The translations under genes and the position numbers were made by a program. Source: an uncultured Verrucomicrobiota bacterium (GTDB lineage Bacteria > Verrucomicrobiota > Kiritimatiellia > CAIVKH01). From it: DNA of 64,000 bases. The stretch lies in NCBI GenBank assembly GCA_937996795.1, contig CALKUH010000038.1, positions 31,516 through 95,515 of the forward strand, in the 5' to 3' direction. This document shows, in pieces, positions 1 to 64,000 of this stretch. The first letter of the stretch is position 1. Every line of letters starts with the position of its first letter. The notes under the pieces are model-generated. The model saw only the letters and a program-made list of their open reading frames with translations, searched no databases and was not told the DNA's origin.

Positions 1-794
1 TGCGCCTGCGTTTTGAGCGCTGGAACCTCGCCGATGTCGCCGCGCATGTCCTGGAAACGGGCGAGACGCTGGAGACCGTGACCATCCGATCCACCATTTC
101 CGGACAGATGCTGCTGGAGGACATGGCCGCCGTGGACAAGGATCTCGAAGTCGGGCGCGAAGTGATGCCCGACACACAACTGCTTCGGCTGGTCGACCCG
201 GACAAACTCGCGCTGGTATTGCAGGTTCCGGAATCGCAAGCGCGCTTCCTCCGCGAGGGACAACAGGCTCAGGTTTCCGGCGATGACACCGGCCCGTTGC
301 CGGACGTGGACGCGCGCGTCGGCAGGCTCGCGACCGAAATCAATCCCCAGACCCGCACGCGAGAGGTGCGCATCTGGCTCGAAGGCGCGCGCGACATCCT
401 CCAGCCCGGCGCCCTGGTGTCTGCGCGCCTTCACGGCGCGTTGGGTCCCGACTTGAAACCGGCGGACCCCGACGACGAAGCCTCGTGGGGCCGGTTCCCG
501 CTCGTGCCGAAAGAGGCCGTGCTCTCCACCGGCGTTCGGCACGTCGCGTGGCGGGTCGCGGGGCGCGGCGCGAACGGCGCGTTGAAATTCGAAATCGCGC
601 CTCTCGCCCTCGGCCCGCGCATCGAGGACGAAAACGGGAACGACCTGTTCGTGGTCCGCGCCGGCCTTGCGCCCGGCGACGAGGTCGCCGCGCGAGGCGC
701 GTTCCTCATCGACAGCCAGGCCCAGCTCGCCGGAACCCCCAGCCTGCTGAACCCCCAAGGCGCGGTGGCGCCGACCGCAGGCCACGAGCACTGA
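1..794 (+). CDS. Efflux RND periplasmic adaptor (membrane fusion protein), 5'-partial. The frame is open to the window start.
   Basis: Frame open from nt 3 with no stop. The C-terminal beta-barrel/MP domains are typical of CusB/CzcB-family MFPs. It sits immediately upstream of an HME-RND pump gene and overlaps it by 1 nt. Confidence 0.75.
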   Translation, partial: RLRFERWNLADVAAHVLETGETLETVTIRSTISGQMLLEDMAAVDKDLEVGREVMPDTQLLRLVDPDKLALVLQVPESQARFLREGQQAQVSGDDTGPLPDVDARVGRLATEINPQTRTREVRIWLEGARDILQPGALVSARLHGALGPDLKPADPDDEASWGRFPLVPKEAVLSTGVRHVAWRVAGRGANGALKFEIAPLALGPRIEDENGNDLFVVRAGLAPGDEVAARGAFLIDSQAQLAGTPSLLNPQGAVAPTAGHEH

Positions 795-3700
795 TGATCG
801 CCTTCGCCATACGCAACATGTTCATCACGCTGGCGGCGGCGCTCGGGCTGGCCGTCGCGGGCTGGTGGGCGTGGCGGCAGGTGCCGGTGGACGCAATCCC
901 CGACCTGAGCGACAACCAGGTCATCGTCTGGGCGCAGTGGCCGGGGCAGAGCCCGCAGGACATGGACCAGCAGGTGACCGCGCGGCTCGCGCGCGAACTG
1001 CAGGGATTGCCCGGGGTGCGCACGGTCCGCGGCATGTCCCTGTACGGCGCGGCTTATGTCTACGTCATTTTTGACGACAACCGCGACCTCTACGATTGCC
1101 GCACACGCGTGCTGGAGCGGCTGGCGCAGTTGCAGGCCCTGCTTCCGCCGGGTGTCGTCCCGCGGCTCGGGCCGGACGCAACGGCGATGGGCCAGGTCTT
1201 CGCCTTCACGCTGCAGGGCCCGCGCGATGTCGAACGCAAACGCTTCGTGCTAGACCAGGTTGTCGTGCCTGCGCTGCAGGCCGTTCCCGGCGTGGCGGAG
1301 GTCGCGCCCGCGGGTGGCGTCGTGCGCGAGTACCAGATCGACATCGATCCCCGCCAACTGGAGGCGCAGGGCCTCACGCTCGACATGCTGATGATGGCGG
1401 TGCAGCAGGGTGGCCGCGACATCGGCGCGATGAGCGTGGAGCAGTCGGGCGTGGAGACGATGATCCGCGGCGCAGGGTTCATCCGCTCCGTCGAAGACGT
1501 GGAGAACATCGTGCTGCGCGGCAATCGCGCGAGGAGCGCGGGACTGCGGTTGGGCGACATCGCCGACGTGCGGCTCGGCGGCCAGTTCCGGCAGGGCGTG
1601 CTGGCCGACGCGCAACAGGAACACGTCGGCGCGATCATCGGCATGCGCGTCGGCGCGGACCCCAAAACGGTGATCAACGCGGTAAAGGCCCGCCTGACGT
1701 CGCTCGCGCCCGCGCTGGCCGCGGAGGACCTCACCGCCATCCCGTTTTATGATCGCTCCCAGCTGATCTACGAAACCACAGCGACCCTCGCGGAGACCCT
1801 GCGCGAGGCGGTCATCACCACCGTGATCGTCGTCGTGGTGTTCCTCCTGCACGCGCGCGCGAGCCTCGCGGTGGCGGCGAGCCTGCCGATGGCGATGCTG
1901 TTCTCGTTCCTCGTGATGCACCTGTTCGGCGTCAGCGCAAACATCATGAGCCTCGCGGGCATCGCGATCGCCATCGGGGTCATGGTGGATTTCGGTATCA
2001 TCATGACCGAAAACATCACGCAGCACCTCGTGGACCTGCAGGAAAAGTGCCGCCGTGAAAACCGGCCGATGCCCACGTCGCCACTGGACCCGGAAATCAC
2101 CGACACGGTCGTCCGCGCGGCGCGGGAAGTCACCCGCCCGCTGGTCACCTCGGCGGCGACGACGGTGATCGGCTTCCTGCCGATCTTCGCGTTGACCGGA
2201 CAGGCGGGCCGCCTGTTCGAGCCGCTCGCGCTGACCAAGTCCCTCGCGATCAGCGGCGCCGTGCTGTTCGGCACGCTGCTGGTCCCGCTGCTCTGCCGGC
2301 TGTTGCTGCCGCCGTGGCACATCCGCAAGCCGCTCCTCATCGGCCTCGCCGGCACCGCCGCGGGACTGGCGTTCGGCTGGTTCATCCGCGACGGCTGGAC
2401 CCTGCCGCTCGACTACGGGCGATGGGCGCTCACCGTGCCCGGATGGCTGTTTGCGCCCGCGTTTGCAGCGCTCTGCGCGTCGGCGGTGTGGAAGATCGGC
2501 CGCGAGCGCCTTGTGAATTACGAGGAGAATCCCGCCAGCCGCGCCATCCACGTCGCGTACGAATGGGCCTACGCGCGGATCATCAAGCGCAAGGTCGCGT
2601 TCACGGTCACGATCGCGCTGCTCGCAAGCGCGGGCTATCTGCTGGGCACGGGCTGGACCACCCTGAGCTGGCCGCTGCGCAAGGCGTTTGATCTCGCCGG
2701 CGGCGACTTCACCGCCACGCGCCTGCACCACGCGCTGGCGCGCGCGTTCCCCGGCGTCGGCTCCAGCTTCCTGCCGCCGCTCGACGAGGGCAGCCTGCTT
2801 TTTATGCCGTCGCTGCCGGCGCATGGCGGGCTCGGCGAAACACTGCGCGTGATGAAGAAGCAGAACCAGCTGATCGAATCCGTGCCCGAAGTCGCGTCGG
2901 TGATGGGCAAACTTGGCCGCGCCGAAACCGCACTCGACCCCGCGCCGCTCGGCATGATCGAAACCGTGGTCCTGCTGAAGCCATACCGCGACTGGCCCGT
3001 GCATGAGATGACCACGCCCGGCGGCGGCGTCGAGCGACGCCCGCGCACGCTGGCCGAGGTGCGCGATGTGCTTGCGGCGCAAACCGACATCCCCGGCGTC
3101 GCGCCGAGCTGGCTGCAGCCCATCGAGACGCGCGTCGTCATGCTGTCCACCGGCATCCGCAGCCTGATCGCGCTGCAGATCCTCGGCGACGACGGCGCCG
3201 CGCTCGAGACCTTCGCGGAACAGGCGGAAAAAATCATCCAGGGCACGCCCGGCGCGGTGGACGTGCAGATGCAGCGCGAGGGCGGTAAGCCCTACGCCGA
3301 GGTGCGGCTCGACCCGGCGAAACTCGCGCGCTTCGGCCTGACACAGGAGCAGGTAATGCGCACGGTCGAAACCGCGCTTGGCGGGATGGCCCTCACCTAC
3401 TCCGTCGAAGGCGCGCTGCGCTACCCCGTCCGCATCCGTTACCTGCGCGAGCGGCGCGACGACACCGACGAACTGCCGCTCGTGCAGGTGCCGGTCCCCG
3501 GCGGCATGGGGTCCGTTCCGCTCGCCGCCTTGCTCGCCGCGCCCACGGTGTACACGCTGGACCTGCCGGATGCCCACGCGTTCCCCGCCGCGCTCGCGCC
3601 CGCCGACCAGCGCAACTACACCGTGCTGTCGCACACCCGCGCCGAATTGACCGTGCCCGCCGGCGAGCCGCTGCCCGACGCCGCAAGGAACCACGTCATC

Positions 3701-4477
3701 GGCGAGCGCCCGTCGGAAGCCGGCCTCACCTACACCATCGGCCCGATGGCGATCCGCTCCGAGGGCGGCAAGCGGACGCAATACGTGCTGTTGAACAACC
3801 GCGGGCGCGGCGAGGTGGACGTCGTGCGCGCAGCGGACGAACGGCTGCGCGCCGCGCTGGCGGCCGGCCAGCTCAGCCTCCCGCCCGGCACGACGTACCG
3901 GTGGGTCGGACGCTATGAGGAGAAACTCAGGGCCGACGCGGTGTTGCGGGTCATCATCGCCGTATCGCTGGCCGTGATGATCGTGTTGATCTATCTCGGC
4001 ACGCGCTCGTGGCTCATCACCGCGATCATCATCCTGTGCAACGCGCTGGTGACGACGGCGGGCGGGTTCTTCTTCGTCTGGTGGTGGGGCGCGGAGATGA
4101 CGACCGCGGTCGTCGTCGGGTTCCTCGTCCTGCTCGGCGTGATGTTCAACGACGGCATCCTGCTCGGCACCTACATCCAGGAGCAGTTCAAGATCCCGCC
4201 CGCGACCGTGGACGAGGTGCACCGCCGCGTCTTCATCGCGGGCCTGCGGCGGCGCCGCCCCGCGATCATGACCAACACAACGACCATGCTCGCGTTGATT
4301 CCCGTCCTCTGGGCCACCGGCCGCGGGTCCGAACTCATGCAACCCATGGTCCTCCCCGTCGTCGGCGGCATGATCTTCGACATCGTCTCCCTGTTCTCAG
4401 TGCCCGTCTTCTTCACCTGGTACTGGGAACGCAAACTCGCGCGCGCCGCGCGATCTGCTTCACCAGGAGCCGCATAA
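794..4477 (+). CDS. Heavy-metal-efflux type RND transporter permease (CusA/CzcA family), 1227 aa.
   Basis: The N-terminus (MIAFAIRNMFITLAA...VDAIPDLSDNQVIVWAQWPGQSPQDMDQQVT...VRG.S.YGAAYVYVIFDD) is colinear with CusA/CzcA. It has 12 TM-type hydrophobic blocks and two large periplasmic loops. It is longer than the canonical ~1040 aa. Confidence 0.85.
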   Translation: MIAFAIRNMFITLAAALGLAVAGWWAWRQVPVDAIPDLSDNQVIVWAQWPGQSPQDMDQQVTARLARELQGLPGVRTVRGMSLYGAAYVYVIFDDNRDLYDCRTRVLERLAQLQALLPPGVVPRLGPDATAMGQVFAFTLQGPRDVERKRFVLDQVVVPALQAVPGVAEVAPAGGVVREYQIDIDPRQLEAQGLTLDMLMMAVQQGGRDIGAMSVEQSGVETMIRGAGFIRSVEDVENIVLRGNRARSAGLRLGDIADVRLGGQFRQGVLADAQQEHVGAIIGMRVGADPKTVINAVKARLTSLAPALAAEDLTAIPFYDRSQLIYETTATLAETLREAVITTVIVVVVFLLHARASLAVAASLPMAMLFSFLVMHLFGVSANIMSLAGIAIAIGVMVDFGIIMTENITQHLVDLQEKCRRENRPMPTSPLDPEITDTVVRAAREVTRPLVTSAATTVIGFLPIFALTGQAGRLFEPLALTKSLAISGAVLFGTLLVPLLCRLLLPPWHIRKPLLIGLAGTAAGLAFGWFIRDGWTLPLDYGRWALTVPGWLFAPAFAALCASAVWKIGRERLVNYEENPASRAIHVAYEWAYARIIKRKVAFTVTIALLASAGYLLGTGWTTLSWPLRKAFDLAGGDFTATRLHHALARAFPGVGSSFLPPLDEGSLLFMPSLPAHGGLGETLRVMKKQNQLIESVPEVASVMGKLGRAETALDPAPLGMIETVVLLKPYRDWPVHEMTTPGGGVERRPRTLAEVRDVLAAQTDIPGVAPSWLQPIETRVVMLSTGIRSLIALQILGDDGAALETFAEQAEKIIQGTPGAVDVQMQREGGKPYAEVRLDPAKLARFGLTQEQVMRTVETALGGMALTYSVEGALRYPVRIRYLRERRDDTDELPLVQVPVPGGMGSVPLAALLAAPTVYTLDLPDAHAFPAALAPADQRNYTVLSHTRAELTVPAGEPLPDAARNHVIGERPSEAGLTYTIGPMAIRSEGGKRTQYVLLNNRGRGEVDVVRAADERLRAALAAGQLSLPPGTTYRWVGRYEEKLRADAVLRVIIAVSLAVMIVLIYLGTRSWLITAIIILCNALVTTAGGFFFVWWWGAEMTTAVVVGFLVLLGVMFNDGILLGTYIQEQFKIPPATVDEVHRRVFIAGLRRRRPAIMTNTTTMLALIPVLWATGRGSELMQPMVLPVVGGMIFDIVSLFSVPVFFTWYWERKLARAARSASPGAA

Positions 4478-4640
4478 AACGCAGCGTGCCGGCCGTAACC
4501 CGTAGATCTGTGTTCACCCGCGTTCTTCTGCGGTTGCTCCCGTTTTTGCGTTCAAAAATTTTACCGGGAATTTTTGTTCATCTGGACTGGAAATCTAAAA
4601 CTCACACGGTTAAGTTTCGCGCCTCAATGGGAGGCGTTGT

Positions 4641-7337
4641 ATGAAGCTTCGCACGTGGATGGTGGCAGGGATCGCGGGTTGGGTTTCGCTGGCGCAGGCC
4701 ACGGAAGTCGAGGTGCGGCACAGTCCGCTGTATCCGTCGATCGACGACGTGATTCACATCGAAATTCGCGGCGCGCCGCAGGGCGGCGTGTTGCACTGGG
4801 GTGTCAACGCGGTCGGCGTCTTCTGGGAGGAGGCGATTCCCGCGTATCGCCCCGAGGGCTCGGAGCAGGACGGCGTCGCGACGCGTACGCGCCTGCAGGG
4901 ACCCGACGAGAACGGCGTGTACCACGCGAAGCTCGGGCCGTTCAACGACACGAACCAGTTGATCCGCGCGCTCAACTTCGCGCTGCAATGGGACGACGGC
5001 CACTGGTCGAACAAGGACGAGAAGAACTACAACATCCCCGTCTCCTTCGGCCGCATCACGACGGACCCCGAGCGCCCCACGATCAATGACCGCGTTGTCG
5101 TGAAGGTCCGCAACAGCCGGCCCGGCGGTGAACTGCGCTGGGGTGTGAACGCGGAAAACGACATGTGGAAGCCGCCGCTGAAGGCCTACTGGCCCGCCGG
5201 CACCGTGCCCGCGCGCGACGGGCTCGCGGTGGACTCGCCGCTCGGCAAGCCCGATTCCAACGGCGTCTCCACCGCCATCCTCGGCCCGTTCAACCGCGCG
5301 GAACAGGTCATCCACACCCTGCACATGGCCGTGCATTGGGGCGACGACTGGGATACCGACGCGGGCCGCAACTACAACGTCGACCTCTCGTTCGAAACCG
5401 GAACCAACGCGCCCGCCGTGCGCATCCTCTCGCCGGAAGATGACAGCGTGATCGTGGACGCACCCCAGGTGGAGTTGCGCGCGGACCGCGCCGATCAGGT
5501 GGAATTGCGGCTGAACGGCCGCGTCATCGCATCCGTCGCTGAAACGCCGCTGGAACTCCGCCTGCCGTTCCAACAACTGCAGTTCGGCCGCCACCAGCTC
5601 ACCGCGCACGCGGAGCGCGACGGCCTCGTCGCGATCCAGCAGATCTCCTTCTGGAAGCTCCCGCCGCACCGCGTGGAATCCATCCCGCCCGGCACGCCGT
5701 GGGGCGCGACCGACAACAAGGACGGCACGGTGACTTTCGCGCTGCACGCGCCGGAAAAACGATTCGTCTCCATCATGGGCGACTTCAACGGCTGGGACCC
5801 GTTCGCCGACATGATGAACTATTCACCCGACGGCACGTGGTGGCTCACGCGCCCGGTGTCGAACGGCGTGTGGCAGTACCAGTACGCCATCGAAGGCCGC
5901 CGCTTCCTCGCCGACCCCTACTCGCACGACGTCGAATGGAAGGATGAGCAGGGCCGCGAAGGCTACCAGCCGTGGGACGCGCGCACGGTGCTGCGCGTCG
6001 GCCAGCCGGAATTCGTCTGGACCGCGACAAACTACGTGCGCCCGCCGCTCGACCAACTCGTCATCTACGAACTGCACGTCCAGGACATGCAGCCCGGCGG
6101 CGGCTTCACCGGCCTCATCAGCCGCCTCGACTACATCCGCGACCTCGGCTTCAACGCCATCGGCCCGATGCCGTGGACCGAGTTCTCCTCCGACCAGAGC
6201 TGGGGCTACAACCCCGCGTTTCACTTCGCGCCGGAGTCGTCCTACGGCACGCCGGATGACCTCAAGCGCCTGATCGACGAATCGCACAAGCGCGGCATGG
6301 CGGTGATCTTCGACGCGGTGCTCAACCACATGGACCGCAGCGGCCCGCTCTTCCAGCTCTACGGCCACGACTACGACGCGAGCCCGTATTTCCGCCTGTT
6401 CCGCGGCGAGAACTGGGGCTTCCCCGACATCGACCAGCGCTCGCGCGCGGTCAAGCGCTACATGCAGGACGTCATCACGCACTGGCACAAGGAATACCGC
6501 GTCGACGGCATCCGCTACGACGCCACGCGCTTCGTCGAGTGGGAGGGCTACAACGACTGGGGCGCGGGCTGGATGGCGTGGGCCGGGCGCCAGGCCGACC
6601 CGACGTCGTACCAGATCGCCGAGCACATGCCGTCCGACCCCGCGCTGATCAACCAGACGGAGATGGACACGACGTGGGGCGACTTCTTCCGCTGGAACCT
6701 GCGCGGCATGATCGAGGAGGCGCGGCTCGACCGCAACCAGTTCGCCGACCTGATGATGCCCACGCGCATCGGCTACACCAGCGCGTTGCAGCGCATCGCC
6801 TACACCGAGAGCCACGACGAGGAACGCGTGATGCGCGAGTTGAAGCTCAAGAAATTCCCGCCCGCCGAGGCGCGCCGCCGCGCGGAACTCGCGTATGCGA
6901 TGACCCTGCTCGCGCCCGGCCCCGCGATGATCTACGCGGGCCAGGAAATCGGCGAGGACACGAAAAAGGTGGTCGGCCTGAATCCGATCCAGTGGCAGCG
7001 CACCGAGGGCTGGTTCAATCGCGAAAACCGGCGCCTGCTTGAATCCGCGCGCGCGCTCACCCGCCTGCGCACCACGCACTCCGCCCTGCGCGGCGAATGG
7101 CTGAACATCCACGAGAACACACCCGACGCCGTTGTCGTGCTCGACCGCACCGGCAACAACGGGTCCGTGCTCGGCGCCGGCAACTTCGGCCGCACCACAC
7201 AGCGCGTGACCATCTCGCTGCCCCACCCCGGCCCGTGGCGCGCCATCCTCGACGGCCGCGGCATCTCGCCGCGCGATGGCAAGGCGACCCTCACCCTCGC
7301 CCCCGGCGAGGTGGCCGTCTTCGCGGCGGGGGAATAG
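4641..7337 (+). CDS. Secreted GH13 alpha-amylase-family glycoside hydrolase with CBM48 and two N-terminal duplicated modules.
   Basis: Signal peptide MKLRTWMVAGIAGWVSLAQA. Two ~115-aa internal repeats (…HWGVNA…NYN…SFG / …RWGVNA…NYNVDLSFE). CBM48/E-set block (GDFNGWDP…YQYAIEG). GH13 conserved regions (VIYELHV, GFNAIGPMP, GIRYDATRF, EHMPSD, YTESHDE). Confidence 0.8.
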   Translation: MKLRTWMVAGIAGWVSLAQATEVEVRHSPLYPSIDDVIHIEIRGAPQGGVLHWGVNAVGVFWEEAIPAYRPEGSEQDGVATRTRLQGPDENGVYHAKLGPFNDTNQLIRALNFALQWDDGHWSNKDEKNYNIPVSFGRITTDPERPTINDRVVVKVRNSRPGGELRWGVNAENDMWKPPLKAYWPAGTVPARDGLAVDSPLGKPDSNGVSTAILGPFNRAEQVIHTLHMAVHWGDDWDTDAGRNYNVDLSFETGTNAPAVRILSPEDDSVIVDAPQVELRADRADQVELRLNGRVIASVAETPLELRLPFQQLQFGRHQLTAHAERDGLVAIQQISFWKLPPHRVESIPPGTPWGATDNKDGTVTFALHAPEKRFVSIMGDFNGWDPFADMMNYSPDGTWWLTRPVSNGVWQYQYAIEGRRFLADPYSHDVEWKDEQGREGYQPWDARTVLRVGQPEFVWTATNYVRPPLDQLVIYELHVQDMQPGGGFTGLISRLDYIRDLGFNAIGPMPWTEFSSDQSWGYNPAFHFAPESSYGTPDDLKRLIDESHKRGMAVIFDAVLNHMDRSGPLFQLYGHDYDASPYFRLFRGENWGFPDIDQRSRAVKRYMQDVITHWHKEYRVDGIRYDATRFVEWEGYNDWGAGWMAWAGRQADPTSYQIAEHMPSDPALINQTEMDTTWGDFFRWNLRGMIEEARLDRNQFADLMMPTRIGYTSALQRIAYTESHDEERVMRELKLKKFPPAEARRRAELAYAMTLLAPGPAMIYAGQEIGEDTKKVVGLNPIQWQRTEGWFNRENRRLLESARALTRLRTTHSALRGEWLNIHENTPDAVVVLDRTGNNGSVLGAGNFGRTTQRVTISLPHPGPWRAILDGRGISPRDGKATLTLAPGEVAVFAAGE

Positions 7338-7348
7338 CAAGGGGAGGA

Positions 7349-7408
7349 AGGTGTCGGGTTTCGGGTGTCGGGGAAGAGGTGATGGAGCTTCCCGACACCT
7401 GACACCCT
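7349..7408 (+). repeat. REP-like GC-rich hairpin element immediately downstream of the GH13 gene stop. A second copy is at 58788-58837.
   Basis: ggtgtcgggtttcgggtgtcggggaag-aggtgatggagctt-cccgacacctgacaccc. It shares 17 nt, TCCCGACACCTGACACC, with the other copy. Confidence 0.55.
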
Positions 7409-7622
7409 CCGCTCACTTCCTGGCCGTCTGTCTTGTCCGCCACAACCTTGGCGAAGGCGGAAAATTACAGACGTTGCAGGCGCCCCAGACCGTTTTTACA
7501 GACGTTGCAAATATTTCAAATTCGCAGAATGTCCGAATGTATCCGTTACATTCGCCTCACATCAGGAGTACGTTGATTCCTTCAGCCAATTTGTAATTTT
7601 ATCAATTACTGGCGGGGGATAC

Positions 7623-10600
7623 ATGAGGATCGCTCTTCGCGCGTTGGGGGTTTTGCTGGTCGGCTTGATGGCCGTCGCCGGGGCACGGGCGGATGAGGTC
7701 CGAGTGCTGGTGATGAGCCCGGGGCCGACGAATTTTGCCTATGGGTTTCCGGGCGCGCGGATCAGCGATCACCTGCGGGAGTTGCTCACAGGCAGCGGCC
7801 AGTACAGCAATGTGCTGGTGACGTATCGCAGCGTGGCGCTCGATGCCTCGCTATCGACGAGCCTGCTGGGCGCGTATTATGTGCCGCCATTCCGCACGCA
7901 GCACCTCGCGGCGGTGCTGTCGACGAACTGGACGCACGTCGTGATGATTGACCGTCCGTTTTTCTACGCGGCCGCGCCGGAACTACATTATGTGGGCGTC
8001 AACGCGTGGGCGAAATTCATCTCGCGCGCGGGTGCGCAGCCGGTACTGATGATGCCGTGGGTGGACCGGGCGACGATGGACCAGAACTTCGTGTCGGTGA
8101 ACAACGCGCAGGTGCGCGAATTTGCGTATCGCGTGGGCGACGGCGCGCGGGACCACCTCGGGCAGCCGGTCCCCGTCGTGCCCGCGGGCGTCGCGTGGAG
8201 CACGCTGCCCGCGACCAACCGCGGCGCCCTGCCGACGCAGCCGGGCAACGGCGTGATTCTCAACACGAACGGCGAATACACCGCCGCCGCGTCGCTCTTC
8301 ACGTACCTCACGGGGGAAAACGCGAAGTCGGTGAATTACCTGCCGCCGGGCATGACGGAGACCAATCGGGACGCGATCGCGGACCACGTCGCGACGGTGC
8401 TGTCGAACGAGGCGAACGCCGTGCGCTACACGGGCGCGTTCGAGAACCCGCGCATGAAGCTGTGGGCGGGCACGACCAACCTGCACTACAGCGAGGAGGG
8501 CACGAGCACCGAGGTCGCGATCGCGGACCAGTTGCACCGAATGAGCCAGGCGGATGGCTTCCCCGTCTTCAACACAACGGGCACGTACGCAACCAACAAC
8601 GGGGTCAACATCCGCCGGTCGAACCTGGTGTTTGGCCGCTACAATTTCCTCTATCCGAACACGATCACCAACTACGACCTTGGCGTGCCGCCGACCACGA
8701 TGCTGGCGACCTTCGACCGGCAGGGTGACACGGTGAATTCCGGCGTGAGCGGCGCGTCGGGCGCTGAATCCGAACTGTACTGGCACTATACGTACAGCCT
8801 GCTCGGCGACTACACCTTCATCCCCTACCACCTGTTCTGGGTGCGGACGATGTATGACCTGGGCATTCCGATCGACAACTTCAACACGCACGCGCCGGAC
8901 TGGCAGTTCGCGGCGACGGCGTCCGCCATGTATACCCTGCGCAGGGGTGGGCGCAACGGGGTGCATCCGGCCGTCGCGGGTCGCGCGTACTGGAGCCCGC
9001 AGATCCGGACCGAACGCTTCGCGTGGCGCACGATGCAGATGGCGTGGGAGACGATGATGGAGATGGCGACGCTCGCGCCGGCGCCGACCCACCGCGTGCG
9101 CGCGCTCGGGTTTGACCGGATCATCGACGCGGAGGCCTTTCACGAGGCGCCGGGTCCGATAACGCTCGTGACCAATCCGCTGGAGACCCTGCACCTCGCG
9201 CAACTGCAGGAGGGCGACTGGACGGGATACGACATTGATTTCGGAACGCCCGCGCCGCACGCGCTCGCGTTTGTCGGGCGCCTCGCGTGCAACACGGCGG
9301 GCGCGCAGATCGAGATCCGCCACCAGAGCCCAACCGGCACGTTGTTTGGCACGGTAACGGTGCCGTCGACCGGCGGACCGAACACGTTCTGGGAAACACG
9401 CCACCTGCTGACGTCCAGCGGGCTGACCGGCACGCAACTCGTGGTGCTTGTGTATCGCGTGCCCGGCGGTACACAGCTGGCGCTGGATCACTTCCGGCTC
9501 ACCCTGCTCGCGCGCGATGGCGACAGCGCGTGGCGCAACGTGGGCGGCGGCCCGTGGTCCACCTCGACGAATTGGTCGCTCGGCACGCCCGACGGCGCCG
9601 GGGTGACCGCGACATTCTCGATCGACCTCCCCGGCGCCAATGTCGCGACCATCCCGGTCAGTTACAGCGGGACGAGTACGCTGGGTCGGCTCGTGCTCGG
9701 ACACGGCATCGGCACCAACGGCGGCGCAAGCATCACGGGAACGGACAGCGATCTCCTGCGCATGCACAACGGCGGCAGTCCGGCGGAAATCCGCAAGCCC
9801 GCCGGCGGCGCGGATGTCCTCGACGTGCCGATTTTCAACACCAACGACCTGCGGATCAACAACCGCTCGACGGCGACCCTCTCGCTGCTGCGCACTATTT
9901 CCGGCGGCGGCGCCCTCTACCCGTTCGGGCGCGTCCGTTTCGAGGGCGCGAACTACGACGTCGGCCGCGTCGGACACAACAACGGGTTCGGCACGGAGGA
10001 CCTCGCGTTTCCAAACACGGTCGTGGGCTGGTTCGCCACCGGCACGATCCGGAACCTCTCGATGCCGATCTACACGACGTGGAACCTCCACGGCGCGATC
10101 ACAAACCTCGGCTGGACGGACATCGGCAACGACAACTCCGGCACGACGGCGAGCGGAACGTTCAACATCAACGGCGGCGTGCTCCGCCACGCGACCACCA
10201 ATTTCTTCCGCCTCGGCAACAGCATCAACTGCACGACGGTCATCAACCTCAACGGCGGCCTGATTGACACGATGGTGGGCTTCACACAGCGCGCCGCGAC
10301 GCTGACGATCAACCTCGACGGGGGGACGCTCCGCTACTCGGGCTCAACGGACCTGACGAACTGGATCGCGAAACCCGCGGGCCGTCCCCTCACGGTTCGC
10401 GTAGGCGGCAACGGTGCGCGCTTCGACATTGTCACCGGGCGCACGGTCGCACTCCCTCACGCGCTCTCAAGCACGAACGCAGACGCCGGAATTGAGAAGC
10501 TGGGAGGCGGCGCCTTTGTACTCGCCGCGTCGAACAGTTTTCGGGGCCCGGTTGCCGTGCAAGCGGGTACGCTGCGGGTGACAAGCCCCTTCGGCCTCGG

Positions 10601-11393
10601 CGCCGCCCGCCAGTTCCTCGTACCCGCGGGCAGCGTGCTCGACATTCCCGGCCCGCAGACGCTGGTCCTCGACGGGACAAACGCCAGCTGGACCGGCGGG
10701 GGCGCGCTGCAAGGCGGCCTCACGCTGACGAACGCACGGATGGCGCTGGTCGCGGGCCAGCCGCTGATCGTCACGGGCAACGTCCTGCTCGGGCCAAGCG
10801 GCACGCGCATCCTGGACATTTCGGGCACGCTGCCGGGCCCCGGCGCCTATCCCCTGCTGCACGCCGCATCGATCACCGGGACCTTCAACAGCGTGCTCGG
10901 CATGCCCTCGGCGCCCACGGGCTTCACCGCGCAGCTCGTGTATGAAACGACGCAGGTACTGATCCGCGTTGCCGGTCCCGGCGAGGCATGGCTGTCCACC
11001 AACGCCGCGCCGGGCGCGAAATTCGGCGAGGACCCGGACACCAACGGCTGGACCTATCTGGAGGAATACGCCTTCGGAATCCCGCCCGGCGGAACGGGCA
11101 AGGATCAGCGCGCGCCCGGGCTCTCCCCCAGCAACACCCTGCACCTGGCGTTCACCTACAACACGACCGCCATCGACGCGAGCATCGACGTGCTCGCGGG
11201 CACGAACCTGTTCCAGTGGACGCCGATCTTCAGCAAGCCCGCGGGGTCCGCCACGAACTGGACACCGCTTGTGCCCGGCGCCGTGCTGCAGCAGGGTCCG
11301 ATCACGGGCACCTACCAGACCGTGACCGTGCGCGGCCCCGGCACGAATGAGGTCAACAGCTTCATCATGCTGGACGTCCGGCGGCTGGAGTAG
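7623..11393 (+). CDS. Large secreted protein (1256 aa) with a CBM6/35-like beta-sandwich, autotransporter-associated beta-strand (PATR) repeats and a conserved C-terminal module. The N-terminal ~480 aa is of unknown function.
   Basis: Signal peptide MRIALRALGVLLVGLMAVAGARA. PATR-like repeats (IEKLGGGAFVLAASNSFRGPVAVQAGTLRV…, GGGALQGGLTLTNARMALVAG…). The C-terminal tail carries W…GEDPDTNGWTYLEEYAFG. Confidence 0.6.
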   Translation: MRIALRALGVLLVGLMAVAGARADEVRVLVMSPGPTNFAYGFPGARISDHLRELLTGSGQYSNVLVTYRSVALDASLSTSLLGAYYVPPFRTQHLAAVLSTNWTHVVMIDRPFFYAAAPELHYVGVNAWAKFISRAGAQPVLMMPWVDRATMDQNFVSVNNAQVREFAYRVGDGARDHLGQPVPVVPAGVAWSTLPATNRGALPTQPGNGVILNTNGEYTAAASLFTYLTGENAKSVNYLPPGMTETNRDAIADHVATVLSNEANAVRYTGAFENPRMKLWAGTTNLHYSEEGTSTEVAIADQLHRMSQADGFPVFNTTGTYATNNGVNIRRSNLVFGRYNFLYPNTITNYDLGVPPTTMLATFDRQGDTVNSGVSGASGAESELYWHYTYSLLGDYTFIPYHLFWVRTMYDLGIPIDNFNTHAPDWQFAATASAMYTLRRGGRNGVHPAVAGRAYWSPQIRTERFAWRTMQMAWETMMEMATLAPAPTHRVRALGFDRIIDAEAFHEAPGPITLVTNPLETLHLAQLQEGDWTGYDIDFGTPAPHALAFVGRLACNTAGAQIEIRHQSPTGTLFGTVTVPSTGGPNTFWETRHLLTSSGLTGTQLVVLVYRVPGGTQLALDHFRLTLLARDGDSAWRNVGGGPWSTSTNWSLGTPDGAGVTATFSIDLPGANVATIPVSYSGTSTLGRLVLGHGIGTNGGASITGTDSDLLRMHNGGSPAEIRKPAGGADVLDVPIFNTNDLRINNRSTATLSLLRTISGGGALYPFGRVRFEGANYDVGRVGHNNGFGTEDLAFPNTVVGWFATGTIRNLSMPIYTTWNLHGAITNLGWTDIGNDNSGTTASGTFNINGGVLRHATTNFFRLGNSINCTTVINLNGGLIDTMVGFTQRAATLTINLDGGTLRYSGSTDLTNWIAKPAGRPLTVRVGGNGARFDIVTGRTVALPHALSSTNADAGIEKLGGGAFVLAASNSFRGPVAVQAGTLRVTSPFGLGAARQFLVPAGSVLDIPGPQTLVLDGTNASWTGGGALQGGLTLTNARMALVAGQPLIVTGNVLLGPSGTRILDISGTLPGPGAYPLLHAASITGTFNSVLGMPSAPTGFTAQLVYETTQVLIRVAGPGEAWLSTNAAPGAKFGEDPDTNGWTYLEEYAFGIPPGGTGKDQRAPGLSPSNTLHLAFTYNTTAIDASIDVLAGTNLFQWTPIFSKPAGSATNWTPLVPGAVLQQGPITGTYQTVTVRGPGTNEVNSFIMLDVRRLE

Positions 11394-11397
11394 GTTC

Positions 11398-11453
11398 GGT
11401 GACCCGTGACCAGTAATCAGTGACCGGTCACTGATTACTGGTCACAGGTCACC
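11398..11453. terminator. 56-bp palindrome with a 40-bp perfect core (gtgaccagtaatcagtgacc|ggtcactgattactggtcac). It fills the gap between convergent genes and is a putative bidirectional terminator or protein-binding site.
   Basis: Arms 11406-11425 and 11426-11445 are exact reverse complements with no loop. They are flanked by further GTGACC/GGTCAC hexamers. There is no U-tract on either side. Confidence 0.5.
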
Positions 11454-11458
11454 AATTC

Positions 11459-12802
11459 TCAAGCCCCCGTGCGACTTTGCAATAGCAGGCTCACGCCGCG
11501 CTGGGTGAATTCGCGCAGGACGTCGCCGAGCGGGCGTTTGCGCGGTTCGGGAATGCGGCGCAACAGGAAGAGCGCCGAGAATCGCAGCACGCCGGACATC
11601 AAGAAGAGACTGTGGTAGCCGGTCCACTGGAAAGAGCCGATCGCGAAGGTCCAGCGCGAGAACAGCTCAAACAGCGGACCGGAACAGAACCCCGTCACGA
11701 ATCCGGTAATGCCCGCGCAGGCCCCCAGCACGGACATGTAGGCGATGCGGTAGCGCGCGGGCGCGGTGGTCAGGCTGAGGTTGAAGAGCGCGGTGTTGAA
11801 TCCGCCCCACCCCAGGGAGTCGACGAAACTGCTGACCCAGATGAAGAACAGGAACCCCGGCATCGCGGCGATCCAGCAGCCGGGCAGCAGGACGGCGACG
11901 ATGACGAGCGTGATGGTGAGCACGGTCTTGTGGCCGACCTGGTCCGCGAGCCGCCCCCACAGCGGCATGGTGACGAGGCTGCACAGCGCCGCAATGGCGC
12001 TCCACAGCGCCACCTGGGTAAACGTCATGCCGAGGTGCTTCAACAGATACGGGATCACAAACGGCGACCCCAGCATGATCGCGCCATTCCAGTACATCGC
12101 GAACGCCAGGAAGCGGCGGAAGTTGGCATCGCGCAGCGGCACGCGCACCATCTCCGGGAGCGAGAGACGCGGCATGGGGCGGTGGGGATCCGCGTGCCAG
12201 CCGTACATCACGATGCCGACCAGCGCGAACAGGACGCCGACGGAGAGCAGCATCTGAAACCCGCCCGGCGATGGCGCGCGGTCGAGATAGAATCCGGCCG
12301 AAAGACCGGCCGCCATACCGACCACCCCGCAGACGCTGTTGCGAAAACCGAAATAGCGTCCGCGGATCTCATTCGGCACCACATCCGCCATCAGGCTGAC
12401 CCATGCGGGTCCGACCCCGCTTTGCAGGAAGCCCGAAAGCGCAATCAGGCCGACCAGCACCCACGCCGCCGGCCAGATATCCGGCGCCAGCCACGGCAGG
12501 AAGATGGCGAGCACCCACAGGCCGCGGCCCAGCGACGTCAGGAGTTGCACGTAGCCCGTGCGCCTGTTCAGCCGCGTGCCCAGCCACGCCAGCAACGGGC
12601 TCACCACCTGGACCAGCAACGGCGCGCTGGCCGCCGCGGCGAGCGCCCGCGGACCCGCGCCGAGCGCGAGCAGATAGCCGGTCAATACGGCGCCGCTGGT
12701 CCACGCGAGGAACACCGTGGTGAAACAGCCCTCGATGACCGACAGGCCGAGCGTACGGCGCGCATTCTGGTCGGCGTCGCAGGGCGAAGGAATCGGAAGC
12801 AT
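11459..12802 (-). CDS. MFS transporter (448 aa).
   Basis: 12 hydrophobic segments. The MFS-like loop motif GRLADQVGHK sits between TM2 and TM3. Start chosen at MLPIPSP (ATG 12802). The ORF-track N-terminal extension is Arg-rich and overlaps the upstream gene, so it is rejected. Confidence 0.7.
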   Translation of the reverse strand: MLPIPSPCDADQNARRTLGLSVIEGCFTTVFLAWTSGAVLTGYLLALGAGPRALAAAASAPLLVQVVSPLLAWLGTRLNRRTGYVQLLTSLGRGLWVLAIFLPWLAPDIWPAAWVLVGLIALSGFLQSGVGPAWVSLMADVVPNEIRGRYFGFRNSVCGVVGMAAGLSAGFYLDRAPSPGGFQMLLSVGVLFALVGIVMYGWHADPHRPMPRLSLPEMVRVPLRDANFRRFLAFAMYWNGAIMLGSPFVIPYLLKHLGMTFTQVALWSAIAALCSLVTMPLWGRLADQVGHKTVLTITLVIVAVLLPGCWIAAMPGFLFFIWVSSFVDSLGWGGFNTALFNLSLTTAPARYRIAYMSVLGACAGITGFVTGFCSGPLFELFSRWTFAIGSFQWTGYHSLFLMSGVLRFSALFLLRRIPEPRKRPLGDVLREFTQRGVSLLLQSRTGA

Positions 12803-12815
12803 CCGCGGCAGCGCG

Positions 12816-13676
12816 TTACCGCCGGAATTTGTCGAATCGTTCAATCCATTCCTCCACCGACAGTCCGTAGTGCGATGACAACGCAGAAGGCAGGGCTTCG
12901 CCGCGCGCGAGCGCGAGCAGGAACGGCGCGAATTTTTCCGGCGGCTGCTCCAGTTGCAGGTAGCCCACGAGGTGTTTCGCCGTCTGGTAGAAAATGGAAA
13001 CCTGGCGGGGATCCTCCGGATACGCCGTCGCCGCAAGCAGCGCGGGCAGCGGATACGTCGAGCGCAAGCCCGCGAACTGCGCGCGTTTGCTGCGCTTGGT
13101 CCCCTTGAAGGCCGCGTAGGCGAAGGCGCCGTACCACTCGGCCAGCCCCTCGTTGAGCCAGAGCGGAATCTCGCCCTCGACCAGCCGGTTCAACACAAGG
13201 TGCGTCATCTCGTGGCCGAGGACCTCCGCGCTGGAGCCGATGTCCGCCGCCTGCTGCAAATACATCACGGGGCCGTGGACCATCGAGAACGACCACTCGA
13301 GGCCGCCGCGGTGGTACTGCGTGAGAAACAAGGTCCAGTCCTTCGCATTCCGGAAAATGAAGATATGCGAGCGGCCTTCGACGCGGTCGGCCAGCCCGCC
13401 GAGATCGTCGGCGATGAAGCGGTGGAAGAACTCGGCCATGCGCGCGACCTTCGCGGCAAAAATGCCGTTCTCGAAATGCAGAACGAAATGCTCCGTCTGC
13501 GCGTGGCGCCACTTGAATTCCGGCGCATCGATCAGCGCGCGGGCAACACCGGCCAGCTGCCGCGAGTCCACATCATCGCGCTCGATCACGCGCCAGTCCT
13601 CGCGCTCCACGGGCGGCGCGGCGACGGAGGCCCAGCAGGAGACCAGCAGCAGCACCGTGGTGAGAAGGCCTTTCAT
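12816..13676 (-). CDS. Secreted putative zinc metallopeptidase (HExxH…E gluzincin-like), 286 aa.
   Basis: Signal peptide MKGLLTTVLLLVSCWASVAA. HEMTH motif followed by a downstream NEGLAEW glutamate. Confidence 0.5.
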   Translation of the reverse strand: MKGLLTTVLLLVSCWASVAAPPVEREDWRVIERDDVDSRQLAGVARALIDAPEFKWRHAQTEHFVLHFENGIFAAKVARMAEFFHRFIADDLGGLADRVEGRSHIFIFRNAKDWTLFLTQYHRGGLEWSFSMVHGPVMYLQQAADIGSSAEVLGHEMTHLVLNRLVEGEIPLWLNEGLAEWYGAFAYAAFKGTKRSKRAQFAGLRSTYPLPALLAATAYPEDPRQVSIFYQTAKHLVGYLQLEQPPEKFAPFLLALARGEALPSALSSHYGLSVEEWIERFDKFRR

Positions 13677-15199
13677 GAGGGGGATTCCGCGTCGGATTCG
13701 GACGCGTCGGGCATCATCCGCGCGGACAACCGCCGGGTCAACTGCTCCTTGAGCGTCCGGGCCAGGACGGGGCCCACGCCGGGCACGGCGGCGATTTCCG
13801 CCTCCGGGGCGCGGGCCAGTCGCGTGACGGAACCAAACGTGCGCAGCAACAGCTCCTTCCGCTTTTCGCCCACCCCCTCCACGTCATCCAGCACGGAATC
13901 GCGGATCACGCGCGCGCGCAGGCGGCGGTGGTAATCGAGCGCGAACCGGTGGGCCTCGTCGCGGATCTGCTGCAGGACACGCAGGGCAAACGACTCGCGC
14001 GGCAGCCGGACCGGCTCCGCCAGCAGCGAGGGCTCCACATGGATTTCCTCGAATTTCTTGGCGAGACCGGCCGAGGGCAGGGTGGCGAGACCCAGCTTCG
14101 CGAGCTCGGCGCGCGCCGCGGAGAGTTGCGTGACACCGCCGTCCACCAGCACGAGGTCGGGCAGCGGCTTTTTTTCCTCAAGCACCCGCTGGTAGCGGCG
14201 GCGGATGACCTCGGCCATCATGGCGGGATCGTCGCTGCCCTCGACCGTCTTGATGCGGAAGCGCCGGTAGCGCGGGCGCGACGGCAGGCCGTCCACCGCG
14301 ACGACCATGCTGGCCACCGCGTGCGTGCCGGAGATGTTGGAGATGTCGAAGCATTCGATCACCCGCGGCGGCGCGGGCAGGTTCAGCACAAGCCGCAGGT
14401 CCTGTAGCCCGCCCCGCGCATCCTCCGCGCGCAGGCCGAGCGACTTCGTGCCACGCGCGCGATCGCGCACCGCGCGGCGCAGCAGCAGCAAGGTGTCGCG
14501 CAACGCCGCGGCGTCCTCATAGGCGCGCCGCTCCGAGGCGGCCTTCATCTGCGCCTCGACCTCCGCGATCAGCTGCGGCCTCTCGCCTTTCAGGAACGCG
14601 ATGCCCTCCTGCACGCGCGCGTGGTACTCAGCGGAGGCGATGCGGCCGATGCACGGCGCGCTGCAATAGCTGATGATGTCCGCGTGGCAATGGCGGTGGT
14701 CCTCCGCGCCGGGCTCGCACGGGCCGCACTCACGCAGGCCGAAGCGACGGTTCACGAAATCCAGCGCGGCGCGCGCCGCGCGCGAATCGCTGTAGGGACC
14801 GAAATACACCGCGCCATCCTTGCGATCCAGCCGGCACGGCTCAAAGCGCGGCCACGGGTCCTGCGGGTGCACGCGCAGCATCAGGAACCGTTTGTCGTCG
14901 CGCATCAGCACGTTGTAGCGCGGACGGTATTCCTTGATCATCCGCCCTTCCGTGAGGATCGCCTCCGCCTCCGTGCGGACGACGAGGATGTCGAGGTCGG
15001 CGATGCTGCGGATCAGCCCGCGCAACTTCGGGTCCGCGCTGCGCAGCGTGCCTTGCTGGAAATAATGCCGCACCCGGTTCCGCAGCGACGCGGCCTTGCC
15101 CACATAGATGATCTTCCCCGCGCGGTCCCGCATGAAATAAACCCCCGGCTCATCCGGCAGGGCCTGGAGCTTCTGTTTGATGACCTCGGGCAGGGACAT
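13673..15199 (-). CDS. uvrC: Excinuclease ABC subunit C.
   Basis: GIY-YIG N-terminus (GVYFMRDRAGKIIYVGKAASLRNRVRHYF), a UVR domain, an RNase H-like endonuclease domain and a C-terminal HhH. It overlaps the downstream gene by 4 nt. Confidence 0.85.
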   Translation of the reverse strand: MSLPEVIKQKLQALPDEPGVYFMRDRAGKIIYVGKAASLRNRVRHYFQQGTLRSADPKLRGLIRSIADLDILVVRTEAEAILTEGRMIKEYRPRYNVLMRDDKRFLMLRVHPQDPWPRFEPCRLDRKDGAVYFGPYSDSRAARAALDFVNRRFGLRECGPCEPGAEDHRHCHADIISYCSAPCIGRIASAEYHARVQEGIAFLKGERPQLIAEVEAQMKAASERRAYEDAAALRDTLLLLRRAVRDRARGTKSLGLRAEDARGGLQDLRLVLNLPAPPRVIECFDISNISGTHAVASMVVAVDGLPSRPRYRRFRIKTVEGSDDPAMMAEVIRRRYQRVLEEKKPLPDLVLVDGGVTQLSAARAELAKLGLATLPSAGLAKKFEEIHVEPSLLAEPVRLPRESFALRVLQQIRDEAHRFALDYHRRLRARVIRDSVLDDVEGVGEKRKELLLRTFGSVTRLARAPEAEIAAVPGVGPVLARTLKEQLTRRLSARMMPDASESDAESPS

Positions 15200-15268
15200 G
15201 GCGGGGAATATAGCAGCGGAATGGGCCGGATGCCTAATGACGAAACGAGCGGCGCGACTCCGCGGCCG

Positions 15269-15700
15269 TCACGCCGACAACACGCGCAGATGGGACAGCG
15301 GGAATTGTTTGAATCCCCGGTCAAACGTGACCAGTTCGCAACGTTCCACCTCGGCGAAGGCCGCCAGCCAGGCATCGGTCCATACATTGGGCGTGGGGGC
15401 GCGGTCGCGAACAAAGGCGCGCCAGAGCGAATCGATGCCAACGGGCGCATCATTTCGCACCACCGCCCGCGCATCGTTTAACAAACTGTCCAACGCGTGC
15501 CACGCCGCATCGGGCGCGAGCACACCCTCGCCCATCAGCGCGCGGTTGGTCAGCAGGCGCAACACGGCCATGCGCACGGGCAGGGTGAATACGACAGAGT
15601 CGTCAGCTTGACGATCCCACCACGCCTCGGCCGCCGCCCGATGCACGTGCGAATCCAGGAGCAGCGGCAGCGCAACGTTCGCGTCAACCAGACACTTCAT
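15269..15700 (-). CDS. vapC: Type II toxin, PIN-domain ribonuclease (VapC family).
   Basis: MKCLVDANVALPLL… PIN acidic residues. ATGA overlap with the upstream antitoxin gene. Confidence 0.75.
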   Translation of the reverse strand: MKCLVDANVALPLLLDSHVHRAAAEAWWDRQADDSVVFTLPVRMAVLRLLTNRALMGEGVLAPDAAWHALDSLLNDARAVVRNDAPVGIDSLWRAFVRDRAPTPNVWTDAWLAAFAEVERCELVTFDRGFKQFPLSHLRVLSA

Positions 15701-15972
15701 GAGCCGCCGCCGGGGCGCAGTACGCGCCGCGCGATCTCCGCGTCCGCCGCTTCTTCAGCAGCTGCGAGTTCCGCCGGGCCCAGGGTCAGGATCGGCGCAT
15801 GAGCCGGCACACGAATACGAGGCAACGGCATTCGCTTCCGCAACGCCGGTCTCCCGGCCAACTCATGCTCCACCGCCTGCGTAACCAACTCGCGCAAGGT
15901 CGAACCCCGCTCGGCGGCCAACCGTTTCGCCAGCCGGAAGGTTTGATCCGGTAATTCAATGGTCGTCCTCAT
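15697..15972 (-). CDS. vapB: Type II antitoxin (VapB-like, 91 aa).
   Basis: MRTTIELPDQTFRLAKRLAAERGSTLRELV… Gene position and a 4-nt overlap with vapC. The long N-terminal extension in the ORF track is rejected (His/Arg-rich, crosses the promoter). Confidence 0.6.
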   Translation of the reverse strand: MRTTIELPDQTFRLAKRLAAERGSTLRELVTQAVEHELAGRPALRKRMPLPRIRVPAHAPILTLGPAELAAAEEAADAEIARRVLRPGGGS

Positions 15973-16008
15973 GTGCGCATAAATATGCGCATATATGATT
16001 TGTGTCAA
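15973..16008 (-). promoter_or_regulatory. vapBC promoter on the minus strand, with an overlapping palindromic operator. It probably gives a leaderless transcript.
   Basis: Minus-strand TTGACA, then 17 nt, then TATTTA, then 7 nt, then ATG. The palindrome tgcgcat-aaat-atgcgca (15974-15991) and the perfect 8-mer atgcgcat overlap the -10. This is an AT-rich island in GC-rich DNA. Confidence 0.5.
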
Positions 16009-16065
16009 ATTTATTACTGTTTCTGCATTCGTCATTCGGATTTCGCCGTTGTATCGTTCGCCCGC

Positions 16066-16935
16066 ATGAGCGCGCAGGATGAGGTGATTTATCTGGAGCG
16101 GGATGGGCTGAAGCGGCGATATGTGCTGCATCGGCCGCCCGCGTGTGCGCCGGACCGGACGCATCCGGTGGTGGTGATGCTGGACGGGCGCGGGGGGACG
16201 CCGTGGACAGGCATGAAGAGCACGGGCTGGAATGCCCAGGCGGACGCGCATGGGTTTCTCGTCGCCTACCCCGAGGCCACGCGCATGGACCCTTCCGGGC
16301 CGCTGCATTTCCTGGATAATCCGCAGATGTGGAACGCGGGCATCGGCAGTTCAGACGCCGAGCGGCCGCCGGTGGACGACGTCGGCTTCCTGCGCGCGGT
16401 GCTCGACGATCTTCTCGCGCGCGGCGCGGCGAAGCCGGGACACATCGCGATGTGCGGCTTCTCGAATGGCGCGTCGATGACCTTCCGCTTCGCCGTCGAA
16501 GCCGGCGAACGGCTCGCCGCCATCGGCACCGTCGCCGGGCATTTTCGTTCCGGCCACCAGCCGGGCGCCGCCCTGCCCCTCGCCCACTTCTTCGGCAAAC
16601 TCGACCCGCTGAGTCCCTATGACGGAGGCATGGTCGAACTGCCGTGGGGCCGCACGGAATGGCGACCGCCCGCGCGAGACTCGGCGCAGGCGTGGGCTGC
16701 GCGACTCGGCTGGCGCGAGGATGAAGCGCGCATCGAATCGCGGGACGGCGTAACGATTGAGCGCTGGGGCACGCCAGGCGACACCCGCGAGGTGATGTTC
16801 ACCACCATCCACGACCTCGGCCACGTCTGGCCGGGCGGACATCGGCTGCTTCCGGAAACGCTGGTCGGGAAGGCGTCCGACCGACTCTCCGCGACGGCGG
16901 AACTCTGGTCGTTTTTTGCGCGACACTTCCGATGA
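16066..16935 (+). CDS. Alpha/beta-hydrolase esterase of the PHB-depolymerase (LpqC-like) family.
   Basis: GFSNGASM nucleophile elbow, with a downstream His. Start at MSAQDEV (ATG 16066). The upstream part of the track ORF is AT-rich promoter DNA. Confidence 0.65.
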   Translation: MSAQDEVIYLERDGLKRRYVLHRPPACAPDRTHPVVVMLDGRGGTPWTGMKSTGWNAQADAHGFLVAYPEATRMDPSGPLHFLDNPQMWNAGIGSSDAERPPVDDVGFLRAVLDDLLARGAAKPGHIAMCGFSNGASMTFRFAVEAGERLAAIGTVAGHFRSGHQPGAALPLAHFFGKLDPLSPYDGGMVELPWGRTEWRPPARDSAQAWAARLGWREDEARIESRDGVTIERWGTPGDTREVMFTTIHDLGHVWPGGHRLLPETLVGKASDRLSATAELWSFFARHFR

Positions 16936-17837
16936 GCGGCTGGCTCCAGCGCTATCCGCCGCGCGGGTTGTTTTGCCTGCTGCTTGTGTACATCGTGTGG
17001 GGCAGCACGTATCTCGGCATCCGCTACGCCGTGCGGGAAGGCAGCGGCTTCCCGCCGTTCAGCATGGCGGCGGCGCGCGCGCTGACCGGCGGGTTGATCC
17101 TGCTTGGACTCGGCCTCGCCTTCCGGCACCGGCTGCGCATCACCCGGCGCGAGTTCGGCCTGCTGATGCTGTCCTCGATCCTGCTCTGGAACGGCGGCAA
17201 CGGACTCGTCACCTGGGCCGAGCAGCGCGCGCACTCCGCGTTCGCCGCGCTCGTGGTCGGTTCCACGCCGCTGTACAGCGCCATCGTCGAGGCGATCCTC
17301 AACCGCAAGCGCCCGTCGCTCCTGCTGATCGCTTCGTGGCTGGTGGGACTCGCCGGGTTGTATGTCCTGACCAAACCGGCGCTCGACGCGGGCACGCCCG
17401 CCGACCTCTGGGCGACCGTCGCGCTCCTGCTCGCGCCGCTGAGTTGGAGCATCGGGTCGGCGATCCAGTTGCGGAACCCGCTCGGCCTGTCGACGTTCGC
17501 AAGCTCGGGCTACCAGCAATTGTTCGGCACCATCGGTTTCCTCGTCCTGCTGACCGCCACAGGCGAGCCGGCGCCGCAGCCCACGGCGGAGGCGTGGTGG
17601 GCGTGGGGCTATCTTGTCGTGTTCGGATCCGTGATCGGCTTCACGTCGTTCGTCTACGCGCTGCGCACGCTGCCCGTGCCGGTGGTGATGACGTATGGCT
17701 TCGTGAATCCCGTGATCGCGGTGTTCCTCGGCTGGTTCTTCCTCAGCGAGGCGATCACCCCCACCACGCTCGCCGGCACCGCGCTGATCCTCGCCGGCGT
17801 CGGCGGCGTCTTCCGCGAAAAACACGCGACGAAATAG
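16932..17837 (+). CDS. EamA/DMT-family transporter.
   Basis: 10 TM helices arranged as two EamA repeats. ATGA overlap with the esterase gene. Confidence 0.8.
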   Translation: MSGWLQRYPPRGLFCLLLVYIVWGSTYLGIRYAVREGSGFPPFSMAAARALTGGLILLGLGLAFRHRLRITRREFGLLMLSSILLWNGGNGLVTWAEQRAHSAFAALVVGSTPLYSAIVEAILNRKRPSLLLIASWLVGLAGLYVLTKPALDAGTPADLWATVALLLAPLSWSIGSAIQLRNPLGLSTFASSGYQQLFGTIGFLVLLTATGEPAPQPTAEAWWAWGYLVVFGSVIGFTSFVYALRTLPVPVVMTYGFVNPVIAVFLGWFFLSEAITPTTLAGTALILAGVGGVFREKHATK

Positions 17838-17840
17838 GAG

Positions 17841-17978
17841 TTTACCACGGAGACACGGAGCACTCGGAGAGTACAACCACGAATAGACACGAATGCACAC
17901 AACTCATAAAGCATACGGATTCGTGTTCATTCGTGATTCGTTTCTTCTCCGCGTCCTCCGTGCCTCCGTGGTGAATTT
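17841..17978. repeat. ~135-bp compound imperfect palindrome that fills the convergent EamA/murJ intergenic gap.
   Basis: The outer arms (accacggagacacggagcactcggagag and its near-reverse-complement ctc..ctccgtgcctccgtggt) and the inner arms (cacgaatagacacgaatgc and gattcgtgttcattcgtgattcg) surround a ~18-nt loop. The region is AT-richer than its surroundings. Confidence 0.5.
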
Positions 17979-19649
17979 TTACTTCGCGACGCGGCGGCGC
18001 AGGGCGTCGCGGGCGAAGCCGAGTTCGGGGGCGCGCAGCGCGAGGGCGGCGCCGAAGTAAGCGGCGATGCCGGTCGCGATGGCGAGCAGGACGGATCCGA
18101 CTTCAACCAGTTTGGCTGGCGCACCGGACTGCGCGAGGCCCGCTGCCAGCGCGGGACGGACGGCGAGCAGGATCACCGCCATTACGGCGGAGCACGCCAG
18201 CGCACGCGACGCCGCCGCAAACACCGGACGCCACTCCAGCGCGCCGAGACGCCGCTGGAGCAGGACGCCGAGCGTGATGCCGTTGACGCCCTCCGACAAC
18301 ACCGTCGCGAACGCGAGCCCGGCGTGTTTCAGGTCGTGCGGCCACGTCAGCACGAACGCCACGTTCAATGCAAAATTCAGCGCGACCGCGCGCAGCCCGA
18401 TGCGGAACGGCGTGCGCGTGTCCTGCAATGCGTAGAAGGCGGGCACAAACACCTTCGCGAGGCAGAACACCATCAGGCCCGGCGCGTAGAATTGCAGCGC
18501 GATGGCGGTGTGCGACACGGCGGCGGCGTCGAACCGGCCCCATCCGAAAATCATCTGCACGATCGGCTCCGCCAGCACGAGCAGGCCGATGGACGCGGGG
18601 ATCATCACGAACAGCAGCGTGCGCAGCGAATGACCCAGTGTCTGGCGCATCTCCGCGTGGTCGCCGCGCGCCGCGTGCCCGGAAAACACCGGCAGCAGCA
18701 CCGTGCTCATCGCCGTGGCGAGCAGGCCCTGCGGGAAATACAGCAGGCGCTCGGCGTAAAACAGCGACGCGGGCGCCCACTCCGCGGCCCAGCGCGCGAG
18801 CAGCGTGTTGACCATCACATTAACCTGCGTCACCGACTGGCCCAACGCGGTGGGGCCCATCAGCGTGAATACGCGCCGGACGCGCGCATCCGACGTATCC
18901 CACGTGAACCCCGGCCGGAACCCGCGCCGCATCAGCGCCGGCACCTGCACACCCATCTGCACGAGGCCCGCGACGAAGACGGCCGCCGCGATGCCGTAGA
19001 TCTGCTGCTCCGGCGTGTCGCCAAGACGCGGGCAAACCAGCAGCACGAACCCGATCCACACCATGTTCAGCAGGCTCGGCGTGAACGCGGGCAGCGAGAA
19101 CTGGTGGCACGCGTTGAGCATCGCCATGAACAGGCCCGCGAGGCAGATGAACACCACGTACGGCAACATCACGCGCATCAGCGGCAGCAGGTGCGGCGCG
19201 CGCTCCGCGAGGTCGGGGTTCAACCCTTCGAGGGCAAAGGTCCCGAGGATGAGGAGGAGGACGAGGAGCGAGAGGAAGGCCGCCACGAGCGTCACGGTCT
19301 TGCGCGCGACGAGCCACGCGGAGGCATCGCCCTCCTCGCGCCGGGTCGCCATGAACACGGGCACGAAAGCCGACGACAAGGCCCCCTCGCCGAAGAGGGC
19401 GCGGAAGAGGTTGGGCAGGCGGAACGCGACGACGAAGTCCGACATCACCGCGCTGGTGCCGAAGAGGCTCGCGGTCAGCGTGTCACGCACCAGCCCGAGC
19501 ACGCGGCTCAGCGACGTAAAGCTGCCAACCTTGAAGGCCGAGCGGATGACGCGGTTTTTCTCCACAGAGCGCTGGATGATGCCGGGAAGCGCACGGGAAC
19601 GGAAGCCCGATTCCAAAACCCGCCCGATCCGGCGGGTGACGCAACTCAA
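17979..19649 (-). CDS. murJ: Lipid II flippase MurJ/MviN.
   Basis: LSRVLGLVRDTLTASLFG…FVVAFRLPNLFRALFGEGALSSAFVPVF, with 14 TM helices. The exact start is uncertain. Confidence 0.8.
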   Translation of the reverse strand: MSCVTRRIGRVLESGFRSRALPGIIQRSVEKNRVIRSAFKVGSFTSLSRVLGLVRDTLTASLFGTSAVMSDFVVAFRLPNLFRALFGEGALSSAFVPVFMATRREEGDASAWLVARKTVTLVAAFLSLLVLLLILGTFALEGLNPDLAERAPHLLPLMRVMLPYVVFICLAGLFMAMLNACHQFSLPAFTPSLLNMVWIGFVLLVCPRLGDTPEQQIYGIAAAVFVAGLVQMGVQVPALMRRGFRPGFTWDTSDARVRRVFTLMGPTALGQSVTQVNVMVNTLLARWAAEWAPASLFYAERLLYFPQGLLATAMSTVLLPVFSGHAARGDHAEMRQTLGHSLRTLLFVMIPASIGLLVLAEPIVQMIFGWGRFDAAAVSHTAIALQFYAPGLMVFCLAKVFVPAFYALQDTRTPFRIGLRAVALNFALNVAFVLTWPHDLKHAGLAFATVLSEGVNGITLGVLLQRRLGALEWRPVFAAASRALACSAVMAVILLAVRPALAAGLAQSGAPAKLVEVGSVLLAIATGIAAYFGAALALRAPELGFARDALRRRVAK

Positions 19650-19789
19650 CGAAACCCGGCCCCAAGTGTCAGACCTTTTCGCGCCCGTTCGTTGTCCGCA
19701 TGGCGCTTGACGGGGTGACCTGCAAAACCTAGGCTTTCCGGCTTATTTCAACCCAGAAACACACACCCGAAACGCGCTCGTAATTCCTT

Positions 19790-22700
19790 ATGTCCAAAAG
19801 TCTTGACGAAAAAATCAAGGGGGCGCTCCTGCCCGGGGATCAAACGCAGCCGGATTTCTTCGACAAGAAGACAGGTCCTTTTTTCCGACGCGCGGACTGG
19901 TGGGCCTTCTGGGTCACGTTCCTCCTTTCATTCGGCGTCTATTTCTACACCAACGCGCCGACGGTGACGCTGGAGGACTCGGGCGAACTCGCGGTGGCCT
20001 CCGACTATCTCGGCGTGCCGCATCCGCCCGGCTACCCGATCTGGACGCTGGTCACGTGGTTCTTCCAGTGGATTTTCCACTGGGTTCGCTATTACGGCCA
20101 GCCCGACGGCAACCTCACGCTTGTCCTTCGCTCGCTAAAGGACGTCATGGATGGCGGCGGTTTCCAGGGTCATCCGAACCCGGCGTGGTCGGTCGGGTTG
20201 TGCTCCGGATTCTTCAGCGCGCTCTCGGCCGCGTTCCTCGCGCAACTCGTCAGCCGCTCCGGCGCCGACATCCTGCGCGGACTCGGCAAGACGACGGAAC
20301 TGATCGGCATCCAGAAGGAATCGCTGATCTGCTGGGTGGCCGGCGTCACCGGCGGCCTGCTCTTCGCCTTCAGCCCGGTGCTGTGGTCGCAGGCGACAAT
20401 CGTCGAAGTGTACGGCATGAACGCCTTCTTCATGGCGTTGACGATGCTGCTGATGTACCGGTGGATGTGCAGGCCCCACGAGGACAAGACGCTTTACGTC
20501 ACCGGCTTCGTGTTCGGCCTCGGGTTGACGAACCACCAGGCGCTGCTCTTCATGGCGCCGGCCCTGCTCACCGCGATCGCGCTGCGCGATGTGCGACTGT
20601 TCCGCGACGCCATCGCGGGCGCGTTCTGGCTGATGGCGGCGGTCCTGTTCGCCCTCGCCTACAAGATGGGCGCGGTCACCGCGGCGGAAAACATCCAGGC
20701 CAAGCAGGGCCTCATCGTCGTGGGGCTGATCTTCCTCGCCTCGCCGATTGGCGTCTTCCTGATCGAGCGCAAGCTGATGACGGAGTGGAAGCGCGTGCTG
20801 ATCCTCGTCGCCGCCGCCGGCCTCGGCCTCTCGTTCTACGCCTACCTGCCGTTCGCGTCGGAACAGAACCCGCCGATGAACTGGGGCTACCCGCGCACGC
20901 AGGAGGGCTTCATCCACGCCGTCTCGCGCGGCCAGTATGAGAAGATCGACCCGGCCGCGAACTTCCGCGACGCCATCGCGCGCCCCGGCTACTTCGGCAA
21001 GATGCTCGAGGACGTGATCGTGGACCCCGTCGGCTACGTCTCGGTCGTCGCGCAATTCACCTGGGCCATCTCCCTCTTTGCGCTCTTCTGCCTGTTCGCC
21101 ATCCCCTCGCTGCTGATCTACAACCGCGTCAAGGCCGGGGCAACCTTCGGCGAGGCGCTGGGCCGGACGGCGGGCGTGTGGTTCATGTGTTTCCTCGCCC
21201 TTTTCCTGATCCCGCTGTTATGCGTCGCGCTCTTCACGATGCTGTTCCCGATTCCCGCCCCGCTGATCCTCGTCGTGTGCGGCATCCCCGCCTGCCTCGT
21301 GCTGATCCGCATGCACCACTGGTTCGATGAGGACAAACTCGGCAGCGGCGTGCGCTGGGTGCTGACCTCGTTCGTCATGTTCCACTCGCTCACGGTGATC
21401 TTCCTGATCTTCCAGTGGCCGAAACTCGACGTGCAGACGCTGTTCATCGGCCGCGTGCAATACATCCAGTCCCACGCGATCTGGGCGATGTGGATCAGCT
21501 ACGGCATGCTGCTCGCCGTCGCCTGGCTCGACACCGCGCTCAAGGGCAACCGGCTCGTGCTCTACGCCGGCTGCGCGCTGATCCTCTCCCTCTCCGCCGT
21601 GCCCGTCCTGAAAAACGCGTACGATGACAAATTCATCCAGCTCGTCGGCGGCGCGGAGCAAAATGGCCACGACTTCGGCTGGCAGTTCGGCGCGTGGCAG
21701 CTTGAGGGCGCCGCCGCCATCCGCGCGGAAATTTCCGAGGAGGAGCGCGCGGCCTTCCCGAACCCCGACTACCCCCCGCGCATGACCACCAACGCGGTCT
21801 TCTTCGGCGGCACCGACCCGGGCCGGTTCGTGCCGACCTACATGATCTACTCCGCGCACTACCGCTCGGACGTGTTCCTCATCACGCAGAACGCGCTCGC
21901 GGACAACACCTACATGAACGTGATGCGCGACCTGTACGGCGACCAGATCTGGATCCCGTCGCAGCAGGACAGCAACTTCGCGTTCCAGCGCTATGTCGAG
22001 GACGTGCGCGCCGGGCGCATCCAGGCGGGCGCCGACGTCTCGTTCGAGGGCGGCCGCGTCAGCGTGCAGGGCGTGCAGGGCGTCATGACGATCAACGGCA
22101 TCCTCGCGCGCATGATCTTCGAGGCGAACAAGGCCAAGCACGACTTCTATGTCGAGGAAAGCTACGTCATCCCGTGGATGTACCCCTACCTCACGCCGCA
22201 CGGCCTGATCATGAAGATCAACAAGGAGCCGGTTCCGGAAATCACGCCGGAGATGGTGAAGAACGACCGCGAGTTCTGGGACTGGTACACGAAGCGCCTC
22301 ACCAGCAACCCGAAATTCGTCCGCGACGTTGTCGCGCGCAAGACCTTCTCCAAGCTGCGCAGCGCCATCGCGGGCCTCTATGCCTACCGCCGCCTTTTCG
22401 ACGAGGCGGAGTACGCGTTCCAGCAGGCGATCGACCTCTATCCGCTCAGCCCGGAGGCCAACTTCCGCCTCGCCGACATTGAGATGCAGCAGTTCCGTTT
22501 CACAAAGGCGCGCGAGGTGATTGAGGCCTTCCTCAAGGAAGATCCGGGCAACGACCGCGTCGCGGAGTTCCTCGTGCAAATCCGCCAGCTCGAGACGCTC
22601 GACAACCGCCGCCGCGAACTGGAACCGCAGATGGCGCAGGGCGCCGACGTGAACCTCGCGCTCGAACTGGCCGACATCTACCGCCAGATGAACATCATGC

Positions 22701-23083
22701 ACCTCTTCGAGAACCTGACGCAGAACATCCTGCGGCAGGACCAGCTCCCGCCCGCCATCTACCTGCGCATTGCCGAGATGTACGCGGGCGCGCAGCGCGG
22801 CGACCTGCTCGTCACCGCGCTCGAACGCTACCTGCAAAAGGAGCCGTCCAACCCGCGCATCTGGTTCGACCTCGCCGGCGTGCAGGCGCAATTGCAGCGC
22901 AGCAACGACGCCATCCGCACGCTGCGCCGCGCGATTGAACTCGGCGGCGAAGCGGTCCGCGACATGGTGCGGAAGGACCGCCGCTTCGACCCGCTGCGCG
23001 ACGCGCCGGAATTCCGCGCAATCGTCCCGCCCGTCCAGTCGCGCCTCGACCTCCCGGTCAACCTGAACATCCCCGGGCTGTAA
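19790..23083 (+). CDS. DUF2723 (TMEM260-like GT-C-fold) polytopic membrane protein with a C-terminal TPR-repeat domain. Putative protein/lipid glycosyltransferase.
   Basis: The N-terminal DSGELAVASDYLGVPHPPGYPIW block is typical of DUF2723. More than 15 TM segments. C-terminal TPR-like helices (AGLYAYRRLFDEAEYAFQQAIDLYP…). Confidence 0.65.
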   Translation: MSKSLDEKIKGALLPGDQTQPDFFDKKTGPFFRRADWWAFWVTFLLSFGVYFYTNAPTVTLEDSGELAVASDYLGVPHPPGYPIWTLVTWFFQWIFHWVRYYGQPDGNLTLVLRSLKDVMDGGGFQGHPNPAWSVGLCSGFFSALSAAFLAQLVSRSGADILRGLGKTTELIGIQKESLICWVAGVTGGLLFAFSPVLWSQATIVEVYGMNAFFMALTMLLMYRWMCRPHEDKTLYVTGFVFGLGLTNHQALLFMAPALLTAIALRDVRLFRDAIAGAFWLMAAVLFALAYKMGAVTAAENIQAKQGLIVVGLIFLASPIGVFLIERKLMTEWKRVLILVAAAGLGLSFYAYLPFASEQNPPMNWGYPRTQEGFIHAVSRGQYEKIDPAANFRDAIARPGYFGKMLEDVIVDPVGYVSVVAQFTWAISLFALFCLFAIPSLLIYNRVKAGATFGEALGRTAGVWFMCFLALFLIPLLCVALFTMLFPIPAPLILVVCGIPACLVLIRMHHWFDEDKLGSGVRWVLTSFVMFHSLTVIFLIFQWPKLDVQTLFIGRVQYIQSHAIWAMWISYGMLLAVAWLDTALKGNRLVLYAGCALILSLSAVPVLKNAYDDKFIQLVGGAEQNGHDFGWQFGAWQLEGAAAIRAEISEEERAAFPNPDYPPRMTTNAVFFGGTDPGRFVPTYMIYSAHYRSDVFLITQNALADNTYMNVMRDLYGDQIWIPSQQDSNFAFQRYVEDVRAGRIQAGADVSFEGGRVSVQGVQGVMTINGILARMIFEANKAKHDFYVEESYVIPWMYPYLTPHGLIMKINKEPVPEITPEMVKNDREFWDWYTKRLTSNPKFVRDVVARKTFSKLRSAIAGLYAYRRLFDEAEYAFQQAIDLYPLSPEANFRLADIEMQQFRFTKAREVIEAFLKEDPGNDRVAEFLVQIRQLETLDNRRRELEPQMAQGADVNLALELADIYRQMNIMHLFENLTQNILRQDQLPPAIYLRIAEMYAGAQRGDLLVTALERYLQKEPSNPRIWFDLAGVQAQLQRSNDAIRTLRRAIELGGEAVRDMVRKDRRFDPLRDAPEFRAIVPPVQSRLDLPVNLNIPGL

Positions 23084-23103
23084 CCCGCGCGCCGGGCGCG
23101 CGG
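23084..23103 (+). terminator. GC hairpin (ccgcgcgc-cgg-gcgcgcgg) immediately after the stop of the DUF2723 gene.
   Basis: 8-bp perfect GC stem with a 3-nt loop. No U-tract, so intrinsic-terminator status is uncertain. Confidence 0.3.
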
Positions 23104-23156
23104 ATTCGGGAACTTGGGACTTGGAACTTGCGCCGCGCGGCGAATACTGGTTGTTG

Positions 23157-24140
23157 ATGTCGCGCTCTTCCACACGACTCCGCCGGCTGGCCTTCGCGTG
23201 TCCCCTGCTGCTCGTATGCGCCCTCTTCCTCGGCCCCGGGTGGCGCGAGCCGTGGACGCTGCTGGATGCGGAACATCGCGGCATCCTCGCGCTGCGCGGC
23301 TGGCGCGTGTTGCTCGGCGCGGTGAGCGGGGCCTCCCTGGCCGCGGCGGGCGTCGTGCTGCAGGCGATCCTTCGCAATCCGCTCGCGGAGCCCTATATCC
23401 TCGGCGTGTCCGCGGGCGCGGGCGTGGGCGCCGCCTCGGCGATCGTGTGGGGCGGCCTGGCGCTCGGCGCGCTGATCCTGCCGATGGGCGGATTTGCCGG
23501 CGGACTGCTCAGCCTGATGGCGGTGTACAGCCTCGCGCGCGTGGACAGCCGCACGGCGCCGCACACGCTGATCCTCGCGGGCGTGGCGTGGGGCGCGCTG
23601 TGCAGCAGCATCCTGATGTTTTTCGTTTCACGTTCGAGCGCGGAGGGGCTCCACGCGGTGTCGTGGTGGTTCCTCGGCGACCTGCAAGTCTACGACACCG
23701 GCCTCGTCGCCGCGGTCGCCCTCGTGAACACGCTGGCGCTGCTCGCCATCGGTTCGCAGGCGCGCTCGCTGGACGCGTTGACGCTGGGTGATGAACTGGC
23801 GGGACACCTGGGCCTTCCGACGGAACGCCGGAAGCTCATGCTGCTCGCCCTCGGCACCCTGCTCGCGTCGGCCAGCGTCAGCGCCTGCGGGTTGATCGCC
23901 TTCGTCGGCCTCGTGATCCCGCACGCCGCGCGCAGCCTGGTCGGCCCCGGACATCGCCGCCTGCTGCCCGCGTCCATCCTGCTCGGGGCCGCCTTCCTCG
24001 CGCTCGTGGACGGGCTGGGACGCACGCTGTTCTACCCCGTTGAAATTCCCGTCGGCATCTTCACCGCGCTCGTCGGCGCGCCCTTTTTCCTCGCCCTGCT
24101 GCGAAGGAAACGCCGCGACATGTGGGGGCACGGCCCATGA
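23157..24140 (+). CDS. FecCD-family ABC transporter permease (iron-siderophore/cobalamin type).
   Basis: LQAILRNPLAEPYILGVSAGAG… FecCD signature. ATGA overlap with the ATPase gene. Confidence 0.8.
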   Translation: MSRSSTRLRRLAFACPLLLVCALFLGPGWREPWTLLDAEHRGILALRGWRVLLGAVSGASLAAAGVVLQAILRNPLAEPYILGVSAGAGVGAASAIVWGGLALGALILPMGGFAGGLLSLMAVYSLARVDSRTAPHTLILAGVAWGALCSSILMFFVSRSSAEGLHAVSWWFLGDLQVYDTGLVAAVALVNTLALLAIGSQARSLDALTLGDELAGHLGLPTERRKLMLLALGTLLASASVSACGLIAFVGLVIPHAARSLVGPGHRRLLPASILLGAAFLALVDGLGRTLFYPVEIPVGIFTALVGAPFFLALLRRKRRDMWGHGP

Positions 24141-24910
24141 ACGCCGTCGCGCTTTCCGCCGTGCGTGTCACCACCGGCTACCGGCGGCTGCCGGTGCTGC
24201 ACGAACTTTCCGTGACCGCCGCGCCGGGCGAGGTGCTCGGCTTGATCGGCCCCAACGGCGCGGGCAAAACCACGCTGCTCCGCCTGCTGAGCGGCATCCA
24301 CGAGCCGTGGACCGGCCGCGTCCTGCTGGGTGACCAGCCGCTCGCCGGGTTCAGCCCCCGCGAACGCGCGCGCCACATCGCGTTCGTCCCGCAGGGCGTC
24401 ACCATTCCCGTTCCGTTCACCGTCGCGGATGTCGTGGCGATGGGCCGCGTGCCCTATCTCAGCGGCTGGGCGCCGCTCGCGCCGGCCGACGAAGCCGCCG
24501 TGCGGCAGGCGCTTGAGCAGGTCGGGCTGGCCGACCGGGCGGACACGTCCATCCACGCGCTGAGCGCCGGGGAACAGCAGCGTGCGCTGCTTGCGCTCGC
24601 GCTCGCCCAGCAGCCCCGCGTGCTGCTGCTCGACGAACCGACCGCGCACCTCGACCTGCACCACGCATGGCATCTCATGGAACTGGTGCGCGACCTCGCG
24701 CGCGCCCAGGCGCTGGTCGTCGTGCTCTCCACGCACGACCTCTCCCTCGCCGCGTCGTGCTGCACCCGCCTCGCGCTGCTGGAAAAGGGAACGCTCGCCG
24801 CCAACGGAAGCCGCGACGACGTGCTGCGCGCCGACCTCCTGTCAGGCGTCTACGGCCATGCGCTCGGCGTCACGGTCGCGAACGAACGCTGGTGGGTGCA
24901 TCCGGCGTAG
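24137..24910 (+). CDS. ABC transporter ATP-binding protein (FepC/BtuD-like).
   Basis: Walker A GPNGAGKTT, signature LSAGEQQR, Walker B LLLDEPT. Confidence 0.85.
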   Translation: MNAVALSAVRVTTGYRRLPVLHELSVTAAPGEVLGLIGPNGAGKTTLLRLLSGIHEPWTGRVLLGDQPLAGFSPRERARHIAFVPQGVTIPVPFTVADVVAMGRVPYLSGWAPLAPADEAAVRQALEQVGLADRADTSIHALSAGEQQRALLALALAQQPRVLLLDEPTAHLDLHHAWHLMELVRDLARAQALVVVLSTHDLSLAASCCTRLALLEKGTLAANGSRDDVLRADLLSGVYGHALGVTVANERWWVHPA

Positions 24911-24918
24911 GACGAGGT

Positions 24919-25401
24919 TCAGAGCCAGCCCAAATGCAGGGCGGCGCGATAAATCGCGTGGTTCACCGCCAGCGCGTAGAGCGCGGCAAAGACGTCGTCG
25001 ATGACAATGCCGACGCCGCCGGTCAGGCGCTGGAGTCCGTTCGCCGGCCAGATCTTGGCGATGTCGAAGAAGCGGTTGGTGACGAAGGCGACCGCCATCA
25101 TCACGAGGCCGTGCGGGTGATCCCACACCGGCAGGCCGATCATGCAGATCGGGAACGTCAGGTACTCGTCCGCCACGCAGGGCTTCGGATCCTTCGTCTT
25201 CAACTGGTTTTCGACGGCCTGGCTCAGCGGCACGGCGATGAGCGTGCAGAGGATCGCGATGATGATTTGCGCCGGCACATCGAAGCGGTTGTTGATCCAC
25301 CACACGAGCGGAAGGCCGAGCAGGCAGCCGGCGGTGCCCGGCGCAAACGGGCTGTAGCCGAGGCCAAAACCCGAACCGATGAAAGCGAGCACACGATTCA
25401 T
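24919..25401 (-). CDS. pgpA: Phosphatidylglycerophosphatase A.
   Basis: FIGSGFGLGYSPFAPGTAGCLLGLPL… PgpA family. Confidence 0.8.
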   Translation of the reverse strand: MNRVLAFIGSGFGLGYSPFAPGTAGCLLGLPLVWWINNRFDVPAQIIIAILCTLIAVPLSQAVENQLKTKDPKPCVADEYLTFPICMIGLPVWDHPHGLVMMAVAFVTNRFFDIAKIWPANGLQRLTGGVGIVIDDVFAALYALAVNHAIYRAALHLGWL

Positions 25402-26993
25402 GGGCGTTCCTCCTTCGCGGGTGGCGCGACTTCATCCGGCGCGCCGAGTTGGAACTCGTACTCGAGTCCGTCCTGCACCGGACGCGCCCAGAGGTGCAGG
25501 GTTTTCAGCGGCGCGAGCGTGTCGATCCACGCCTTCGCATCGTTCAGGCGCTGGCGGGTCGCCTGCGAGGCGCGCGGGTCTTCAATGAGCAGTTTCAACG
25601 ACCAGGCCGTCACCGCGAGGCGCATGATCCTGGCGCCCTCCTCCAGGTCCATCCACAGGTACCCCAGCGCGTGCTGGTCGCGCATGCGCTGGATGCCCTG
25701 CGCCATCCGGCCGGGCTCCGCGGGCGGGGCCGACGCCGCCTCCGCGAGCAGTTTCTGCAAGGTTTCGAGGTTGCTGCTGAACACCACGCTGCGCGCGAAG
25801 GGGACATACGCGATGCGCTCTTTTTCCTCCAGGCCGGCATAGGTCGAGCGCCCGGTCGCTTCGATCGCATACACGCGCTGCGTATCGATGCGGATCGTCT
25901 GCGGCACGAGGCCCCATGGCGTCGCGGCATTGAGCCGGTCGAAGGCCTGGTGAAGCGCAAGCACGGCATGGCCGGCGTCGAGCGTGGGCACCGAGGCCAT
26001 CAGCGTCGGCAGGCGCACGGCCATGAAGCGCCCACTGTATTTCCCGCCGAGCAGCGCGAGCGCCACGGCCCCGGGCTCGTAGCTCTGCACATAGGCCGCC
26101 ACTTCGCGGCCCACCGGATTCGTGAACGCCTGCTGCAACCAGTGCGCCGCCAGCGCGCGATGCACGACAAGGCCGGCCGCGGGATGCGCGCGCACGAGGT
26201 CGGAAAATTCGTCCACGCTGCCCTGCGGCGGCGGCACCAGCAGTTGCGGCGGACGGCTCGGGCTGAAGACCGTGCCGGAGAGGCTGCCGGACGGGTACAG
26301 CTTCAGCGTGTAGCGCACCGGCGGCGCGCCGGGCGTGCGCACCCATCCGCGATCCGGCGCGTCCCGGGGCGGCGCCACCTGCAGGTCGGGGCGGTCGGCA
26401 AGGGACGGCAGGTGCCCGTCGTAGCACGCCAGCACATCCTCAATGCCCAGCGTGTCGGCGGCGATGCAGCCCACCAGCATCCCCTCGACGATGGAGAACG
26501 TGATGCGCTCGCCGTGCTTCATGCCCTTGGGCGTCCACACCCAGACGTGCCAGCCGTTGCGGCTCGAGGCGCGGCGCACATTCGGATCCTTCATCGACTT
26601 CAGCGTCCAGCGCAACCGCTGGCTGCCGCCGCCCAGCCACGCGCTGAACACCCAGGCCGGACGCCCCGTGATGCGCATCTCGGGCACATACGCGAGAAAG
26701 AGATCGTTCGCGGCCAGCGTATCCAGGAAGCGCTGCGTGTCCGGACTCACCGCCTGCTCGTCCCACTCCTCCGGGTCCGCGCCGAGGGCCAGCGCCACGC
26801 TCGTCGTCAGCGGATTCTTGCGCAGGGTCTCCCAGCGCCCGGCCAGGTCGTGATGCGCCGTCAGCCACGTCGCCTGGGCCGGAATCGCGCGATACAGGTC
26901 CTGCGGGCGGGCCGGCACATGGAACGCCCACCACACGGTGACCGCCACGGACGCCACGAGCAGCGTCCAGAAGATGAGCGGGCGACGCTTCAT
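25398..26993 (-). CDS. Hypothetical membrane-anchored protein (531 aa), unknown function.
   Basis: Start at MKRRPLIFWTLLVASVAVTVWW (N-terminal TM). It overlaps pyrD and pgpA by 4 nt each. The upstream 175 codons of the track ORF are rejected. Confidence 0.5.
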   Translation of the reverse strand: MKRRPLIFWTLLVASVAVTVWWAFHVPARPQDLYRAIPAQATWLTAHHDLAGRWETLRKNPLTTSVALALGADPEEWDEQAVSPDTQRFLDTLAANDLFLAYVPEMRITGRPAWVFSAWLGGGSQRLRWTLKSMKDPNVRRASSRNGWHVWVWTPKGMKHGERITFSIVEGMLVGCIAADTLGIEDVLACYDGHLPSLADRPDLQVAPPRDAPDRGWVRTPGAPPVRYTLKLYPSGSLSGTVFSPSRPPQLLVPPPQGSVDEFSDLVRAHPAAGLVVHRALAAHWLQQAFTNPVGREVAAYVQSYEPGAVALALLGGKYSGRFMAVRLPTLMASVPTLDAGHAVLALHQAFDRLNAATPWGLVPQTIRIDTQRVYAIEATGRSTYAGLEEKERIAYVPFARSVVFSSNLETLQKLLAEAASAPPAEPGRMAQGIQRMRDQHALGYLWMDLEEGARIMRLAVTAWSLKLLIEDPRASQATRQRLNDAKAWIDTLAPLKTLHLWARPVQDGLEYEFQLGAPDEVAPPAKEERP

Positions 26994-27919
26994 GCCTTCA
27001 GCGTGCCCACCCAATGTGAAAGGGACGACAGGCCTTCGCGTGCCATGAAGTCGCGGATGCCCTGCGCCACGCGCAGCGCCGTATCCGGCGTGGTGAAACT
27101 CGCGGTGCCGACGGCCACGGCGCTCGCGCCGACCATCAGGAACTCCAGCGCGTCCTCCGCCGTGGTGATGCCGCCCATGCCGACGACCGGAATCTTGACG
27201 GCTTTCGCCGCGAGCCAGACGAGGCGCAGCGCGATGGGTTTGATCGCCGGCCCGGTCAGCCCGCCGGTCTTGTTCGCCAGCACCGGCTTGCGCGTCTTCA
27301 GGTCCACGCCCATCGCGGGAAACGAATTGATGAGCGAAATCGCGTCCGCCCCGCAGGCCTCGGCGCAGCGCGCATACTCCGCAATGTCGCTGACGTTCGG
27401 CGCGAGCTTCGGCATCAGCGGCAGCTTCGTCGCCTTGCGGATTTCCTTCACGACGCGCTCGAACATCCGGATGTCCGTTCCGAACAGCGCGCTGCCTTCC
27501 TTGATGTTCGGGCACGAGACGTTCACCTCAAGGCCCGCGATGCCCGGCACCGCGTCGAACCGCGCCGCGACCTCGGCGTATTCCTCCACCGTCTTGCCCC
27601 AGATGTTCACGATCACCGGCACATCGTAGTTGCGGAGGAACGGCATGTACTCGCTCACGAAGCCGTCCACCCCGGGGCCCGGCAGGCCAATCGCGTTGAG
27701 CAGCCCGCTGGCGACCTCCGCCGTGCGCGGCGTCGGATTGCCTTTCGTCGGATTCAGGCAAATCCCCTTCACCACGATCGCGCCCAGCTGGTTCAGGTCC
27801 ACCAACTCGGCATACTCCGGGCCATACCCGAACGTGCCCGACGCGGTCATCACCGGATTCTTCATCCGGATGCCGCCGATGTTTACGGAGACGTCGGGGT
27901 TCACGCGAGTTCCTCCCAT
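26990..27919 (-). CDS. pyrD: Dihydroorotate dehydrogenase, class 1B catalytic subunit.
   Basis: …NPVMTASGTFGYG…GNPTPRTAEV…LPGPG… Start at MGGTRVNPD (ATG 27919), overlapping pyrK. Confidence 0.85.
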   Translation of the reverse strand: MGGTRVNPDVSVNIGGIRMKNPVMTASGTFGYGPEYAELVDLNQLGAIVVKGICLNPTKGNPTPRTAEVASGLLNAIGLPGPGVDGFVSEYMPFLRNYDVPVIVNIWGKTVEEYAEVAARFDAVPGIAGLEVNVSCPNIKEGSALFGTDIRMFERVVKEIRKATKLPLMPKLAPNVSDIAEYARCAEACGADAISLINSFPAMGVDLKTRKPVLANKTGGLTGPAIKPIALRLVWLAAKAVKIPVVGMGGITTAEDALEFLMVGASAVAVGTASFTTPDTALRVAQGIRDFMAREGLSSLSHWVGTLKA

Positions 27920-28689
27920 ACGACATCGCGGGCGTCGAAGACCGGGCCTTCGCGGCAGGCGCGGGCCCAGGTCCATCCGTCGCCGTCCTTCACCTTCAAA
28001 ACGCAGGTCAGGCAGGCGCCGACGCCGCAGCCCATGTTGTTGTCCATCGACGTCCACGCGGGCCACCCCTGCTGCAGCGCGCGCGCCGCCACGGCCTTGA
28101 GCATGCCGCCGGGGCCGCAGACAAAAAGTTCCGGGGCGCGCCCCGCGCCCTCGGCCTTCCACCACGCATCCAGCGCATCGGTCACGATGCCGCGGCGGCC
28201 GAGGCTGCCGTCCTCCGTCGTCACATGCACGGTCCAGCCCAGCGCCTCGAAATCCGACACGCACAGGATGTCCTTCGCCGCGCGTCCGCCGAAGAACGCG
28301 ACGCCTTTCACCGGCGACGTGCGCGCGGTGAGGTAGAGCGCGGCCATGCCGTAGCCGCCGGCGACGATGACCGGATAGCGCCCGGTTTGGGGCGCGGGAA
28401 ATCCGTGGCCCAGCGGGCCGAGGATGCTGAGCGACTCGCCGGCCTTCAGATACCGCAGCGTGTGGGTGCCCTTGCCCACGTCCTTGTAGAGGATCGCCAG
28501 CGTGTCGCCGTCCGCGCGGAATACGCTGAACGGGCGGCGCAGGACGCACTCCTCCAGATGCGGCACTTTGACATGGATGAACTGGCCGGGCTTCACCTTC
28601 GGCGCAACGGCCGGCGCGCGCATGTGCAAGAGGTTGTAGCCGCCCTGGATGGGCTGATGATCGATGACGATGGCGTGTTCGAGATTCAT
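27901..28689 (-). CDS. pyrK: Dihydroorotate dehydrogenase electron-transfer subunit (FAD/NAD-binding, [2Fe-2S]).
   Basis: RRPFS…YK…GKGT flavin motifs and a C-terminal CGVGACLTC cluster. Confidence 0.8.
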   Translation of the reverse strand: MNLEHAIVIDHQPIQGGYNLLHMRAPAVAPKVKPGQFIHVKVPHLEECVLRRPFSVFRADGDTLAILYKDVGKGTHTLRYLKAGESLSILGPLGHGFPAPQTGRYPVIVAGGYGMAALYLTARTSPVKGVAFFGGRAAKDILCVSDFEALGWTVHVTTEDGSLGRRGIVTDALDAWWKAEGAGRAPELFVCGPGGMLKAVAARALQQGWPAWTSMDNNMGCGVGACLTCVLKVKDGDGWTWARACREGPVFDARDVVWEELA

Positions 28690-28766
28690 GCGAATAAGGG
28701 GCGCAATCTCGCCTGTTTATCGCGCGGGGTCAAGCGGGCTCCGTGCGGACGAAAGGGCTTCCGGGG

Positions 28767-29711
28767 TCAGCGGAAATGCTCATAGCCCTTGATCGACAGC
28801 CGCTGGTCCGGCGCGCCGGGCATGCGCAGGCGGATGAGGCCGGGGTGCGGCGTGATCGCGCCGATCGGCGTCACCGGCGTCGTGAATGCGCGGCGCCAGG
28901 CCCGGAGGAACGCGGGCACGGCGCCGCGGGGCACGGTGAACAGCAGTTCGAAATCCTCGCCATCGCGCAGCGCGTGTTCAACCGCCGTGAGGCCGTCGTT
29001 CATCGCGCGCGCGGCGGGCGTGACGGGGATGCGATGCGGGTCGAGGTCCGCGCCGACACCGGACGCCGTCGCGAGGTGGCGCAGGTCCGTGGCGAGCCCG
29101 TCGCTGAGGTCGATCATCGCGCGCGCCCAGCGCCCGGCGCGCAGCCACGCGCCCTCGGCCAGGCGCGGCGTAAACCGCAGGTGCCGCCCGCGCAGGCTGC
29201 CGCCCAAGGCGCCGGTCACCATCAGGACGTCGCCGGGCCGCGCGCCGCTGCGCAGGATCGCGCGTCCGCGGGGGACGTCGCCAATGCCGAAGAGGTGCAG
29301 CGCGAGTTGATCCGCCCGCACCGTCTCGCCGCCGACGATGGATACCCCGTGCGGTTCGGCGAGGCGGCGCATGCCGCGGTAGAGCGCGCGCAGTCGCGCA
29401 ACCGGCGTATGCGGCGGAGCGGCGAGGCTGACGAGCAGGTGGCGCGGCGCGGCGCCCATCGCGGCGAAGTCGCTGAACACGCGGCCCAGCGCCTTGTGGC
29501 CCACCCGCGCGGGCGGAGCGTCCGGCAGGAAGTGAACGCCCTCGACCACGGCGTCGCACTTGAGCACCATGTCCGTCGAGCGCGAGCCGCGCACGACCGC
29601 CGCGTCGTCGCCCGGCCCCACTAAGACGTCCCGCGCCGCCACGCCGCCCGGCGCGAGCATGCGAATCAGCGCCCGTTCCCCGAGTTCCGCCAGCGTGGAG
29701 TTCGCGTTCAT
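28767..29711 (-). CDS. thiL: Thiamine-monophosphate kinase.
   Basis: AIR-synthase-related fold, GPGDDAAVV…[11 protein letters not shown]. Confidence 0.8.
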
Positions 29712-30613
29712 GAAATACTCAGCAGGATCGCCGTGGTGATCGCATTAAAAATCGCGTGCATCGCGACCGGCACGGTCAGCGACCCGGTGTACACATACGC
29801 CGCGCCCAGCGCCATCGACAGGCCGAACAGCGTGACGAAGGACGGCAGGTGGCCGTGGATGATGGCGAACAGGAACGACGTCACGAGCAGGCCCGCCCAC
29901 ACGCCATAGCGGCGGGCCAGCACGGGCAGCAGCAGGCCGCGAAAAATGATCTCCTCGAACAGCGGCGCCAGCCCCACGGCGAGCGCAAGGAAGTAGGCGC
30001 GCATCCACCGGTTCTTTTCATCGGCGATGGCGAAGGCGACTTCCTGCAGCGAGGGCTGGTGGCCGACGAGTTGCAGGAACAGGTGGAACAGCACCGTCGC
30101 CAGCAGCAGCGCGGGCAGGACGCCCAGGAGCGCGACAAGTCCCTTCACCACGTCGAGCGGGGCCGCGAACAGGTCCATGCCGAACGCATCGCGCCACGCG
30201 CGGCGCCGACGCCACAGCAGGAGCGCGACCGCGACAAGTCCGAGCCCGTGGAATACGAGGCTCTGCAACAGGACCAGGCGCGACGCCGCCTCCATCCCCC
30301 ATCCCTCCGTCAGGCGGAGCCAGGCGCCGCGCGCAAACGCCGCGGCCAGGAAACCGGACAGCAGCACGATGAGGAGAATCCGCACATCGTGGCCGTCCCA
30401 CGGCCAGCCGAGCAGGCGGTTCACCGCATGGCGCATCGGCGGCGGGCGGCGCATCCAGCGCACGACGAACACCACGTTGATGATGAGCCCGAGCAGGACG
30501 AGCACGCCGTAGACGGACCCGATCAGCGCGGCGCGCTGGAGCAAATCGTATTCAAGGGAGGAGAATCCGCCGATCTCGGCCTGGGCGAGCGTCAGCATGG
30601 CGGACGACGTCAC
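29708..30613 (-). CDS. CPBP-family intramembrane metalloprotease (CAAX protease/Abi).
   Basis: EEIIFRGLL…FAIIHG motifs, 7-8 TM segments. Confidence 0.75.
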
Positions 30614-31599
30614 GCGCCGGGCGATTCCGCCGTCTCGCGGATGACGTAGATGGGTTTCTGCTGCGATTCGTGATAGGTCCGGATCTGCATTTCGGCGAGC
30701 AGGCCCATGCTGATGAACTGCATGCAGAACGCCATCATCATCAGCGGCGTGATCACCCAGAAGGGGCGTTTCAACAAGTGCGGGTCCGCGAGCAGGAACA
30801 CGCGATCAACCAGCAGCGCGCCGAGCATCAGCGCGGCCACCGCGCCGCACGCGAGGCCGATGCGGCCGAAGACCTGGATCGGGCGCGTGCTGTAGTGCAG
30901 GAGAAACTTCACCGTCAGCAGGTCCAGCACCACGCGGAACGTGCGCGAAATGCCGTACTTCGATTTGCCGAACTGGCGCGCGTGGTGCGTCACCACCACT
31001 TCGTCAATGCGGCCGCCCACCCAGCTCGCGAGCGCGGGGATGAACCGGTGCATCTCGCCATAGAGGTGGACATTCTGGATCACCTCGCGGCGGTAGGCTT
31101 TGAGCGTGCAGCCGTAGTCGTGCAGCGCCACGCCGGTCATTTTGCTGATCAGGCCGTTCGCGATGATCGACGGCAGGCGGCGGTTGATGAAGGTGTCCTT
31201 GCGGTCCTTGCGCCAGCCGCTGACGACGTCGAATCCGGCGTCGATGCGTTCGAGCAATTTCGGGATGTCGGCCGGGTCGTTCTGCAAATCCGCGTCGAGC
31301 GTCACCACGACGTCCCCGCGCGCGGCGTGGAATCCCGCGCTCATCGCGGCGGTCTGCCCGAAATTGCGGCGGAACCGGAGCGCGCGCAAATGCGGGATCT
31401 TCCGCGTATTCGCCACCAGCAGCTCCCACGTGCGGTCCGAGCTGCCGTCGTCCACGAGCAGGATTTCGTAGGAGCGTCCCAGGCGAGACAGCGAGGCGTG
31501 CAGCTTCTCACACAGGAGATCGACGCTCTCCTCCTCGTTGTACACGGGAATCACAACGGACACGGCGGGCGCTGGCGTGCTGGATGACATGCCGGGCAT
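30610..31599 (-). CDS. GT2-family polyprenol-phosphate glycosyltransferase (DPM1/ArnC-like) with C-terminal TM helices.
   Basis: VSVVIPVYNEE…LVDDGSSD…DAD motifs. Start at MPGMSSS. The track ORF upstream is rejected. Confidence 0.8.
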   Translation of the reverse strand: MPGMSSSTPAPAVSVVIPVYNEEESVDLLCEKLHASLSRLGRSYEILLVDDGSSDRTWELLVANTRKIPHLRALRFRRNFGQTAAMSAGFHAARGDVVVTLDADLQNDPADIPKLLERIDAGFDVVSGWRKDRKDTFINRRLPSIIANGLISKMTGVALHDYGCTLKAYRREVIQNVHLYGEMHRFIPALASWVGGRIDEVVVTHHARQFGKSKYGISRTFRVVLDLLTVKFLLHYSTRPIQVFGRIGLACGAVAALMLGALLVDRVFLLADPHLLKRPFWVITPLMMMAFCMQFISMGLLAEMQIRTYHESQQKPIYVIRETAESPGA

Positions 31600-31658
31600 A
31601 ATGCGTTGGGCGGCAACGGGAGGCAATACGGGAATGGCGCGGCGACGCCGCGCGGCGG

Positions 31659-32330
31659 TTATTCGCCCAGCAGGTCCGGCCGGCGCGCCGTGGTGCGCAG
31701 GCGGGACTGTTCCGCGCGCCAGCGGGCGATTTCCTCGTGGTTGCCGTTCAGCAGGACGGCGGGCACGGACATGCCGCGGAATTCGGCGGGCCGCGTATAC
31801 TGCGGGCCTTCCAGCGCGGGGCTCGTGAAGGACTCCTGTTCCGTCGCGCCCTCGCCGCCCAGCACGCCGGGCAGCAGGCGGACCACCGCGTCGATGACGA
31901 CCGCCGCGGGCAGCACGCCATTGGTCAGGACATAGTCGCCGATGGACAGCTCGTCCGTCACCAGCGCCTCGCGCACGCGTTCGTCCACGCCCTCGTAGTG
32001 GCCGCAGATGAAAATGAGATGCGCGGCGGCGGTCAACTCGCGGGCCACGGACTGGCGGAAGACACGCCCCTGCGGGCACATCAGGATGACGCGGCTGTCG
32101 GGCGTGCGGATCGATTCGACCGCGGCAAACAGGGGTTCGGGCTTCATCACCATGCCGGGCCCGCCGCCGAAGGGACGGTCGTCCGTCGTCTGGTGCTTGT
32201 CGGTGGCGAAGTCGCGGAGGTTGACGGTGCGCAGGTCCAGCGCGCCTTTTTGGATCGCCCGCTTCATCATGCTGGCGCGGAGGAATCCGTCCAGCATCTC
32301 GGGGAAAATCGTGATTACGTCAATGCGCAC
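31659..32330 (-). CDS. trmD: tRNA (guanine37-N1)-methyltransferase.
   Basis: (M)[11 protein letters not shown]…GGGPGMVM… GTG start. Confidence 0.9.
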
Positions 32331-32417
32331 AGGTCCGTCCTCGTCCTTGTCGTCGTCCTCGCCCTCGACAACCGGATCACGAGGAGGAGAACGAGGACGA
32401 CGACGGGGACGAATGGC

Positions 32418-32648
32418 TTATTCGATGACTTCCAGCACCGCGCGCCGGTTGTCCTTCGCCGCGATGGCGCTGACGAGGGCGCGCAGGGACTGGATGACCT
32501 TGCCGTTCTTGCCGATCACCTTGCCGACGTCCTCGGCATGGCACCGGATCTCCATCAACACCGTGCGCTCGCCCTCCAGGGAGGTGATGCGCAGGTCGCC
32601 GGGGTGATCAATGAACCAGCGCAGCGTCTCGGTCACAAAGGATTTCAT
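32418..32648 (-). CDS. KH-domain RNA-binding protein (YlqC-like).
   Basis: VIGKNGKVIQSLRAL GXXG loop. Conserved position downstream of rpsP. Confidence 0.65.
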   Translation of the reverse strand: MKSFVTETLRWFIDHPGDLRITSLEGERTVLMEIRCHAEDVGKVIGKNGKVIQSLRALVSAIAAKDNRRAVLEVIE

Positions 32649-32665
32649 GACACGTGGCGAACCGC

Positions 32666-32929
32666 TCAGGTCGCGGCCGCGGCGGCGGGCTTCGCCTTGC
32701 GCTGGGTGCGAACCAAGGCCGCCACCGAATCCGTCAACTGGGCGCCGTTCTTCACCCACTGGTCGATGCGGTCGAGCTTCAGTTCGAGATTGTTTTTCGT
32801 CAGCTTGGGATCGTACCAGCCGACGTTTTCAAGATAACGGCCGTTGAGCTTGCGCTTAATGTCCGAAACCACAATGCGGTAGAAGGGCTTCTTGTTGTTG
32901 CCCATGCGCACCATACGAATTTTGACCAT
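32666..32929 (-). CDS. rpsP: 30S ribosomal protein S16.
   Basis: MVKIRMVRMGNNKKPFYRIVV…. Confidence 0.9.
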   Translation of the reverse strand: MVKIRMVRMGNNKKPFYRIVVSDIKRKLNGRYLENVGWYDPKLTKNNLELKLDRIDQWVKNGAQLTDSVAALVRTQRKAKPAAAAAT

Positions 32930-32968
32930 GCTTCCTCCGTGCTCCCGAAATAAGCGGACGGTGATACC

Positions 32969-34303
32969 CTAACGCCCGAAGCGCAGCAACTTTTTTCGCT
33001 GCTTTTTCATCTTCTTCGTCATGTCCCGGGCCATCTCGAACCGCTTGATCAGCTCGTTAACATCCCGCACCTGGGTGCCGCTACCGGCCGCGATCCGGCG
33101 GCGGCGGCTCGCGTTCAGGAGGCCGGGCTGACGCCGCTCAGCCTGCGTCATGCTCTGGATGATCGCCTCCGTCCGCTTCATCTCACGCCCGGCATCCTTG
33201 CCGAAATTGTCCCGCACGTGCTGCGGCAGGTTCGAGGCGCCGGGCATCATTTCCAACAGGCTGTCCAGCGAGCCCAGCTTCTTGACCGCGCGGAGCTGGT
33301 CGAGGAAGTCGGCGAGCGTAAACTCATCGGAGAGAAGCTTTTCCTGCATTTCCATCGCCGACTTCTCGTCGATGGCTGACTGGGCTTTTTCCACCAGCGA
33401 CACGATGTCGCCCATGCCGAGGATGCGGGACGCCATCCGGTCGGGGTGGAAGACCTCCAGGTCCTCGGGCCGCTCGCCCACGCCGACCAGCAGGACCGGG
33501 CAGCCCGTAACGTGCTGGACCGACAGCGCCGCGCCGCCGCGCGCATCGCCGTCCAATTTCGTCAGGATCAGGCCCGTGATGCCCAGCTCCTTGTGGAACG
33601 TCTCCGCGACGTGCACGGACTCCTGGCCAATGGCGGCGTCGAGGACGAGGATGACGTTGGCCGGGTTGACCGCTGCCTTCAGGTCCTTGAGTTCCGCGAC
33701 CAGCTCCGTATCGATCTGGAAGCGGCCGCCGGTGTCGAACACCACCACGTCGATCTTGTTCGCCCGGGCATGCTCCAGCGCGCGGGCGCCGATCTGCGGG
33801 ACCGTCTCGCCGGGATTCGGCGTGAGGATGCCCACGCCGACCTGGTTGGCCAGGATGCGGAGCTGGTCCACGGCGGCGGGGCGCCGGATGTCGCACGCCG
33901 CGAGCAGGACACTGCGCCCGCTCTTCTTCCAGCGCGCGGCGAGCTTCGCCGTCGTCGTGGTTTTGCCCGAGCCGTGCAGGCCGATCATCATCACCGTCGC
34001 CGGCCCGCCGGAGAGATCGAACTCGCGCGTGGCGCCGCCGAGCAGCGCGGCCAGTTCGTCGTGTACATGCTTGATGAACTGCTGGCCGGGCGACACGCTG
34101 TCCAGCACATCGGCACCCATCGCCTTCTCGCGGACCCGGGCGATGAACTCCTTCACCACCGTGAAGTTCACGTCCGCCTCGAGCAGCGCCAGCCGGACCT
34201 CGCGCAGGGCGTCCTGGATGTTCTTTTCGCTCAGCTTGCCGTAGCCGCGCAGGTCGCGGAACACCTTCTGGAACGCGCCGGAGAGTTTTTCAAAGAGAGG
34301 CAT
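32969..34303 (-). CDS. ffh: Signal recognition particle protein.
   Basis: NG domain (GLHGSGKTTT, DTGGR) and a Met-rich M domain. Confidence 0.9.
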   Translation of the reverse strand: MPLFEKLSGAFQKVFRDLRGYGKLSEKNIQDALREVRLALLEADVNFTVVKEFIARVREKAMGADVLDSVSPGQQFIKHVHDELAALLGGATREFDLSGGPATVMMIGLHGSGKTTTTAKLAARWKKSGRSVLLAACDIRRPAAVDQLRILANQVGVGILTPNPGETVPQIGARALEHARANKIDVVVFDTGGRFQIDTELVAELKDLKAAVNPANVILVLDAAIGQESVHVAETFHKELGITGLILTKLDGDARGGAALSVQHVTGCPVLLVGVGERPEDLEVFHPDRMASRILGMGDIVSLVEKAQSAIDEKSAMEMQEKLLSDEFTLADFLDQLRAVKKLGSLDSLLEMMPGASNLPQHVRDNFGKDAGREMKRTEAIIQSMTQAERRQPGLLNASRRRRIAAGSGTQVRDVNELIKRFEMARDMTKKMKKQRKKLLRFGR

Positions 34304-34344
34304 GGGGGATTGCGGATTTGGATTGCGAATTGCGGATTGCGGAT

Positions 34345-34887
34345 TTAGTGGGCGTGGTCTTCGGGGTTCGATGGTGGATGTTCAGCGTTCGATGTTCCCT
34401 CTTCGCCGTTCACCGCCGGGGGCTCCGCGTTCGTCGACGTTTCCGTGCCAAAGATCGGGACAGCGGGCTGGTAGTACGGCGGCGGCGCATCGGCATCGCG
34501 GATCAGCCCGCGGCCCTGGCACCGGCGACACCAGCGCCAACCCGCGCCCTCTTCGTCCTCGACGCGGCCAAACCCGACGCAGGCCGGGCACAGGACATCG
34601 TGTGAATCCACGCGGCGAATTTGATGAACCCCGAGTCCGAAGCAGGCATCGCACAACCGAAGCCGCTTGAACCCCTCGCCGTCGACCGTGGACATCAACC
34701 CGTTGCCCTTGCATTCGTCGCATTTGATGCGCTCGATCGCAAACGGCAGGAACCGGTGCTGGTTCTTCGACACCCAGAACATCTGGCCGATCAGCACCGC
34801 GCCACACGCCGCCAGCACCGCCGCCCCGTACGCGGTGCGCCAGGGTTTCGTCTGCTCTTTTCGCCGTCGTCGCGGCAGCGGGATCAT
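34345..34887 (-). CDS. Membrane-anchored protein with four DnaJ-type CxxCxGxG zinc-finger repeats.
   Basis: N-terminal TM, then CDECKGNG, CDACFGLG, CPACVGFG, CRRCQGRG. Confidence 0.5.
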   Translation of the reverse strand: MIPLPRRRRKEQTKPWRTAYGAAVLAACGAVLIGQMFWVSKNQHRFLPFAIERIKCDECKGNGLMSTVDGEGFKRLRLCDACFGLGVHQIRRVDSHDVLCPACVGFGRVEDEEGAGWRWCRRCQGRGLIRDADAPPPYYQPAVPIFGTETSTNAEPPAVNGEEGTSNAEHPPSNPEDHAH

Positions 34888-35762
34888 GCGGGTTTCTGCG
34901 CCTCCACCATGCGTTCGTGCCCGGCGATGTCCCGATGCGCGGCCACGGACACGAACCCGTGATCCTCCAGCAAGCGACGGACCGCCGGGCCCTGTTCATT
35001 GCCGATTTCCATCCACAGCATACCACCCGGCGCGAGCGCGACAACCGATTGTGCAATCAATCGGCGGATCACCGCCAGCCCGTCCCCGCCGCCCACCAGC
35101 GCCAGCCGCGGCTCGTGGTCGCGCACCTCCGTCTCCAGCCCCGCCCACACCGGCTCGGCGATGTAGGGCGGATTGGAGACGACCGCGTGCAGCGCGCCGG
35201 GCGCAAACCCGTCCAGCAAATCCGCCTGCCGCCACACGATGCGATCCTCCACCGACCAGCGCCGCGCATTCGCCCGCGCGAGCGCCAGCGCATCGGGCGA
35301 GCAGTCGACCGCCGTCACGTGGGCGGACGGACGCTCCAGCGCGAGCGTCACCGCGATGCATCCCGTCCCCGTGCCGACATCCGCCAGCCGGGGCGCGGCT
35401 TGGTCCCGGATGCGCGCATCCGCCAGCACCCGCTCGACCAGTTCCTCCGTCTCGGGCCGCGGAATCAGCGCGCGCGGATCGCAGTGGAACGGGCGACCCA
35501 TAAAGTCGGTCTCACCGAGGATGTATTGCAGGGGTTCCCCCGCCGCCGCGCGCCGCACCCAGACATCCAGCCGTTCGCGCGCCGACGCCGGCGCCTCGTC
35601 GCCCCCCCGCACCAGCACCTCCATGCGGCCAATCCCCAGCGCCCCCGCCACCAGCCACTCCGCCTTCACCCGCGCCTCCTCACGCCCCGCCTCCAGCAGC
35701 GCAGATTCCACGGCGGCCAGTAAATCGTTGAGTCTATTCGGCATATCCGACGGATCCGTCAC
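34884..35762 (-). CDS. prmC: Release-factor glutamine N5-methyltransferase.
   Basis: NPPY motif, GTGTGCIA SAM-binding motif. Overlaps the adjacent gene. Confidence 0.85.
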   Translation of the reverse strand: MTDPSDMPNRLNDLLAAVESALLEAGREEARVKAEWLVAGALGIGRMEVLVRGGDEAPASARERLDVWVRRAAAGEPLQYILGETDFMGRPFHCDPRALIPRPETEELVERVLADARIRDQAAPRLADVGTGTGCIAVTLALERPSAHVTAVDCSPDALALARANARRWSVEDRIVWRQADLLDGFAPGALHAVVSNPPYIAEPVWAGLETEVRDHEPRLALVGGGDGLAVIRRLIAQSVVALAPGGMLWMEIGNEQGPAVRRLLEDHGFVSVAAHRDIAGHERMVEAQKPA

Positions 35763-35799
35763 GGACCATGTGGCGCTGACCTGAATTCCCCGCCCCGCC

Positions 35800-36879
35800 T
35801 CAACCCCCGAGCTGTTTCTGCAGCTTCAACTCCACGTCGCGCTGGTAGAGCGCGGTGACGAGGGCATCCATTTCGCCCTGGATCACGCGGTCCAGGTTGT
35901 ACAGCGTCAGGTTGATCCGGTGGTCGGTGACGCGGTTTTGCGGGAAATTGTAGGTGCGGATGCGCTCGCTGCGGTCGCCGGAGCCGACCTGCGTCTTGCG
36001 GTCGCTCGCCTGCTTCGCCTGTTCGTCGCTGCGGATCTTGTCGAGCAACCGCGCGGCCAGCACCTTCATCGCGCGATCCTTGTTCTTGTGCTGCGACCGC
36101 TCGTCCTGGCACTGCACCACCACGCCGGTCGGCAGGTGCGTGATGCGCACCGCGGACTCGGTCTTGTTGACCTTCTGCCCGCCCGCGCCCGACGCGCGAT
36201 AGAGGTCGATGCGGATCTCCTCCGGCTTGATGATGACCTCGTCGGTCTCCTCCGCCTCCGGCAGCACCGCCACCGTCGCCGCCGACGTGTGGATGCGCCC
36301 CTGCGCCTCGGTCTCCGGCACCCGCTGCACGCGGTGCCCGCCGCTCTCGTAGCGCAGCACGCGATACACGTTTTCGCCCTCGACGCTGAACACGATTTCC
36401 TTGTAGCCGCCGAGCTCCGACGGGCTCGCGTCGATCACGCCCACCTTCCAGCCTCGCGCATCCGCGAACCGCGAATACATGCGATACAAATCGCCCGCAA
36501 ACAGCGCCGCCTCGTCACCGCCCGTGCCCGCGCGGATTTCGACGATGGTGTTGCGGCTGTCATCCGGGTCCGGCGGCAGCAGCGCGATTTTCAGCGCCTG
36601 CTCGGCGGCGGGCATCTCCGCGTCGATCCGCGCGAGCTCGGCCTTCGCCATCTCGCGCAAGTCGGCGTCATCCCCCTCCGCCATCGCCTTCGCCTCGTCG
36701 CGTTCGCGCACCAAGCGGAAGTACGCGTCCGCCTTCTCGCGCATGCCGCGCAGGCTCAGATGCTCCGCCACCAGCGCGCGGTACTTCTTCTGGTTCGCCC
36801 CCGTCGCCGGGTCGCCCAGCTCCGCCTCAATCACCGAAAGGCGCGCGGTGAGCTTGTCGATGTAGGCGGGATCCAGCAT
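35800..36879 (-). CDS. prfA: Peptide chain release factor 1.
   Basis: GGQ motif ([21 protein letters not shown]) and a PxT-region. Confidence 0.9.
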
Positions 36880-37009
36880 GGGTCAGGTGTGCAACGTCTG
36901 TTCCGCCGGAGGCGGACCCGCCTCTGGCGGGAAAAACTTTCAAGGTCTGTAAAAACTTTTCGGGGCGCTTGCAACGCCTGTAATTTACAGACGCTGCAAA
37001 ACGCCCGCC

Positions 37010-37065
37010 CGGAAAAGAAAACGGGCCGGCGGTTTCCGTGGAAGGAAAACGGCCGGCCCGGTTTC
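37010..37065 (-). terminator. Putative intrinsic terminator downstream of rpmE (minus strand).
   Basis: The minus-strand RNA reads gggccggccg–loop–cgccggccc, followed by GUUUUCUUUUCC. Confidence 0.5.
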
Positions 37066-37072
37066 GGAGAAT

Positions 37073-37282
37073 CTACTTCGCGGCGGGCTTGGCGTACTTG
37101 CGCTGGAAGCGCTGGACGCGGCCTTCCGTGTCGAGCATCTTGGCCGAACCGGTGTAGAACGGGTGGCAGCGCGAGCAGGTGTTGACGTGCATCTCTTTGC
37201 GCGTGGAACGCGTTTTGACCACGGCGCCACAGGCGCAACGGATCACGGCGTCCACATATTCCGGATGGATATCAGCTTTCAT
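37073..37282 (-). CDS. rpmE: 50S ribosomal protein L31.
   Basis: MKADIHPEY… with the C..C…C..C zinc ribbon. Confidence 0.85.
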
Positions 37283-37502
37283 GTACAGTCCCCCGCGGCC
37301 CGTTCGGGGGCCGACGTGAAGGGCAGAAGGTATCACCCCGCCGCCGTTTGGCAAGCCCCTTTCGCCGGGACATTCCCCGGTTTTCGTTTTCCCCCGTCGG
37401 CCCCGCGGCGCCGGCGATCCGCAGAAGGTGCGCGAAGCGGATTCTCTTTTGACTCAGGCTTTCCCCGATGCCACATTCCGTCCGTAAAGTGCGCGGAAGG
37501 AC

Positions 37503-40500
37503 ATGGGCATGACGATCCCGATTGGTCAACAATTTTACGCCAAACCACCTTCTCCCTGTTCCAGCTTCTCCCGCCGGGTGCTGGCAGGGCTTTTTTTGTG
37601 GTCCCTGGCAACCCTCACCTCGTTCGGTGGGGTGGTGATCTCCGGCGGCGGGCTGGCGCTCGTGGAGGAGGGTGGAGGTTTTGCGGAAGGAAATATGGCG
37701 ACCAACGGAACCGCGTTCGCGAAGGATACGATCGGCGCGGGACCGCACACCATCGCCGGCGTGAACGACGGTTTGTACGGAAACAGCAGCAGTTGGATTG
37801 GCGGCACCGCGAACAGTTTCGTGGGCATCCGTTTCGGCGCGATCCCGATGCCGTTGTACAAAGTGGCGTTCGGACGCGACAACCTCAGCAACTTTACCGA
37901 TCGCGTCTTCGGCCTCTACACCCTTCAGTACACCACGGTCGCCGATCCGGACGAGTCGACGCCGGACGCGGCATGGAACACCATCGGCACGCTGGATTAC
38001 CAATCGGCCGGCGGGACCAACTTCGCCAACCCGATCCTGCGGCACGCCTTCACCTTCCGCGAGGTGCTGGCCACCGGCTTCCGCATCAAGACCGACAGCG
38101 CAACCGACCACATCGCCATCGATGAAATCGAACTCTACCGCCCCGGCATCACCGTGTCCGGAGGCGTGCGGCTGGCGGCCGAAGGCGGTTCGTTCCATTC
38201 CAACAACCTGGCCGCCAGCGGTGTGGCGTTCGCCAAGGATGAGCTTGGCTCGCCGCCCCATTCGATCGGCGCCGTGAACGACGGCGCGTACGGCAACACC
38301 AACAGCTGGATCGCGGGCAGCACGAATTCATGGATCGGCATCAGCCTCGGCACCTCGCCGGTGACCGTGGCCCGGATCGCCTTCGGCCGCGACAACACCG
38401 GCATCTTCGCCGACCGCGTGTTCGCCACCTACACCCTGCAAGTCACAACGGTCGCCGATCCGGATGAAACCACCCCCGACGCCGCGTGGACCACCATCGG
38501 TGCGATGCAGTACACCCGGCCGGGCGGTATGCTGTTCAACGCTCCCGCCCTCCGCCACGAATTCGCCTTCGCCCCGGTTCCGGCCACCGGCATACGCCTG
38601 CGCATCGACGGCGCGGCCGACATCGACAACATCGTCGCCATCGACGAGCTGGAAGTCTACGGTCCGCCCCTCCTCCGCCTCGAGCATCCGCCCGGACGCA
38701 CCCACGCCATGAAAACGAAGGTGTCGGTGTGGGGCGAAGACGGTGCCGGCCAAACCACCGTCCCGACCAACACCGTCGGCGCCGTGTCGGTCGTGGCCGC
38801 GCCCGGCCGGATCGCAGTGTTGACGCCGACCCGCTCGTTCACCGGCTGGGGTTCGACCTACCCGACGCTGAACACGGACCCCGCGGGCCGCTCGGGCCTC
38901 CGGCAAATCGCGTCCGGCTGGTTCCACAACCTCCTGCTGACGAGCAACGGGAGCATCGCCGCCTGGGCGCATACCAACGCGTTCGGCGAGGGCGATGTTC
39001 CGCCCGCCTTCACGAACGGCAACGTCCAGGCGGTGGCCGCCGGGTTCCGGTATTCGGTGGCGCTGACCGGGGCGGGTAGCGTAGTCGCCTGGGGCGACAA
39101 CAGCGCCGGCCAGACCAACGTACCGCCGGGCCTGACCAACGTGCAGGCCATCGCCGCCGGGTACGCGCACGTCGTCGCGCTGGCGAACGATGGAACCGTC
39201 ACCGCCTGGGGCCTGAACGATGCGGGCCAGACCAACGTGCCGCCGGGCTTGAGGGGCGTGAAAGCCATCGCCGCCGGGGATCACCACACGCTCGCGCTCA
39301 CCACCAACGGCACCGTCGTGGCGTGGGGCGGGAACGCGCACGGGCAGTCCACCGTGCCGCCGGGCCTGTTCGGCGTGCAGGCGATTTCGGCGGGATCGCT
39401 GCACAGCGTGGCGTTGCTCGATGACGGCCGCCTGGTATTCTGGGGCACCAACGCCCTCGGACAAATGACCGTCCCGGATCGCATCAACCTCGTCCGCACG
39501 GTGTCCGCGGCAAGCCAGGTCACCGCGGCGATCTATTCCGAACACGTCCCGATGGCGTTCGGCCCCGTCCCGTCCGGAAGCGTAACCTCGAAACTCTTCA
39601 CCGTGTACAACGACGGAACCGGCCCGCTGGCCATCACGCACATCGACCTCCGCGATTTCGATGCGGAGGTGTTCGCGCTGGACACCGGCGCCACCGCCAC
39701 CGTGATTCAGCCCGGCGGCAGCACCACCCTGACCGTGACGTTTGCGCCGACGAACACGGCCGCCGTGGAAAGCACCTTGTACCTCGAGACCGATGACCCG
39801 GACCGGCCCGTGTTCGCCTTCGCCGTGAACGGGAACCAGCCGGACCCGATCCCGCCGCTCATCACCACCCCCGGCAACCTGGCCGTGCCCACCACCAACC
39901 TTTCCGGGACGGTGGTCACCTACGACGTGCTGGTCGAGGACAATGCCGATCTGGATCCGCAGGTGACCATCACGCCACCAAGCGGCAGCCTATTCCCGCT
40001 CGGCATGACAACGGTGGTGGTACGCGCGGTCGACTTTTCCGGCAATACCTCCACCGCCTCGTTCGTGGTCAATGTGACCCTGCCGACGCCGGTGCTAATC
40101 GAGACCGGCGGCAGCTTCGCGACCAACAACCTGGCGTCCGGTGCGACGGCGTTCGCCCAGGACCAGGCCTTCTTTCCCACCCACAGCATCGCGGCGGTGA
40201 ACGACGGCGTGTACGGCAACGCCAGCAGTTGGATCGGGGTCAGCCCTGCCAACTTCATCGGCATCAACCTCGGCGCCACGCCCGTCGCGGTGGAACAAAT
40301 CGCCTTTGGCCGCGACAACAACGGGAACTTCGGCGACCGCGTGCAAGGCGTCTATACCGTCCAGTTCACCACCACGCCGAATCCCGACGCGGCCACGCCG
40401 GCGTCCGCCTGGACCAGCTTCGGATCGATCGTGTACCCGGGCGCAAGCCCTTTGCCGGCACGGCGCAACCGCTACGCCTTCCAGCGGGTTGAAGCCACCG

Positions 40501-43500
40501 GCATCCGGCTCCTGACGCAAACCGATTCGCTGCCGGTGGCCATCGACGAAATCGAACTCTACGACTACAACCCCATCCCTTTCATCGTCATCGAACAACC
40601 GGCGGGCAACGCGCTGGTTTCCGGCGTTTCCACCATCAATTTCGGCACGCGCGAAGCCGGGACGTCCGGCCCGACGAACACCTACACCGTGCGCAACGCC
40701 GGCGGGGTGCTCCTGAACATCACGAACATAGCGACCATCGGTTCCAACGCGACGGACTTCATCGTGACCCCCGCAAGCGGCTGGCCGAGCCTGCCGACGA
40801 ATTCGAGCACGACCTTCCACGTCGTCTTTCAACCCTCCGGCGTCGGCCCCCGCAGCGCCACCCTCCGCGTGCAAAACAGCTCCAGCAACGAACCGGTGTT
40901 CGACATCCACCTCACCGGCATCAGCGCGGACACCACACCCCCGGTGATCAACATCCCTTCCAACCAGTTCGTGTACATCACGGAAGGCACCGGCTCGGTG
41001 GCGACCTTCACCCTGCCCAGCGCCACCGACAACTCCAGCCTCCCGCCGACGGTCTCGACCGAACCGGAGAGCGGCTCGTTCTTCCCGCTCGGCACGAACA
41101 CCGTGACCATCACCGCCACCGACAGCGTGAACAACAGCGCAACCGGGACGTTCGCCATCATCGTCCGGCCGCGTGCACGGATCGCGGTGGAGGCCCCGGC
41201 GGGATCGGCGCTCACCGGCGCACCGCCGTCCTACGCCTTTGGCTCCCTGCTCGTGGGCGCGACCACGTCGCAGACCTTCGCCCTGGTCAACGACGGACTG
41301 GCCGCGCTCGCGATCTCCGGCGCCAGCGTCATCGGCGCCCATCCCGCGGAGTTCGTGCTGGAAACCTCCGGCCTGTCGCCGTCGATCGGCATCGGCGGCA
41401 CCAGCCATTTCGCGGTGACCTTCGCACCGCTGGCCCATGGCGCACGCACCGCCACCGTGCGCCTCGTCACCGACGATCCGGTGACCCCGTTCCTGGATGT
41501 GCACCTGGCCGGCGACGGCCTGGACATCACGCCCCCCGTCATCACGCCGCCGGCCGCCTTCTCCGTGGTCGCGGGCTCGCCCACCGGCGGCGTGCGCGTG
41601 TTCTATCCGCCGATCGCGGTGACGGATGACGCGATCAGCGCCGTCGACGTGGTCGTGGATCCGGCGAACGCCAGCCTCCTGCCCCCCGGCACGAACCTCG
41701 TGACCGTCACCGCCACGGATCCCGGGAGCAACACCTCCACCGCCACGTTCGAGGTCGTGGTCGTGCCGGCCGTCTATCCGCCGGAGATCCCGGTCGGCGG
41801 ATCCGTTCCCTTCAACCTGGCGCTGGGAAGAACGGCGTTCGCCAAGGATTTCCTCGGTGCTCCGCACCTCATCCCGACGCTGAACGATGGCGTGTACGGG
41901 AACGCGAACGGCTGGATCGGCAACTCGCCGAACAGTTTCGTCGGCATCAACCTCGGCGCGACACCGGTGGAGGTCAACCGGGTCGCCTTCGGCCGCGACC
42001 ACAAGGGTTCGTTCATCGATCGCACGATCGGCACCTACACCCTGCAATACACCACGACCGCCAACCCCGACGCCGCCACCCTCGACTGGCACACCATCGG
42101 CGCGGTCACCTACACCGCCGATTTCACCAACCGCGCCCGCCGCAACGTCTATGCCTTCCCACCGGTGATGGCGACCGGTATTCGCCTCCTCACCGCGGCC
42201 GGCGAATTCCCGCTCGGCATCGACGAACTGGAAATCCACGGCCTGCCCGGCGCGATGTCGCTGGAACAACCGGCCGGGGCCGCGCTGACCTCCGGCATAT
42301 CCGTCGTCACTTTTGATCCGCGCGACCTCGCCACCGCCAGCGCGCCGAAAACCTTCACCCTCCGCAACCCCGGCCCCGGCGCGATGCGCATCACCCGCGT
42401 GGCGGTCACCAACGATCAGGTCGGCGAGTTCATCCTCGCTCCGACCAACCTGTTCACCACCCTGGCCGCCGGGGCCACCACGACCTTCCAGGTGGTCTTC
42501 CAACCCGTGGCGCTCGGGCCCCGGCAAACCACCCTGCGCGTGACCGCCGACAACACCCAACTCGCGGTCATGGAGGTGGCCCTCGCCGGAACCGGCGTCG
42601 ATGTATCCGGCCCGGTCATCGTGCCCCCCGCCAACATCATCCGGTATATAGCAGACACCGAAACCAACGTCGTGGTGACCTACCCGCCCGCCGTGGCCAC
42701 CGACAATTCGGGGCTCGCTCCCGTCGTGACCTATTCGCATCCCAGCGGCAGCGCGTTCCCGGTGGGCAGCAACGTCGTCACCATCACCGCGGTGGACGCC
42801 TCCAGCAACACCTCGACCGCCACCTTTGTCGTGGACGTCCGGTATTCGCCGACGCTCACGCCGGAGATCCCGGAAGGTTCCCCGTTCGTGCTGGACAACA
42901 CCGTCCAGGTGTGGGGCGCACTGCCCGGCGGGGTGGCGCCGCCCGCCAACCTGTCGAACGCGACCGCGGTATCGATCGGCAACCAGCACGGCTTGATCCT
43001 GCTGGGCGATGGAACAGTCACGGCGTGGGGCAACGACGAATTCGGCCAGAGCACGGTTCCCGGCGGCTTGTCCAACGTCGTCGCTATATCGGCAGGGTCC
43101 TGGCACTCGCTGGCGCTGAAGGCGGACGGCACGGTCGCCGGCTGGGGCACCCACGATACATCCCTGCCAGTGGCCCCACCGATCACGATTCCGCCCGGCC
43201 TGACCGGTGTCGTGCAGGTCAGCGGCGGCTTTTATATGTCCGCCGCGCGTTTCACCGACGGGACGATTACCGTCTGGGGCGAAAACGACGCCGGGCAACT
43301 GGATGTCCCGCCCGGGTTGACCAACGTTGTGGACATCAGTTGCGCGAGCGAACACTGCCTGGCCCTGCTCGCGAACGGCACCGTCGTCGCCTGGGGTGAT
43401 AACAGCGAAGGCAAGGCCACCGTTCCCTCCGGCTTGTCCAACGCGGTTCAGGTCAGTGCGGGCGCAAGTTTTTCCGTGGCGCTGCGCTCCGACGGATCCG

Positions 43501-45176
43501 CACTGAGCTGGGGGCAAAACAGCGGGAATGCATTCGGCGCCCTGACGGTCGCGACGAACCTCGTGGAGGTCCGGGCCGGCGCCGCACACATCAGCGCCCG
43601 TCGCGCCGATGGCACCATCGTGGTCTACGGGCCCGCCGAATCGCCTCAGGTGACCGGCGCGGCGGCCGTTGAGGATGCCCTCTCGCTTGGCAGTTGGATG
43701 TTGGACTCTGTGGCCGCGGTGGTGAAGGATTGGCCGTCCCTTGACTTCGGCGCGGTCCCGGTGGGCGAACGCGTCACCAACACCGTGGTGGTGCGCAACA
43801 CCGGCCTGGGTTCGTTGAGCCTGACCAACCTCGTGCTGGTCGGCGCGGACGCCGGCCAGTTCCAGGTGGACGCTTCCGCCGGCGCGATGCCCGTCGCCAG
43901 CGGCGATGCGACTATGCTGTCGATCATCTTCACACCCGCCGGACCGGCCGGCGCGCGGGCGGCGACCCTGCGACTGTTCAGCAACGACCAGCAGGTCCCT
44001 CTCTGGAAACTGCGGCTCAGCGCCCAGGCCACGGACGACGAGCCGCCGGTGTTCACCTCCACGAACGCGATCATTGCCTACGCCAGCGAAACCGGCGGCG
44101 TGCGGGTGCTGATCCGGCCACCGGCCACCGATAACAGCGGGGTTCCGCCCTCGGTGATCGCAACGCCCTTGAGCGGAAGCTTGTTCCCGCTCGGCACCAA
44201 CCCTGTCACGGTGGTCGCCACCGACGAGTCCGGCAACGCCGCCACCTCCTCGCTCCAGGTGATCGTGCGGTTTACCGACACGCTGCCGGCGGTCGGGCCG
44301 TCCGATCCGGTGCCGCCCAACCTCGCGCGCAACCAACCGGCCTTTGCTCTGAACGTCACCTTTTTCCTGCCGCACAGCATTCCCGCGCTCAACGACGGGA
44401 TGTATGGCAACGACAGCAGTTGGATCGGGCTGACACCGAACAGTTTCGCCGGCATCAACCTCGGCGCCACGCCGGTCTTGCTCGACCGCATCGCCTTTGG
44501 CCGCGACAATACCGGCATCCAACTCACCCGCGCCCAGGGAACCTACACGGTGCAGGTCACGACGGTGCCGAACCCCGACACGAGCACGCCCGATAGCGCG
44601 TGGCAGACCATCGGGGTCATCGAGAATCCCGGACAGGTGGATCATCCGTCCCGCCGCAATCTCATCGCGTTTGCTCCGGTCCACGCCACCGGGGTTCGCT
44701 TGAACGTCGCGAGCGCGAGCGCAGAAATTGCCATCGATGAAATCGAACTGTACGGTCCGCCGGCGCCGTTCGCGGCTTGGCGGGCGGCCCACTTCACACC
44801 GGGCGAACAGCTCGACGGCGCGATCAGCGGCCCGCTCGCCGATCCCGGCCAATCCGGCGTGGCGAATCTCTACCGCTACGCCACCGGGCTTGACCGGGAG
44901 GACGATCCGAAACCCGCGTTGCCCCGGCTACAGGGTCTCCAGTTCATCTACCGGCGCCTGCTCGATCCGGAGTCCGGCGTCGACTATTTCGTCGAGATCT
45001 CCACGAACCTGCCGAACGCCGCCGCCTGGCGCGAAATTGAAAGCGCCGACGGCATCACCGAGGCCAGTGCGACTCCCAATCCTGACGGCATCACCGAAGA
45101 CGTCCGCATGAGCATCCCGCCCGGAACGGTCAATCCGATCCTGAATCTTCGATTGAAGGTGTCGCAGGAGGAGTAG
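37503..45176 (+). CDS. Giant (2557 aa) secreted/surface modular protein. It contains 5 discoidin/galactose-binding-like modules, 5 ASH-like (choice-of-anchor-D) domains, 5 HYR domains and 2 RCC1 beta-propellers.
   Basis: The ~160-aa module NDG.YGN.SSWIG…GI.LG..PV…IAFGRDN.G…YT.Q.TT…PD..TPD.AW.TIG…ATG.RL…IAIDEIELY occurs 5 times. RCC1 repeats (GQTNVPPGL…VAWG) occur in two blocks (~38.7-39.5 kb and ~42.9-43.65 kb). HYR and ASH domains alternate. Confidence 0.75.
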   Translation: MGMTIPIGQQFYAKPPSPCSSFSRRVLAGLFLWSLATLTSFGGVVISGGGLALVEEGGGFAEGNMATNGTAFAKDTIGAGPHTIAGVNDGLYGNSSSWIGGTANSFVGIRFGAIPMPLYKVAFGRDNLSNFTDRVFGLYTLQYTTVADPDESTPDAAWNTIGTLDYQSAGGTNFANPILRHAFTFREVLATGFRIKTDSATDHIAIDEIELYRPGITVSGGVRLAAEGGSFHSNNLAASGVAFAKDELGSPPHSIGAVNDGAYGNTNSWIAGSTNSWIGISLGTSPVTVARIAFGRDNTGIFADRVFATYTLQVTTVADPDETTPDAAWTTIGAMQYTRPGGMLFNAPALRHEFAFAPVPATGIRLRIDGAADIDNIVAIDELEVYGPPLLRLEHPPGRTHAMKTKVSVWGEDGAGQTTVPTNTVGAVSVVAAPGRIAVLTPTRSFTGWGSTYPTLNTDPAGRSGLRQIASGWFHNLLLTSNGSIAAWAHTNAFGEGDVPPAFTNGNVQAVAAGFRYSVALTGAGSVVAWGDNSAGQTNVPPGLTNVQAIAAGYAHVVALANDGTVTAWGLNDAGQTNVPPGLRGVKAIAAGDHHTLALTTNGTVVAWGGNAHGQSTVPPGLFGVQAISAGSLHSVALLDDGRLVFWGTNALGQMTVPDRINLVRTVSAASQVTAAIYSEHVPMAFGPVPSGSVTSKLFTVYNDGTGPLAITHIDLRDFDAEVFALDTGATATVIQPGGSTTLTVTFAPTNTAAVESTLYLETDDPDRPVFAFAVNGNQPDPIPPLITTPGNLAVPTTNLSGTVVTYDVLVEDNADLDPQVTITPPSGSLFPLGMTTVVVRAVDFSGNTSTASFVVNVTLPTPVLIETGGSFATNNLASGATAFAQDQAFFPTHSIAAVNDGVYGNASSWIGVSPANFIGINLGATPVAVEQIAFGRDNNGNFGDRVQGVYTVQFTTTPNPDAATPASAWTSFGSIVYPGASPLPARRNRYAFQRVEATGIRLLTQTDSLPVAIDEIELYDYNPIPFIVIEQPAGNALVSGVSTINFGTREAGTSGPTNTYTVRNAGGVLLNITNIATIGSNATDFIVTPASGWPSLPTNSSTTFHVVFQPSGVGPRSATLRVQNSSSNEPVFDIHLTGISADTTPPVINIPSNQFVYITEGTGSVATFTLPSATDNSSLPPTVSTEPESGSFFPLGTNTVTITATDSVNNSATGTFAIIVRPRARIAVEAPAGSALTGAPPSYAFGSLLVGATTSQTFALVNDGLAALAISGASVIGAHPAEFVLETSGLSPSIGIGGTSHFAVTFAPLAHGARTATVRLVTDDPVTPFLDVHLAGDGLDITPPVITPPAAFSVVAGSPTGGVRVFYPPIAVTDDAISAVDVVVDPANASLLPPGTNLVTVTATDPGSNTSTATFEVVVVPAVYPPEIPVGGSVPFNLALGRTAFAKDFLGAPHLIPTLNDGVYGNANGWIGNSPNSFVGINLGATPVEVNRVAFGRDHKGSFIDRTIGTYTLQYTTTANPDAATLDWHTIGAVTYTADFTNRARRNVYAFPPVMATGIRLLTAAGEFPLGIDELEIHGLPGAMSLEQPAGAALTSGISVVTFDPRDLATASAPKTFTLRNPGPGAMRITRVAVTNDQVGEFILAPTNLFTTLAAGATTTFQVVFQPVALGPRQTTLRVTADNTQLAVMEVALAGTGVDVSGPVIVPPANIIRYIADTETNVVVTYPPAVATDNSGLAPVVTYSHPSGSAFPVGSNVVTITAVDASSNTSTATFVVDVRYSPTLTPEIPEGSPFVLDNTVQVWGALPGGVAPPANLSNATAVSIGNQHGLILLGDGTVTAWGNDEFGQSTVPGGLSNVVAISAGSWHSLALKADGTVAGWGTHDTSLPVAPPITIPPGLTGVVQVSGGFYMSAARFTDGTITVWGENDAGQLDVPPGLTNVVDISCASEHCLALLANGTVVAWGDNSEGKATVPSGLSNAVQVSAGASFSVALRSDGSALSWGQNSGNAFGALTVATNLVEVRAGAAHISARRADGTIVVYGPAESPQVTGAAAVEDALSLGSWMLDSVAAVVKDWPSLDFGAVPVGERVTNTVVVRNTGLGSLSLTNLVLVGADAGQFQVDASAGAMPVASGDATMLSIIFTPAGPAGARAATLRLFSNDQQVPLWKLRLSAQATDDEPPVFTSTNAIIAYASETGGVRVLIRPPATDNSGVPPSVIATPLSGSLFPLGTNPVTVVATDESGNAATSSLQVIVRFTDTLPAVGPSDPVPPNLARNQPAFALNVTFFLPHSIPALNDGMYGNDSSWIGLTPNSFAGINLGATPVLLDRIAFGRDNTGIQLTRAQGTYTVQVTTVPNPDTSTPDSAWQTIGVIENPGQVDHPSRRNLIAFAPVHATGVRLNVASASAEIAIDEIELYGPPAPFAAWRAAHFTPGEQLDGAISGPLADPGQSGVANLYRYATGLDREDDPKPALPRLQGLQFIYRRLLDPESGVDYFVEISTNLPNAAAWREIESADGITEASATPNPDGITEDVRMSIPPGTVNPILNLRLKVSQEE

Positions 45177-45343
45177 CTCGCTGGAGTCCGATTTGGCCCC
45201 GTTGACCGACGCGGGAGGGAGACCTCAATCCCCGCGTGTCCACCAAACCGGAGCAATCCCACACAAACCGTAGCGGCGCACTTTCCCCTCCCCCCGGAGG
45301 AGCGGGTTTGCTAGGGTGCCGCCCATTCAAGGAGGAGTGTGTC

Positions 45344-45730
45344 ATGGAAGAATATGAAGCGGGTATGAGTGGTGGGGCGGCGGCGGGCATCGGGGCCGGC
45401 ATGATGATCGTCTGGCTGGCGGTGATCGTGCTGATGATCGCGTCGATGTGGAAGATCTTCACCAAGGCCGGGCAGCCGGGCTGGGCGAGCATCATTCCGA
45501 TCTACAACCTCATCGTGCTGCTCCAGGTCGCGGGCAAGCCGTTGTGGTACATCGTGCTGTTCTTCATCCCGATCGCGAACCTCGTGGCGTTGATCCTGAT
45601 CAACGTGGGTCTCGCGAAGAGCTTCGGCAAGGGCGGCGGATTCGCGGCGGGCCTGATCCTGCTGCCGATCATCTTCCTGCCGATCCTCGGCTTCGGCAGC
45701 GCGCAGTACACCAAGCCGGTCACGGCCTGA
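45344..45730 (+). CDS. DUF5684-family small membrane protein (128 aa).
   Basis: Good RBS (aaggagg) 8 nt upstream. 3-4 TM helices. IPIYNLIVLLQVAGKPLWY motif. Confidence 0.55.
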   Translation: MEEYEAGMSGGAAAGIGAGMMIVWLAVIVLMIASMWKIFTKAGQPGWASIIPIYNLIVLLQVAGKPLWYIVLFFIPIANLVALILINVGLAKSFGKGGGFAAGLILLPIIFLPILGFGSAQYTKPVTA

Positions 45731-45969
45731 TCGCAAGCCGAAAGCGCACACGTACACGTTCTCGTTCGCGTGCACGAAGCATCGCGAACGGGAACGTGAG
45801 ACGTGAACGGGTGGGAATCAAGAAAACCCCGCGAAACCGCTTGCAACCGCGGGGGGGTGCCGGTAGCTTTGCGCCATGTTTTCGCTGCAACTGACTTTGT
45901 CCGCGCGCCGCCCGGCGACCGTTTGATGGTCCGCCCGATCATGCCTGCGCGCCTTTCCCCCCTCTCCGT

Positions 45970-47742
45970 ATGAAGCTGGATCCGGCTAGCGATCTCTACC
46001 GGATGCGCCACAGCGCCGCCCATGTCATGGCCGCGGCGATCCGGCGCATCTTTGGCTCCGACGTGCAACTCGACATCGGCCCGCCGACCGAGGACGGGTT
46101 CTATTACGATTTCGACCTGACGCACCGGCTCGGTCCCGAGGACTTCGAGAAGATCGAGGCCGAGATGGCGAAGATCATCGCGGAGGACCAGCCGTTCGAG
46201 CGGATGGAGGTCTCGCGCGACGAGGCGACGAAGCTGATCAACGGCATGGGCCAGCGCTACAAGATCGAACGCCTCGCGGACATCCCCGCGGGCGAGGCGA
46301 TCACGTTCTTCAAGAACGGCGAATTCCTCGACCTCTGCCGCGGGCCGCACGTCGCGAGCACCGGGAAGATCAAGGCGTTCAAGCTGCTCAACGTCGCGGG
46401 GTCCTACTACCGCGGCAAGGAAACGAACCCGATGCTGCAGCGCGTGTACGCCACGGCGTTCGCGTCGCAGCAGGACCTCGACACGCATTTGCGCCTGCTG
46501 GAGGAAGCCAAGCAGCGCGACCACCGCAAGCTCGGCAAGGAACTCGACCTGTTCAGCATCCAGGAGGAAGTCGGGCCCGGCCTGATCCACTGGCACCCGA
46601 AGGGCGCGCGCGTCCGCTGCCTGATCGAGGATTTCTGGCGCCGGGAGCATTTCCGCGGCGGCTATGACCTGCTCTACACGCCGCACACCGGGCGCAGCAT
46701 GCTGTGGCAGACCTCGGGGCACCTCGGGTTCTACAAGGACAGCATGTACGCGCCGATGAAGATCGACGAGAACGAGTACTTCATCAAGCCGATGAACTGC
46801 CCGTTCCACATCGAGATCTACAAGAGCCAGAAGCGCTCCTATCGCGACCTGCCGCTGCGCTGGGCGGAACTCGGCACGGTGTACCGCTACGAGAAAGCGG
46901 GCGTGCTGCACGGGCTGCTGCGCGTGCGCGGCTTCACGCAGGACGACGCGCACATCTTCTGCACGGCGGAACAGATCGAGGATGAAATCATCCGCGTGAT
47001 CCGCTTCTCGAATTTCATCTGGAAGACCTTCGGCTTCACCGAAATCACCGCCTACCTCGCGACGCGCCCCAAGGAAAGCGTCGGCGAGGAGGCGCGCTGG
47101 CAGCAGGCGACCGCCTCGCTGGAGAAGGCGCTGAAGCTCGAGGGCATCCCCTACGAGGTGGACGAGGGCGGCGGCGCGTTCTACGGCCCGAAGATCGACA
47201 TGAAGGTGCGCGACTGCATCGGCCGCGAGTGGCAGTGCACCACGATCCAGTTCGATTTCAACCTGCCGGAGCGGTTCCAGCTCCAGTACGTCGGCGCGGA
47301 CAACCAGCCGCACCAGCCGTACATGGTGCACCGCGCGCTGTTCGGCAGCATCGAGCGATTCTTCGGCATTTTGCTGGAGCAGTACGCGGGCGCGTTCCCG
47401 GTCTGGCTCGCGCCGGAGCAGGCGCGCATCCTGCCGATCACCGACAAGCAGTCGGCCTACGCCCAACAGGTGGCGGAGAAACTGCGCGCGGCGGACCTGC
47501 GGGTCACGGTGGACGAGCGGCCGGAGAAGATCGGCGCGCGCATCCGCGATGCGCAACTTGAGAAGATTCCCTACATGCTGGTCGTCGGCGGACGCGAGGC
47601 GGAGGCCGGCCAGGTGGCCGTGCGCGCGCGCGGCGCGGGCGACCTCGGGGTGATGTCGGTGGACGCGCTGCTCGCGCGTCTGAAGGAAGAAGAAAGCAAC
47701 CGCACGCTGCCCGCGGCAGCGGCGGCTGGGCGAAGCGCGTAA
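45970..47742 (+). CDS. thrS: Threonine--tRNA ligase, short form lacking the N1/TGS domain.
   Basis: N2/editing-domain start (RHSAAHVMAAAIRRIFG…GFYYDFDL), class II motifs and a C-terminal anticodon-binding domain. Confidence 0.9.
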   Translation: MKLDPASDLYRMRHSAAHVMAAAIRRIFGSDVQLDIGPPTEDGFYYDFDLTHRLGPEDFEKIEAEMAKIIAEDQPFERMEVSRDEATKLINGMGQRYKIERLADIPAGEAITFFKNGEFLDLCRGPHVASTGKIKAFKLLNVAGSYYRGKETNPMLQRVYATAFASQQDLDTHLRLLEEAKQRDHRKLGKELDLFSIQEEVGPGLIHWHPKGARVRCLIEDFWRREHFRGGYDLLYTPHTGRSMLWQTSGHLGFYKDSMYAPMKIDENEYFIKPMNCPFHIEIYKSQKRSYRDLPLRWAELGTVYRYEKAGVLHGLLRVRGFTQDDAHIFCTAEQIEDEIIRVIRFSNFIWKTFGFTEITAYLATRPKESVGEEARWQQATASLEKALKLEGIPYEVDEGGGAFYGPKIDMKVRDCIGREWQCTTIQFDFNLPERFQLQYVGADNQPHQPYMVHRALFGSIERFFGILLEQYAGAFPVWLAPEQARILPITDKQSAYAQQVAEKLRAADLRVTVDERPEKIGARIRDAQLEKIPYMLVVGGREAEAGQVAVRARGAGDLGVMSVDALLARLKEEESNRTLPAAAAAGRSA

Positions 47743-47777
47743 GCGCGGAGGGTGCTGCCATTCGTACGTACATTCGG

Positions 47778-48347
47778 GTGAACAATCAGATTCGGGTGCC
47801 GTCGATCCGCCTCATTGACGCGGACGGGAGCCAGGCCGGCATCGTGTCCACCTACGACGCGCTGACGCGCGCGCGCCAGGCGCAGCTCGACCTCGTCGAG
47901 ATCGCCCCCACCGCGCAGCCGCCGGTGTGCCGGATCATGGATTTCGGCAAGTACAAGTTCGAGCTGGCGAAGAAGGAAAAGGAAGCGCGCAAGCACCACT
48001 CCGGCCAGCGCATCAAGGAAGTCAAATTCCACCCGAACGTGGAAGACCACGACTACCACACCAAGCTGCGCCACATCCGCGAATTCATCGCCGAGGGCCA
48101 CCGCGTCAAGGCATCGCTGATGTTCCGCGGACGCGAACAGGCGCACAAGGAAATCGGCCACCAGCTCATGCGCCGCCTGATGAAGGACATCGAGGACGTC
48201 GCCCGCATTGAGCGCTCGCCCGAGGAAATGGGCCGCTTCATCTTCATGATGATCACGCCCGGCGCCTCCGCGCGCAAAGTCGACGCCCCGCGCCCCGCGG
48301 CGCCGGCGCCCGCCCCCGCGCCCCGCCCGCCGATGCCGCCGCGCTAA
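47778..48347 (+). CDS. infC: Translation initiation factor IF-3.
   Basis: VRLIDADG…LDLVEIAP…PVCRIMDFGKYKFE. GTG start. Ala/Pro-rich C-terminal tail. Confidence 0.85.
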   Translation: MNNQIRVPSIRLIDADGSQAGIVSTYDALTRARQAQLDLVEIAPTAQPPVCRIMDFGKYKFELAKKEKEARKHHSGQRIKEVKFHPNVEDHDYHTKLRHIREFIAEGHRVKASLMFRGREQAHKEIGHQLMRRLMKDIEDVARIERSPEEMGRFIFMMITPGASARKVDAPRPAAPAPAPAPRPPMPPR

Positions 48348-48447
48348 GCGGCCCTCCTGTATAAAGGCGGCGCCCAACCGCGTGGCTGTGTCATTGCGCC
48401 GGCGTGCACAACGCGCTATGGTGACGCCCTCATCGGAGGATTGGTCC

Positions 48448-48735
48448 ATGAAGCGTCCCGTCATCGCCGCCCTCGCCCTTATGCTTTCGGCGCTGCCCCT
48501 GCTCGCGCAGGGCACCAACCAGGCCACGCAAGCCGCGGCCGTTGACACCGCGGCGGTCTATGCGAAGGTCGCGGCACTGGAGAAGAAGCTCGACGACATG
48601 AGCCGCCAGCTCGACTCGATTTCCAAATTCCTCGGCGACCGCCAGTCGTCCACGATGGACACGGTCGACCGCCGCCTGCGCGACATCGAGCGCGCGATCG
48701 AGGAACTGTCGCGCGACGTCGAACGCCTGCGCTGA
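48448..48735 (+). CDS. Small secreted coiled-coil protein (95 aa).
   Basis: Signal peptide MKRPVIAALALMLSALPLLAQG followed by heptad-like Leu/Arg-rich helices. Confidence 0.45.
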   Translation: MKRPVIAALALMLSALPLLAQGTNQATQAAAVDTAAVYAKVAALEKKLDDMSRQLDSISKFLGDRQSSTMDTVDRRLRDIERAIEELSRDVERLR

Positions 48736-48754
48736 TTCGTCCGGAGCCCTCCTC

Positions 48755-49633
48755 ATGCGCGTCACCCCCCTGCTCGCTTCCACCTTTACGTCCGACGGCG
48801 GCACGATGTTCGGACTCGTGCCCAAACCGATCTGGTCCCGCAAAGTCACGCCGGACGACCAGAACCGCATCCCGCAACACGCACACAGCCTGCTGGTCGA
48901 ACTGGACGATGGGCGCAAGGGCCTCGTGGACACCGGCTGCGGGTCCGCCGGCCGCTTCTCCGAAAAGGAACTGAAGCTCAACGGACTGGGACCCGGCTGG
49001 CCGCTGCTCGACGCGCTGCTCGCGCGCGGGCTCTCGCCGGACGAACTCGATTTCATCGTCTTCACCCACCTGCACTGGGATCACGCCGGCGGCGTGGTCG
49101 CGCCCTCGTCCCTCGCGCGGGAACGCTCCTTCCCCCGCGCCACGCTGCACACGCATGCGCTGGAATGGGAGGACGCCACCTCGCGGAATCCCCTGCTCTA
49201 CAAATCGTATCCGCCGGACACCATCGACGCCCTGCGCGGCGCCCCGATGGCGCTGGCGCGCGCGGACGAATCGGAAATCCTGCCGGGCATCTGGCTGCAT
49301 CGCACCTCGGGCCACACCCGGGGCCACTGCGCCGTGCGGCTCACGCATCCGAAACTCGAACTCGTGCACCCGCAGGCCGCAGACTTCGCAGGTGTCACGC
49401 AACTGCTCTTCGCGGGCGACGTTTGCCCGATGCGGCACAACCTGCGCATGGTCTTCCAGACCAGCTACGACACCTTCCCGCTCGACACGCGCGCGTGGAA
49501 ACGCGCCTGGCTGCCGCGCATCGCGCGGGAACACATCCTGCTGATGTTCGACCACGATCCCGAGGCCTTCGGCGCGCTCATCCGCGAGGACGAACGCGAA
49601 GAATTCGCCGTCACGCGGCTGCTGCCGTACTGA
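48755..49633 (+). CDS. MBL-fold metallo-hydrolase (AHL-lactonase-like HxHxDH motif).
   Basis: FTHLHWDHAGG, with downstream His/Asp ligands. Confidence 0.7.
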   Translation: MRVTPLLASTFTSDGGTMFGLVPKPIWSRKVTPDDQNRIPQHAHSLLVELDDGRKGLVDTGCGSAGRFSEKELKLNGLGPGWPLLDALLARGLSPDELDFIVFTHLHWDHAGGVVAPSSLARERSFPRATLHTHALEWEDATSRNPLLYKSYPPDTIDALRGAPMALARADESEILPGIWLHRTSGHTRGHCAVRLTHPKLELVHPQAADFAGVTQLLFAGDVCPMRHNLRMVFQTSYDTFPLDTRAWKRAWLPRIAREHILLMFDHDPEAFGALIREDEREEFAVTRLLPY

Positions 49634-49647
49634 GGGAACAACCGCGC

Positions 49648-50151
49648 ATGCTGATCGGAATCCTGTCAGACACGCATGGGGACATCGGGCGCGGGGTGCG
49701 CGCGATGGATCTGCTGCTCGCGCGGGGCGCGCAGGCGGTGATCCACTGCGGGGACATCGGCAGCGAGGAGATGCTCGACGAACTGGCCGCCCTGTGCGAG
49801 GCGCACGCCGTCCCGCTGCACGCGGTGCTCGGCAATGTGGATGACTACGAGCCCGGCCTGCGCGACTACCGGGATGGCAACCGCGTGACGATGTGGAGGG
49901 CGAAGGCCGATGTGGAACTGGGCGGGCGCCGCATCTGCGTCATGCACGGACACGACGCGCGCGGCCTGCTCGCGGCCATCGCCAGCGGAACCTACGACTA
50001 CGTGTTCACGGGCCACACGCATCAAACGTACGACGAGCGCGAGGGCCGCACGCGCGTGATCAATCCCGGCGCGGTCTATCGCGCCAACCCGCCCAGTGTC
50101 GCCCTGCTCGAGTTGTCCACCGACACGCTCGAGTTCATCCCGACGCGCTGA
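49648..50151 (+). CDS. YfcE/MJ0936-family metallophosphoesterase.
   Basis: ILSDTHG…GDIG…GNVD…GHTH motifs. Confidence 0.75.
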   Translation: MLIGILSDTHGDIGRGVRAMDLLLARGAQAVIHCGDIGSEEMLDELAALCEAHAVPLHAVLGNVDDYEPGLRDYRDGNRVTMWRAKADVELGGRRICVMHGHDARGLLAAIASGTYDYVFTGHTHQTYDEREGRTRVINPGAVYRANPPSVALLELSTDTLEFIPTR

Positions 50152-50160
50152 CGCCGCGGT

Positions 50161-51252
50161 TCACCGCGACAGGGAATCCAGGATCAGGCGCGCGGCTTCT
50201 GCGTCGCCGCCGGCCGCGAGGCGTTCGCGCGGTTCAGGGGCGTGGGCGAGCGCTTCCAGCGCGCCGCGCAAGTCGCCCCGGTACAGGCGCTCCGCCGGCA
50301 GGTGGACGTGGCGGAAGTGGCGTTTTACCGCGGCCTCGAGCACGGGATATTCGCGAAAATCCGTGCGCTCCACGTAAATCAGCGGCTTGTGGTTGACCGC
50401 GCATTCGGAGAGCACGCCGAAGCCGGGCTTGGTCAGCACCGCGTCGCAGGAGGCCAGCGCGTCGGCGTAGGAAATCACGCGGCGGTTGACCGCGTGGATG
50501 TTGGGACCCGGCCAGCCGAGCGGCTGCACGGTGAAAAATTCCCAGTCGCGCAGGGCGTGCACGCGCGCGAGTGCGTCGGCGTCCCAATCGAGCGACGTAA
50601 ACGACAGGAGAATCCAGGTGCGGCCCGGATCGGCGCCCGACTGCGCGGCGAGTTCCGCGCGGCGCGATCGGCCGGGGCGCGCGGGCACGTTGAGTTCGCG
50701 GCGACGCTGAAACGCGGCCATCGGTTCGGCGAAGGGAAGGCGCAGCAGGAGGTCGCACGCCGCGTAGCAATCGCGAAAATGCGCGACCACCCCGGCCCAC
50801 GCCGGATCGCGCGGGATGAACTCCTCGTAGATCCAATCCCACGCGAAATTGCCGATCGCGAGCGCGGGGATGCCGGCGGCGCGCGCGGCCCGCAGCGGGA
50901 TGCCGGGAATATCCGCGACCACGGCGCGGATGTTCGCCGCGCGCAGGAACGCCACTTCGGCGGCCTCCAGCGCGTCGGCCTCGGCCAGCAGGCGGCGGCA
51001 CTGCGCGAGCGTCGCAGGCACATCCACGCGCACGGAGTCGAGTTGCACCATGCCGACGTCGAAACGGCCCGCGCGCTGCGACCAGCGACCCGGCGGCAGG
51101 CGGTCCGCGAAAAAAGACGGCGGGAGATCGGTGACGATGTGGATGACGAGCGTCGGCGCCGCCTCCATCAGCGCGCGCAGGATGTCGCACGAGCGCGCGC
51201 CGTGGCCGTAGCCGTGGGCGGTCACATAGTAGGCCAACGCCGGTTCAGCCAT
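50161..51252 (-). CDS. GT-B-fold glycosyltransferase (MurG/GT28-like, MJ1255-type).
   Basis: YYVTAHGYGHGARSCDILRAL N-terminal Gly-rich loop and a C-terminal sugar-nucleotide-binding half. Confidence 0.55.
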   Translation of the reverse strand: MAEPALAYYVTAHGYGHGARSCDILRALMEAAPTLVIHIVTDLPPSFFADRLPPGRWSQRAGRFDVGMVQLDSVRVDVPATLAQCRRLLAEADALEAAEVAFLRAANIRAVVADIPGIPLRAARAAGIPALAIGNFAWDWIYEEFIPRDPAWAGVVAHFRDCYAACDLLLRLPFAEPMAAFQRRRELNVPARPGRSRRAELAAQSGADPGRTWILLSFTSLDWDADALARVHALRDWEFFTVQPLGWPGPNIHAVNRRVISYADALASCDAVLTKPGFGVLSECAVNHKPLIYVERTDFREYPVLEAAVKRHFRHVHLPAERLYRGDLRGALEALAHAPEPRERLAAGGDAEAARLILDSLSR

Positions 51253-51261
51253 CGGCGCCCC

Positions 51262-52464
51262 TCAATCCTTTCCCGCGGGCCGGAACAGGCCGAAGGCGCT
51301 GGTATAGCCGTGGATGTGGGTGGCCCTCGAAACGGGGCCGATCTCGCCGTTGCAGAAAAAGCCTCCAAGCGGGACGGCCCCGAGGTGTTCGGCGAACACG
51401 CGGGTGTCGTGGTTCGCCTCGCCGTAGAGCACGCGTCCGCGCCCCACGCAGGAGAAGAGCAACGCCCCGCGCGGCGACGCATCGGCGGCGCGCGCGCGGT
51501 ATCGGCCGAGCAACGCGTTGAGGTCGCCGGACGACGCCTCCTTGTCGCGCAAGTGAAAGTGCACAACCTGCCCGGTCCGCAGCGGGGCGGATACGGCGAG
51601 GATGCCGCGGGCGTAGTCGATGCCGACGAGGTTGCGCATCAGGTACTCCGGCGGCGGTTCTCCCACCTCAAGATCATCCGCCTGGATGCCGAGGAACAGC
51701 GACGTGCGCATCAGGCGCCTGTCCTCCTCCGGCGCCTGCTCGACCAGTTCGGCGAGGTAGCGCAGCGGGGCCTGGCCATCGACCTCCAGCAGCACATTGT
51801 TCTCGCAGCGCGTGATCGTGAGCGGGCGTCCGATCGGGCGGCAGCCCTGTGCGACGATCGTATCCACCTCGATGTTTCCGCTCAGCGCGACGAGCACGGT
51901 GCCCGCGCGGTGCACGCGCCCGCCCTCGAACAGGGCGTTTTCGCCCCGCTGACGTCCGCCGCTGGCGAGCCCGCCGATCTTGGCCGTGCCGGGGAAGGCG
52001 TAGTCCAGGCCCGTGAGCAGCGGGTCCACGGCGGAGGTGAACGGGTCGGCCAGCACCACAAAATGCGGGTCGGCCCCCTCGCGCAACCCGAGCCACGAAC
52101 GCCACACCGCGGGCGGCGCGTCATCGTCCGGCAGCCCCTGCGTATCGGTGAATATCGCCTGCACGCGCACATCCGGAAGGCGCGCCGCGACCAGGGCCAG
52201 CGCCGGCTGGTTTTCCACCTCCACCCCGCCGCCAATCACTCCGCCGGCGGAACAGCCCGCGAGCACGCGAGCGGGCAGGTGCTCCTGCACCAGCGCCGGA
52301 ATCCGTTCATAGGCCTCCTTGAAATGGGGCGACACAAACACCAGACACAAATCCGCCGTTTCTCCGCCCAGCGAGGTCCGGACCGCCGCCGCCGCGCGCG
52401 CGACCGCCTCGCCCAGATTCGCCGTGCTCACGACGGAGGACGCCCATTTCATTGTCTTTGTCAT
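51262..52464 (-). CDS. FIST N/C-domain sensory protein.
   Basis: Domain order and length match FIST_N+FIST_C proteins (LCLVFVSPHF… / …GFFCNGEIGP). Confidence 0.6.
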   Translation of the reverse strand: MTKTMKWASSVVSTANLGEAVARAAAAVRTSLGGETADLCLVFVSPHFKEAYERIPALVQEHLPARVLAGCSAGGVIGGGVEVENQPALALVAARLPDVRVQAIFTDTQGLPDDDAPPAVWRSWLGLREGADPHFVVLADPFTSAVDPLLTGLDYAFPGTAKIGGLASGGRQRGENALFEGGRVHRAGTVLVALSGNIEVDTIVAQGCRPIGRPLTITRCENNVLLEVDGQAPLRYLAELVEQAPEEDRRLMRTSLFLGIQADDLEVGEPPPEYLMRNLVGIDYARGILAVSAPLRTGQVVHFHLRDKEASSGDLNALLGRYRARAADASPRGALLFSCVGRGRVLYGEANHDTRVFAEHLGAVPLGGFFCNGEIGPVSRATHIHGYTSAFGLFRPAGKD

Positions 52465-52608
52465 GTCGGCACGATAGCCCGCCCCCGCCCGGAGTTCCAG
52501 AGTTCATCGCGCGCGGGGGCAGCCCGCCGCGCAGCACACGGCGCATTCCCGGGCAGCGGACGGAGAATATTGAATTGAATGCCTGCACAGCTTGCATACA
52601 ATGCAGGC

Positions 52609-52860
52609 ATGAAGCGGACTCAATATACGCTGCGCGGCGTTCCCGAGCGCGTGGACCGCGCACTTCGCGAACGCGCTGCGACCTATGGGGAAAGTATCAA
52701 TGCCGCGGCACTCCGCTCCCTTCAAGAGGGTCTGGGCATTGCCGGTGAACCACCGGTGCATCACGATCTGGATGCGCTGGCGGGAACATGGGTGAAGGAC
52801 CCGGCCTTTGACCGGGCGATCGCCGACCTCGACCGCGTGGATCCGGGGCTGTGGAAATGA
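52609..52860 (+). CDS. vapB: Type II antitoxin (RHH/VapB-like). An alternative start is at 52579.
   Basis: MKRTQYTLRGVPERVDRALRERA… ATGA overlap with the downstream PIN toxin gene. Confidence 0.55.
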   Translation: MKRTQYTLRGVPERVDRALRERAATYGESINAAALRSLQEGLGIAGEPPVHHDLDALAGTWVKDPAFDRAIADLDRVDPGLWK

Positions 52861-53249
52861 ACCTGCTGCTGGACACCAATGCCTATCGGGATTTTTGTGA
52901 AGGGCGCCCGGCAATGGTTTCGATCATCCAAAAGGCCCGCACGATTGCGCTGCCGTTCGTGGTGCTCGCGGAACTGCGAGCCGGGTTTGCCTGCGGAACG
53001 CTGGCCCGTCGAAACGAAGGGATTCTCGTTCGCTTTCTGAATGCGTCCCGCGTGCGGGTACTCTACCCGGATGAGAATACGACGCATCATTTTGGGCGGT
53101 TGTACCACCAGTTGAGAAAACAGGGTACGCCGATTCCCGCACATGACATATGGATCGCCGCCCTCGCCGCACAACACGACCTGTTGTTGGCCAGCCGGGA
53201 CCGACACTTCGACCATCTGCCCCAGCTTGCGCGGGTTGAGATGACGTGA
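52857..53249 (+). CDS. vapC: Type II toxin, PIN-domain (VapC family).
   Basis: MNLLLDTNAY… PIN acidic residues. Confidence 0.75.
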   Translation: MNLLLDTNAYRDFCEGRPAMVSIIQKARTIALPFVVLAELRAGFACGTLARRNEGILVRFLNASRVRVLYPDENTTHHFGRLYHQLRKQGTPIPAHDIWIAALAAQHDLLLASRDRHFDHLPQLARVEMT

Positions 53250-53310
53250 AGCAACGGCCCGCCTTGAAACCCGCCTTGCAAATCGAGGGGCGCGCGATAA
53301 CGATGGCGGG

Positions 53311-54366
53311 ATGAATTCGATTCCTCCGCCGCTTCCCCTTGCGCCAACCGCCACACCGCCGCCGTCCTCCCGGCGCGCGCGCACATGGGTCGTCCTGATC
53401 ATCGCGGTGCTGGCCCTGCTGCTGGCCGTCAGCGTGATGATGAATGCGGGGCTTTCAACCGCGTTGAGCCAGAAGTTGAAACACCGCGGCCAGCTCCATA
53501 CGCAGGCGGTGGATGAGTTTCCGTCGCTCACGGAGGTGTGGTCGTACGGCAGCGGGGACGCGAAGGTGGCGCGCATCGCGGTGCAGGGCATGATTATCCG
53601 CGAGACGCAGGCGGGCCTTTTCGCGACGCCGGTCAACATGGTCGATTCCGTGCTCGCGCAGATCCGCACCGCGCAGGCGGACCCGGAGGTGCGGGCGCTC
53701 ATCGTCGAGGTCGACTCCCCGGGCGGCGGCATCACCGCGAGCGACGAAATCTACCGCGCACTGAACGGGTTCCGCGACAGCGACGAAGCGCGCGTTGTCG
53801 TGGTGTTCATGCGCGACCTCGCCGCGTCGGGCGGCTACTACGTGGCCATGGGCGGCGACTGGCTGATCGCGCAGCCCACCACCGTGCTCGGCTCAATCGG
53901 CGTCATCATGCAGTCAATCAACATGAAGGGCCTGAGCGAAAAGATCGGCATTCACGACGTCACGATCAAGTCGGGTGCGAACAAGGACCTGCTGAACCCG
54001 TTCACCGACGTGGACCCCGCGCAGCGCGCGCTGCTGCAGCAGATGATCGACGCGATGTTCGAGCACTTCCTCGGCATCGTGCAGGAGAACCGGCCCATCC
54101 CCGCCGAGGACTTGCGCAAACTCGCGGACGGCCGCCTGTTCGTCGCCCCGCAGGCGCTGGACCTGAAACTCGTGGACCAGATCGGCTACTGGGAGGACGC
54201 GATGGCCAAGACGGCGGAATTGCTTGAGGTGGACGCGATCAAGGTCGTCCGCTACGAACAACACATCGATTTCTTCACCTGGCTGACGACGGTGAAGAGC
54301 CCGTTGCACCCGTCCGCCTGGATGCCCGACATCACGCCGCGCTTCCAGTACCTGTGGAACCCGTAG
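53311..54366 (+). CDS. sppA: Signal peptide peptidase SppA (36K type).
   Basis: N-terminal TM. SPGG…ASGGYY Ser/Lys-dyad ClpP-fold motifs. Confidence 0.8.
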   Translation: MNSIPPPLPLAPTATPPPSSRRARTWVVLIIAVLALLLAVSVMMNAGLSTALSQKLKHRGQLHTQAVDEFPSLTEVWSYGSGDAKVARIAVQGMIIRETQAGLFATPVNMVDSVLAQIRTAQADPEVRALIVEVDSPGGGITASDEIYRALNGFRDSDEARVVVVFMRDLAASGGYYVAMGGDWLIAQPTTVLGSIGVIMQSINMKGLSEKIGIHDVTIKSGANKDLLNPFTDVDPAQRALLQQMIDAMFEHFLGIVQENRPIPAEDLRKLADGRLFVAPQALDLKLVDQIGYWEDAMAKTAELLEVDAIKVVRYEQHIDFFTWLTTVKSPLHPSAWMPDITPRFQYLWNP

Positions 54367-54372
54367 CCTGAA

Positions 54373-55536
<1,164 letters not shown>

Positions 55537-55588
55537 CTTCCCGCCAGCAAGCGGTTTTCACAGGACAAAGAAAAGTCAAAAAAAGGCG

Positions 55589-55642
55589 TTGACGAAAGAC
55601 AGGGCCCTGCTATCAATCTACTTATTCGGTAGAGATAGTAGA
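55589..55642 (+). promoter_or_regulatory. Promoter (TTGACG-16 nt-TATCAA) with a 26-bp inverted repeat (tctacttattcggtagagatagtaga) lying between the -10 and the Rrf2 start codon. Candidate autoregulatory operator.
   Basis: Read directly from the sequence. The IR spans 55617-55642 and the ATG is at 55645. Confidence 0.45.
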
Positions 55643-55644
55643 TT

Positions 55645-56097
55645 ATGCTAACCAGCAAAACCAAATACGCGTTGATCGCCTTGCAGACCCTGGCGAGGGC
55701 GCGGCGGGATGAACCGGTGCTGATTGCCCGGATCGCGGAAGAGGAGTCGATTCCGCGTAAATTTCTCGAGCGGATCCTGCTGGAGCTGAAGGCGCGCGGC
55801 GTGCTGCGCAGCCAGAAGGGAAAAGGCGGCGGCTACTCCCTCGCCCGCGCCCCCGACGAGATCCCGCTGGCGGATATCGTCCGCTGGATGGACGGCCCGC
55901 TCGCGCCGGTTTCCTGTGTCAGCCAGACGGCCTATGCGCCGTGCCGCGAGTGCCGCAACGAGGCGTGTTGCGGGATTCGCTCCGTGATGAAGGAGGTCCG
56001 CGACGCGATCGCCGACATCCTCGGAGCCACGACGGTGGCGGATCTGGTGCGCCGCGGGCAGGACACCCGGCGGCAGGAATTAACCTACGATATTTGA
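55645..56097 (+). CDS. Rrf2-family transcriptional regulator (IscR/CymR-like).
   Basis: MLTSKTKYALIALQTLAR… wHTH, with conserved Cys residues (C..C…CC). Confidence 0.8.
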   Translation: MLTSKTKYALIALQTLARARRDEPVLIARIAEEESIPRKFLERILLELKARGVLRSQKGKGGGYSLARAPDEIPLADIVRWMDGPLAPVSCVSQTAYAPCRECRNEACCGIRSVMKEVRDAIADILGATTVADLVRRGQDTRRQELTYDI

Positions 56098-56104
56098 GTG
56101 GAAC

Positions 56105-56281
56105 ATGAGCAGCAGTGAACAGAAACGCGAGACACAAGAACAGCGGGCGGACGAGGCCGGCATCCAGCAGGAAATCCTGCGCGCGGTGAAGGACGTGCGC
56201 TTCGGGTCGGTGGAGGTCGTGATTCACGACTCCAAGGTTGTGCAGGTGGAGCGGCGGGAAAAAATTCGCTTTCAGAAATAA
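56105..56281 (+). CDS. YezD/DUF2292-family small protein (58 aa). Not present in the supplied ORF track.
   Basis: Translated by hand: MSSSEQKRETQEQRADEAGIQQEILRAVKDVRFGSVEVVIHDSKVVQVERREKIRFQK. The GSVEVVIHDGKVVQIE-type core is typical of YezD, and the gene sits next to sulfate-transport genes. Confidence 0.5.
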   Translation: MSSSEQKRETQEQRADEAGIQQEILRAVKDVRFGSVEVVIHDSKVVQVERREKIRFQK

Positions 56282-56398
56282 CGCCGGACCGGCGGGGCCG
56301 TCCGCACAGGCGGAGGCCTTCAACAAACAAAAAAAAGAAGAGGTGGAGCGCTGACCGGATCACCGGAAGTCACCACAGGAAACTGAGGAGACAATCCG

Positions 56399-57763
56399 AT
56401 GAACAGACAGCAATACGGTTGGCTGCTGGCCCTGGGCGGGCTGGTGTGGTGGACGGCAAACACAGGGGTTCGCGCGGAAACGGCGGACCCGAAATGGCAG
56501 GAGTTGGATCAGAAAGTGCGCATCCTGGAACGAAAACTGGAACTGGCGGACGAAGCCGCGGCGGCGAAGGCGAAAGAAACCCCCACCCTGTCGGCAGGGC
56601 CGGGCGGATTCTCCCTCGCGTCAGCCGACAAGGCGTTCTCGTTGCGGCTGCGCGGGTTCGTACAGGCGGATGGACGCGTGTATGCGGATGACGAAGGGGA
56701 CCGCCTCTCGGACACCTTCCTGCTCCGGCGCGCGCGCATCATTCTCGACGCGCAATTGGGCAAACACTTCGCCGCACGCATCGCCCCGGACTTCGGCGGA
56801 GGACAATCGCAATTGCAGGACGCCTACGTGGATTTCAAGGGCTCCGACGCCCTGAACCTCCGCGTGGGCCGCACGAAGGTCCCGCTGGGGCTTGAACGCC
56901 TGCAATCCTCGACCGAGCGCCTCTTCAACGAAACGGCGCTCGTCACGGCCCTCACGCCAAATCGCGACGAAGGCATCCTGCTTTACGGCGCGCTCGGCAA
57001 GGGCGTGCTGGAGTACCATCTCGGCGCCTTCAACGGCGGCCCGGATGGCGCGAGCATCGACAGCGACACGAACGACGAGTTCGATCTCGCGGCGCGCGTC
57101 TGGCTGACGCCGTTCAAACACAGCGACGCGGAAGCCCTCCAGGGGTTGAGCTTCGGGCTTGCCGGCACGGTGGGCGAGCAATCGGGCACGACGAATGCGC
57201 CGGGCCTTCCCACCTACCGCACCACGGGGCAGAACACGTTCTTCAGCTACCGGACCTCGACCAACGCCGCCGACACCGCGGTGGCCGACGGCGACCGCAC
57301 GCGCATCGCCCCGCAGGTTTACTATGCGGTGGGCCCGTGGAGCCTGCACGGCGAGTACATCATCTCGGAACAGGACGTCGGCAATGGATCAGGTTCCGCC
57401 AGCCTCGAACAGGAAGCCTGGCAGCTCGCCACGTCCTGGGTGCTGACGGGGGAAAAACCTTCGCTGAAGGGCGTCTCGCCTGCGAAGCCATTCGATCCCG
57501 CCAAGGGGCAATGGGGCGCGTTCGAGTTAAAGGCGCGCGTCGGCGAATTGTCGATTGATGACGCCGCGTTCGAGGGCGGCTATGCGCAAGCCACGCGCTC
57601 GGCCCGGTCGGCGGAAGCGGTGGGCGGCGGTTTGAACTGGTACCTGACCCGCAACGCCAAACTCTCCCTTGATTACGAGCAGACGACCTTCGACGGCGGC
57701 GCGGCCGACGGGGATCGTCCGGATGAAAAAATCGTCATCGCGCGCGCCCAGGTAAGTTTCTAA
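56399..57763 (+). CDS. Phosphate-selective porin O/P-family outer-membrane anion porin.
   Basis: Signal peptide, an N-terminal coiled-coil, then a beta-barrel with a C-terminal Phe (…ARAQVSF). Confidence 0.7.
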   Translation: MNRQQYGWLLALGGLVWWTANTGVRAETADPKWQELDQKVRILERKLELADEAAAAKAKETPTLSAGPGGFSLASADKAFSLRLRGFVQADGRVYADDEGDRLSDTFLLRRARIILDAQLGKHFAARIAPDFGGGQSQLQDAYVDFKGSDALNLRVGRTKVPLGLERLQSSTERLFNETALVTALTPNRDEGILLYGALGKGVLEYHLGAFNGGPDGASIDSDTNDEFDLAARVWLTPFKHSDAEALQGLSFGLAGTVGEQSGTTNAPGLPTYRTTGQNTFFSYRTSTNAADTAVADGDRTRIAPQVYYAVGPWSLHGEYIISEQDVGNGSGSASLEQEAWQLATSWVLTGEKPSLKGVSPAKPFDPAKGQWGAFELKARVGELSIDDAAFEGGYAQATRSARSAEAVGGGLNWYLTRNAKLSLDYEQTTFDGGAADGDRPDEKIVIARAQVSF

Positions 57764-57784
57764 TCCCACACACGGAGAATAATC

Positions 57785-58777
57785 ATGAAACGATTCATCA
57801 CCGCATTACTCATCGGAACGGCCACCCTGGCCGTCGCCGCACCCAAACCGGTCACCCTGCTCAACGTGTCCTACGATCCGACGCGGGAATTCTACGTGGA
57901 CTTCAACGCGGCGTTCGCTCGGCACTGGGAGACGACGACCGGTCAGAAGGTCACGATCAAGCAATCGCATGGCGGCTCGGGCAAGCAGGCGCGGTCGGTC
58001 ATCGACGGGCTGCCGGCGGACCTGGTCACCCTCGCCCTCGCGTATGACATCGACGCGATCAGCGAGAAGGCGAAGTTGATTCCGGCCAGCTGGCAAAGCC
58101 GCCTGCCGCACAACAGCTCGCCATACTTCTCCACCATTGTGTTCCTTGTCCGCAAAGGGAACCCGAAGGAGATCAAGGATTGGGACGACCTCGTGAAACC
58201 GGGCATTTCCGTGATCACGCCGAATCCGAAAACCTCGGGCGGCGCGCGGTGGAACTACCTCGCCGCCTGGGAATTCGCGAAACGCCGGAACGGCGGCGAT
58301 GAAAGCAAGGCCCGCGAATTCGTGTCCGCACTCTTCAAAAACGTGCCGGTGCTGGACTCCGGCGCGCGCGGCGCCACCACGACCTTCGTGCAGCGCGAAA
58401 TCGGCGACGTGTTCCTCTCCTGGGAAAACGAGGCGTTCCTCGCGCTCAAGGAGTTCGGCGCCGACAAGCTCGAGATCGTCGTTCCCTCCATCAGCATCCT
58501 CGCCGAACCCCCGGTGACGGTCATCGACAAAGTGGTCGATCGACGCGGCACCCGCGCCGTGGCGGAGGCCTACCTCAACTTCCTCTACAGCGAGGAAGGC
58601 CAGGACCTCGCGGGCAAACATTTCTACCGCCCGCGCCTGCCGGCGGCCGCGCAGAAATACGCGACCCAGTTCGCCGACGTGGCGCTCTTCACGATTGACG
58701 AAGCGTTCGGCGGTTGGAAACAGGCGCAGGAAACGCATTTCAGCGACGGAGGCGTGTTCGACCAGATTTACAAGTAA
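57785..58777 (+). CDS. sbp: Sulfate/thiosulfate ABC transporter substrate-binding protein.
   Basis: Signal peptide, then [13 protein letters not shown]…[12 protein letters not shown]…. Confidence 0.85.
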
Positions 58778-58787
58778 GTTGAAGAGG

Positions 58788-58837
58788 GTTTCAGGTGTCA
58801 GGGAGGAGCGCTCCCGACACCTGACACCTGACACCCG
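58788..58837 (+). repeat. REP-like GC-rich hairpin element, lying between the sbp and cysT genes. A second copy is at 7349-7408.
   Basis: ggtttcaggtgtcagggag-gagcg-ctcccgacacctgacacctgacaccc. It shares GGGTTTC.RGGTGTC.RGGGA.G and TCCCGACACCTGACACC with the 7349-7408 copy. Confidence 0.55.
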
Positions 58838-58843
58838 GCCACC

Positions 58844-59665
58844 ATGAACCCTTCCCGCAAAACCAACGTCCTGCCCGGCTTCGGCCTCTCGATGGGCTTC
58901 ACGATCACGTACCTGTGCTTGATCGTGTTGATCCCGTTGTCGGCGGCGTTTCTCAAGACCGCCACGATGGGCTGGCCGGCGTTCTGGGAGGCGATCAGCG
59001 CACCGCGCGTGCTCGCGTCGTACCGGTTGAGTTTCGGCGTTTCGGCCATCGCCGCGCTGGTCAACGGCGTCTTCGGATTCATCGTCGCGTGGGTCCTCGC
59101 GCGCTACACGTTTCCGGCGAAGAAACTGGTCGATGCATTTGTCGATCTCCCCTTTGCGCTGCCGACCGCGGTGGCGGGCATCGCCCTGACGGCGATCTAT
59201 GCGGAGAACGGATGGATCGGCTCGCTGCTCGCGCCGCTGGGGATCAAGGTTGCGTTCAAGCCGCTGGGCATCGGGATCGCGCTCATCTTCATCGGCCTGC
59301 CCTTCGTCGTGCGCACGTTGCAGCCGATCATCGAGGATCTCGACGCCGACGTGGAGGAGGCGGCGGCAAGCCTCGGCGCGACGCGCGCGCAGACGTTCTT
59401 CCGCGTGGTGCTGCCGGCGGTGCTTCCCGCCTGGCTCACGGGCGTCGCGATGGCGTTCGCGCGGGCGGTCGGCGAATTCGGCTCGGTGGTGTTCATCTCC
59501 GGCAACATGCCGATGAAGACCGAGATCACCCCATTGCTCATCATCACCAAGCTGGAGCAATACGACTACGCCGGCGCGACGGCGCTGGCTGTCGTCATGC
59601 TGGTGGCGTCATTCGCGCTGCTCCTGTTGATCAACCTGCTGCAGGCGTGGAGCGCGCGGAGGTAA
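58844..59665 (+). CDS. cysT: Sulfate ABC transporter permease CysT.
   Basis: EAA-loop region and 6 TM helices. The order is sbp-cysT-cysW-cysA. Confidence 0.85.
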
Positions 59666-59667
59666 CC

Positions 59668-60555
59668 ATGGCCGGCATCGTCTCCAGACTCTCGCATCGC
59701 GGGGCCCGGCGTCCCGGCACCACGGATCCGGCGTGGGTGCGCTGGGCGCTTACGGCGACCGCGCTGCTGTTCCTCGCCGTGATGCTGTTTGTGCCGCTGG
59801 TCGCGGTGTTCGCCGAGGCGCTGCGCAAGGGGGTCGCGGCGTACCTGGAATCCTTCGGCGATCCCGACGCGCTGGCGGCCATCCGCCTCACGCTGCTGAC
59901 CGCCGCCATCGCCGTGCCCGCGAACGTGGTCTTCGGCGTCGCTGCGGCGTGGGCCATCGCGAAATTCGAGTTCCGCGGGAAGAACGTGCTGATCACGCTG
60001 ATCGACCTGCCCTTCGCGGTGTCGCCCGTCGTGTCGGGCCTGATCTACGTACTCGTCTTCGGCGCGCAGGGCTGGCTCGGGCCCTGGCTGATGGAGCACG
60101 ACATCACGATCATCTTTGCCGTTCCGGGCATCGTCCTGGCCACGGTTTTCGTGACCTTCCCCTTCGTCGCGCGCGAGCTGATCCCACTGATGCAGGCCCA
60201 GGGCACCGAGGAGGAGGAGTCCGCGATCGTGCTCGGCGCAAACGGCTGGCAGACCTTCTGGAACGTCACGCTGCCGAACATCAAGTGGGGCCTGCTCTAC
60301 GGCGTGATCCTCTGCAACGCGCGCGCGATGGGCGAATTCGGCGCGGTCTCGGTGGTGTCGGGCCACATCCGCGGCATGACCAACACCATCCCGCTGCACG
60401 TGGAGATCCTCTACAACGAATACCAGTTCGTCGCCGCGTTCGCGGTGGCCTCGCTGCTGGCCCTGCTGGCCCTGCTGACGCTCGGCATCAAGAATATCGT
60501 GGAATGGCGCGCGCACACGGCGCTGTCCGCCGAAACGAAACCGGAGTCCCCATGA
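59668..60555 (+). CDS. cysW: Sulfate ABC transporter permease CysW.
   Basis: Start at MAGIVSRL (ATG 59668), 2 nt after the cysT stop. The upstream part of the track ORF is rejected. Confidence 0.85.
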
Positions 60556-61559
60556 GCATCGAAGTCCAACACATCACCAAGCGATTCGGCTCGTTTACCG
60601 CGCTGGACGACGTCTCCGTGCGCTTCCCGTCCGGCCAGCTCGTCGGCCTGCTCGGGCCGTCGGGTTCGGGCAAGACCACGCTGCTCCGCATCATCGCGGG
60701 CCTCGAGCGCGCGGACAGCGGCAGCGTGCTGTTCGAGGGCGAGGACGCCACACAGCGGAGCGCGCGCGACCGGCGCGTCGGGTTCGTGTTCCAGCACTAC
60801 GCCCTCTTCCGCCACATGACGGTGTTCGACAACGTCGCGTTCGGGCTGCGGGTGAAGCCGCGCGCCATCCGCCCGTCCGAGGCGGAAATCCGCGAGCGCG
60901 TGATGAAGCTGCTCGGCCTCGTGCAACTCGACTGGCTCGCCGACCGCCTCCCCTCGCAGCTCTCCGGCGGCCAGCGCCAGCGCGTCGCCCTCGCCCGCGC
61001 GCTCGCGGTGGAACCCAAGGTGCTCCTGCTCGACGAACCGTTCGGCGCGCTGGACGCGAAGGTCCGGAAGGAACTGCGCCGCTGGCTCCGCCGCCTGCAC
61101 GACGAAATCCATGTGACCAGCCTGTTCGTGACGCACGACGTCGAGGAGGCGCTGGAGGTTTCGGACCAGGTCGTCGTGATGAACAACGCCCGGATCGAAC
61201 AAATCGGCACGCCGGACGAGGTCTACGAACACCCCGCCTCCCCGTTCGTGTACGACTTCCTCGGCAGCACGAACCGGTTCACCGCCGCGCCCCGGGACGG
61301 CGCCGTCGCCTTTTCGCGACCGCACGACATCGAAATCAGCCGCAGCCGCGACCACGCGGACGCCATCCCCGCGCGCGTCACCCACCTGCACGCCATCGGC
61401 CCGATCGTCCGCGTGGAGCTGTCCGACATCGCCAGCGGCCAGCCCATCGAGGCGGAACTCTCCAAACAGCGCTTCCGCGAACTCGCCCTGCGCGAAGGCG
61501 AAACCGTCCATGTCCACACCCGAAACGCGCGCGTTTTCGTGGAGGACTATTCGATCTAA
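60552..61559 (+). CDS. cysA: Sulfate/thiosulfate import ATP-binding protein CysA.
   Basis: Walker [29 protein letters not shown], and a C-terminal TOBE/MOP domain. ATGA overlap with cysW. Confidence 0.9.
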
Positions 61560-61669
61560 ACGCGACAAAAAATTCTGGCAATCTTCAGCAAATGGCGGAG
61601 AATACCAACCATCTCGATCTGTTTAGTTTGGATTTTCAAAGGTAACGACAGGTTCAAAGGAGCACGCAC

Positions 61670-62629
<960 letters not shown>

Positions 62630-62680
62630 GGTGCATGTGGCCGCCCTCCACACGGGGCGGCTACAGGTTCGGCGTGCGGT

Positions 62681-64000
62681 TCAGATCGCGTCGCCCGACG
62701 GTTCGGCCGGCGGCGTCGCGGTGGTGGGCCGCTTGCTGATGAGCACCTTGTCGATGCGGTGCAGGTCCATGTCGAGGACTTCGAACTCGAACAGCCCATA
62801 CTCCGTGCGCTCGCCCTCTCGCGGCACATGGCCGAACTGCTTGACGAGGAAGCCCGCCAGCGTCTGGTAATCGCGCTCCTCCACGGGGTCGGCGTGGAAC
62901 TCCGGCAGCTTCTCCTCCACGCGTTCGATGTCCACCAGCGCGTCGGCCAGCCAGGTGCCGTCGCTGCGCAGGCGCAGATCCGGACGCGAGCGATCGTCCG
63001 GCTTTTGCAGGTCGCCCAGCACCGATTCCATCACATCGATCAGCGTCACCAACCCGGAGATGCCGCCGAACTCGTCGGCCACGAGGGCCGCGTGGTGGCC
63101 GGTCTGGCGGAAGGCCTCCAGCAACTTCAGCACCGGCTGGCTCTCCGGCACGATGAACGGCTTGGTCATCAAGTCCGCCACGTTCACCGGCGCGCCCGCC
63201 GCGAGGTTCGCATAGAGCGCCTTCACCGAAAGCAGGCCGACCACATTGTCGCGCGAATGCTCGTACACCGGGAACTGCGAGTGGCGGCTGACGACGATCT
63301 TGTGCCAGATGAGCTCGTGCGAATCGGCCTTGTTGATCCAGATGATCTGCGGGCGCGGCGTCATGATGTCGCGCACGATGAGGTTGTCCAGGTCGAGCAC
63401 GTTCGAGACGATTTCACTTTCGACGCGATGGAAGGCCCCGGCGCGCAACCCCTCCTGCATCAGGCCGCGCACCTCGTCGTCCGTGACCGACTCCTTCGCG
63501 TCCGTTTTCACCGGCATCAGGTTCAACACCGCATCCGTGCTCCAGCCCAGCACGCGGACCAGCGGATGCGCCAGCCGCGAGAGCGCGAGCATCGGGCGGG
63601 CCATCAGGCACGACATCGCCTCCGCGTAGGCCATGCCGATCCGTTTCGGCACCAGCTCGCCCACGATCAGCGACAGGAACGTAATCCCGGAGACCACCAG
63701 GGTGAGCGCGATTTCCTCGGCATACAGCGACACGCCGGGAATCCGCGCGAACGGCACCGCGAGATCCTCCGCCAACCGGGCGCCGCCATACACCCCGGCC
63801 ACCACGCCGACCAGCGTGATGCCGATCTGCACCGTGCTCAGGAACCGGTTGGGATTGTCCGCCAGCTCCAGCGCCGCCCGCGCCCGCGGGTCCCCGGCAT
63901 CCGCCCGCTGGCGCAACCGCTCGCGCCGGACGGACACCATTGCGATCTCCGTCATCGCAAAGATGCCGTTGATCATCAGCAGCAGGAAAACAATGCCAAT
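62681..64000 (-). CDS. CNNM/CorC/TlyC-family (DUF21-CBS-CorC_HlyC) transporter-associated protein. The N-terminus runs past the window end.
   Basis: DUF21 TM region, CBS pair, CorC_HlyC C-terminus. The frame is still open at nt 64000. Confidence 0.8.
   Translation of the reverse strand: MGIVFLLLMINGIFAMTEIAMVSVRRERLRQRADAGDPRARAALELADNPNRFLSTVQIGITLVGVVAGVYGGARLAEDLAVPFARIPGVSLYAEEIALTLVVSGITFLSLIVGELVPKRIGMAYAEAMSCLMARPMLALSRLAHPLVRVLGWSTDAVLNLMPVKTDAKESVTDDEVRGLMQEGLRAGAFHRVESEIVSNVLDLDNLIVRDIMTPRPQIIWINKADSHELIWHKIVVSRHSQFPVYEHSRDNVVGLLSVKALYANLAAGAPVNVADLMTKPFIVPESQPVLKLLEAFRQTGHHAALVADEFGGISGLVTLIDVMESVLGDLQKPDDRSRPDLRLRSDGTWLADALVDIERVEEKLPEFHADPVEERDYQTLAGFLVKQFGHVPREGERTEYGLFEFEVLDMDLHRIDKVLISKRPTTATPPAEPSGDAI

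Follow-up and report, generated by a model that had tools for sequence, protein, structure and literature searches.

The C-terminal ends of two otherwise unrelated secreted proteins, both encoded in a 64-kb stretch of DNA from an uncultured Verrucomicrobiota bacterium (hereafter, the window), are homologous copies of a single autonomous extracellular domain of approximately 140 residues. Gene A, at positions 7623 to 11393 on the forward strand, encodes a protein of 1256 amino acids (protein A) that comprises a classical signal peptide (MRIALRALGVLLVGLMAVAGARA/DE), a CBM6 domain (residues 521 to 627), a PATR/autotransporter-associated beta-strand region, and the C-terminal tail domain. A protein identical to it (P0153) is present in public metagenomes. 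Gene B, at positions 37503 to 45176 and also on the forward strand, encodes a protein of 2557 amino acids (protein B) with a signal-peptide-like N-terminus, RCC1 propellers, HYR domains, five choice-of-anchor D/ASH-type Ig domains, the tail domain, and an unannotated repeat of approximately 165 amino acids that occurs in five copies. Protein B scores 192.2 bits against the choice-of-anchor D model NF012200 (cut-off 45 bits) over five stretches and belongs to that family, which is named for the variety of surface anchors that close its members from one lineage to another. Both open reading frames exist as the first-pass annotation had claimed, and the tail sequences that it quoted are correct.

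Homology of the two tails

Tail A occupies positions 10977 to 11390 and tail B occupies positions 44766 to 45173, both on the forward strand. When the two tails are compared directly by BLASTP, the E-value is 0.052, with 11 of 39 residues identical near the shared motif, and this is not significant on its own. A six-frame search of the 64-kb window with the regular expression D[PA][DGN]..G...[LIVMF]..[YFW][ALVF].[GN] returns two matches only, which lie 104 (A) and 95 (B) residues ahead of stop codons. We built a test HMM from 99 complete tail-B relatives taken from the best matches, with tail A excluded. Searched against the six-frame translation of the window, this HMM finds tail B at 131.7 bits over HMM positions 5 to 143, and the sole other match is the open reading frame that contains tail A, with an E-value of 2.2e-4; the next open reading frame has an E-value of 0.56. 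Isolated tail A scores 22.6 bits with the B-family HMM, compared to a best score of 7.4 bits among 2000 shuffled sequences. The tail of P0155, an orthologue 48% identical to protein A, scores 36.6 bits over HMM positions 34 to 142, in an alignment that takes in everything between the loop and the last strand. Likewise, hhalign comparison of the tail-A pair with the B-family alignment gives a probability of 97.3% and an E-value of 2.5e-11 over 109 columns that extend to the last residue.

The family signature comprises the tryptophan of helix 1, G6 of the loop, YA.G, DL..W, and the final R-F-x-R-L-x-V strand. Five columns (W11, A31, G37, A45, and W94) are invariant in all 35 rows of alignment A2, in which both tails are included. 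Outside of their tails, proteins A and B are unrelated (best BLASTP E-value of 0.62). The probability that the tails resemble one another by chance or composition and form no common module is negligible: the pairwise BLASTP result and a word-indexed homologue search, which finds no relatives for tail A alone and three matches for tail B, are what that reading would expect, but it is ruled out by the HMM match, the shuffle control, the bridging orthologue P0155, the hhalign result, and the concordant topologies of the AF2 models described below. Thus, the shared C-terminal module proposed in the first-pass annotation is borne out by profile methods, including a significant profile-profile comparison.

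Tail B is a typical member of the family, and tail A is a divergent one. The family-invariant tryptophan of the first helix in tail A (column W11 of alignment A2) is encoded at positions 10989 to 10991, and its final beta-strand, SFIMLDV (positions 11358 to 11378), corresponds to the RFxRLxV strand of the family, as indicated by the hhalign alignment to the last residue and by the strand at residues 133 to 140 of the AF2 model. Tail A has a tyrosine at the nearly invariant loop position N9, with L10 retained, and it lacks an 11-residue segment, F..E..DP.ISGP. The final beta-strand of tail B, LNLRLKV (positions 45141 to 45161; from the HMM, the AF2 model, and the sequence), is followed by SQEE and the stop codon. 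Each protein has four residues beyond its last strand (…MLDVRRLE in A and …LRLKVSQEE in B). The motif order that had been described for the two tails is indeed shared, but the element given as W-x-F is loose, since tail B has W-x4-F, and tail A has YL where tail B has NL.

Predicted fold and loop classes of the tail domain

The consensus of the family reads F..W....FT..E..DP.ISGP.ADPDGDG..NLL(E/R)YA.G.... LP....L.L.Y.R....D..Y.VE.S.DL..W....DG.T.TV......RF.RL.V, followed by 2 to 4 residues. AF2 models both tails with high scores (pLDDT of 94.8 and pTM of 0.87 for tail B; pLDDT of 90.9 and pTM of 0.85 for tail A), and the two models have a common order of elements: a helix that bears the tryptophan, a loop, an exit helix, and a sandwich of 6 to 7 strands. 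In these models, a helical cap with an EF-hand-like DxDxDG...E loop packs on an Ig-like beta-sandwich in which the RFxRLxV strand is the last. The first-pass annotation had likened the module to short C-terminal signals; this analogy does not hold for what is a folded domain of approximately 138 residues.

The loop in the cap has an EF-hand/TSP3/dockerin-like consensus, ADPDGDGxxNLLEYAxG, in which D-P-D-G-D-G-x-x-N-L-L-E has the spacing of the Ca2+ site of an EF-hand, a dockerin, or a TSP3 repeat. Among 99 close members of the family, G6 of the loop is found in 96 and N9 in 98. The DxDxDG...E pattern is present in tail A, whose canonical EF-hand-like loop DPDTNGWTYLEE (positions 11031 to 11066; D1, D3, N5, G6, and E12) is recognized from its sequence and the loop statistics of the family, and in 22 of the 99 close members. 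It is absent in 71 of the 99 and in tail B, whose degenerate loop DPGQSGVANLYR (positions 44841 to 44876) has glycine in place of D3, serine in place of D5, and arginine in place of E12, with G6 and N9 kept. The identity of position 12 goes along with that of the acidic positions. When position 12 is glutamate, aspartate is found at positions 1, 3, and 5 in all 22 cases; when it is arginine or lysine, only 4 of 71 members retain D3 together with D5 (Fisher p of 1e-17, a statistic that ignores phylogeny). On the basis of these residue patterns, the class with glutamate at position 12, which includes tail A, is probably Ca2+-dependent, and in the class with arginine or lysine, which includes tail B, that residue probably takes the place of the ion. 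The two classes form a natural pair for studies of metal-site replacement.

Conservation is distributed unevenly along the domain. In alignment A2, the N-terminal 55 residues, which hold the helices and the loop, are far more conserved than the sandwich. At many genome loci the tblastn match is limited to residues 3 to 61, and the open reading frames still run through a full-length domain to the stop codon. The greater conservation of the cap, together with such partial matches at loci that encode complete domains, suggests that the domain has one shared partner.

Size of the family and scope of the searches

An exhaustive profile search of 1.84 billion cluster representatives (50% identity), started from an alignment (A1) of tail B with two of its close relatives, finds at least 2901 cluster representatives at an E-value of 1e-3 or below, of which 223 are at 1e-10 or below. 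The profile therefore marks a real family, which is what the HMM search suggested in the first-pass annotation was meant to establish. Neither tail, nor any of 35 diverse members, matches a Pfam-A or NCBIfam model at an E-value of 1 or below. The best E-value of the profile against PDB sequences is 0.39, and a Foldseek search of the PDB with both models returns only generic Ig V-set and C-set domains, with E-values of 6e-3 or above and TM scores of 0.3 to 0.46. We found no description of the tail domain in the literature, including searches with its motif strings, and the cluster annotations hold no name for it, calling the carriers only CotH or autotransporter-associated beta-strand proteins. 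The viral contigs that we scanned contain no relatives of the domain. Within the libraries queried, the tail domain is undescribed.

A domain that has no Pfam or NCBIfam model lies at the ends of thousands of exported proteins, and both a confident fold model and a clear signature are now available for it. It provides a practical marker of the exported surface proteome in the Verrucomicrobia group and a handle for finding the partner or machinery with which it works.

Position, carriers, and taxonomic distribution

We retrieved 152 proteins with 114 complete domains. Of these domains, 104 end within 5 residues of the protein terminus, and of the 54 complete copies found at 55 genome loci, 53 end within 10 residues of the stop codon, in agreement with the C-terminal placement that had been predicted. 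None of the 114 complete copies is followed by a C-terminal extension of the PEP-CTERM kind (approximately 25 to 35 residues). Tandem copies (2 to 4) occur in approximately 20 proteins, or about 13% of carriers, and these arrays are C-terminal. Copies that are internal, or that directly follow the signal peptide, with real domains downstream are found in four proteins (approximately 3%): P0118 (CARDB, tail domain, DUF6242), P0143 (signal peptide, tail domain, Big_1, fn3), P0148 (lectin_C, tail domain, cadherin), and P0121. Internal hits had been named in the first-pass annotation as an observation that would count against a sorting or anchoring role; a few exist, as do the tandem arrays, and the objection therefore applies in part.

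Signal peptides are detected by a crude hydrophobicity test in 62 of 98 carriers that start with methionine, and most carriers that fail it appear to come from truncated gene calls. Carriers with intact N-termini thus mostly have signal peptides, as had been anticipated, and their passengers are very diverse. They include GH16 with CBM4_9, GHL10 with Golvesin_C, GHL15, Ig/He_PIG, lectin/cadherin, CotH/LTD, PATR, and RCC1/HYR domains.

Given that alignment A2 is too diverse for a scan of genome loci, we used a narrower alignment (A3) and peptide patterns of the B subfamily, and the resulting taxonomic picture is skewed toward that subfamily. Nearly all of the 55 loci carry Verrucomicrobiota or PVC labels, which include Opitutia, Verrucomicrobiia, Akkermansiaceae, Luteolibacter, Chthoniobacterales, Roseibacillus persicicus KCTC 12988, Kiritimatiellia, and Lentisphaerae, and several metagenome-assembled genomes have 2 to 3 loci each. 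The exceptions are an unclassified isolate labelled "Bacterium" and a metagenome-assembled genome labelled Bifidobacterium, the latter probably mis-binned. As far as sampled, the tail domain is specific to the Verrucomicrobiota/PVC lineage; this applies to the B-subfamily patterns, and the superfamily may reach further.

Proposed role of the tail domain

Verrucomicrobiota and Kiritimatiellia are major degraders of polysaccharides in soil, the sea, and the gut, and they export very large enzymes and adhesins. To our knowledge, the means by which they retain these proteins at the surface or pass them through the outer membrane are poorly understood beyond the PEP-CTERM/exosortase system. Our tentative proposal, which draws on position, distribution, and analogy, is that the tail domain binds a single, shared partner in the PVC envelope and so serves as a non-covalent module for surface retention or docking. 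The carrier would first be exported by Sec. The conserved face formed by the helices and loop would then bind a single envelope partner (a glycan, an outer-membrane protein, or a scaffold), so that passengers as diverse as glycoside hydrolases, CotH-type proteins, PATR proteins, and RCC1/HYR adhesin-like giants would stay attached or close to the cell. Avidity would increase with tandem copies.

Several features lead us to favor surface retention. Tandem arrays, together with occasional N-terminal or internal copies, are the pattern of SLH, LysM, CBM, and dockerin modules and not that of cleaved signals. It is the loop/helix cap, rather than the terminus, that forms the conserved face, and the domain has neither a transmembrane helix nor a cleavage-type motif. 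Like SLH, LysM, and CWB2 modules, the tail domain is terminal and often tandem, is attached to unrelated passengers, and is tied to a lineage in a way that suggests a link with envelope chemistry. It differs from them in that we detected no relationship to these modules in sequence or fold and in that its bias toward the extreme C-terminus is stronger. Other observations weigh against surface retention. C-terminal placement in more than 90% of cases is stricter than that of most binding modules and would suit an export signal equally well, and no conserved neighboring gene was found at the 55 loci.

The main rival to surface retention is that the tail domain acts as a secretion signal of the CTD type, that is, as a folded domain that is read by an outer-membrane export or attachment machinery of PVC bacteria and perhaps cleaved or modified later. 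We regard this as unlikely, though it accounts for much of the data. The domain is at the extreme C-terminus in 91 to 98% of cases, on exported and often giant carriers with unrelated passengers, and it occurs in many copies per lineage scattered in the genome. Its Ig-like sandwich with a conserved last strand is as found in the CTDs of the type IX secretion system (T9SS), and the lack of a PEP-CTERM-like extension is also as expected. Furthermore, PATR proteins, which elsewhere have an autotransporter barrel, here end in the tail domain, and a signal of this type also agrees with the idea of an "anchor slot" in choice-of-anchor and PATR proteins. The likeness extends to the T9SS CTDs of Bacteroidota (Por_Secre_tail, PF18962/TIGR04183) as a class, since these too are folded beta-sandwiches at the extreme C-termini of unrelated, often very large Sec-exported proteins, and are lineage-restricted, with many copies per genome at dispersed loci.

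However, T9SS CTDs are single-copy and strictly C-terminal, whereas the tail domain forms arrays of 2 to 4 copies and has true internal and N-terminal copies with domains downstream. Its best-conserved part, the helical/EF-loop cap, corresponds to approximately 55 extra N-terminal residues that are absent from T9SS CTDs, and we see no evidence of cleavage. Neither tail nor any of the 35 members matches PF18962 or TIGR04183 at an E-value of 1 or below, and no candidate machinery is found in the window or beside the 55 loci. Membership in the T9SS CTD family is rejected based on the lack of a model match and the tandem copies. We know of no T9SS in Verrucomicrobiota, and no PorU, PorV, or SprA-type components were seen within the 64-kb window. 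Protein B does give a score of 16 bits (E-value of 0.0015) with the PorU model; this match lies in the HYR region and not in the tail, and the cut-off of the model is 420 bits.

It is rather unlikely that the tail domain serves as the tag by which an undiscovered PVC pathway for outer-membrane export or surface attachment recognizes its substrates, as a functional counterpart of the T9SS CTD or of sortase-type signals; the helical/EF-loop face would be what the machinery reads. If true, this would account for the way in which hundreds of giant enzymes and adhesins reach the surface in Verrucomicrobia, Kiritimatiellia, and Lentisphaerae.

We also considered that the domain is a structural or carbohydrate-binding end-cap, which would stabilize long extracellular proteins or bind polysaccharide and have no role in sorting or anchoring. 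The Ig-like sandwich fold, the frequent occurrence on glycoside hydrolases, the internal copies, and a weak match of the sandwich to a CBM22-containing xylanase that falls short of significance (E-value of 0.5) are compatible with such a cap. We nevertheless think it quite unlikely, because substrate binding is not expected across passengers that range from CotH, RCC1/HYR, PATR, and lectin/cadherin proteins to glycoside hydrolases, and because the strong terminal bias and the high conservation of the cap would be left unexplained. If the domain is merely a structural end-cap, the gain is a new domain-family annotation only.

A dockerin-like module, in which a Ca2+ loop and helix bind a cohesin-like scaffold and build surface complexes of enzymes and adhesins, is highly unlikely. 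Tail A and 22 of the 99 close members do have the DxDxDG...E loop followed by a helix, and the domain resembles dockerins in being mostly C-terminal and sometimes internal or tandem and in its presence on glycoside hydrolases with CBMs. The resemblance to dockerin type I (PF00404) and bacterial TSP3 (PF18884) also takes in a DxDxDGxx(N/D)xxE loop, a helix, and G-x-D-P, an extracellular and usually C-terminal location on glycoside hydrolases, and probable Ca2+ binding. On the other hand, the tail domain has a single loop in place of the duplicated pair that defines dockerins or the repeat array of TSP3, and this loop is fused to an Ig-like sandwich of approximately 85 residues that is foreign to dockerins. 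Most close members (71 of 99), tail B included, have arginine or lysine in place of E12 and have lost the aspartate ligands. None of the 35 members gives a Dockerin_1, EF-hand, or TSP3 Pfam match at an E-value of 1 or below, and no cohesin-like partner has been identified. Membership in dockerin type I is rejected in view of the lack of a PF00404 match and the presence of one loop-helix per domain. The TSP3_bac family (PF18884) is likewise rejected, with no match at an E-value of 1 or below among the 35 members; the likeness to DxDxDGxxNxxEYxxGxDP is by eye only.

Signals of the PEP-CTERM, LPXTG, GlyGly-CTERM, and MYXO-CTERM types share with the tail domain a C-terminal position, an occurrence on many surface proteins, and a place in the "anchor slot" beside choice-of-anchor domains. 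They differ from it in structure. In each of these signals, a motif is followed by a hydrophobic helix and then a basic tail within approximately 25 to 35 residues, and a dedicated sortase-like enzyme makes the cut, whereas the tail domain is a soluble domain of 140 residues that has a polar end, lacks a transmembrane helix, and has no processing enzyme encoded next to it. Proteins A and B have polar beta-strand sequence and no hydrophobic helix in their last 30 residues, and neither the tails nor the 35 members match PF07589 or TIGR02595. A PEP-CTERM/LPXTG-type signal is rejected, given the lack of a transmembrane helix and a basic tail.

The first-pass annotation had described the module as a sorting, anchoring, or secretion-recognition domain and had pointed to PEP-CTERM, LPXTG, and T9SS CTD signals. 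Its general reading is reasonable from the position and the carriers, but the PEP-CTERM and LPXTG analogies are wrong and there is no match to the T9SS CTD. With this mixed outcome, "anchoring or targeting domain" is a plausible reading, of which a cleaved sorting signal would be the less probable form. By analogy, the tail domain most resembles in function a hybrid, in which a single dockerin/TSP3-type loop caps an Ig-like sandwich and the whole is deployed in the manner of T9SS CTDs or SLH modules.

Genomic neighborhood of the tail domain

It had been suggested that a processing or transport gene might accompany the tail domain. Clustering of the open reading frames within 4 kb of the 55 loci reveals no recurrent neighbor gene, and no such gene was found beside these loci or in the window. 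The sole large cluster of open reading frames near the loci consists of antisense open reading frames of the carrier genes themselves. The window has a G+C content of 66.8%, and the neighbors in it are housekeeping genes, including uvrC, murJ, ffh, prfA, and thrS. A CPBP/Rce1-like protease is encoded 7 kb from gene B; nothing ties it to the tails.

Divergence of the tail among orthologues

Between orthologues, the tail and the passenger are 84% and 76% identical in one comparison and 49% and 48% identical in another. The two parts are thus about equally conserved, and the comparison does not discriminate between the readings of the domain. Orthologues with 37% identity to protein A have a third tail subtype (DADHDGMTNWQEYIAGTDP...FYRIRV), which hhalign relates to the family with a probability of 94.6% and an E-value of 6.7e-8. 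The presence of this subtype on orthologues of protein A indicates that the tail has been exchanged, or is diverging, within one orthologous group.

Tail domains of protein A orthologues and repeats of protein B

One protein A orthologue, P0154, is 83% identical to protein A and 650 residues longer, and its last ~190 residues are identical to those of protein A. Orthologues with 37% identity to protein A (among P0156-P0158) carry another tail subtype, DADHDGMTNWQEYIAGTDP…FYRIRV. Hence the ~140-residue C-terminal tail domains have diverged or been swapped within a single orthologous group.

Protein B (window 37503-45176, + strand) contains five copies of a ~165-residue repeat, at residues ~45-215, 215-390, 855-1025, 1415-1580, and 2250-2420, the fifth of which directly adjoins the tail domain. 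The copies follow the pattern …AFAKD…PH.I..VNDG.YGN..SWIG…F.GI.LG..P…IAFGRDN.G.F.DR..G.YT.Q.TT..NPD..TP…W..IG…TG.RL…IAIDEIELY. This repeat has no match in Pfam or NCBIfam (E<=1); judged by eye only, it looks similar to discoidin.

Genes near genes A and B

An MFS gene adjoins gene A, and directly downstream of it lies a gene for a Peptidase_MA_2-like protein (12816-13676, - strand; 29.5 bits, under the Pfam cut-off of 32.4), for which we found no connection to the tails. Near gene B, the - strand at 29708-30613 encodes an intramembrane protease resembling CPBP/Rce1 proteins (PF02517, E 4.6e-20). Myxosortase is a member of this protease superfamily; nothing was found that connects the window's protease to the tails. 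Gene B is followed after 60 nt by the start of a gene for a small DUF5684 protein (45236-45730, also + strand; E 3.2e-25), which is absent from the recurrent neighbours in a general clustering of ORFs within 4 kb of 55 tail-domain loci.

An apparent chimera and a probably mislabelled bin

P0003, a 183-residue metagenomic protein, has a Gfo/Idh/MocA-type N-terminus (PF01408) fused directly to a tail domain that begins mid-domain. This protein appears to be a chimera from assembly or gene calling rather than a cytoplasmic carrier of the tail domain. Locus L025 lies on a 119 kb contig (CAZKMR010000004.1) binned as 'uncultured Bifidobacterium sp.'. Its 1472-residue carrier closely resembles the Verrucomicrobiota carriers of loci L032 and L042, and the bin label is probably wrong.

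Follow-up and report, generated by a model that had tools for sequence, protein, structure and literature searches.

Judged by sequence comparison, the 135-base palindrome between the convergent EamA and MurJ genes of the 64-kb window (the whole stretch of DNA analysed) is one copy of a dispersed hairpin-repeat family and not a locus-specific terminator. The fuller reading, to which a probability of roughly 0.6 is assigned, holds that this family is non-autonomous and resembles REPINs, MITEs and ERIC, and that the present copy was gained in the EamA–MurJ gap. Comparison between loci attests the recurrence of the family, its range across phyla, its modular nesting and the gain of the element at the EamA/MurJ site.

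Position and structure of the palindrome

The two genes are separated by a gap of 141 nt that consists almost entirely of palindrome (Table 1). The initial annotation had described a two-tier imperfect palindrome of ~135 bp that fills the convergent gap, is AT-richer than its surroundings and closes in an 18-nt loop. These points are borne out: the palindrome extends over 17841-17975 and takes up 135 of the 141 nt, its GC content is 0.50 compared with 0.67 for the window, and the loop length comes close to the ~20 unpaired apical bases (17897-17916) of the fold. The unit strings quoted at that time were exact. A repeat search returned the outer inverted repeat as 17830-17870 / 17946-17986 (41 nt, 80% complementary) and the inner one as 17875-17894 / 17919-17938 (20 nt, 85% complementary). 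The minimum free energy structures of both strands fold the two-arm palindrome on a single symmetry axis, with RNA folding energies of -73.1 kcal/mol for the + strand and -77.9 for the - strand. Shuffled versions average -35 and -39, respectively, none of 200 shuffles being as stable (z ~ -10 for both strands), and folding with DNA parameters yields -35.9 kcal/mol (z -6.6). When the whole window is scanned by GC-corrected folding of sliding 150-nt segments, the element is the top outlier at -5.25 sd. It also displays several features by which MITEs are recognized, namely terminal inverted arms of ~31 nt, a total length of 135 nt and zero coding capacity.

Table 1. Window coordinates of the palindrome, its parts and the flanking genes
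Feature	Position	Strand	Description
Whole compound palindromic element	17841..17975	none	135 nt, GC 0.50
Outer left arm	17841..17871	none	TTTACCACGGAG-A-CACGGAG-CA-CTCGGAG-AG; three heptamer units, spacers of 1 and 2 nt
Inner left arm, nested second module	17875..17894	none	AACCACGAAT-AGA-CACGAAT; inverted repeat I2
Apical region	17895..17918	none	~20 nt unpaired (17897-17916) in MFE structures
Inner right arm	17919..17938	none	ATTCGTG-TTC-ATTCGTGATT; inverted repeat I2, 85% complementary
Outer right arm	17945..17975	none	reverse complement is TTCACCACGGAG-G-CACGGAG-GA-CGCGGAG-AA
T5 run	17976..17980	+	directly 3' of the stem; overlaps the MurJ stop codon; possible U-tract of the EamA transcript
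EamA-family transporter gene (flank)	16932..17837	+	Pfam EamA, 3e-33; stop TAG at 17835-17837
MurJ lipid II flippase gene (flank)	17979..19649	-	Pfam MurJ, 2e-106; stop TAA, read as TTA at 17979-17981 on the + strand

Recurrence and arm consensus

Members of the family are defined by an arm close to the consensus, by two inverted arms at most 450 nt apart that form one symmetric hairpin, and by a variable interior; the window element possesses all three (arms, symmetric inverted pair, and variable and nested interior). The arm consensus of ~31 nt (TTCACCACGGAGRCACGGAGGACACGGAGAA) can be written TTCAC-CACGGAG-R-CACGGAG-RR-CACGGAG-AA, in which the 1-nt and 2-nt spacers are fixed and the flanks are palindromic. 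The left and right outer arms of the window element are identical to this consensus at 27/31 and 30/31 positions, and nhmmer, run with a profile of 266 arms from other loci, recovers the right arm with an E value of 3.4e-9 and the left arm with 1.4e-6. Inverted arm pairs of this type are found in hundreds of contigs of environmental origin. A 20-mer common to both arms (ACCACGGAGRCACGGAGSAC) has matches in at least 120 contigs of the metagenome collection, and a 16-mer from the arm in at least 120 contigs of viral_contigs; the true metagenome total must be higher, since the contig of the window itself is absent among the 80 loci listed. For comparison, an unrelated 15-mer gave 87 mostly single matches in the whole viral collection. 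Among the matches listed, 76 of the 123 evaluable metagenome cases and 99 of the 180 viral ones have an inverted partner arm no more than 450 nt away, and a third CACGGAG unit, which was outside the search pattern, is present in 141 of these 180. The TTCA head, equally outside the pattern, is common as well. The resulting catalogue of paired elements comprises 144 elements in 121 loci, 48-440 nt long with a median of ~108, and 77 solo arms were counted under a strict definition. The number of units ranges from 2 to 4, and in some elements all units of both arms are altered together, being either all CACAGAG or all CACGAAG. Instead of facing each other, arms can also stand back to back, a right-type arm followed 10-15 nt later by a left-type arm (L068 1231-1311, L116 1473-1551, L077 1126-1200).

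Hosts and copy density

On the basis of the loci compared, the family appears in at least three bacterial phyla, given here as Kiritimatiellota, Gemmatimonadota and Alphaproteobacteria, and as a variant in Gammaproteobacteria. The Gemmatimonadota isolate Gemmatirosa kalamazoonensis has two megaplasmids with copies at 6 and 4 places, some of them nested. Copies are also carried by related contigs with an RcGTA-like phage tail cluster, whose closest named homologs come from Stellaceae MAGs (Alphaproteobacteria), and on a typical soil contig with a family copy there is a gene for a radical SAM protein that shares 84% identity with a Stellaceae MAG protein. The variant, with arms of CACGGAG units, is found on plasmid pTs485 of the gammaproteobacterium Candidatus Thiodictyon syntrophicum (L272, 357876-358516). 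The plasmid locus, situated between two genes with the anti-phage annotations DUF499 and DUF3780, holds a cluster of five arms, two of the left type and three of the right, whose head differs (TCTCTCACGGAG).

Copy density can be high, as exemplified by ~8 elements in 12.7 kb (L243) and ~6 in 10.6 kb (L198). The Kiritimatiellia genome examined here carries one copy in the 64-kb window plus ~12 kb of flanks (~76 kb), and a search of ~190 kb of other Kiritimatiellia MAG loci returned no copy. The likeness to a MITE drawn in the initial annotation is upheld in its chief prediction: TIR-like ends recur in other genomes and phyla, but there is a single copy in ~76 kb and no transposase was found. 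Likewise, the copy search it had called for gave no second copy within the window, whereas the element recurs widely in metagenome and viral contigs.

Gain of the element at the EamA/MurJ junction

The host of the window was assigned to Kiritimatiellia, its MurJ being 76-83% identical to proteins of Kiritimatiellia MAGs. An identical EamA protein followed by the start of the palindrome is present on contigs from three independent assemblies (JGI, ENA, Logan). Two contigs with identical EamA, L002 (ENA ERZ795037) and L003 (Logan SRR5576004), run out 40-56 nt beyond the stop codon and within the palindrome, which appears to break short-read assemblies. A strain from another sample with 99% identical MurJ (L270) retains the element in a gap of the same 141 nt, where 2 bases are substituted: one belongs to the right arm, the other to the flank adjoining the element. 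This comparison indicates stability of the element across two strains of 99% identity.

More distant relatives lack the hairpin. In one of them (L008), EamA and MurJ likewise converge and are 14 nt apart, and the C-terminal reading of its EamA (LGTALILAGVAGVF) agrees with the window; in another (L020) the two gene ends overlap; in a third (L271, 85% MurJ identity) an extra gene lies between EamA and MurJ, the gaps of 29-32 nt being free of the element. The gaps of 141 and 14 nt differ by 127 nt, which equals the length of the element measured as CCAC...GTGG. The hairpin is thus not ancestral at this junction, and the comparison with these relatives, whose MurJ identity is 80-85%, indicates that the element was gained there in the lineage of the window. 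These relatives manage without a hairpin at the junction.

Interior, nesting and turnover

The interiors of different copies are wholly different and measure from ~12 to >300 nt, and in 105 of the 136 unique elements (77%) the apical loop lies within 6 nt of the centre. In long copies, a second module is often nested about the shared axis; it follows the same grammar, 'AACCAC-NNNN-n-CAC-NNNN', with the units GAAT, AGAT, GGAT, AAAG or GAAG. For example, a peat contig (L087) combines a CACGGAG outer with a CACGAAT inner module, as in the window. At L243, a module made up of CACAGAG/CAGTGAG arms and a GGCGCTTCGCGCC core is present twice alone and once nested inside CACGGAG arms. In Gemmatirosa, arms of the CCGCAGAGG type enclose CACGGAG-type arms.

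Related Stellaceae-like contigs carry hairpins of one common architecture at orthologous intergenic sites, where types with differing units and lengths (48-288 nt) replace one another. Within the RcGTA-like tail gene cluster of such contigs (L080/L174/L193/L245 and relatives), orthologous sites hold differing hairpin types and lengths, a turnover that suggests either a selected need for a hairpin there or recurrent replacement. The orthologous pair L032/L144 differs by an apical indel, and one side of L032 has been re-matched to the other. GCGAAGC, a very stable DNA mini-hairpin motif, is not enriched as a core in the elements (0.49 per kb) relative to their flanks (0.36 per kb). In the flanks of the Stellaceae-like loci, GCGAAGC/GCTTCGC at 0.36 per kb reaches ~3x the expectation for a random 7-mer (~0.12 per kb on two strands) and is mostly located at the tip of small GC-rich hairpins.

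Mobility

The flanks of the elements are themselves palindromic (a.TTCA/CCACGG...CCGTGG/TGAA.t), and flank profiles reveal no direct repeat; because of the palindromic flanks, a target duplication would be indistinguishable from the inverted repeat. In a limited sample, no transposase or RAYT-like gene was found beside arms or between arm pairs 0.6-2 kb apart, where ordinary small ORFs are located. Genes flanked by arms include those for ribH, nuoH, phage coat and hub, a ParB-like protein and a D12 methyltransferase. A palindromic unit of the REP type was not found either: the folding energies of single arms, -0.3 to -0.7 kcal/mol, are no lower than those of shuffled sequences. An integron attC origin was considered and rejected, as the ends read TTCACCAC ... 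GTGGTGAA rather than RYYYAAC ... GTTRRRY and the flanking genes are core genes, not cassettes.

The element would have reached the junction by horizontal transfer followed by a copy-in event. Copying may depend on a trans-acting protein with specificity for the arms, or else hairpins may recombine or switch templates with one another. A tentative and rather doubtful extension of this scheme is that the family belongs to a new class of mobile DNA, either enzyme-independent or driven by a novel enzyme, in which modular 'CAC + 4 nt' hairpins copy themselves into hairpin apices or gene-end gaps. Such copying would produce nested same-axis palindromes with fast turnover at fixed intergenic positions and would cross phyla. 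Of its lineages, the CACGGAG type would be the most successful, with a sister lineage in the GTGTCAG heptamer hairpins of the window.

Transcription and binding

On the + strand, the stem ends in GGUGAA followed by UUUUU and is flagged by a simple terminator scan; the tail on the - strand (CUCCUAUUUCG) is U-poor. The gene context of the family was established with a simple ORF and GC3 gene call in which elements were masked. By this measure, 73 elements lie between co-directional, 12 between convergent and 9 between divergent genes, at a median distance of 15-30 nt to the ORF on each side. TTTT is present within 15 nt downstream of 23% of the co-directional copies, and the mirror AAAA upstream of 18%. 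Furthermore, nuoH and ribH normally belong to essential multigene operons, and efficient termination by the arms around them would therefore be harmful. The family therefore seems not to be a set of canonical terminators.

A consensus scan detected no promoter-like site in or adjoining the EamA/MurJ gap. Across the family, the variable purine between units does not covary between the two arms (GG 30, GA 14, AG 23, AA 19; Fisher p = 0.27), and neither G.U versus A.C mismatches nor strand folding energy are biased by the direction of the flanking genes (39 vs 43 for ++, 67 vs 70 for --). As there is neither covariation nor strand bias and the single arm is unstructured, the arm appears to be conserved as a sequence, and the hairpin shows no visible compensatory upkeep. 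A role of the arms as Shine-Dalgarno sequence or translation enhancer, conceivable from GGAGG in the left arm and CCUCC in the right, was dismissed, the orientation of solo arms to downstream ORF starts being 27 vs 36 (not significant). Some solo arms end 1-12 nt before the ATG of a long ORF, the last GGAG occupying the position of a ribosome-binding site. A putative resemblance to the CsrA motif (CANGGANG) is at odds with the non-GGA unit variants.

We infer that the element has a local effect on mRNA ends. It would be transcribed from both sides, and both mRNAs would end in an interrupted stem of ~60 bp. With U5 directly after it, the stem would probably terminate transcription on the EamA side; on the MurJ side, it might act mainly as a pause site and as a barrier to 3' exonucleases. 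This role at the 3' end would be a by-product and not the reason why the sequence exists.

Alternative explanations

The dispersed-family reading itself has to account for the single copy in ~76 kb and for the ~190 kb of other Kiritimatiellia MAG loci that have none; moreover, the different hairpins of like architecture at orthologous sites could mean that the hairpin itself is selected. Its strongest rival, as the arm sequence is conserved independently of pairing, is a DNA-level array of protein-binding sites, in which the three heptamer boxes of each arm, at fixed spacing, are contacted by a conserved DNA-binding protein, for instance a nucleoid-associated, partition-like or recombinase-like one, and the hairpin potential is a by-product. 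The independent variation of the two arms at the purine position (p = 0.27), the absence of a G.U versus A.C asymmetry by transcription direction, the spacers of 1 and 2 nt fixed throughout the family, and the 77 strict solo arms together with the back-to-back arms are all in line with such an array. However, no candidate protein was found, hosts in different phyla would require a binder that is very widely conserved or co-transferred, sister modules (CACGAAT, CGCAAAG, GACGAAT) have a like architecture and unlike sequence, and 77% of the elements are symmetric single hairpins, so that this explanation is considered unlikely. The remaining three explanations are each contradicted by several results.

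According to one of them, the palindrome arose in situ as a bidirectional intrinsic terminator dedicated to insulating the EamA and MurJ transcripts. Its location exactly between two stop codons, its very stable stem, the T5 run after the stem on the + strand and the presence of long hairpins at other gene ends of the window speak for this proposal, which is nevertheless improbable: the arms share 27-30 of 31 positions with a consensus from other phyla, in relatives the two genes end 14 nt apart or overlap, and family copies flank nuoH and ribH. The bidirectional function proposed in the initial annotation is conceivable at most as a local side effect: T5 follows the stem on the + strand, but the tail of the - strand is U-poor, and in the family TTTT follows only 23% of the co-directional copies (AAAA precedes 18%) and most copies are located between genes of one direction. 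Highly improbable, in turn, is an immobile local hairpin generated by template switching during replication and by unit slippage, with the likeness between genomes due to convergence on a favoured unit. Unit numbers of 2 to 4, unit variants that extend over whole elements (all CACAGAG, all CACGAAG), the apical indel of L032/L144 with one re-matched side in L032, and the fast hairpin turnover at orthologous sites would all be expected from such a process; yet convergence cannot account for ~31 nt shared across phyla, including the non-repetitive TTCAC head and fixed spacers, and the arms lack the covariation that self-templating predicts. A structured small RNA, also put forward initially, or a cis-regulatory RNA in the gap would fit the very stable fold of both strands; with no promoter-like site in or near the gap, no Rfam match, no arm covariation or strand bias, and a hypervariable interior, the proposal is unsupported and hardly credible.

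Relation to described repeats

No Rfam family matches the 64-kb window at gathering threshold, the best permissive hit being a chance match to mir-3149 (24.5 bits versus a gathering threshold of 100), and 16 typical family loci gave no match at gathering threshold either. A full-text search of literature outside the subscription journals retrieved unrelated primers or nothing for the arm strings, and searches by keyword brought up general comparators only. The hairpin-repeat family is thus apparently undescribed.

The Correia/NEMIS, ERIC and MITE elements have TIR-like ends, are shorter than 500 bp, non-coding and intergenic, and are co-transcribed with their flanks, so that they can affect mRNA ends; ERIC and Correia are limited to one family or genus. 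The present family shares with MITEs, Correia and ERIC the TIR-like ends, the length of <500 bp, and the non-coding and intergenic nature, but differs in its internally repetitive arms and in that no parent insertion sequence was found. MITEs and ERIC rank among the nearest described systems (reviewed in PMC3184786). REPINs are doublets of REP sequences that form hairpins and are mobilised by RAYT transposases (Bertels & Rainey 2011, PMC3116915). Like the family, they consist of two short inverted repeats around a spacer that form a hairpin of ~100 nt, and they are extragenic, non-autonomous and multicopy, with singlets occurring as well. In contrast to the REP unit, which is itself a small palindrome, the family arm is composed of three spaced direct heptamers and does not fold alone. 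Further differences are that no RAYT gene was found in the loci examined, that the interior varies from ~12 to >300 nt, and that modules are nested and several phyla are involved. Bidirectional intrinsic terminators resemble the element in their position between convergent genes, the stable stem and the T-run on one side, whereas the stem of the element is several times longer and not GC-rich, and the U-tract is missing on one side and in most family members.

Similarities to heptameric and other tiny repeats also exist. Cyanobacterial small dispersed repeats (SDRs), described by Elhai et al. in 2008, reportedly measure 21-27 nt, have no known enzyme, reside in larger hairpins and are nested in one another. 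STRRs are tandem repeats of 7-nt heptamers in the intergenic regions of cyanobacteria. SDRs and STRRs resemble the family in their tiny nested repeats or 7-nt units and differ in sequence, hosts and size. The TAACTGA heptamers of Beggiatoaceae, Cyanobacteria and Bacteroidetes occur in 169 direct sets and one indirect set just upstream of start codons (MacGregor 2015, PMC4679880). They have in common with the family short intergenic tandem units and a patchy occurrence across phyla; for both, horizontal spread is suggested and its mechanism is not evident. Family arms, in contrast, are mostly arranged as inverted hairpin pairs and show no orientation bias toward starts.

REP, REPIN, ERIC and MITE sequences are normally bound to a genus or family and to a cognate transposase, from which the present family is set apart by an arm consensus that crosses phyla, by arms made of three spaced heptamers rather than a palindromic unit, and by nested same-axis modules that are replaced at orthologous sites. 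If confirmed, the family would offer a tractable system for studying how tiny repeats, with no obvious enzyme to drive them, spread inside a genome and from one genome to another. It would also bear on the origin and turnover of intergenic hairpins and on the share of 3'-end structure in environmental bacteria that is parasitic rather than designed. In practical terms, palindromes of this kind appear to break short-read assemblies and are at risk of being mis-annotated as terminators or sRNAs.

Other hairpins and genes in the window

A second family of heptamer-arm hairpins (GGTGTCA/GGTGTCG ... CCCGACACCTGACACC) is represented just past gene ends, twice in the window (7350-7410 and 58787-58835) and once in another Kiritimatiellia MAG (L009 589-608). 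Its 15-mer has an inverted partner in 16 of 89 matches in viral_contigs, which argues that this family is dispersed as well; a literature search by full text outside the subscription journals yielded nothing relevant for its strings. Between convergent genes at 7623-11393 (+) and 11459-13036 (-) lies a near-perfect palindrome of 28+28 nt with GTGACC units, zero loop and 96% complementarity (11396-11455), and a module with GGTGATC units akin to it is nested in L161 (1802-2002). Two further long hairpins with low-complexity arms are located between co-directional genes, at 32338-32412 (GTCGTC/GTCCTC units) and 45748-45805 (ACGTG/CACGT units). In the host genome, many gene ends seem to be marked by hairpins with short tandem repeats as arms. 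Finally, two PIN-domain toxin genes are encoded in the window at 15269-15972 (-) and ~51.2-51.9 kb (L360 2613-3253), each after a small ORF. The pairs resemble toxin-antitoxin modules; one of the small ORFs has a weak FitA-like RHH match, and one pair is found ~1 kb upstream of EamA.

Follow-up and report, generated by a model that had tools for sequence, protein, structure and literature searches.

A giant secreted Verrucomicrobiota protein with five copies of a CBM32-like module family missed by domain libraries

The locus and its gene

The window analysed here is a 64,000-nucleotide stretch from an uncultured Verrucomicrobiota bacterium (GCA_937996795.1 CALKUH010000038.1:31516-95515), and all positions are counted from its first letter. 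It contains, on the plus strand, a single ATG-to-stop open reading frame of 2557 codons (37503..45176) which is a real gene. The identical 2557-residue product appears as a gene call on a 56.6-kb contig of a JGI metagenome, and the NCBI/ENA entry is a 2555-residue version with its start two codons downstream. The GC content of the gene, 0.65-0.68, is the same as that of the remainder of the window. Long antisense open reading frames within the gene, one of them of 1585 residues, match no family and were rejected as genes, being GC-rich shadow reading frames. The product is a secreted, bacterial protein of 2557 residues, three of them cysteines. Going by the names attached to its 62-64% identical orthologues, its host belongs to the PVC group; the closest relatives that bear a name are ‘Kiritimatiellia bacterium’ and ‘Verrucomicrobiae’ MAGs.

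Upstream, on the opposite strand, lie the housekeeping genes rpmE, prfA, prmC and ffh; downstream come a DUF5684 gene and then thrS. No CAZyme, exosortase or secretion-system gene is found next to the giant gene. Since gene context differs between orthologous loci, the neighbourhood was discarded as a functional clue.

Domain architecture

The domain map in Table 1 was obtained from whole-protein searches of Pfam and NCBIfam, from re-scanning the inter-module segments singly with Pfam and then from profiles made from the protein's own repeats. Writing M for the modules described below, SP for the signal peptide and CT for the C-terminal domain, the order is SP-M1-M2-RCC1-A-ASH1-HYR1-M3-ASH2-HYR2-ASH3-HYR3-M4-ASH4-HYR4-RCC1-B-ASH5-HYR5-M5-CT.

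Table 1. Features of the 2557-residue protein, with window coordinates.
Feature	Position	Strand	Residues	Remarks
Predicted signal peptide region	37503..37631	+	1-43	positive n-region, hydrophobic core at residues ~26-44, then FGG|VVISGGG
Module 1	37632..38141	+	44-213	predicted divergent galactose-binding-domain-like / CBM32-like β-sandwich
Module 2	38145..38663	+	215-387	in tandem with module 1; missing in close relatives P0122 and P0242
RCC1-like predicted seven-bladed propeller A	38700..39527	+	~400-675	RCC1_2 E=1.8e-43; WD40_RLD E=2e-37
ASH / choice-of-anchor-D Ig-like domain 1	39519..39827	+	~673-775	HYDIN_VesB Ig E=1.6e-10; ASH E=1.7e-9; NF012200
HYR domain 1	39840..40079	+	780-859	PF02494 E=3.5e-8, 34 bits
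Module 3	40065..40565	+	855-1021	
ASH / choice-of-anchor-D domain 2	40599..40913	+	1033-1137	HYDIN_VesB Ig E=2.2e-6; NF012200; own-profile 142 bits
HYR domain 2	40926..41168	+	1142-1222	PF02494 E=1.7e-15
ASH / choice-of-anchor-D domain 3	41196..41507	+	1232-1335	no module before it; best NF012200 stretch 1231-1326
HYR domain 3	41520..41765	+	1340-1421	PF02494 E=2.9e-7
Module 4	41754..42242	+	1418-1580	C-terminal end LGIDELEIHG
ASH / choice-of-anchor-D domain 4	42270..42584	+	1590-1694	ASH E=7.9e-6; NF012200
HYR domain 4	42597..42842	+	1699-1780	PF02494 E=1.1e-14
RCC1-like predicted seven-bladed propeller B	42885..43718	+	~1795-2072	RCC1_2 E=1.5e-39; WD40_RLD E=1.1e-38
ASH / choice-of-anchor-D domain 5	43707..44018	+	2069-2172	ASH E=9.9e-8; DUF1573 E=2.9e-17
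HYR domain 5	44031..44270	+	2177-2256	PF02494 E=2.9e-10
Module 5	44262..44756	+	2254-2418	
C-terminal domain CT and stop codon	44760..45176	+	2420-2557	138 residues

The HYR family (Pfam PF02494) is found as five domains of 31-57 bits each against a cut-off of 21.7 (167 bits in total, E=1e-49), and the NCBIfam choice-of-anchor D model (NF012200) matches five stretches, with 192 bits against a cut-off of 45. The Pfam entries ASH and HYDIN_VesB Ig, scoring 109 and 123 bits, are seen in four stretches; the third ASH domain has no Pfam ASH match at 1e-5, its assignment coming solely from NF012200. For the whole protein RCC1_2 gives ten stretches (238 bits, E=1e-72) and WD40_RLD 228 bits against a cut-off of 150.

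Both RCC1-like blocks are predicted from their blade motifs to be seven-bladed propellers. The WG-type motif, spaced at about 39 residues, places blade starts in propeller A at residues 407, 446, 485, 527, 566, 605 and 644. Six blade starts of propeller B came from the same kind of scan, and the seventh (VQVWG, residue ~1803) was read by eye in the translation. The two propellers are 44% identical.

An initial annotation had counted by hand five modules, five ASH-like domains and five HYR domains, with RCC1 blocks after module 2 and after HYR-4. The counts agree with the Pfam and NCBIfam matches and the module-end motif, the RCC1 blocks lie where they were placed, and domain searches give significant matches for HYR, ASH/choice-of-anchor-D and RCC1 alike, every HYR domain scoring above the Pfam cut-off. 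The same annotation described a fivefold repeat of module, ASH and HYR. All the elements are present but the regularity was overstated, since the order is not a strict triplet: ASH-HYR directly follows the module for M3 and M4 only, M1 and M2 are in tandem, one ASH-HYR pair lacks a module and M5 leads into another kind of domain, CT. The signal peptide (residues ~1-43) and the 138-residue C-terminal domain had been overlooked.

Sequence and predicted fold of the module

The module-end motif, first read as IA(I/L)DE(I/L)E(L/I)(Y/H)G, was recovered as [IVL][AG][IVL]DE[IL]E[IVL][YH] at residues 212, 386, 1020, 1579 and 2417. The early estimate of modules of ~160 residues and ~45-60% identity can be refined to five copies of ~165 residues which are pairwise 46-55% identical and have 46 invariant columns. 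Across 108 family members a set of H, R, R and W positions is invariant or at least 90% conserved, and the spacing H-x42-RDN-x6-R is fixed in all five copies. Profiles of the protein's own repeats picked up no further copies elsewhere in the window.

Against Pfam, modules M1, M2, M3 and M5 have no match at E<=10, and M4 alone matches F5_F8_type_C (PF00754), at E=0.013 and with 16.1 bits, below the cut-off of 28.2. Not one of the modules matches NCBIfam. Searching PDB sequences with profiles gave at best marginal E-values, 0.12 from a profile of five sequences and 0.046 from one of 108. Because sequence searches thus gave no known family, the fold was taken from structure prediction. The AlphaFold model of M1, made with the 108-sequence alignment, has a pLDDT of 94 and a pTM of 0.90, and a Foldseek search with it ranks BgaA CBM71, CBM32s and lectinolysin first. 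On the strength of this model the module is confidently predicted to be a galactose-binding-domain-like β-sandwich, with the fold of CBM32 and the F-type lectins. The earlier description ‘discoidin-like’ therefore suits the module at the level of fold, in the model and in Foldseek, but by sequence it is a distinct family lacking a domain model.

Judged by the strand order of the M1 model topology rather than by coordinates, the conserved residues would lie mostly in alternate loops (L2-3, L4-5, L6-7 and L8-9), which puts them together at one end of the β-sandwich, where they may cluster into a candidate pocket. The sugar sites of CBM32 and F-type lectins lie at that loop end. Sugar-binding members of this fold are marked by His/Arg pairs at equivalent positions (PMC5712786).

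A different reading of the same module is that it contacts protein or lipid, the array being the scaffold of a structural or protein-binding surface protein with a role as a surface-layer or sheath component, in cell-cell cohesion or in prey or host attachment. The top-ranked structural neighbours of the module, however, are overwhelmingly carbohydrate binders, and its conserved signature, rich in His, Arg and Trp, is typical of sugar sites (PMC5712786). Genomic context also speaks against a scaffold, since two of the three single-module relatives examined adjoin Laminin_G_3 genes and one adjoins sulfatases. We regard the scaffold reading as rather unlikely.

Comparison with known members of the fold shows how far the module stands apart. 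It shares its predicted fold with CBM32 or F5-F8 type C domains, such as the chitosan-binding DD1 of Paenibacillus chitosanase (4zxe) and those of the Clostridium perfringens multi-CBM32 enzymes, but is only 12-21% identical to CBM32 and scores below the Pfam F5_F8_type_C cut-off. It is also longer by ~30 residues, contains a long conserved H...NDGxYGN..SWI loop and has no attached catalytic domain. The F-type lectins (Anguilla agglutinin, 1k12; striped bass FBP32, 3cqo; CBM47) have as their defining fucose-binding motif HX24RXDX4(R/K) (PMC5712786). A regular-expression scan of the protein shows this motif to be absent, the module having instead the H-x42-RDN-x6-R arrangement, and there is no Cys-Cys bridge. 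The top Foldseek matches are to CBM71 of Streptococcus pneumoniae BgaA (4cua, 4cub and 4cu9; E 2e-6), which is also the only marginal match at the level of PDB sequence, the non-significant hit at E 0.046 being to the last three strands. Like the window protein, BgaA is a large surface protein in which non-catalytic modules occur alongside Ig-like spacers, but it is a sortase-anchored Gram-positive β-galactosidase, whereas the window protein has neither a catalytic domain nor a comparable anchor.

Distribution of the module and domain grammar

Small module proteins of 140-305 residues numbered 182 in a word-indexed profile search. Many of them bear both a signal peptide and a PEP-CTERM tail, and where a source is named, as it is for a few, it is mostly Verrucomicrobiota. 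The PEP-CTERM tails of single-module relatives, like the conserved signal peptide of the giant, fit the extracellular location that had been supposed for it. Exhaustive HMMER searching of 1.84 billion representatives gave 1,742 proteins at E<=1e-3, of which 1,341 were at E<=1e-10, and most of the best matches have 2-11 module copies. Large relatives combine the module with domains of extracellular type, namely autotransporter-associated repeats, LamG, cadherin-like, TSP3, lamin-tail and CotH. A scan of genome contigs gave one 45% identical Verrucomicrobiae relative and otherwise RCC1-only matches in other phyla.

Across 87 further large proteins with the module, ASH comes after M 71 times and HYR after ASH 48 times, HYR gives way to M in 56 of 67 cases, and contiguous M-ASH-HYR triplets number 34, in 21 of the proteins; these counts are biased in that the sequences were retrieved by similarity to the window protein. 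The module family and the M-ASH-HYR ordering rules are common to the window protein and P0123, P0124, P0126, P0136, P0134 (Brevifollis) and P0145 (Prosthecobacter). P0136 is perfectly regular, (M-ASH-HYR)x5-M. Across these ‘choice-of-anchor D / HYR domain-containing’ giants of Verrucomicrobiota and Kiritimatiellota there is variation in copy numbers and in extra domains (RCC1, cadherin-like, autotransporter-associated repeats, lamin-tail and CotH). The M-ASH-HYR grammar recurs within the lineage and is not peculiar to the window gene. The domain grammar had been called unusual, a view that, as far as the lineage is concerned, does not survive the identical architecture of P0123 and P0124 and the frequency of such triplets in the lineage.

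Orthologues and age of the duplications

P0123 and P0124, of 2552 and 2556 residues and each named ‘choice-of-anchor D domain-containing protein [Kiritimatiellia bacterium]’, are 62-64% identical to the window protein with exactly the same architecture; in P0126, 45% identical, the architecture is nearly the same. Each module of the window protein best matches the module at the same position in the orthologue. For P0123 the identities are 72-78% on this diagonal and 43-57% off it, and the diagonal, weak, is still present in P0126. The duplications must therefore predate these lineages. The DNA repeats are 60-75% identical (68-73% for the modules), the one exception being a 29-nt stretch at 90%, and recent slippage is thereby ruled out, as the initial annotation had argued in favour of ancient duplication. 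The retention of the architecture at 45-64% identity implies selection on the whole array. Module copy number nevertheless varies among close relatives: P0122 and P0242 (2376 and 2377 residues), with modules 86-93% identical to those of the window protein, lack M2, in line with the variation in repeat number that it had been suggested to look for.

These comparisons bear on the origin of the protein. RCC1, HYR and ASH had been described as eukaryote-associated folds, and a eukaryote-like protein acquired horizontally, its RCC1, HYR and ASH parts being captured eukaryotic adhesion or cilium domains, may be considered. A sea-urchin HYR-rich mucin-like protein (P0188) is among the matches, and the Pfam names ASH, HYDIN and Cep192 come from eukaryotic proteins. 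However, the full-length best matches are bacterial and the eukaryotic match covers just 5% of the query. The choice-of-anchor D model is a bacterial NCBIfam one, RCC1-like relatives are found in Chloroflexota, Actinomycetota, Myxococcota and other phyla, and among the matches HYR arrays too come from many bacterial phyla, so that the eukaryotic label is misleading. The GC content of the gene, being that of the window, and the positional module orthology, which indicates a long vertical history, likewise make a eukaryotic origin very improbable.

Export and the C-terminal domain

Kyte-Doolittle hydropathy exceeds 1.6 in two stretches only, residues 26-46 and a marginal single window at residue ~1259, inside ASH3. 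An equivalent hydrophobic N-terminus directly precedes module 1 in all orthologues, and the protein is predicted to have an N-terminal Sec signal peptide conserved among them. No PEP-CTERM match (PF07589) was obtained, the protein ending ...LRLKVSQEE without a hydrophobic tail. Across the whole protein, RTX repeats or a type I secretion signal, an autotransporter β-barrel and a T9SS C-terminal domain are without a Pfam or NCBIfam match, the sole T9SS line being a 16-bit fragment against a cut-off of 420. Pfam, NCBIfam and hydropathy thus reveal no recognised surface anchor on the giant.

The CT domain opens with short helices, continues as a six-strand Ig-like sandwich and bears the motif W..HF...ISGP.ADP..G..NL.RYA.GL. 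It is conserved at or near the C-terminus in at least 25 proteins, some of them lamin-tail/CotH proteins of ~2000 residues, and domain searches assign it to no family. An orphan domain of this sort could be thought to hide an activity, making the giant a carrier of an enzyme or toxin whose catalytic or effector domain is cryptic, in the style of a multi-CBM glycoside hydrolase or a polymorphic toxin. Multi-CBM32 arrays are indeed typical of large secreted glycoside hydrolases, including those matched structurally by the module. Yet no catalytic family is matched anywhere in the protein in Pfam or NCBIfam, and all 2557 residues are assigned, to the signal peptide and 18 tightly bounded domains of binding or spacer type. 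As the domains abut, disordered linkers or a concealed catalytic domain could hardly be accommodated, and we would be surprised if the protein proved to be such a carrier.

Proposed function

We favour, at about even confidence, the reading of the protein as a Sec-exported, non-catalytic, rod-like multivalent glycan-binding fibre that would serve in adhesion or in capturing polysaccharide. Five putative sites of CBM32/F-lectin-like character would be spaced along the rod by ten Ig-like domains, ASH then HYR. Each module may be a working binding site, since the polar and aromatic residues that are invariant in the family are retained in all five, and together they could bind a repetitive glycan multivalently, be it a polysaccharide, some glycosylated surface or exopolysaccharide made by the cell itself. 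The two propellers would add further ligand surfaces, and CT possibly retains or sorts the protein at the cell surface. In favour of a glycan-binding fibre are the extracellular, adhesion-type partner domains and the single-module relatives with signal peptides and PEP-CTERM; against it are the failure of the module to match known sugar-binding sequence models, and the lack of an anchor and of a partner gene.

Binding modules on Ig-like extenders are the design of known bacterial adhesins and multi-CBM proteins. In the giant RTX adhesins of Gram-negative bacteria (MpIBP, LapA and SiiE), Ig-like extenders present ligand-binding modules, some of them sugar-binding, away from the cell. The window protein differs from these in having no matches to RTX repeats, a type I secretion signal or an N-terminal retention module, in having an N-terminal Sec signal and in carrying its modules along the rod, not clustered at the tip. 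Among giant bacterial proteins of other lineages, extracellular RCC1 arrays and discoidin repeats have been noted (10.1101/2023.11.21.568195). The literature searched contained no characterised member of the family and nothing specific on the architecture or the module.

A bolder proposal may be put forward tentatively. The module would be a new family of carbohydrate-binding modules, intermediate in structure between CBM32 and the F-type lectins and with its own invariant H/RDN/R/W signature. The family would be largely restricted to Verrucomicrobiota/Kiritimatiellota and a few other phyla, a restriction that is apparent, few matches carrying a taxon name, and would be specialised for a class of glycans on which those degraders of polysaccharides draw (sulfated or fucose-rich polymers, for instance). 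M-ASH-HYR would then be a shuffled, lineage-specific ‘lectin-on-a-stalk’ cassette from which multivalent glycan-capturing fibres are built, and CT a so-far unrecognised surface-retention or sorting signal. This fuller scheme is possible, though we hold it with some doubt.

The protein and its orthologues are already public under generic names, and all the folds are known. What is new is the CBM32-like sequence family of the module, missed by domain libraries, together with its M-ASH-HYR arrangement and the CT domain, which is without a family. Both Verrucomicrobiota and Kiritimatiellota play a major part in degrading complex polysaccharides, and their genomes are rich in giant unannotated surface proteins. 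A module family of roughly 1,700 clusters, overlooked by current domain libraries, is now defined. If the modules do not bind sugars, the protein is one more large repetitive surface protein. If they do, the family would be a new CBM family and the giant a new multivalent lectin scaffold, and CT would become a candidate surface-anchoring signal.

Module number and Pfam assignment

Two close relatives of the giant secreted protein, P0122 and P0242 (2376 and 2377 aa, respectively), have modules 86-93% identical to those encoded by the window gene and wholly lack module 2 (window 38145-38663). The number of modules therefore differs among near strains. The precomputed Pfam list of the giant (P0121) includes PF27332.1. 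According to the precomputed lists, examined for P0121, P0125-P0127, P0134 (from Brevifollis), P0188 and P0222, this accession accompanies HYR-rich proteins, among them the sea-urchin mucin-like protein P0188. It is not listed for the single-module proteins, so PF27332.1 is not the module.

Antisense reading frames and base composition

The giant gene also contains a long antisense ORF of 1585 aa (see table) and two further ones of 329 and 437 aa. None of the three matches any family; all are shadow ORFs that arise from the high GC content of the coding sequence. Across window positions 38001-44000, C markedly outnumbers G on the coding strand of the giant gene, with a GC skew of -0.09 to -0.15, more pronounced than across most of the window. 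This C excess presumably results from the Ala/Thr/Pro/Gly-rich composition of the protein.

Genomic neighbourhoods

A GerE/LuxR-type regulator lies 5' of the giant gene in two orthologue lineages (L002-L004 and L048). Neither the window nor L001, another orthologue locus, has this regulator. The regulator may be dedicated to the giant gene and have since been lost or moved in the lineages without it. On the 3' side, L001 and L002-L004 carry a variable island of DNA methyltransferase, ParB_N, ResIII helicase, HARE-HTH and antitoxin genes, which looks defence-related or mobile. The window has no such methyltransferase/ParB_N/ResIII island: next after the giant gene come a DUF5684 gene and thrS.

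Features of the window, among them other large genes, and of related loci
Feature	Location	Strand
Antisense ORF in giant gene, 1585 aa	window 40095-44852	-
1256-aa protein, sole match a CBM6 domain	window 7623-11393	+
Alpha-amylase/CBM48 enzyme with Ig_N_CWD1 domain	window 4641-7337	+
TMEM260-like glycosyltransferase, 1097 aa, with TPR repeats	window 19790-23083	+
GerE/LuxR-type regulator, ~251 aa	L002-L004 9095-9850; L048 7193-7951	same as giant orthologue, directly upstream
Variable island 3' of giant orthologues	L001 17808-27659; L002-L004 ~17900-26100	
Single-module protein neighbourhoods	L049 7015-9968; L050 8001-9936; L051 661-8550	

Among the three single-module loci examined (L049-L051), small Laminin_G_3 proteins adjoin the single-module protein in two, as do SBP_bac_10 pseudopilin-like genes (also in two of the three), accompanied in L049 by N_methyl; in L051 the single-module gene is adjoined by two sulfatases. 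These Laminin_G_3, SBP_bac_10 and sulfatase neighbours hint weakly at a glycan-related extracellular setting for the single-module proteins.

Follow-up and report, generated by a model that had tools for sequence, protein, structure and literature searches.

A palindrome with heptanucleotide-array arms between the sulfate-binding protein and permease genes of a Kiritimatiellia operon, and its possible action on their relative expression

Between sbp and cysT, in a sulfate-transport operon of an uncultured Kiritimatiellia bacterium, lies a stable hairpin. What kind of element is it, and does it affect the expression of the genes on its two sides? The window is the whole 64-kb stretch of DNA analysed here. 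We conclude with high confidence that the element is a palindrome in intercistronic position, with arms formed by short tandem arrays of a heptanucleotide, (GGTKTCR)n and (YGACACC)n, and that it is one copy of a multi-copy family. Its action at the sbp-cysT locus is proposed below with moderate confidence.

The sbp gene (57785-58777, + strand) encodes a 330-amino-acid sulfate-binding protein (Pfam SBP_bac_11, E = 2e-37), whose nearest homologues are annotated as sulfate ABC transporter substrate-binding proteins of Kiritimatiellia. A Porin O/P gene (56399-57763, + strand; Pfam Porin_O_P, E = 9.5e-35) is located 21 nt upstream of sbp and is probably in one transcript with it. The permease and ATPase genes cysT (58844-59665), cysW (59669-60555) and cysA (60554-61559) are closely packed on the same strand 3' of the hairpin; they were assigned from Pfam BPD_transp_1 matches, the gene calls on the identical contig L001 and the sequence. 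Alignments of CysT homologues start at residue 1 of the called cysT.

The stop codon of sbp (TAA, 58775-58777) and the ATG of cysT (58844-58846) are separated by a spacer of 66 nt. Within it, the helix of the hairpin extends over 58786-58836 (+ strand) and ends 7 nt before the cysT ATG. Its architecture is (GGTKTCR)2, apical stem-loop, (YGACACC)3. The 5' arm (58786-58800, + strand) is made of two heptad units, GGGTTTCA and GGTGTCA, as indicated by the sequence, the inverted-repeat match and the folds. In the MFE structure the apical stem-loop GGGAG-GAGCG-CTCCC occupies 58801-58815 (+ strand); it is unchanged in the relative L005 and carries one loop-side substitution in L004. The 3' arm (58816-58836, + strand) consists of the units GACACC, TGACACC and TGACACC plus C. 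Tandem Repeats Finder reported it as 58816-58835 with a period of 7, 2.9 copies and 100% match, and TGA triplets lie within it at 58822 and 58829. The third unit of this arm has no partner in the 5' arm, so that two near-isoenergetic pairing registers are available. The MFE of the hairpin was -32.7 kcal/mol in an 81-nt context (z = -3.3; 0 of 200 shuffles were as good) and -31.0 kcal/mol when it was folded in isolation (z = -5.05). The stable palindrome that a sequence-only reading had placed in this spacer, in intercistronic position after the binding-protein gene, is thus confirmed: the sequence is present and folds better than its shuffles. The distance of 11 nt given there from the sbp stop is right for the earlier start at 58788, but the helix begins at 58786, 8 nt after the stop.

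The hairpin is joined to cysT by the 7-nt linker GGCCACC (58837-58846 with the ATG, + strand), which lacks a Shine-Dalgarno motif. The same reading had assumed an RBS region before cysT. That assumption failed: ACCTGACACCCGGCCACCATG contains no recognisable Shine-Dalgarno, and other genes of the operon have GGAG-type motifs. In four of four lineages (window, L004, L005 and L007) a Shine-Dalgarno is absent before cysT and present before neighbouring genes. Neither a terminator-like nor a promoter-like site was found at the sbp-cysT junction by consensus scan and from the sequence. Since the junction lacks a U-tract and is too short for a promoter, transcription of cysTWA must pass through the hairpin.

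A second member of the family, copy 1 (7350-7407, + strand), lies 12 nt past the stop codon of a GH13 gene and was identified by inverted repeat, tandem repeat and fold. It is composed of GGTGTCG, GGTTTCG, GGTGTCG and GGGAAG, a loop, and CTTCCC, GACACC, TGACACC and C; Tandem Repeats Finder reported 7350-7372 with a period of 7 and 3.3 copies at 87%. The two copies had been said to have a 17-nt core in common, and the match is exact (TCCCGACACCTGACACC at 58812-58828 and 7390-7406). An extra, iterable unit had also been described in the sbp-cysT copy as the 9-mer CCTGACACC. Iteration was confirmed by the number of units, which varies between strains, but the unit is the heptamer TGACACC: the 9-mer overlaps its neighbouring copy by 2 nt, and the extra unit is one 7-nt repeat.

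With at most one mismatch, GACACCTGACACC occurs 4 times in the 64-kb window against an expectation of 0.08. Five of the 8 period-7 segments in the window are intergenic, and the genome to which the window belongs has many intergenic hairpins made of 6-8-nt tandem units. Two copies of the family are present in the window and at least 3 exact-pattern copies in the relative AMR_MDS_0145; the relative's other hairpin copies (L024 and L066) showed no orthology to any locus of the window.

The exact pattern, with 25 specified bases, was found in 77 genomic stretches (33 Gemmatimonadota, 20 Acidobacteriota, 14 Planctomycetota, 3 Kiritimatiellia, 4 Desulfobacterota-like and 3 others, these being single MAGs of three other groups) and was absent from 2.9 million viral contigs. 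Carriers of the unit range in GC context from 41% to 73%. The arrays hold 2-6 units, their inverted pairing is the rule, and the unit is conserved as G99 G100 T95 G88 T83 C96 R. Among 80 GGTGTCR hairpins, 35 lay between co-directional genes, 10 between convergent and 2 between divergent ones, and the median distances were 8 nt from stop to hairpin and 24 nt from hairpin to next start, both sets of figures being based on crude gene calls. Divergent spacers were depleted of these hairpins (p = 0.04 by count, 0.002 by length). An excess of TAG stops at the foot of the hairpin was marginal by the same crude gene calls (16 of 33 against a 33% background, p = 0.04). Several genomes have a very high density of GGTGTCR hairpins, and in some MAGs many copies with conserved flanks occur, like those of a dispersed element.

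No published mention of GACACCTGACACC or its complement was found in the literature searched, nor any description of a GGTGTCR heptamer palindrome between co-directional genes. The search on REP-type repeats in these phyla returned nothing relevant, and a 2025 cross-kingdom STR survey mentions neither heptamers nor these phyla. Rfam gave no match at gathering thresholds over the whole window; near the hairpin there were sub-threshold matches at E >= 0.1, far below gathering score, mostly to eukaryotic microRNA models.

At sbp-cysT itself, relatives differ in the number of units and agree in the position of the hairpin. The counts of left and right units are 2/2 in L004 and L168, 2/3 in the window, L169 and L001-L003, and 3/3 in L005. 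In L168, whose Sbp is 99% identical, the right arm has two units and the spacer measures 59 nt, against three units and 66 nt in the window, L169 and L001-L003. The arms therefore appear to lengthen and shorten by whole units, most simply via replication slippage. The position is occupied in all four immediate-clade lineages (window, L004, L005 and L007); in L007, about as distant as L005, the sbp-cysT spacer has a hairpin of a different heptamer (CAGTNAT type). Between the window and L005, the aligned spacer is identical at 64 of 66 positions, and fourfold sites at 63% (sbp) and 70% (cysT) (Fisher p = 2e-8); identity in the operon's other spacers is 54-86%. In a more distantly related member of the Kiritimatiellia (Sbp 75%), the spacer measures 6 nt and holds no hairpin. 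Among 43 diverse sbp-cysT junctions, about 40% have a 0-30-nt spacer and no hairpin, and hairpins after the binding-protein gene, often ordinary ones, recur in unrelated sbp-cysT loci.

Other heptad hairpins of these genomes, namely copy 1 and that of the cysH-cysD spacer, turn over fast. In the near-identical relative L165, copy 1 has a single right-arm unit and a different loop, and its site is empty in L166 and L167 (77-80% identity). The heptad hairpin between cysH and cysD is strong in L005 but has decayed in L004, and L001, the window's own genome, lacks it.

Tests for selection on RNA pairing gave no positive result. The comparison of sense and antisense MFE in 35 co-directional cases came out at 15 versus 20 (Wilcoxon p = 0.97), with no strand-specific RNA signature; the values for the sbp-cysT hairpin are -32.4 and -33.5. 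Compensatory covariation between mirrored units was not detected (A.C 15, G.C 12, G.U 9, A.U 6), in a test in which the periodic arms make the pairing register ambiguous. In the GGTGTCR family, conservation of the unit sequence dominates, not that of pairing.

The best overall explanation, to which we give about an even chance, is that the heptamer-array hairpin uncouples the expression of sbp from that of cysTWA, in analogy to malE-REP-malF. With no U-tract, no promoter room and no cysT Shine-Dalgarno at the junction, this analogy is plausible. The hairpin would be transcribed within a porin-sbp-cysTWA mRNA and would fold into a helix of about -32 kcal/mol 8 nt after the sbp stop. A hairpin without a U-tract, before genes without a promoter of their own, implies that RNA polymerase reads through. 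Two actions are proposed. First, the helix may act as a barrier to 3'-to-5' exonucleases or as a processing site for a double-strand RNase, and the porin-sbp part of the transcript would outlive the downstream part, as in the malE-malF paradigm. In E. coli, five ABC operons have a stabilised binding-protein cistron, usually ending at a hairpin (Dar & Sorek 2018, PMC5927463). Second, the 3' arm, in or beside the zone where ribosomes would land for the cysT start, which has no Shine-Dalgarno, could keep translation of the permease low. The number of 3'-arm units would then fix the length of single-stranded RNA before the cysT ATG, and slippage could thereby tune the sbp:cysTWA ratio. In the H. 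influenzae hmw1A heptamer repeat, a UTR hairpin is cut by RNase III and the copy number sets expression (PMC12721329). The computed energy for opening the cysT initiation region was 6.9 kcal/mol in the window, where the third unit is unpaired, and 20.1 in L004 (2/2) and L005 (3/3), a contrast that depends on the chosen window and on thermodynamic folding alone. Points against uncoupling are the missing strand-specific RNA signature, the mostly uncompensated variants, the sbp-cysT junctions that have no hairpin and the fast turnover of other heptad hairpins in these genomes. An effect of the opposite direction is also to be considered. Liang, Rudd and Deutscher reportedly found in 2015 that E. 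coli REPs within ~15 nt of the stop lower expression of the upstream gene via ribosome stalling, and stalling of this kind would act against an excess of Sbp.

A smaller but appreciable probability attaches to a neutral or selfish repeat. The palindrome would have arisen as a side effect of heptamer slippage with copying between the arms, or of some mobile palindromic element, and be tolerated without useful function and kept near consensus by the generating mechanism or by conversion from other copies. The unit number that is polymorphic between 99%-identical strains, copy 1 with its variation between near-identical genomes and its absence from 77-80% relatives, and the strong, decayed and absent states of the cysH-cysD hairpin all agree with this account. 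So do the many copies with conserved flanks in some MAGs, the very high density in several genomes, the symmetry between strands with little compensation, and the more distant relatives that manage with a 0-6-nt spacer and no hairpin. However, a spacer identical at 64 of 66 positions beside fourfold sites at 63-70% needs an active homogenising or selective force. All four lineages have the site filled, L007 with a replacement hairpin built from another unit. Divergent (promoter) spacers are depleted of the family, and no mobilising gene was found among the neighbours. The conserved spacer, the filled site and the depletion also speak for uncoupling of sbp from cysTWA.

It is unlikely that the hairpin is a partial transcription terminator (attenuator), which would stop a fraction of RNA polymerases after sbp and so reduce cysTWA mRNA. 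Such an element would account for a stable GC-rich helix immediately past a stop codon and for the preference of the family for gene 3' ends and convergent pairs over divergent spacers, and canonical hairpin-plus-U terminators do occur in several unrelated sbp-cysT spacers (e.g. L156, L108, L089). No U-tract follows either copy in the window (GACACCCGGCCACC; GACACCCTCCGC), however, and the consensus terminator scan was empty there. Most family members lie between tight co-directional genes (next start at a median of 24 nt), where a strong terminator would be harmful.

Little probability, too, is assigned to a binding array for a heptad-reading protein, with the palindrome being secondary. Examples would be a nucleoid or IHF/HU-like protein, of the kind put forward for the Geobacter heptamer pairs, and a single-strand binder of the cold-shock or S1 type, suggested for TAACTGA repeats. 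The conserved feature is indeed the unit sequence and not the pairing, variants are rarely compensated, and one unit is found across phyla and across GC contexts from 41% to 73%; hypotheses of this type were published for related repeats (PMC2700814; PMC4679880). Against it, no candidate protein is known, a period of 7 bp does not keep phase with the DNA helix, the sites are at gene ends and within operons rather than at promoters, and inverted pairing, the rule in the family, is superfluous for a simple array.

A true REP, moved by a RAYT (Y1 transposase) as happens in enterobacteria and pseudomonads, is highly improbable. The element is an extragenic imperfect palindrome, multi-copy and transcribed within operons, and relatives encode Y1_Tnp proteins. 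But it lacks a GTAG or CGTC tag, its arms are SSR arrays, and its unit is common to several phyla while REPs are species-specific. The RAYT-like gene of L166 has exact inverted 20-mers (GGAGTGCGGCGGCTTGACGC) on its two sides, which are unrelated to the heptad hairpin and do not occur in the window, and the 461 ORFs neighbouring the 77 loci showed no enrichment of any transposase family.

The class of the element was considered on the same material. GTAG (or CGTC) at the 5' foot of a REP is the RAYT cleavage tag, and REPs occur in tens to hundreds of copies per genome. Hairpin 58786-58836, in its 66-nt spacer, has the form of an extragenic imperfect palindrome of ~20-40 nt, as REPs do. Its foot and that of copy 1, GAAGA/GGGTTTC and GGAA/GGTGTC, are without the tag; the common foot among 84 family members is YAGGTGTC, with an occasional GTAG. 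No cognate Y1 gene flanked by heptad hairpins was found among the 461 neighbouring ORFs or at L166, and an exact pattern in 77 stretches of several phyla is not specific to a species or genus. The description of the hairpin as REP-like therefore stands for a repeated palindromic element and falls for membership of the REP/RAYT class, given the missing GTAG tag, the heptamer-array arms and the cross-phylum unit. An intrinsic terminator was rejected: a hairpin is present, but the tails CGGCCACCAUG and UCCGCUCAC have no U-tract and the scan finds no site. An integron attC, considered for the compact stop-palindrome-start layout, was rejected as well, with ends GGGTTTCAGG and CCTGACACCC that are not RYYYAAC/GTTRRRY and flanking genes that form a conserved sulfate-transport operon, not cassettes. 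The features of heptanucleotide SSRs are all present, namely head-to-tail 7-nt units, copy-number polymorphism at a fixed locus and a preference for intergenic positions. As in malE-malF, a stable hairpin without a U-tract occupies the spacer past the binding-protein gene of a polycistronic operon; sense-strand RNA-pairing selection, looked for in the family, was not seen (p = 0.97; uncompensated variants).

In enterobacteria, transporter operons are known whose subunit ratios are set by intercistronic hairpins. If uncoupling of sbp from cysTWA is true, the sbp-cysT case would carry such hairpins into the PVC superphylum and tie them to slippage-prone palindromes of 7-nt units, in which length changes between strains could tune expression heritably. 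No long SSR class is more abundant in prokaryotes than heptamer repeats, and what they do is a long-standing question. The class to which the sbp-cysT hairpin belongs is little studied and present in several phyla, and the GGTGTCR family offers many natural alleles for probing heptamer-repeat function. A broader proposal, which we regard as rather doubtful, is that GGTGTCR/YGACACC palindromes are a sequence-constrained element in at least five phyla, which is recognised by a conserved factor acting in trans (a heptad-binding protein or double-strand RNase) or else owes its spread to a mobile mechanism so far overlooked, and that unit slippage is a heritable rheostat of the ratio of neighbouring cistrons. 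If so, the rheostat at sbp-cysT would have 2 or 3 units, and opening the start region of cysT is predicted to cost 20 or 7 kcal/mol, respectively.

Among known systems, Rho-independent terminators resemble the element in a GC-rich hairpin just past a stop codon and in the depletion of the family from divergent spacers, but the sbp-cysT hairpin has no U-tract and its downstream genes depend on read-through. The REP (BIME) in the malE-malF spacer of E. coli and Salmonella was reportedly described by Newbury and colleagues in 1987. Like it, the sbp-cysT hairpin is a stable extragenic palindrome straight after a binding-protein gene, intra-operon, without a U-tract and from a repeated family, and the expected outcome would likewise be binding protein in excess over permease. 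It differs in arms of variable-number heptamers, no GTAG tag, no RAYT link and a cross-phylum unit, and it is solitary, not in a BIME-type cluster.

An excess of heptamers is said to have been noted by Mrazek in 2007. Heptanucleotide SSRs include cyanobacterial STRR repeats (Mazel 1990, as cited in PMC4692102), GGGAATC and GGGGATT repeats in Xanthomonas and Nostoc (PMC4692102) and TAACTGA repeats in Beggiatoaceae, Cyanobacteria and Bacteroidetes (PMC4679880). As here, these have a 7-nt unit, are intergenic and often intercistronic or near start codons, vary in length among close relatives with the position kept, and are spread patchily over several phyla. Some of the Xanthomonas arrays are in inverted pairs, and the rotated unit CACCTGA has the CTGA core in common with TAACTGA. 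They are mainly direct arrays, whereas here the inverted pair is the rule, with 2-6 units and a different unit. In one genome, that of Geobacter metallireducens, paired "class 3" sites contain five tandem heptanucleotides MTYCTGA (Aklujkar et al. 2009, PMC2700814), read by the authors as binding sites of IHF/HU-like global regulators. These are also multi-copy paired CTGA-heptamer arrays, inverted as read from the strand-switching figure layout, and one pair lies between proB and proA, intercistronic like sbp-cysT; the unit differs. The H. influenzae hmw1A repeat is a 5'-UTR element of one adhesin gene, not a dispersed family, with one repetitive arm, an AT-rich unit and an array of >10 units. 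As in the sbp-cysT hairpin, a transcribed heptamer SSR there forms a hairpin arm, and slippage alters the hmw1A copy number (Rapun-Araiz et al. 2025, PMC12721329).

The sbp-cysT hairpin lies in a sulfate gene cluster, and the G+C content of the window is 66.8%. The cluster comprises an Rrf2 regulator gene (55645-56097), a small DUF2292 ORF, an O/P-family porin gene (56399-57763), sbp for the sulfate-binding protein (57785-58777, stop TAA at 58775-58777), cysT (58844-59665, ATG at 58844), cysW (59669-60555), cysA (60554-61559) and a gene for a cysteine-synthase-like PLP enzyme (61670-62629). Its short spacers (porin-sbp 21 nt, cysT-cysW 3 nt, cysW and cysA overlapping) have one exception, the 66-nt sbp-cysT spacer. 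An identical Sbp is present on metagenome contigs, and the closest named homologues, from Kiritimatiellia MAGs, are 86% and 75% identical. A GC hairpin, a run rich in A and a conserved segment, CTGACCGGATCACCGGAAGTC, lie in the porin-upstream spacer (56282-56398). This spacer is 82-86% identical to that of the clade relatives L005 and L007, well above fourfold-site identity, and may be the regulatory leader of the cluster.

The hairpin consists of a 5′ arm, GGGTTTCA GGTGTCA (58786-58800), an apical stem-loop, GGGAG-GAGCG-CTCCC (58801-58815), and a 3′ arm, GACACC TGACACC TGACACC C (58816-58836), with two units in the 5′ arm and three in the 3′ arm. In context it folds at -32.7 kcal/mol (z = -3.3, equalled by none of 200 shuffles), and alone at -31.0 kcal/mol (z = -5.05). 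The sequence-only reading described it correctly apart from two points. The iterated unit, given there as 9 nt, is 7 nt long (Tandem Repeats Finder: period 7, 2.9 copies, 100%), and the RBS placed before cysT has no Shine-Dalgarno sequence, which is absent in all four lineages. Since both arms are short tandem arrays, more than one pairing register is possible. The 5′ arm pairs with 3′ units 1-2 in the MFE structure in context and with units 2-3 in the isolated fold and the centroid, the two registers differing by less than 2 kcal/mol.

A second hairpin of the same family, copy 1 (7350-7407), starts 12 nt past the GH13 gene (stop at 7337) and reads GGTGTCG GGTTTCG GGTGTCG GGGAAG, an 11-nt loop, CTTCCC GACACC TGACACC C. 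Common to both copies are the exact 17-mer TCCCGACACCTGACACC and an imperfect GGTTTC unit in the 5′ arm. With at most one mismatch, GACACCTGACACC occurs 4 times against 0.08 expected.

The sbp-cysT spacer is identical on three metagenome contigs and in L169 (Sbp 99%), while L168 (Sbp 99%) has a 59-nt spacer with a 3′ arm one unit shorter. L004 (Sbp 90%) carries a form with two units in each arm (2/2) and a single loop substitution; L005 (Sbp 86%; also L074, Kiritimatiellia MAG AMR_MDS_0145) carries a 3/3 form of -46.9 kcal/mol. L007 (Sbp 88%) has in the same place a hairpin of other heptads (CAGTCAT CAGTATT CAGTGAT ... CTGATGA CTGATTA CTGACAA CTGACCA; -30 kcal/mol). The hairpin is absent from L170, a named Kiritimatiellia locus (Sbp 75%, spacer 6 nt), and from L171 (Sbp 78%), which lacks an adjacent cysT. 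Among 43 diverse loci with adjacent sbp and cysT, about 40% had spacers of 0-30 nt and many others had ordinary GC hairpins, some with U-tracts; heptad arms were found only in the clade of the window.

Between the window and L005, 64 of 66 aligned spacer positions are identical, against fourfold-degenerate-site identities of 63% in sbp and 70% in cysT (Fisher p = 2e-8), and the differences are mainly whole-unit indels. The remaining spacers of the cluster are 54-86% identical. The fourfold-site divergence of L007 is just as great (64-68% identity), yet it carries the replacement hairpin. These comparisons show that the spacer sequence is maintained, by selection or a homogenising mechanism, and that the site is kept occupied. 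Copy 1 behaves differently: in the near-identical L165 (GH13 99%) its 3′ arm consists of one unit and its loop is another, and unrelated ordinary hairpins take its site in L166 (80%) and L167 (77%). A (CGGAAAA)n hairpin in the cysH-cysD spacer is strong in L005, decayed in L004 and absent from L001, the genome of the window. In the genome of L004 and L165, DUF2292 and porin genes are missing from between Rrf2 and sbp; its GH13 is 99% and its CysT 100% identical to those of the window, yet its Sbp only 90-92%, and fourfold-site identity of L004 is 90% in sbp and 98% in cysT. A rearrangement or recombination has taken place locally, and the hairpin marks its downstream edge.

GTDB representative genomes were searched for exact matches to GGTGTCNGGG-N(4-34)-CCCGACACCTGACACC, a pattern of 25 specified bases for which, by our own rough estimate, 0.03 chance matches are expected in 596 Gb. 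It matched 77 stretches: 33 in Gemmatimonadota, 20 in Acidobacteriota, 14 in Planctomycetota, 3 in Kiritimatiellia, 4 in Desulfobacterota-like genomes and 1 each in Armatimonadota, Actinomycetota and Terricaulis. The GGTGTCR family is thus not private to one lineage. No exact match was found in 2.9 million viral contigs. All matches except one or two have the same architecture, with 2-6 units per arm (logo G99 G100 T95 G88 T83/C15 C96 R). The pattern is not a compositional artefact, because its host contigs span 41% to 73% G+C. Outside the seeds, the 539 kb of seed loci contain 35 further arrays resembling GGTGTC and another 49 built of different units, GGAGTGC/GGAATGC in particular. In Gemmatimonadales loci (L009, L070, L071) GGAGTGC is a frequent heptad.

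Some MAGs contain 3-5 exact matches, and in two MAGs the copies share conserved flanks, resembling a dispersed element. In one MAG of Planctomycetota (L023, L032, L033, L053, L083) and one of Thermoanaerobaculia (L020, L035, L046, L063, L084), GGTGTCR/YGACACC arrays lie within longer (~130-150 nt) repeats with conserved non-heptad flanks, which resemble MITE- or REP-type elements. Frequent neighbours of the family are tandem MacB/FtsX-type permease paralogues, ABC ATPases and histidine kinases, with no transposase enrichment among them. In L166, a Kiritimatiellia relative, a 201-aa Y1_Tnp (RAYT/IS200-like) gene lies between exact inverted 20-mers GGAGTGCGGCGGCTTGACGC (5048-5067 and 5660-5679). 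It appears to be a true REP/RAYT arrangement, with repeats unrelated to the heptad hairpins.

A gene context could be assigned to 47 hairpins from crude GC3-based calls: 35 co-directional, 10 convergent and 2 divergent. In the same loci, divergent spacers account for 13% of pairs (p = 0.04) and for 20% of spacer length (p = 0.002). In co-directional cases the hairpin foot lies a median of 8 nt past the stop, often with an overlapping TAG (e.g. TAGGTGTC), and the next start a median of 24 nt past the hairpin. The sbp-cysT hairpin (8 nt, 7 nt) fits this context and is thus a typical member.

The sense strand had no folding advantage in the 35 co-directional cases (15 vs 20; Wilcoxon p = 0.97), and the sbp-cysT hairpin itself gave -32.4 for sense vs -33.5 for antisense. 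Mirrored units mostly showed no compensation, either for internal variants or at the polymorphic R/Y position, a test weakened by register ambiguity. As both tests for RNA selection were negative, pairing is kept because both arms adhere to a single consensus unit, which points to a constraint on the heptad unit, or to the generating mechanism, behind these hairpins.

The helix between sbp and cysT has no U-tract, and no promoter-like site was found at the junction, where only 7 nt separate helix and ATG. GGAG-type motifs precede porin, sbp, cysW, cysA and cysK. Opening positions -18 to +12 around the cysT start is computed to cost 11.2 kcal/mol in L007 and 20.1 kcal/mol in both the 2/2 and the 3/3 form, against 6.9 kcal/mol in the window, whose third unit is left unpaired. 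We infer that polymerase reads through the hairpin, which would uncouple sbp from cysTWA by shielding the upstream RNA from 3′ exonucleases or offering a double-strand RNase site, and also by restricting cysT initiation. As a caveat, Liang, Rudd and Deutscher reportedly found in 2015 that E. coli REPs no more than ~15 nt from a stop codon lower expression of the upstream gene through ribosome stalling. There are two precedents for the proposed uncoupling. The stabilised cistron of E. coli ABC operons is invariably the binding-protein gene, and a hairpin marks the end of 26 of the 34 stabilised 5′ segments (PMC5927463). The hmw1A 5′-UTR of H. influenzae has a hairpin with one arm made of a heptamer array; this hairpin is cleaved by RNase III, and the number of units determines expression (PMC12721329).

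The genome of the window builds periodic arms habitually, not just in the GGTGTCR family, and 5 of the 8 period-7 segments of the window are intergenic. A loopless 56-nt palindrome at 11398-11453 (96% complementary; MFE -46.2 kcal/mol, z = -10), built of GTGACC/AGTAATC heptads (GGTGACC CGTGACC AGTAATC AGTGACC, then mirror), lies between convergent genes, 4 nt past the stop of a 1256-aa CBM6 gene and 5 nt from the other. It is kept in the relative L165 (18751-18806), and its heptads resemble those of the L007 sbp-cysT hairpin. A 141-nt compound hairpin (17838-17978; -70 kcal/mol), also between convergent genes, has 8-nt periodic outer arms (CACGGAGA) and 7/10-nt periodic inner arms (CACGAAT). 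One unit family (ACGTKC / CGTTCA ... TGAACG) forms hexamer-periodic hairpins at 45748-45806 in the window, 19878-19957 in L004 and 18664-18735 in L005, which follow different genes in the window and lie downstream of cysN in the two relatives. Inverted hexamer arrays (CGTCCT)n / (ACGAGG)n at 32336-32412 (26-nt arms, 85% complementarity) lie in a region left unassigned by the crude gene calls that may be coding. A 15-nt motif, TTACAGACGTTGCAA, recurs at 7465-7510 and 36889-36999 in the window and also in L004 (17570-17661), L005 (16281-16413) and L166 (12695-12856); it gave 6 matches at ≤3 mismatches vs 0.5 expected. It occurs in pairs ~30 nt apart, in promoter-like spacers, is conserved in relatives and may be a promoter element or regulator site. 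Direct arrays fill intercistronic spacers at 34304-34344 ((GGATTGC)n, directly upstream of a start codon on the minus strand), 23109-23130 ((GGRACTT)3, after a stop) and between cysD and cysN in L005 (17314-17340, (GGAAGAC)n), like the published GGGGATT and TAACTGA arrays adjoining start codons.

According to Mrazek (2007), as cited in PMC4679880 and PMC4692102, heptanucleotides outnumber every other class of long SSR in many prokaryotes, which is ascribed to the DNA length held by polymerase. Described examples include cyanobacterial STRR (cited in PMC4692102), TAACTGA arrays adjoining start codons (PMC4679880), a Nostoc GGGGATT array in the pecE-pecF spacer and Xanthomonas GGGAATC arrays, some in inverted pairs, whose position is kept and length varies between species (both PMC4692102), and paired arrays of five MTYCTGA units in Geobacter metallireducens, one pair between proB and proA (PMC2700814). 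Rotated, the window unit is CACCTGA and the L007 units NNACTGA, sharing a CTGA core with TAACTGA and MTYCTGA. Every TGACACC unit contains TGA, and since 7 is coprime to 3, three units give stops in all three frames; by our own reasoning, this may help arrays to be tolerated at gene ends. Recurrence of the unit across phyla could reflect convergence under mutational or functional bias, or horizontal spread; we found no literature description of this distribution. The earlier malE-REP-malF-type interpretation is partly supported as to role, and membership of the REP family is not. We would class the sbp-cysT element as a palindromic heptanucleotide-SSR hairpin. It joins two known kinds of element, intercistronic protective hairpins and intergenic heptamer repeats, in a new combination.
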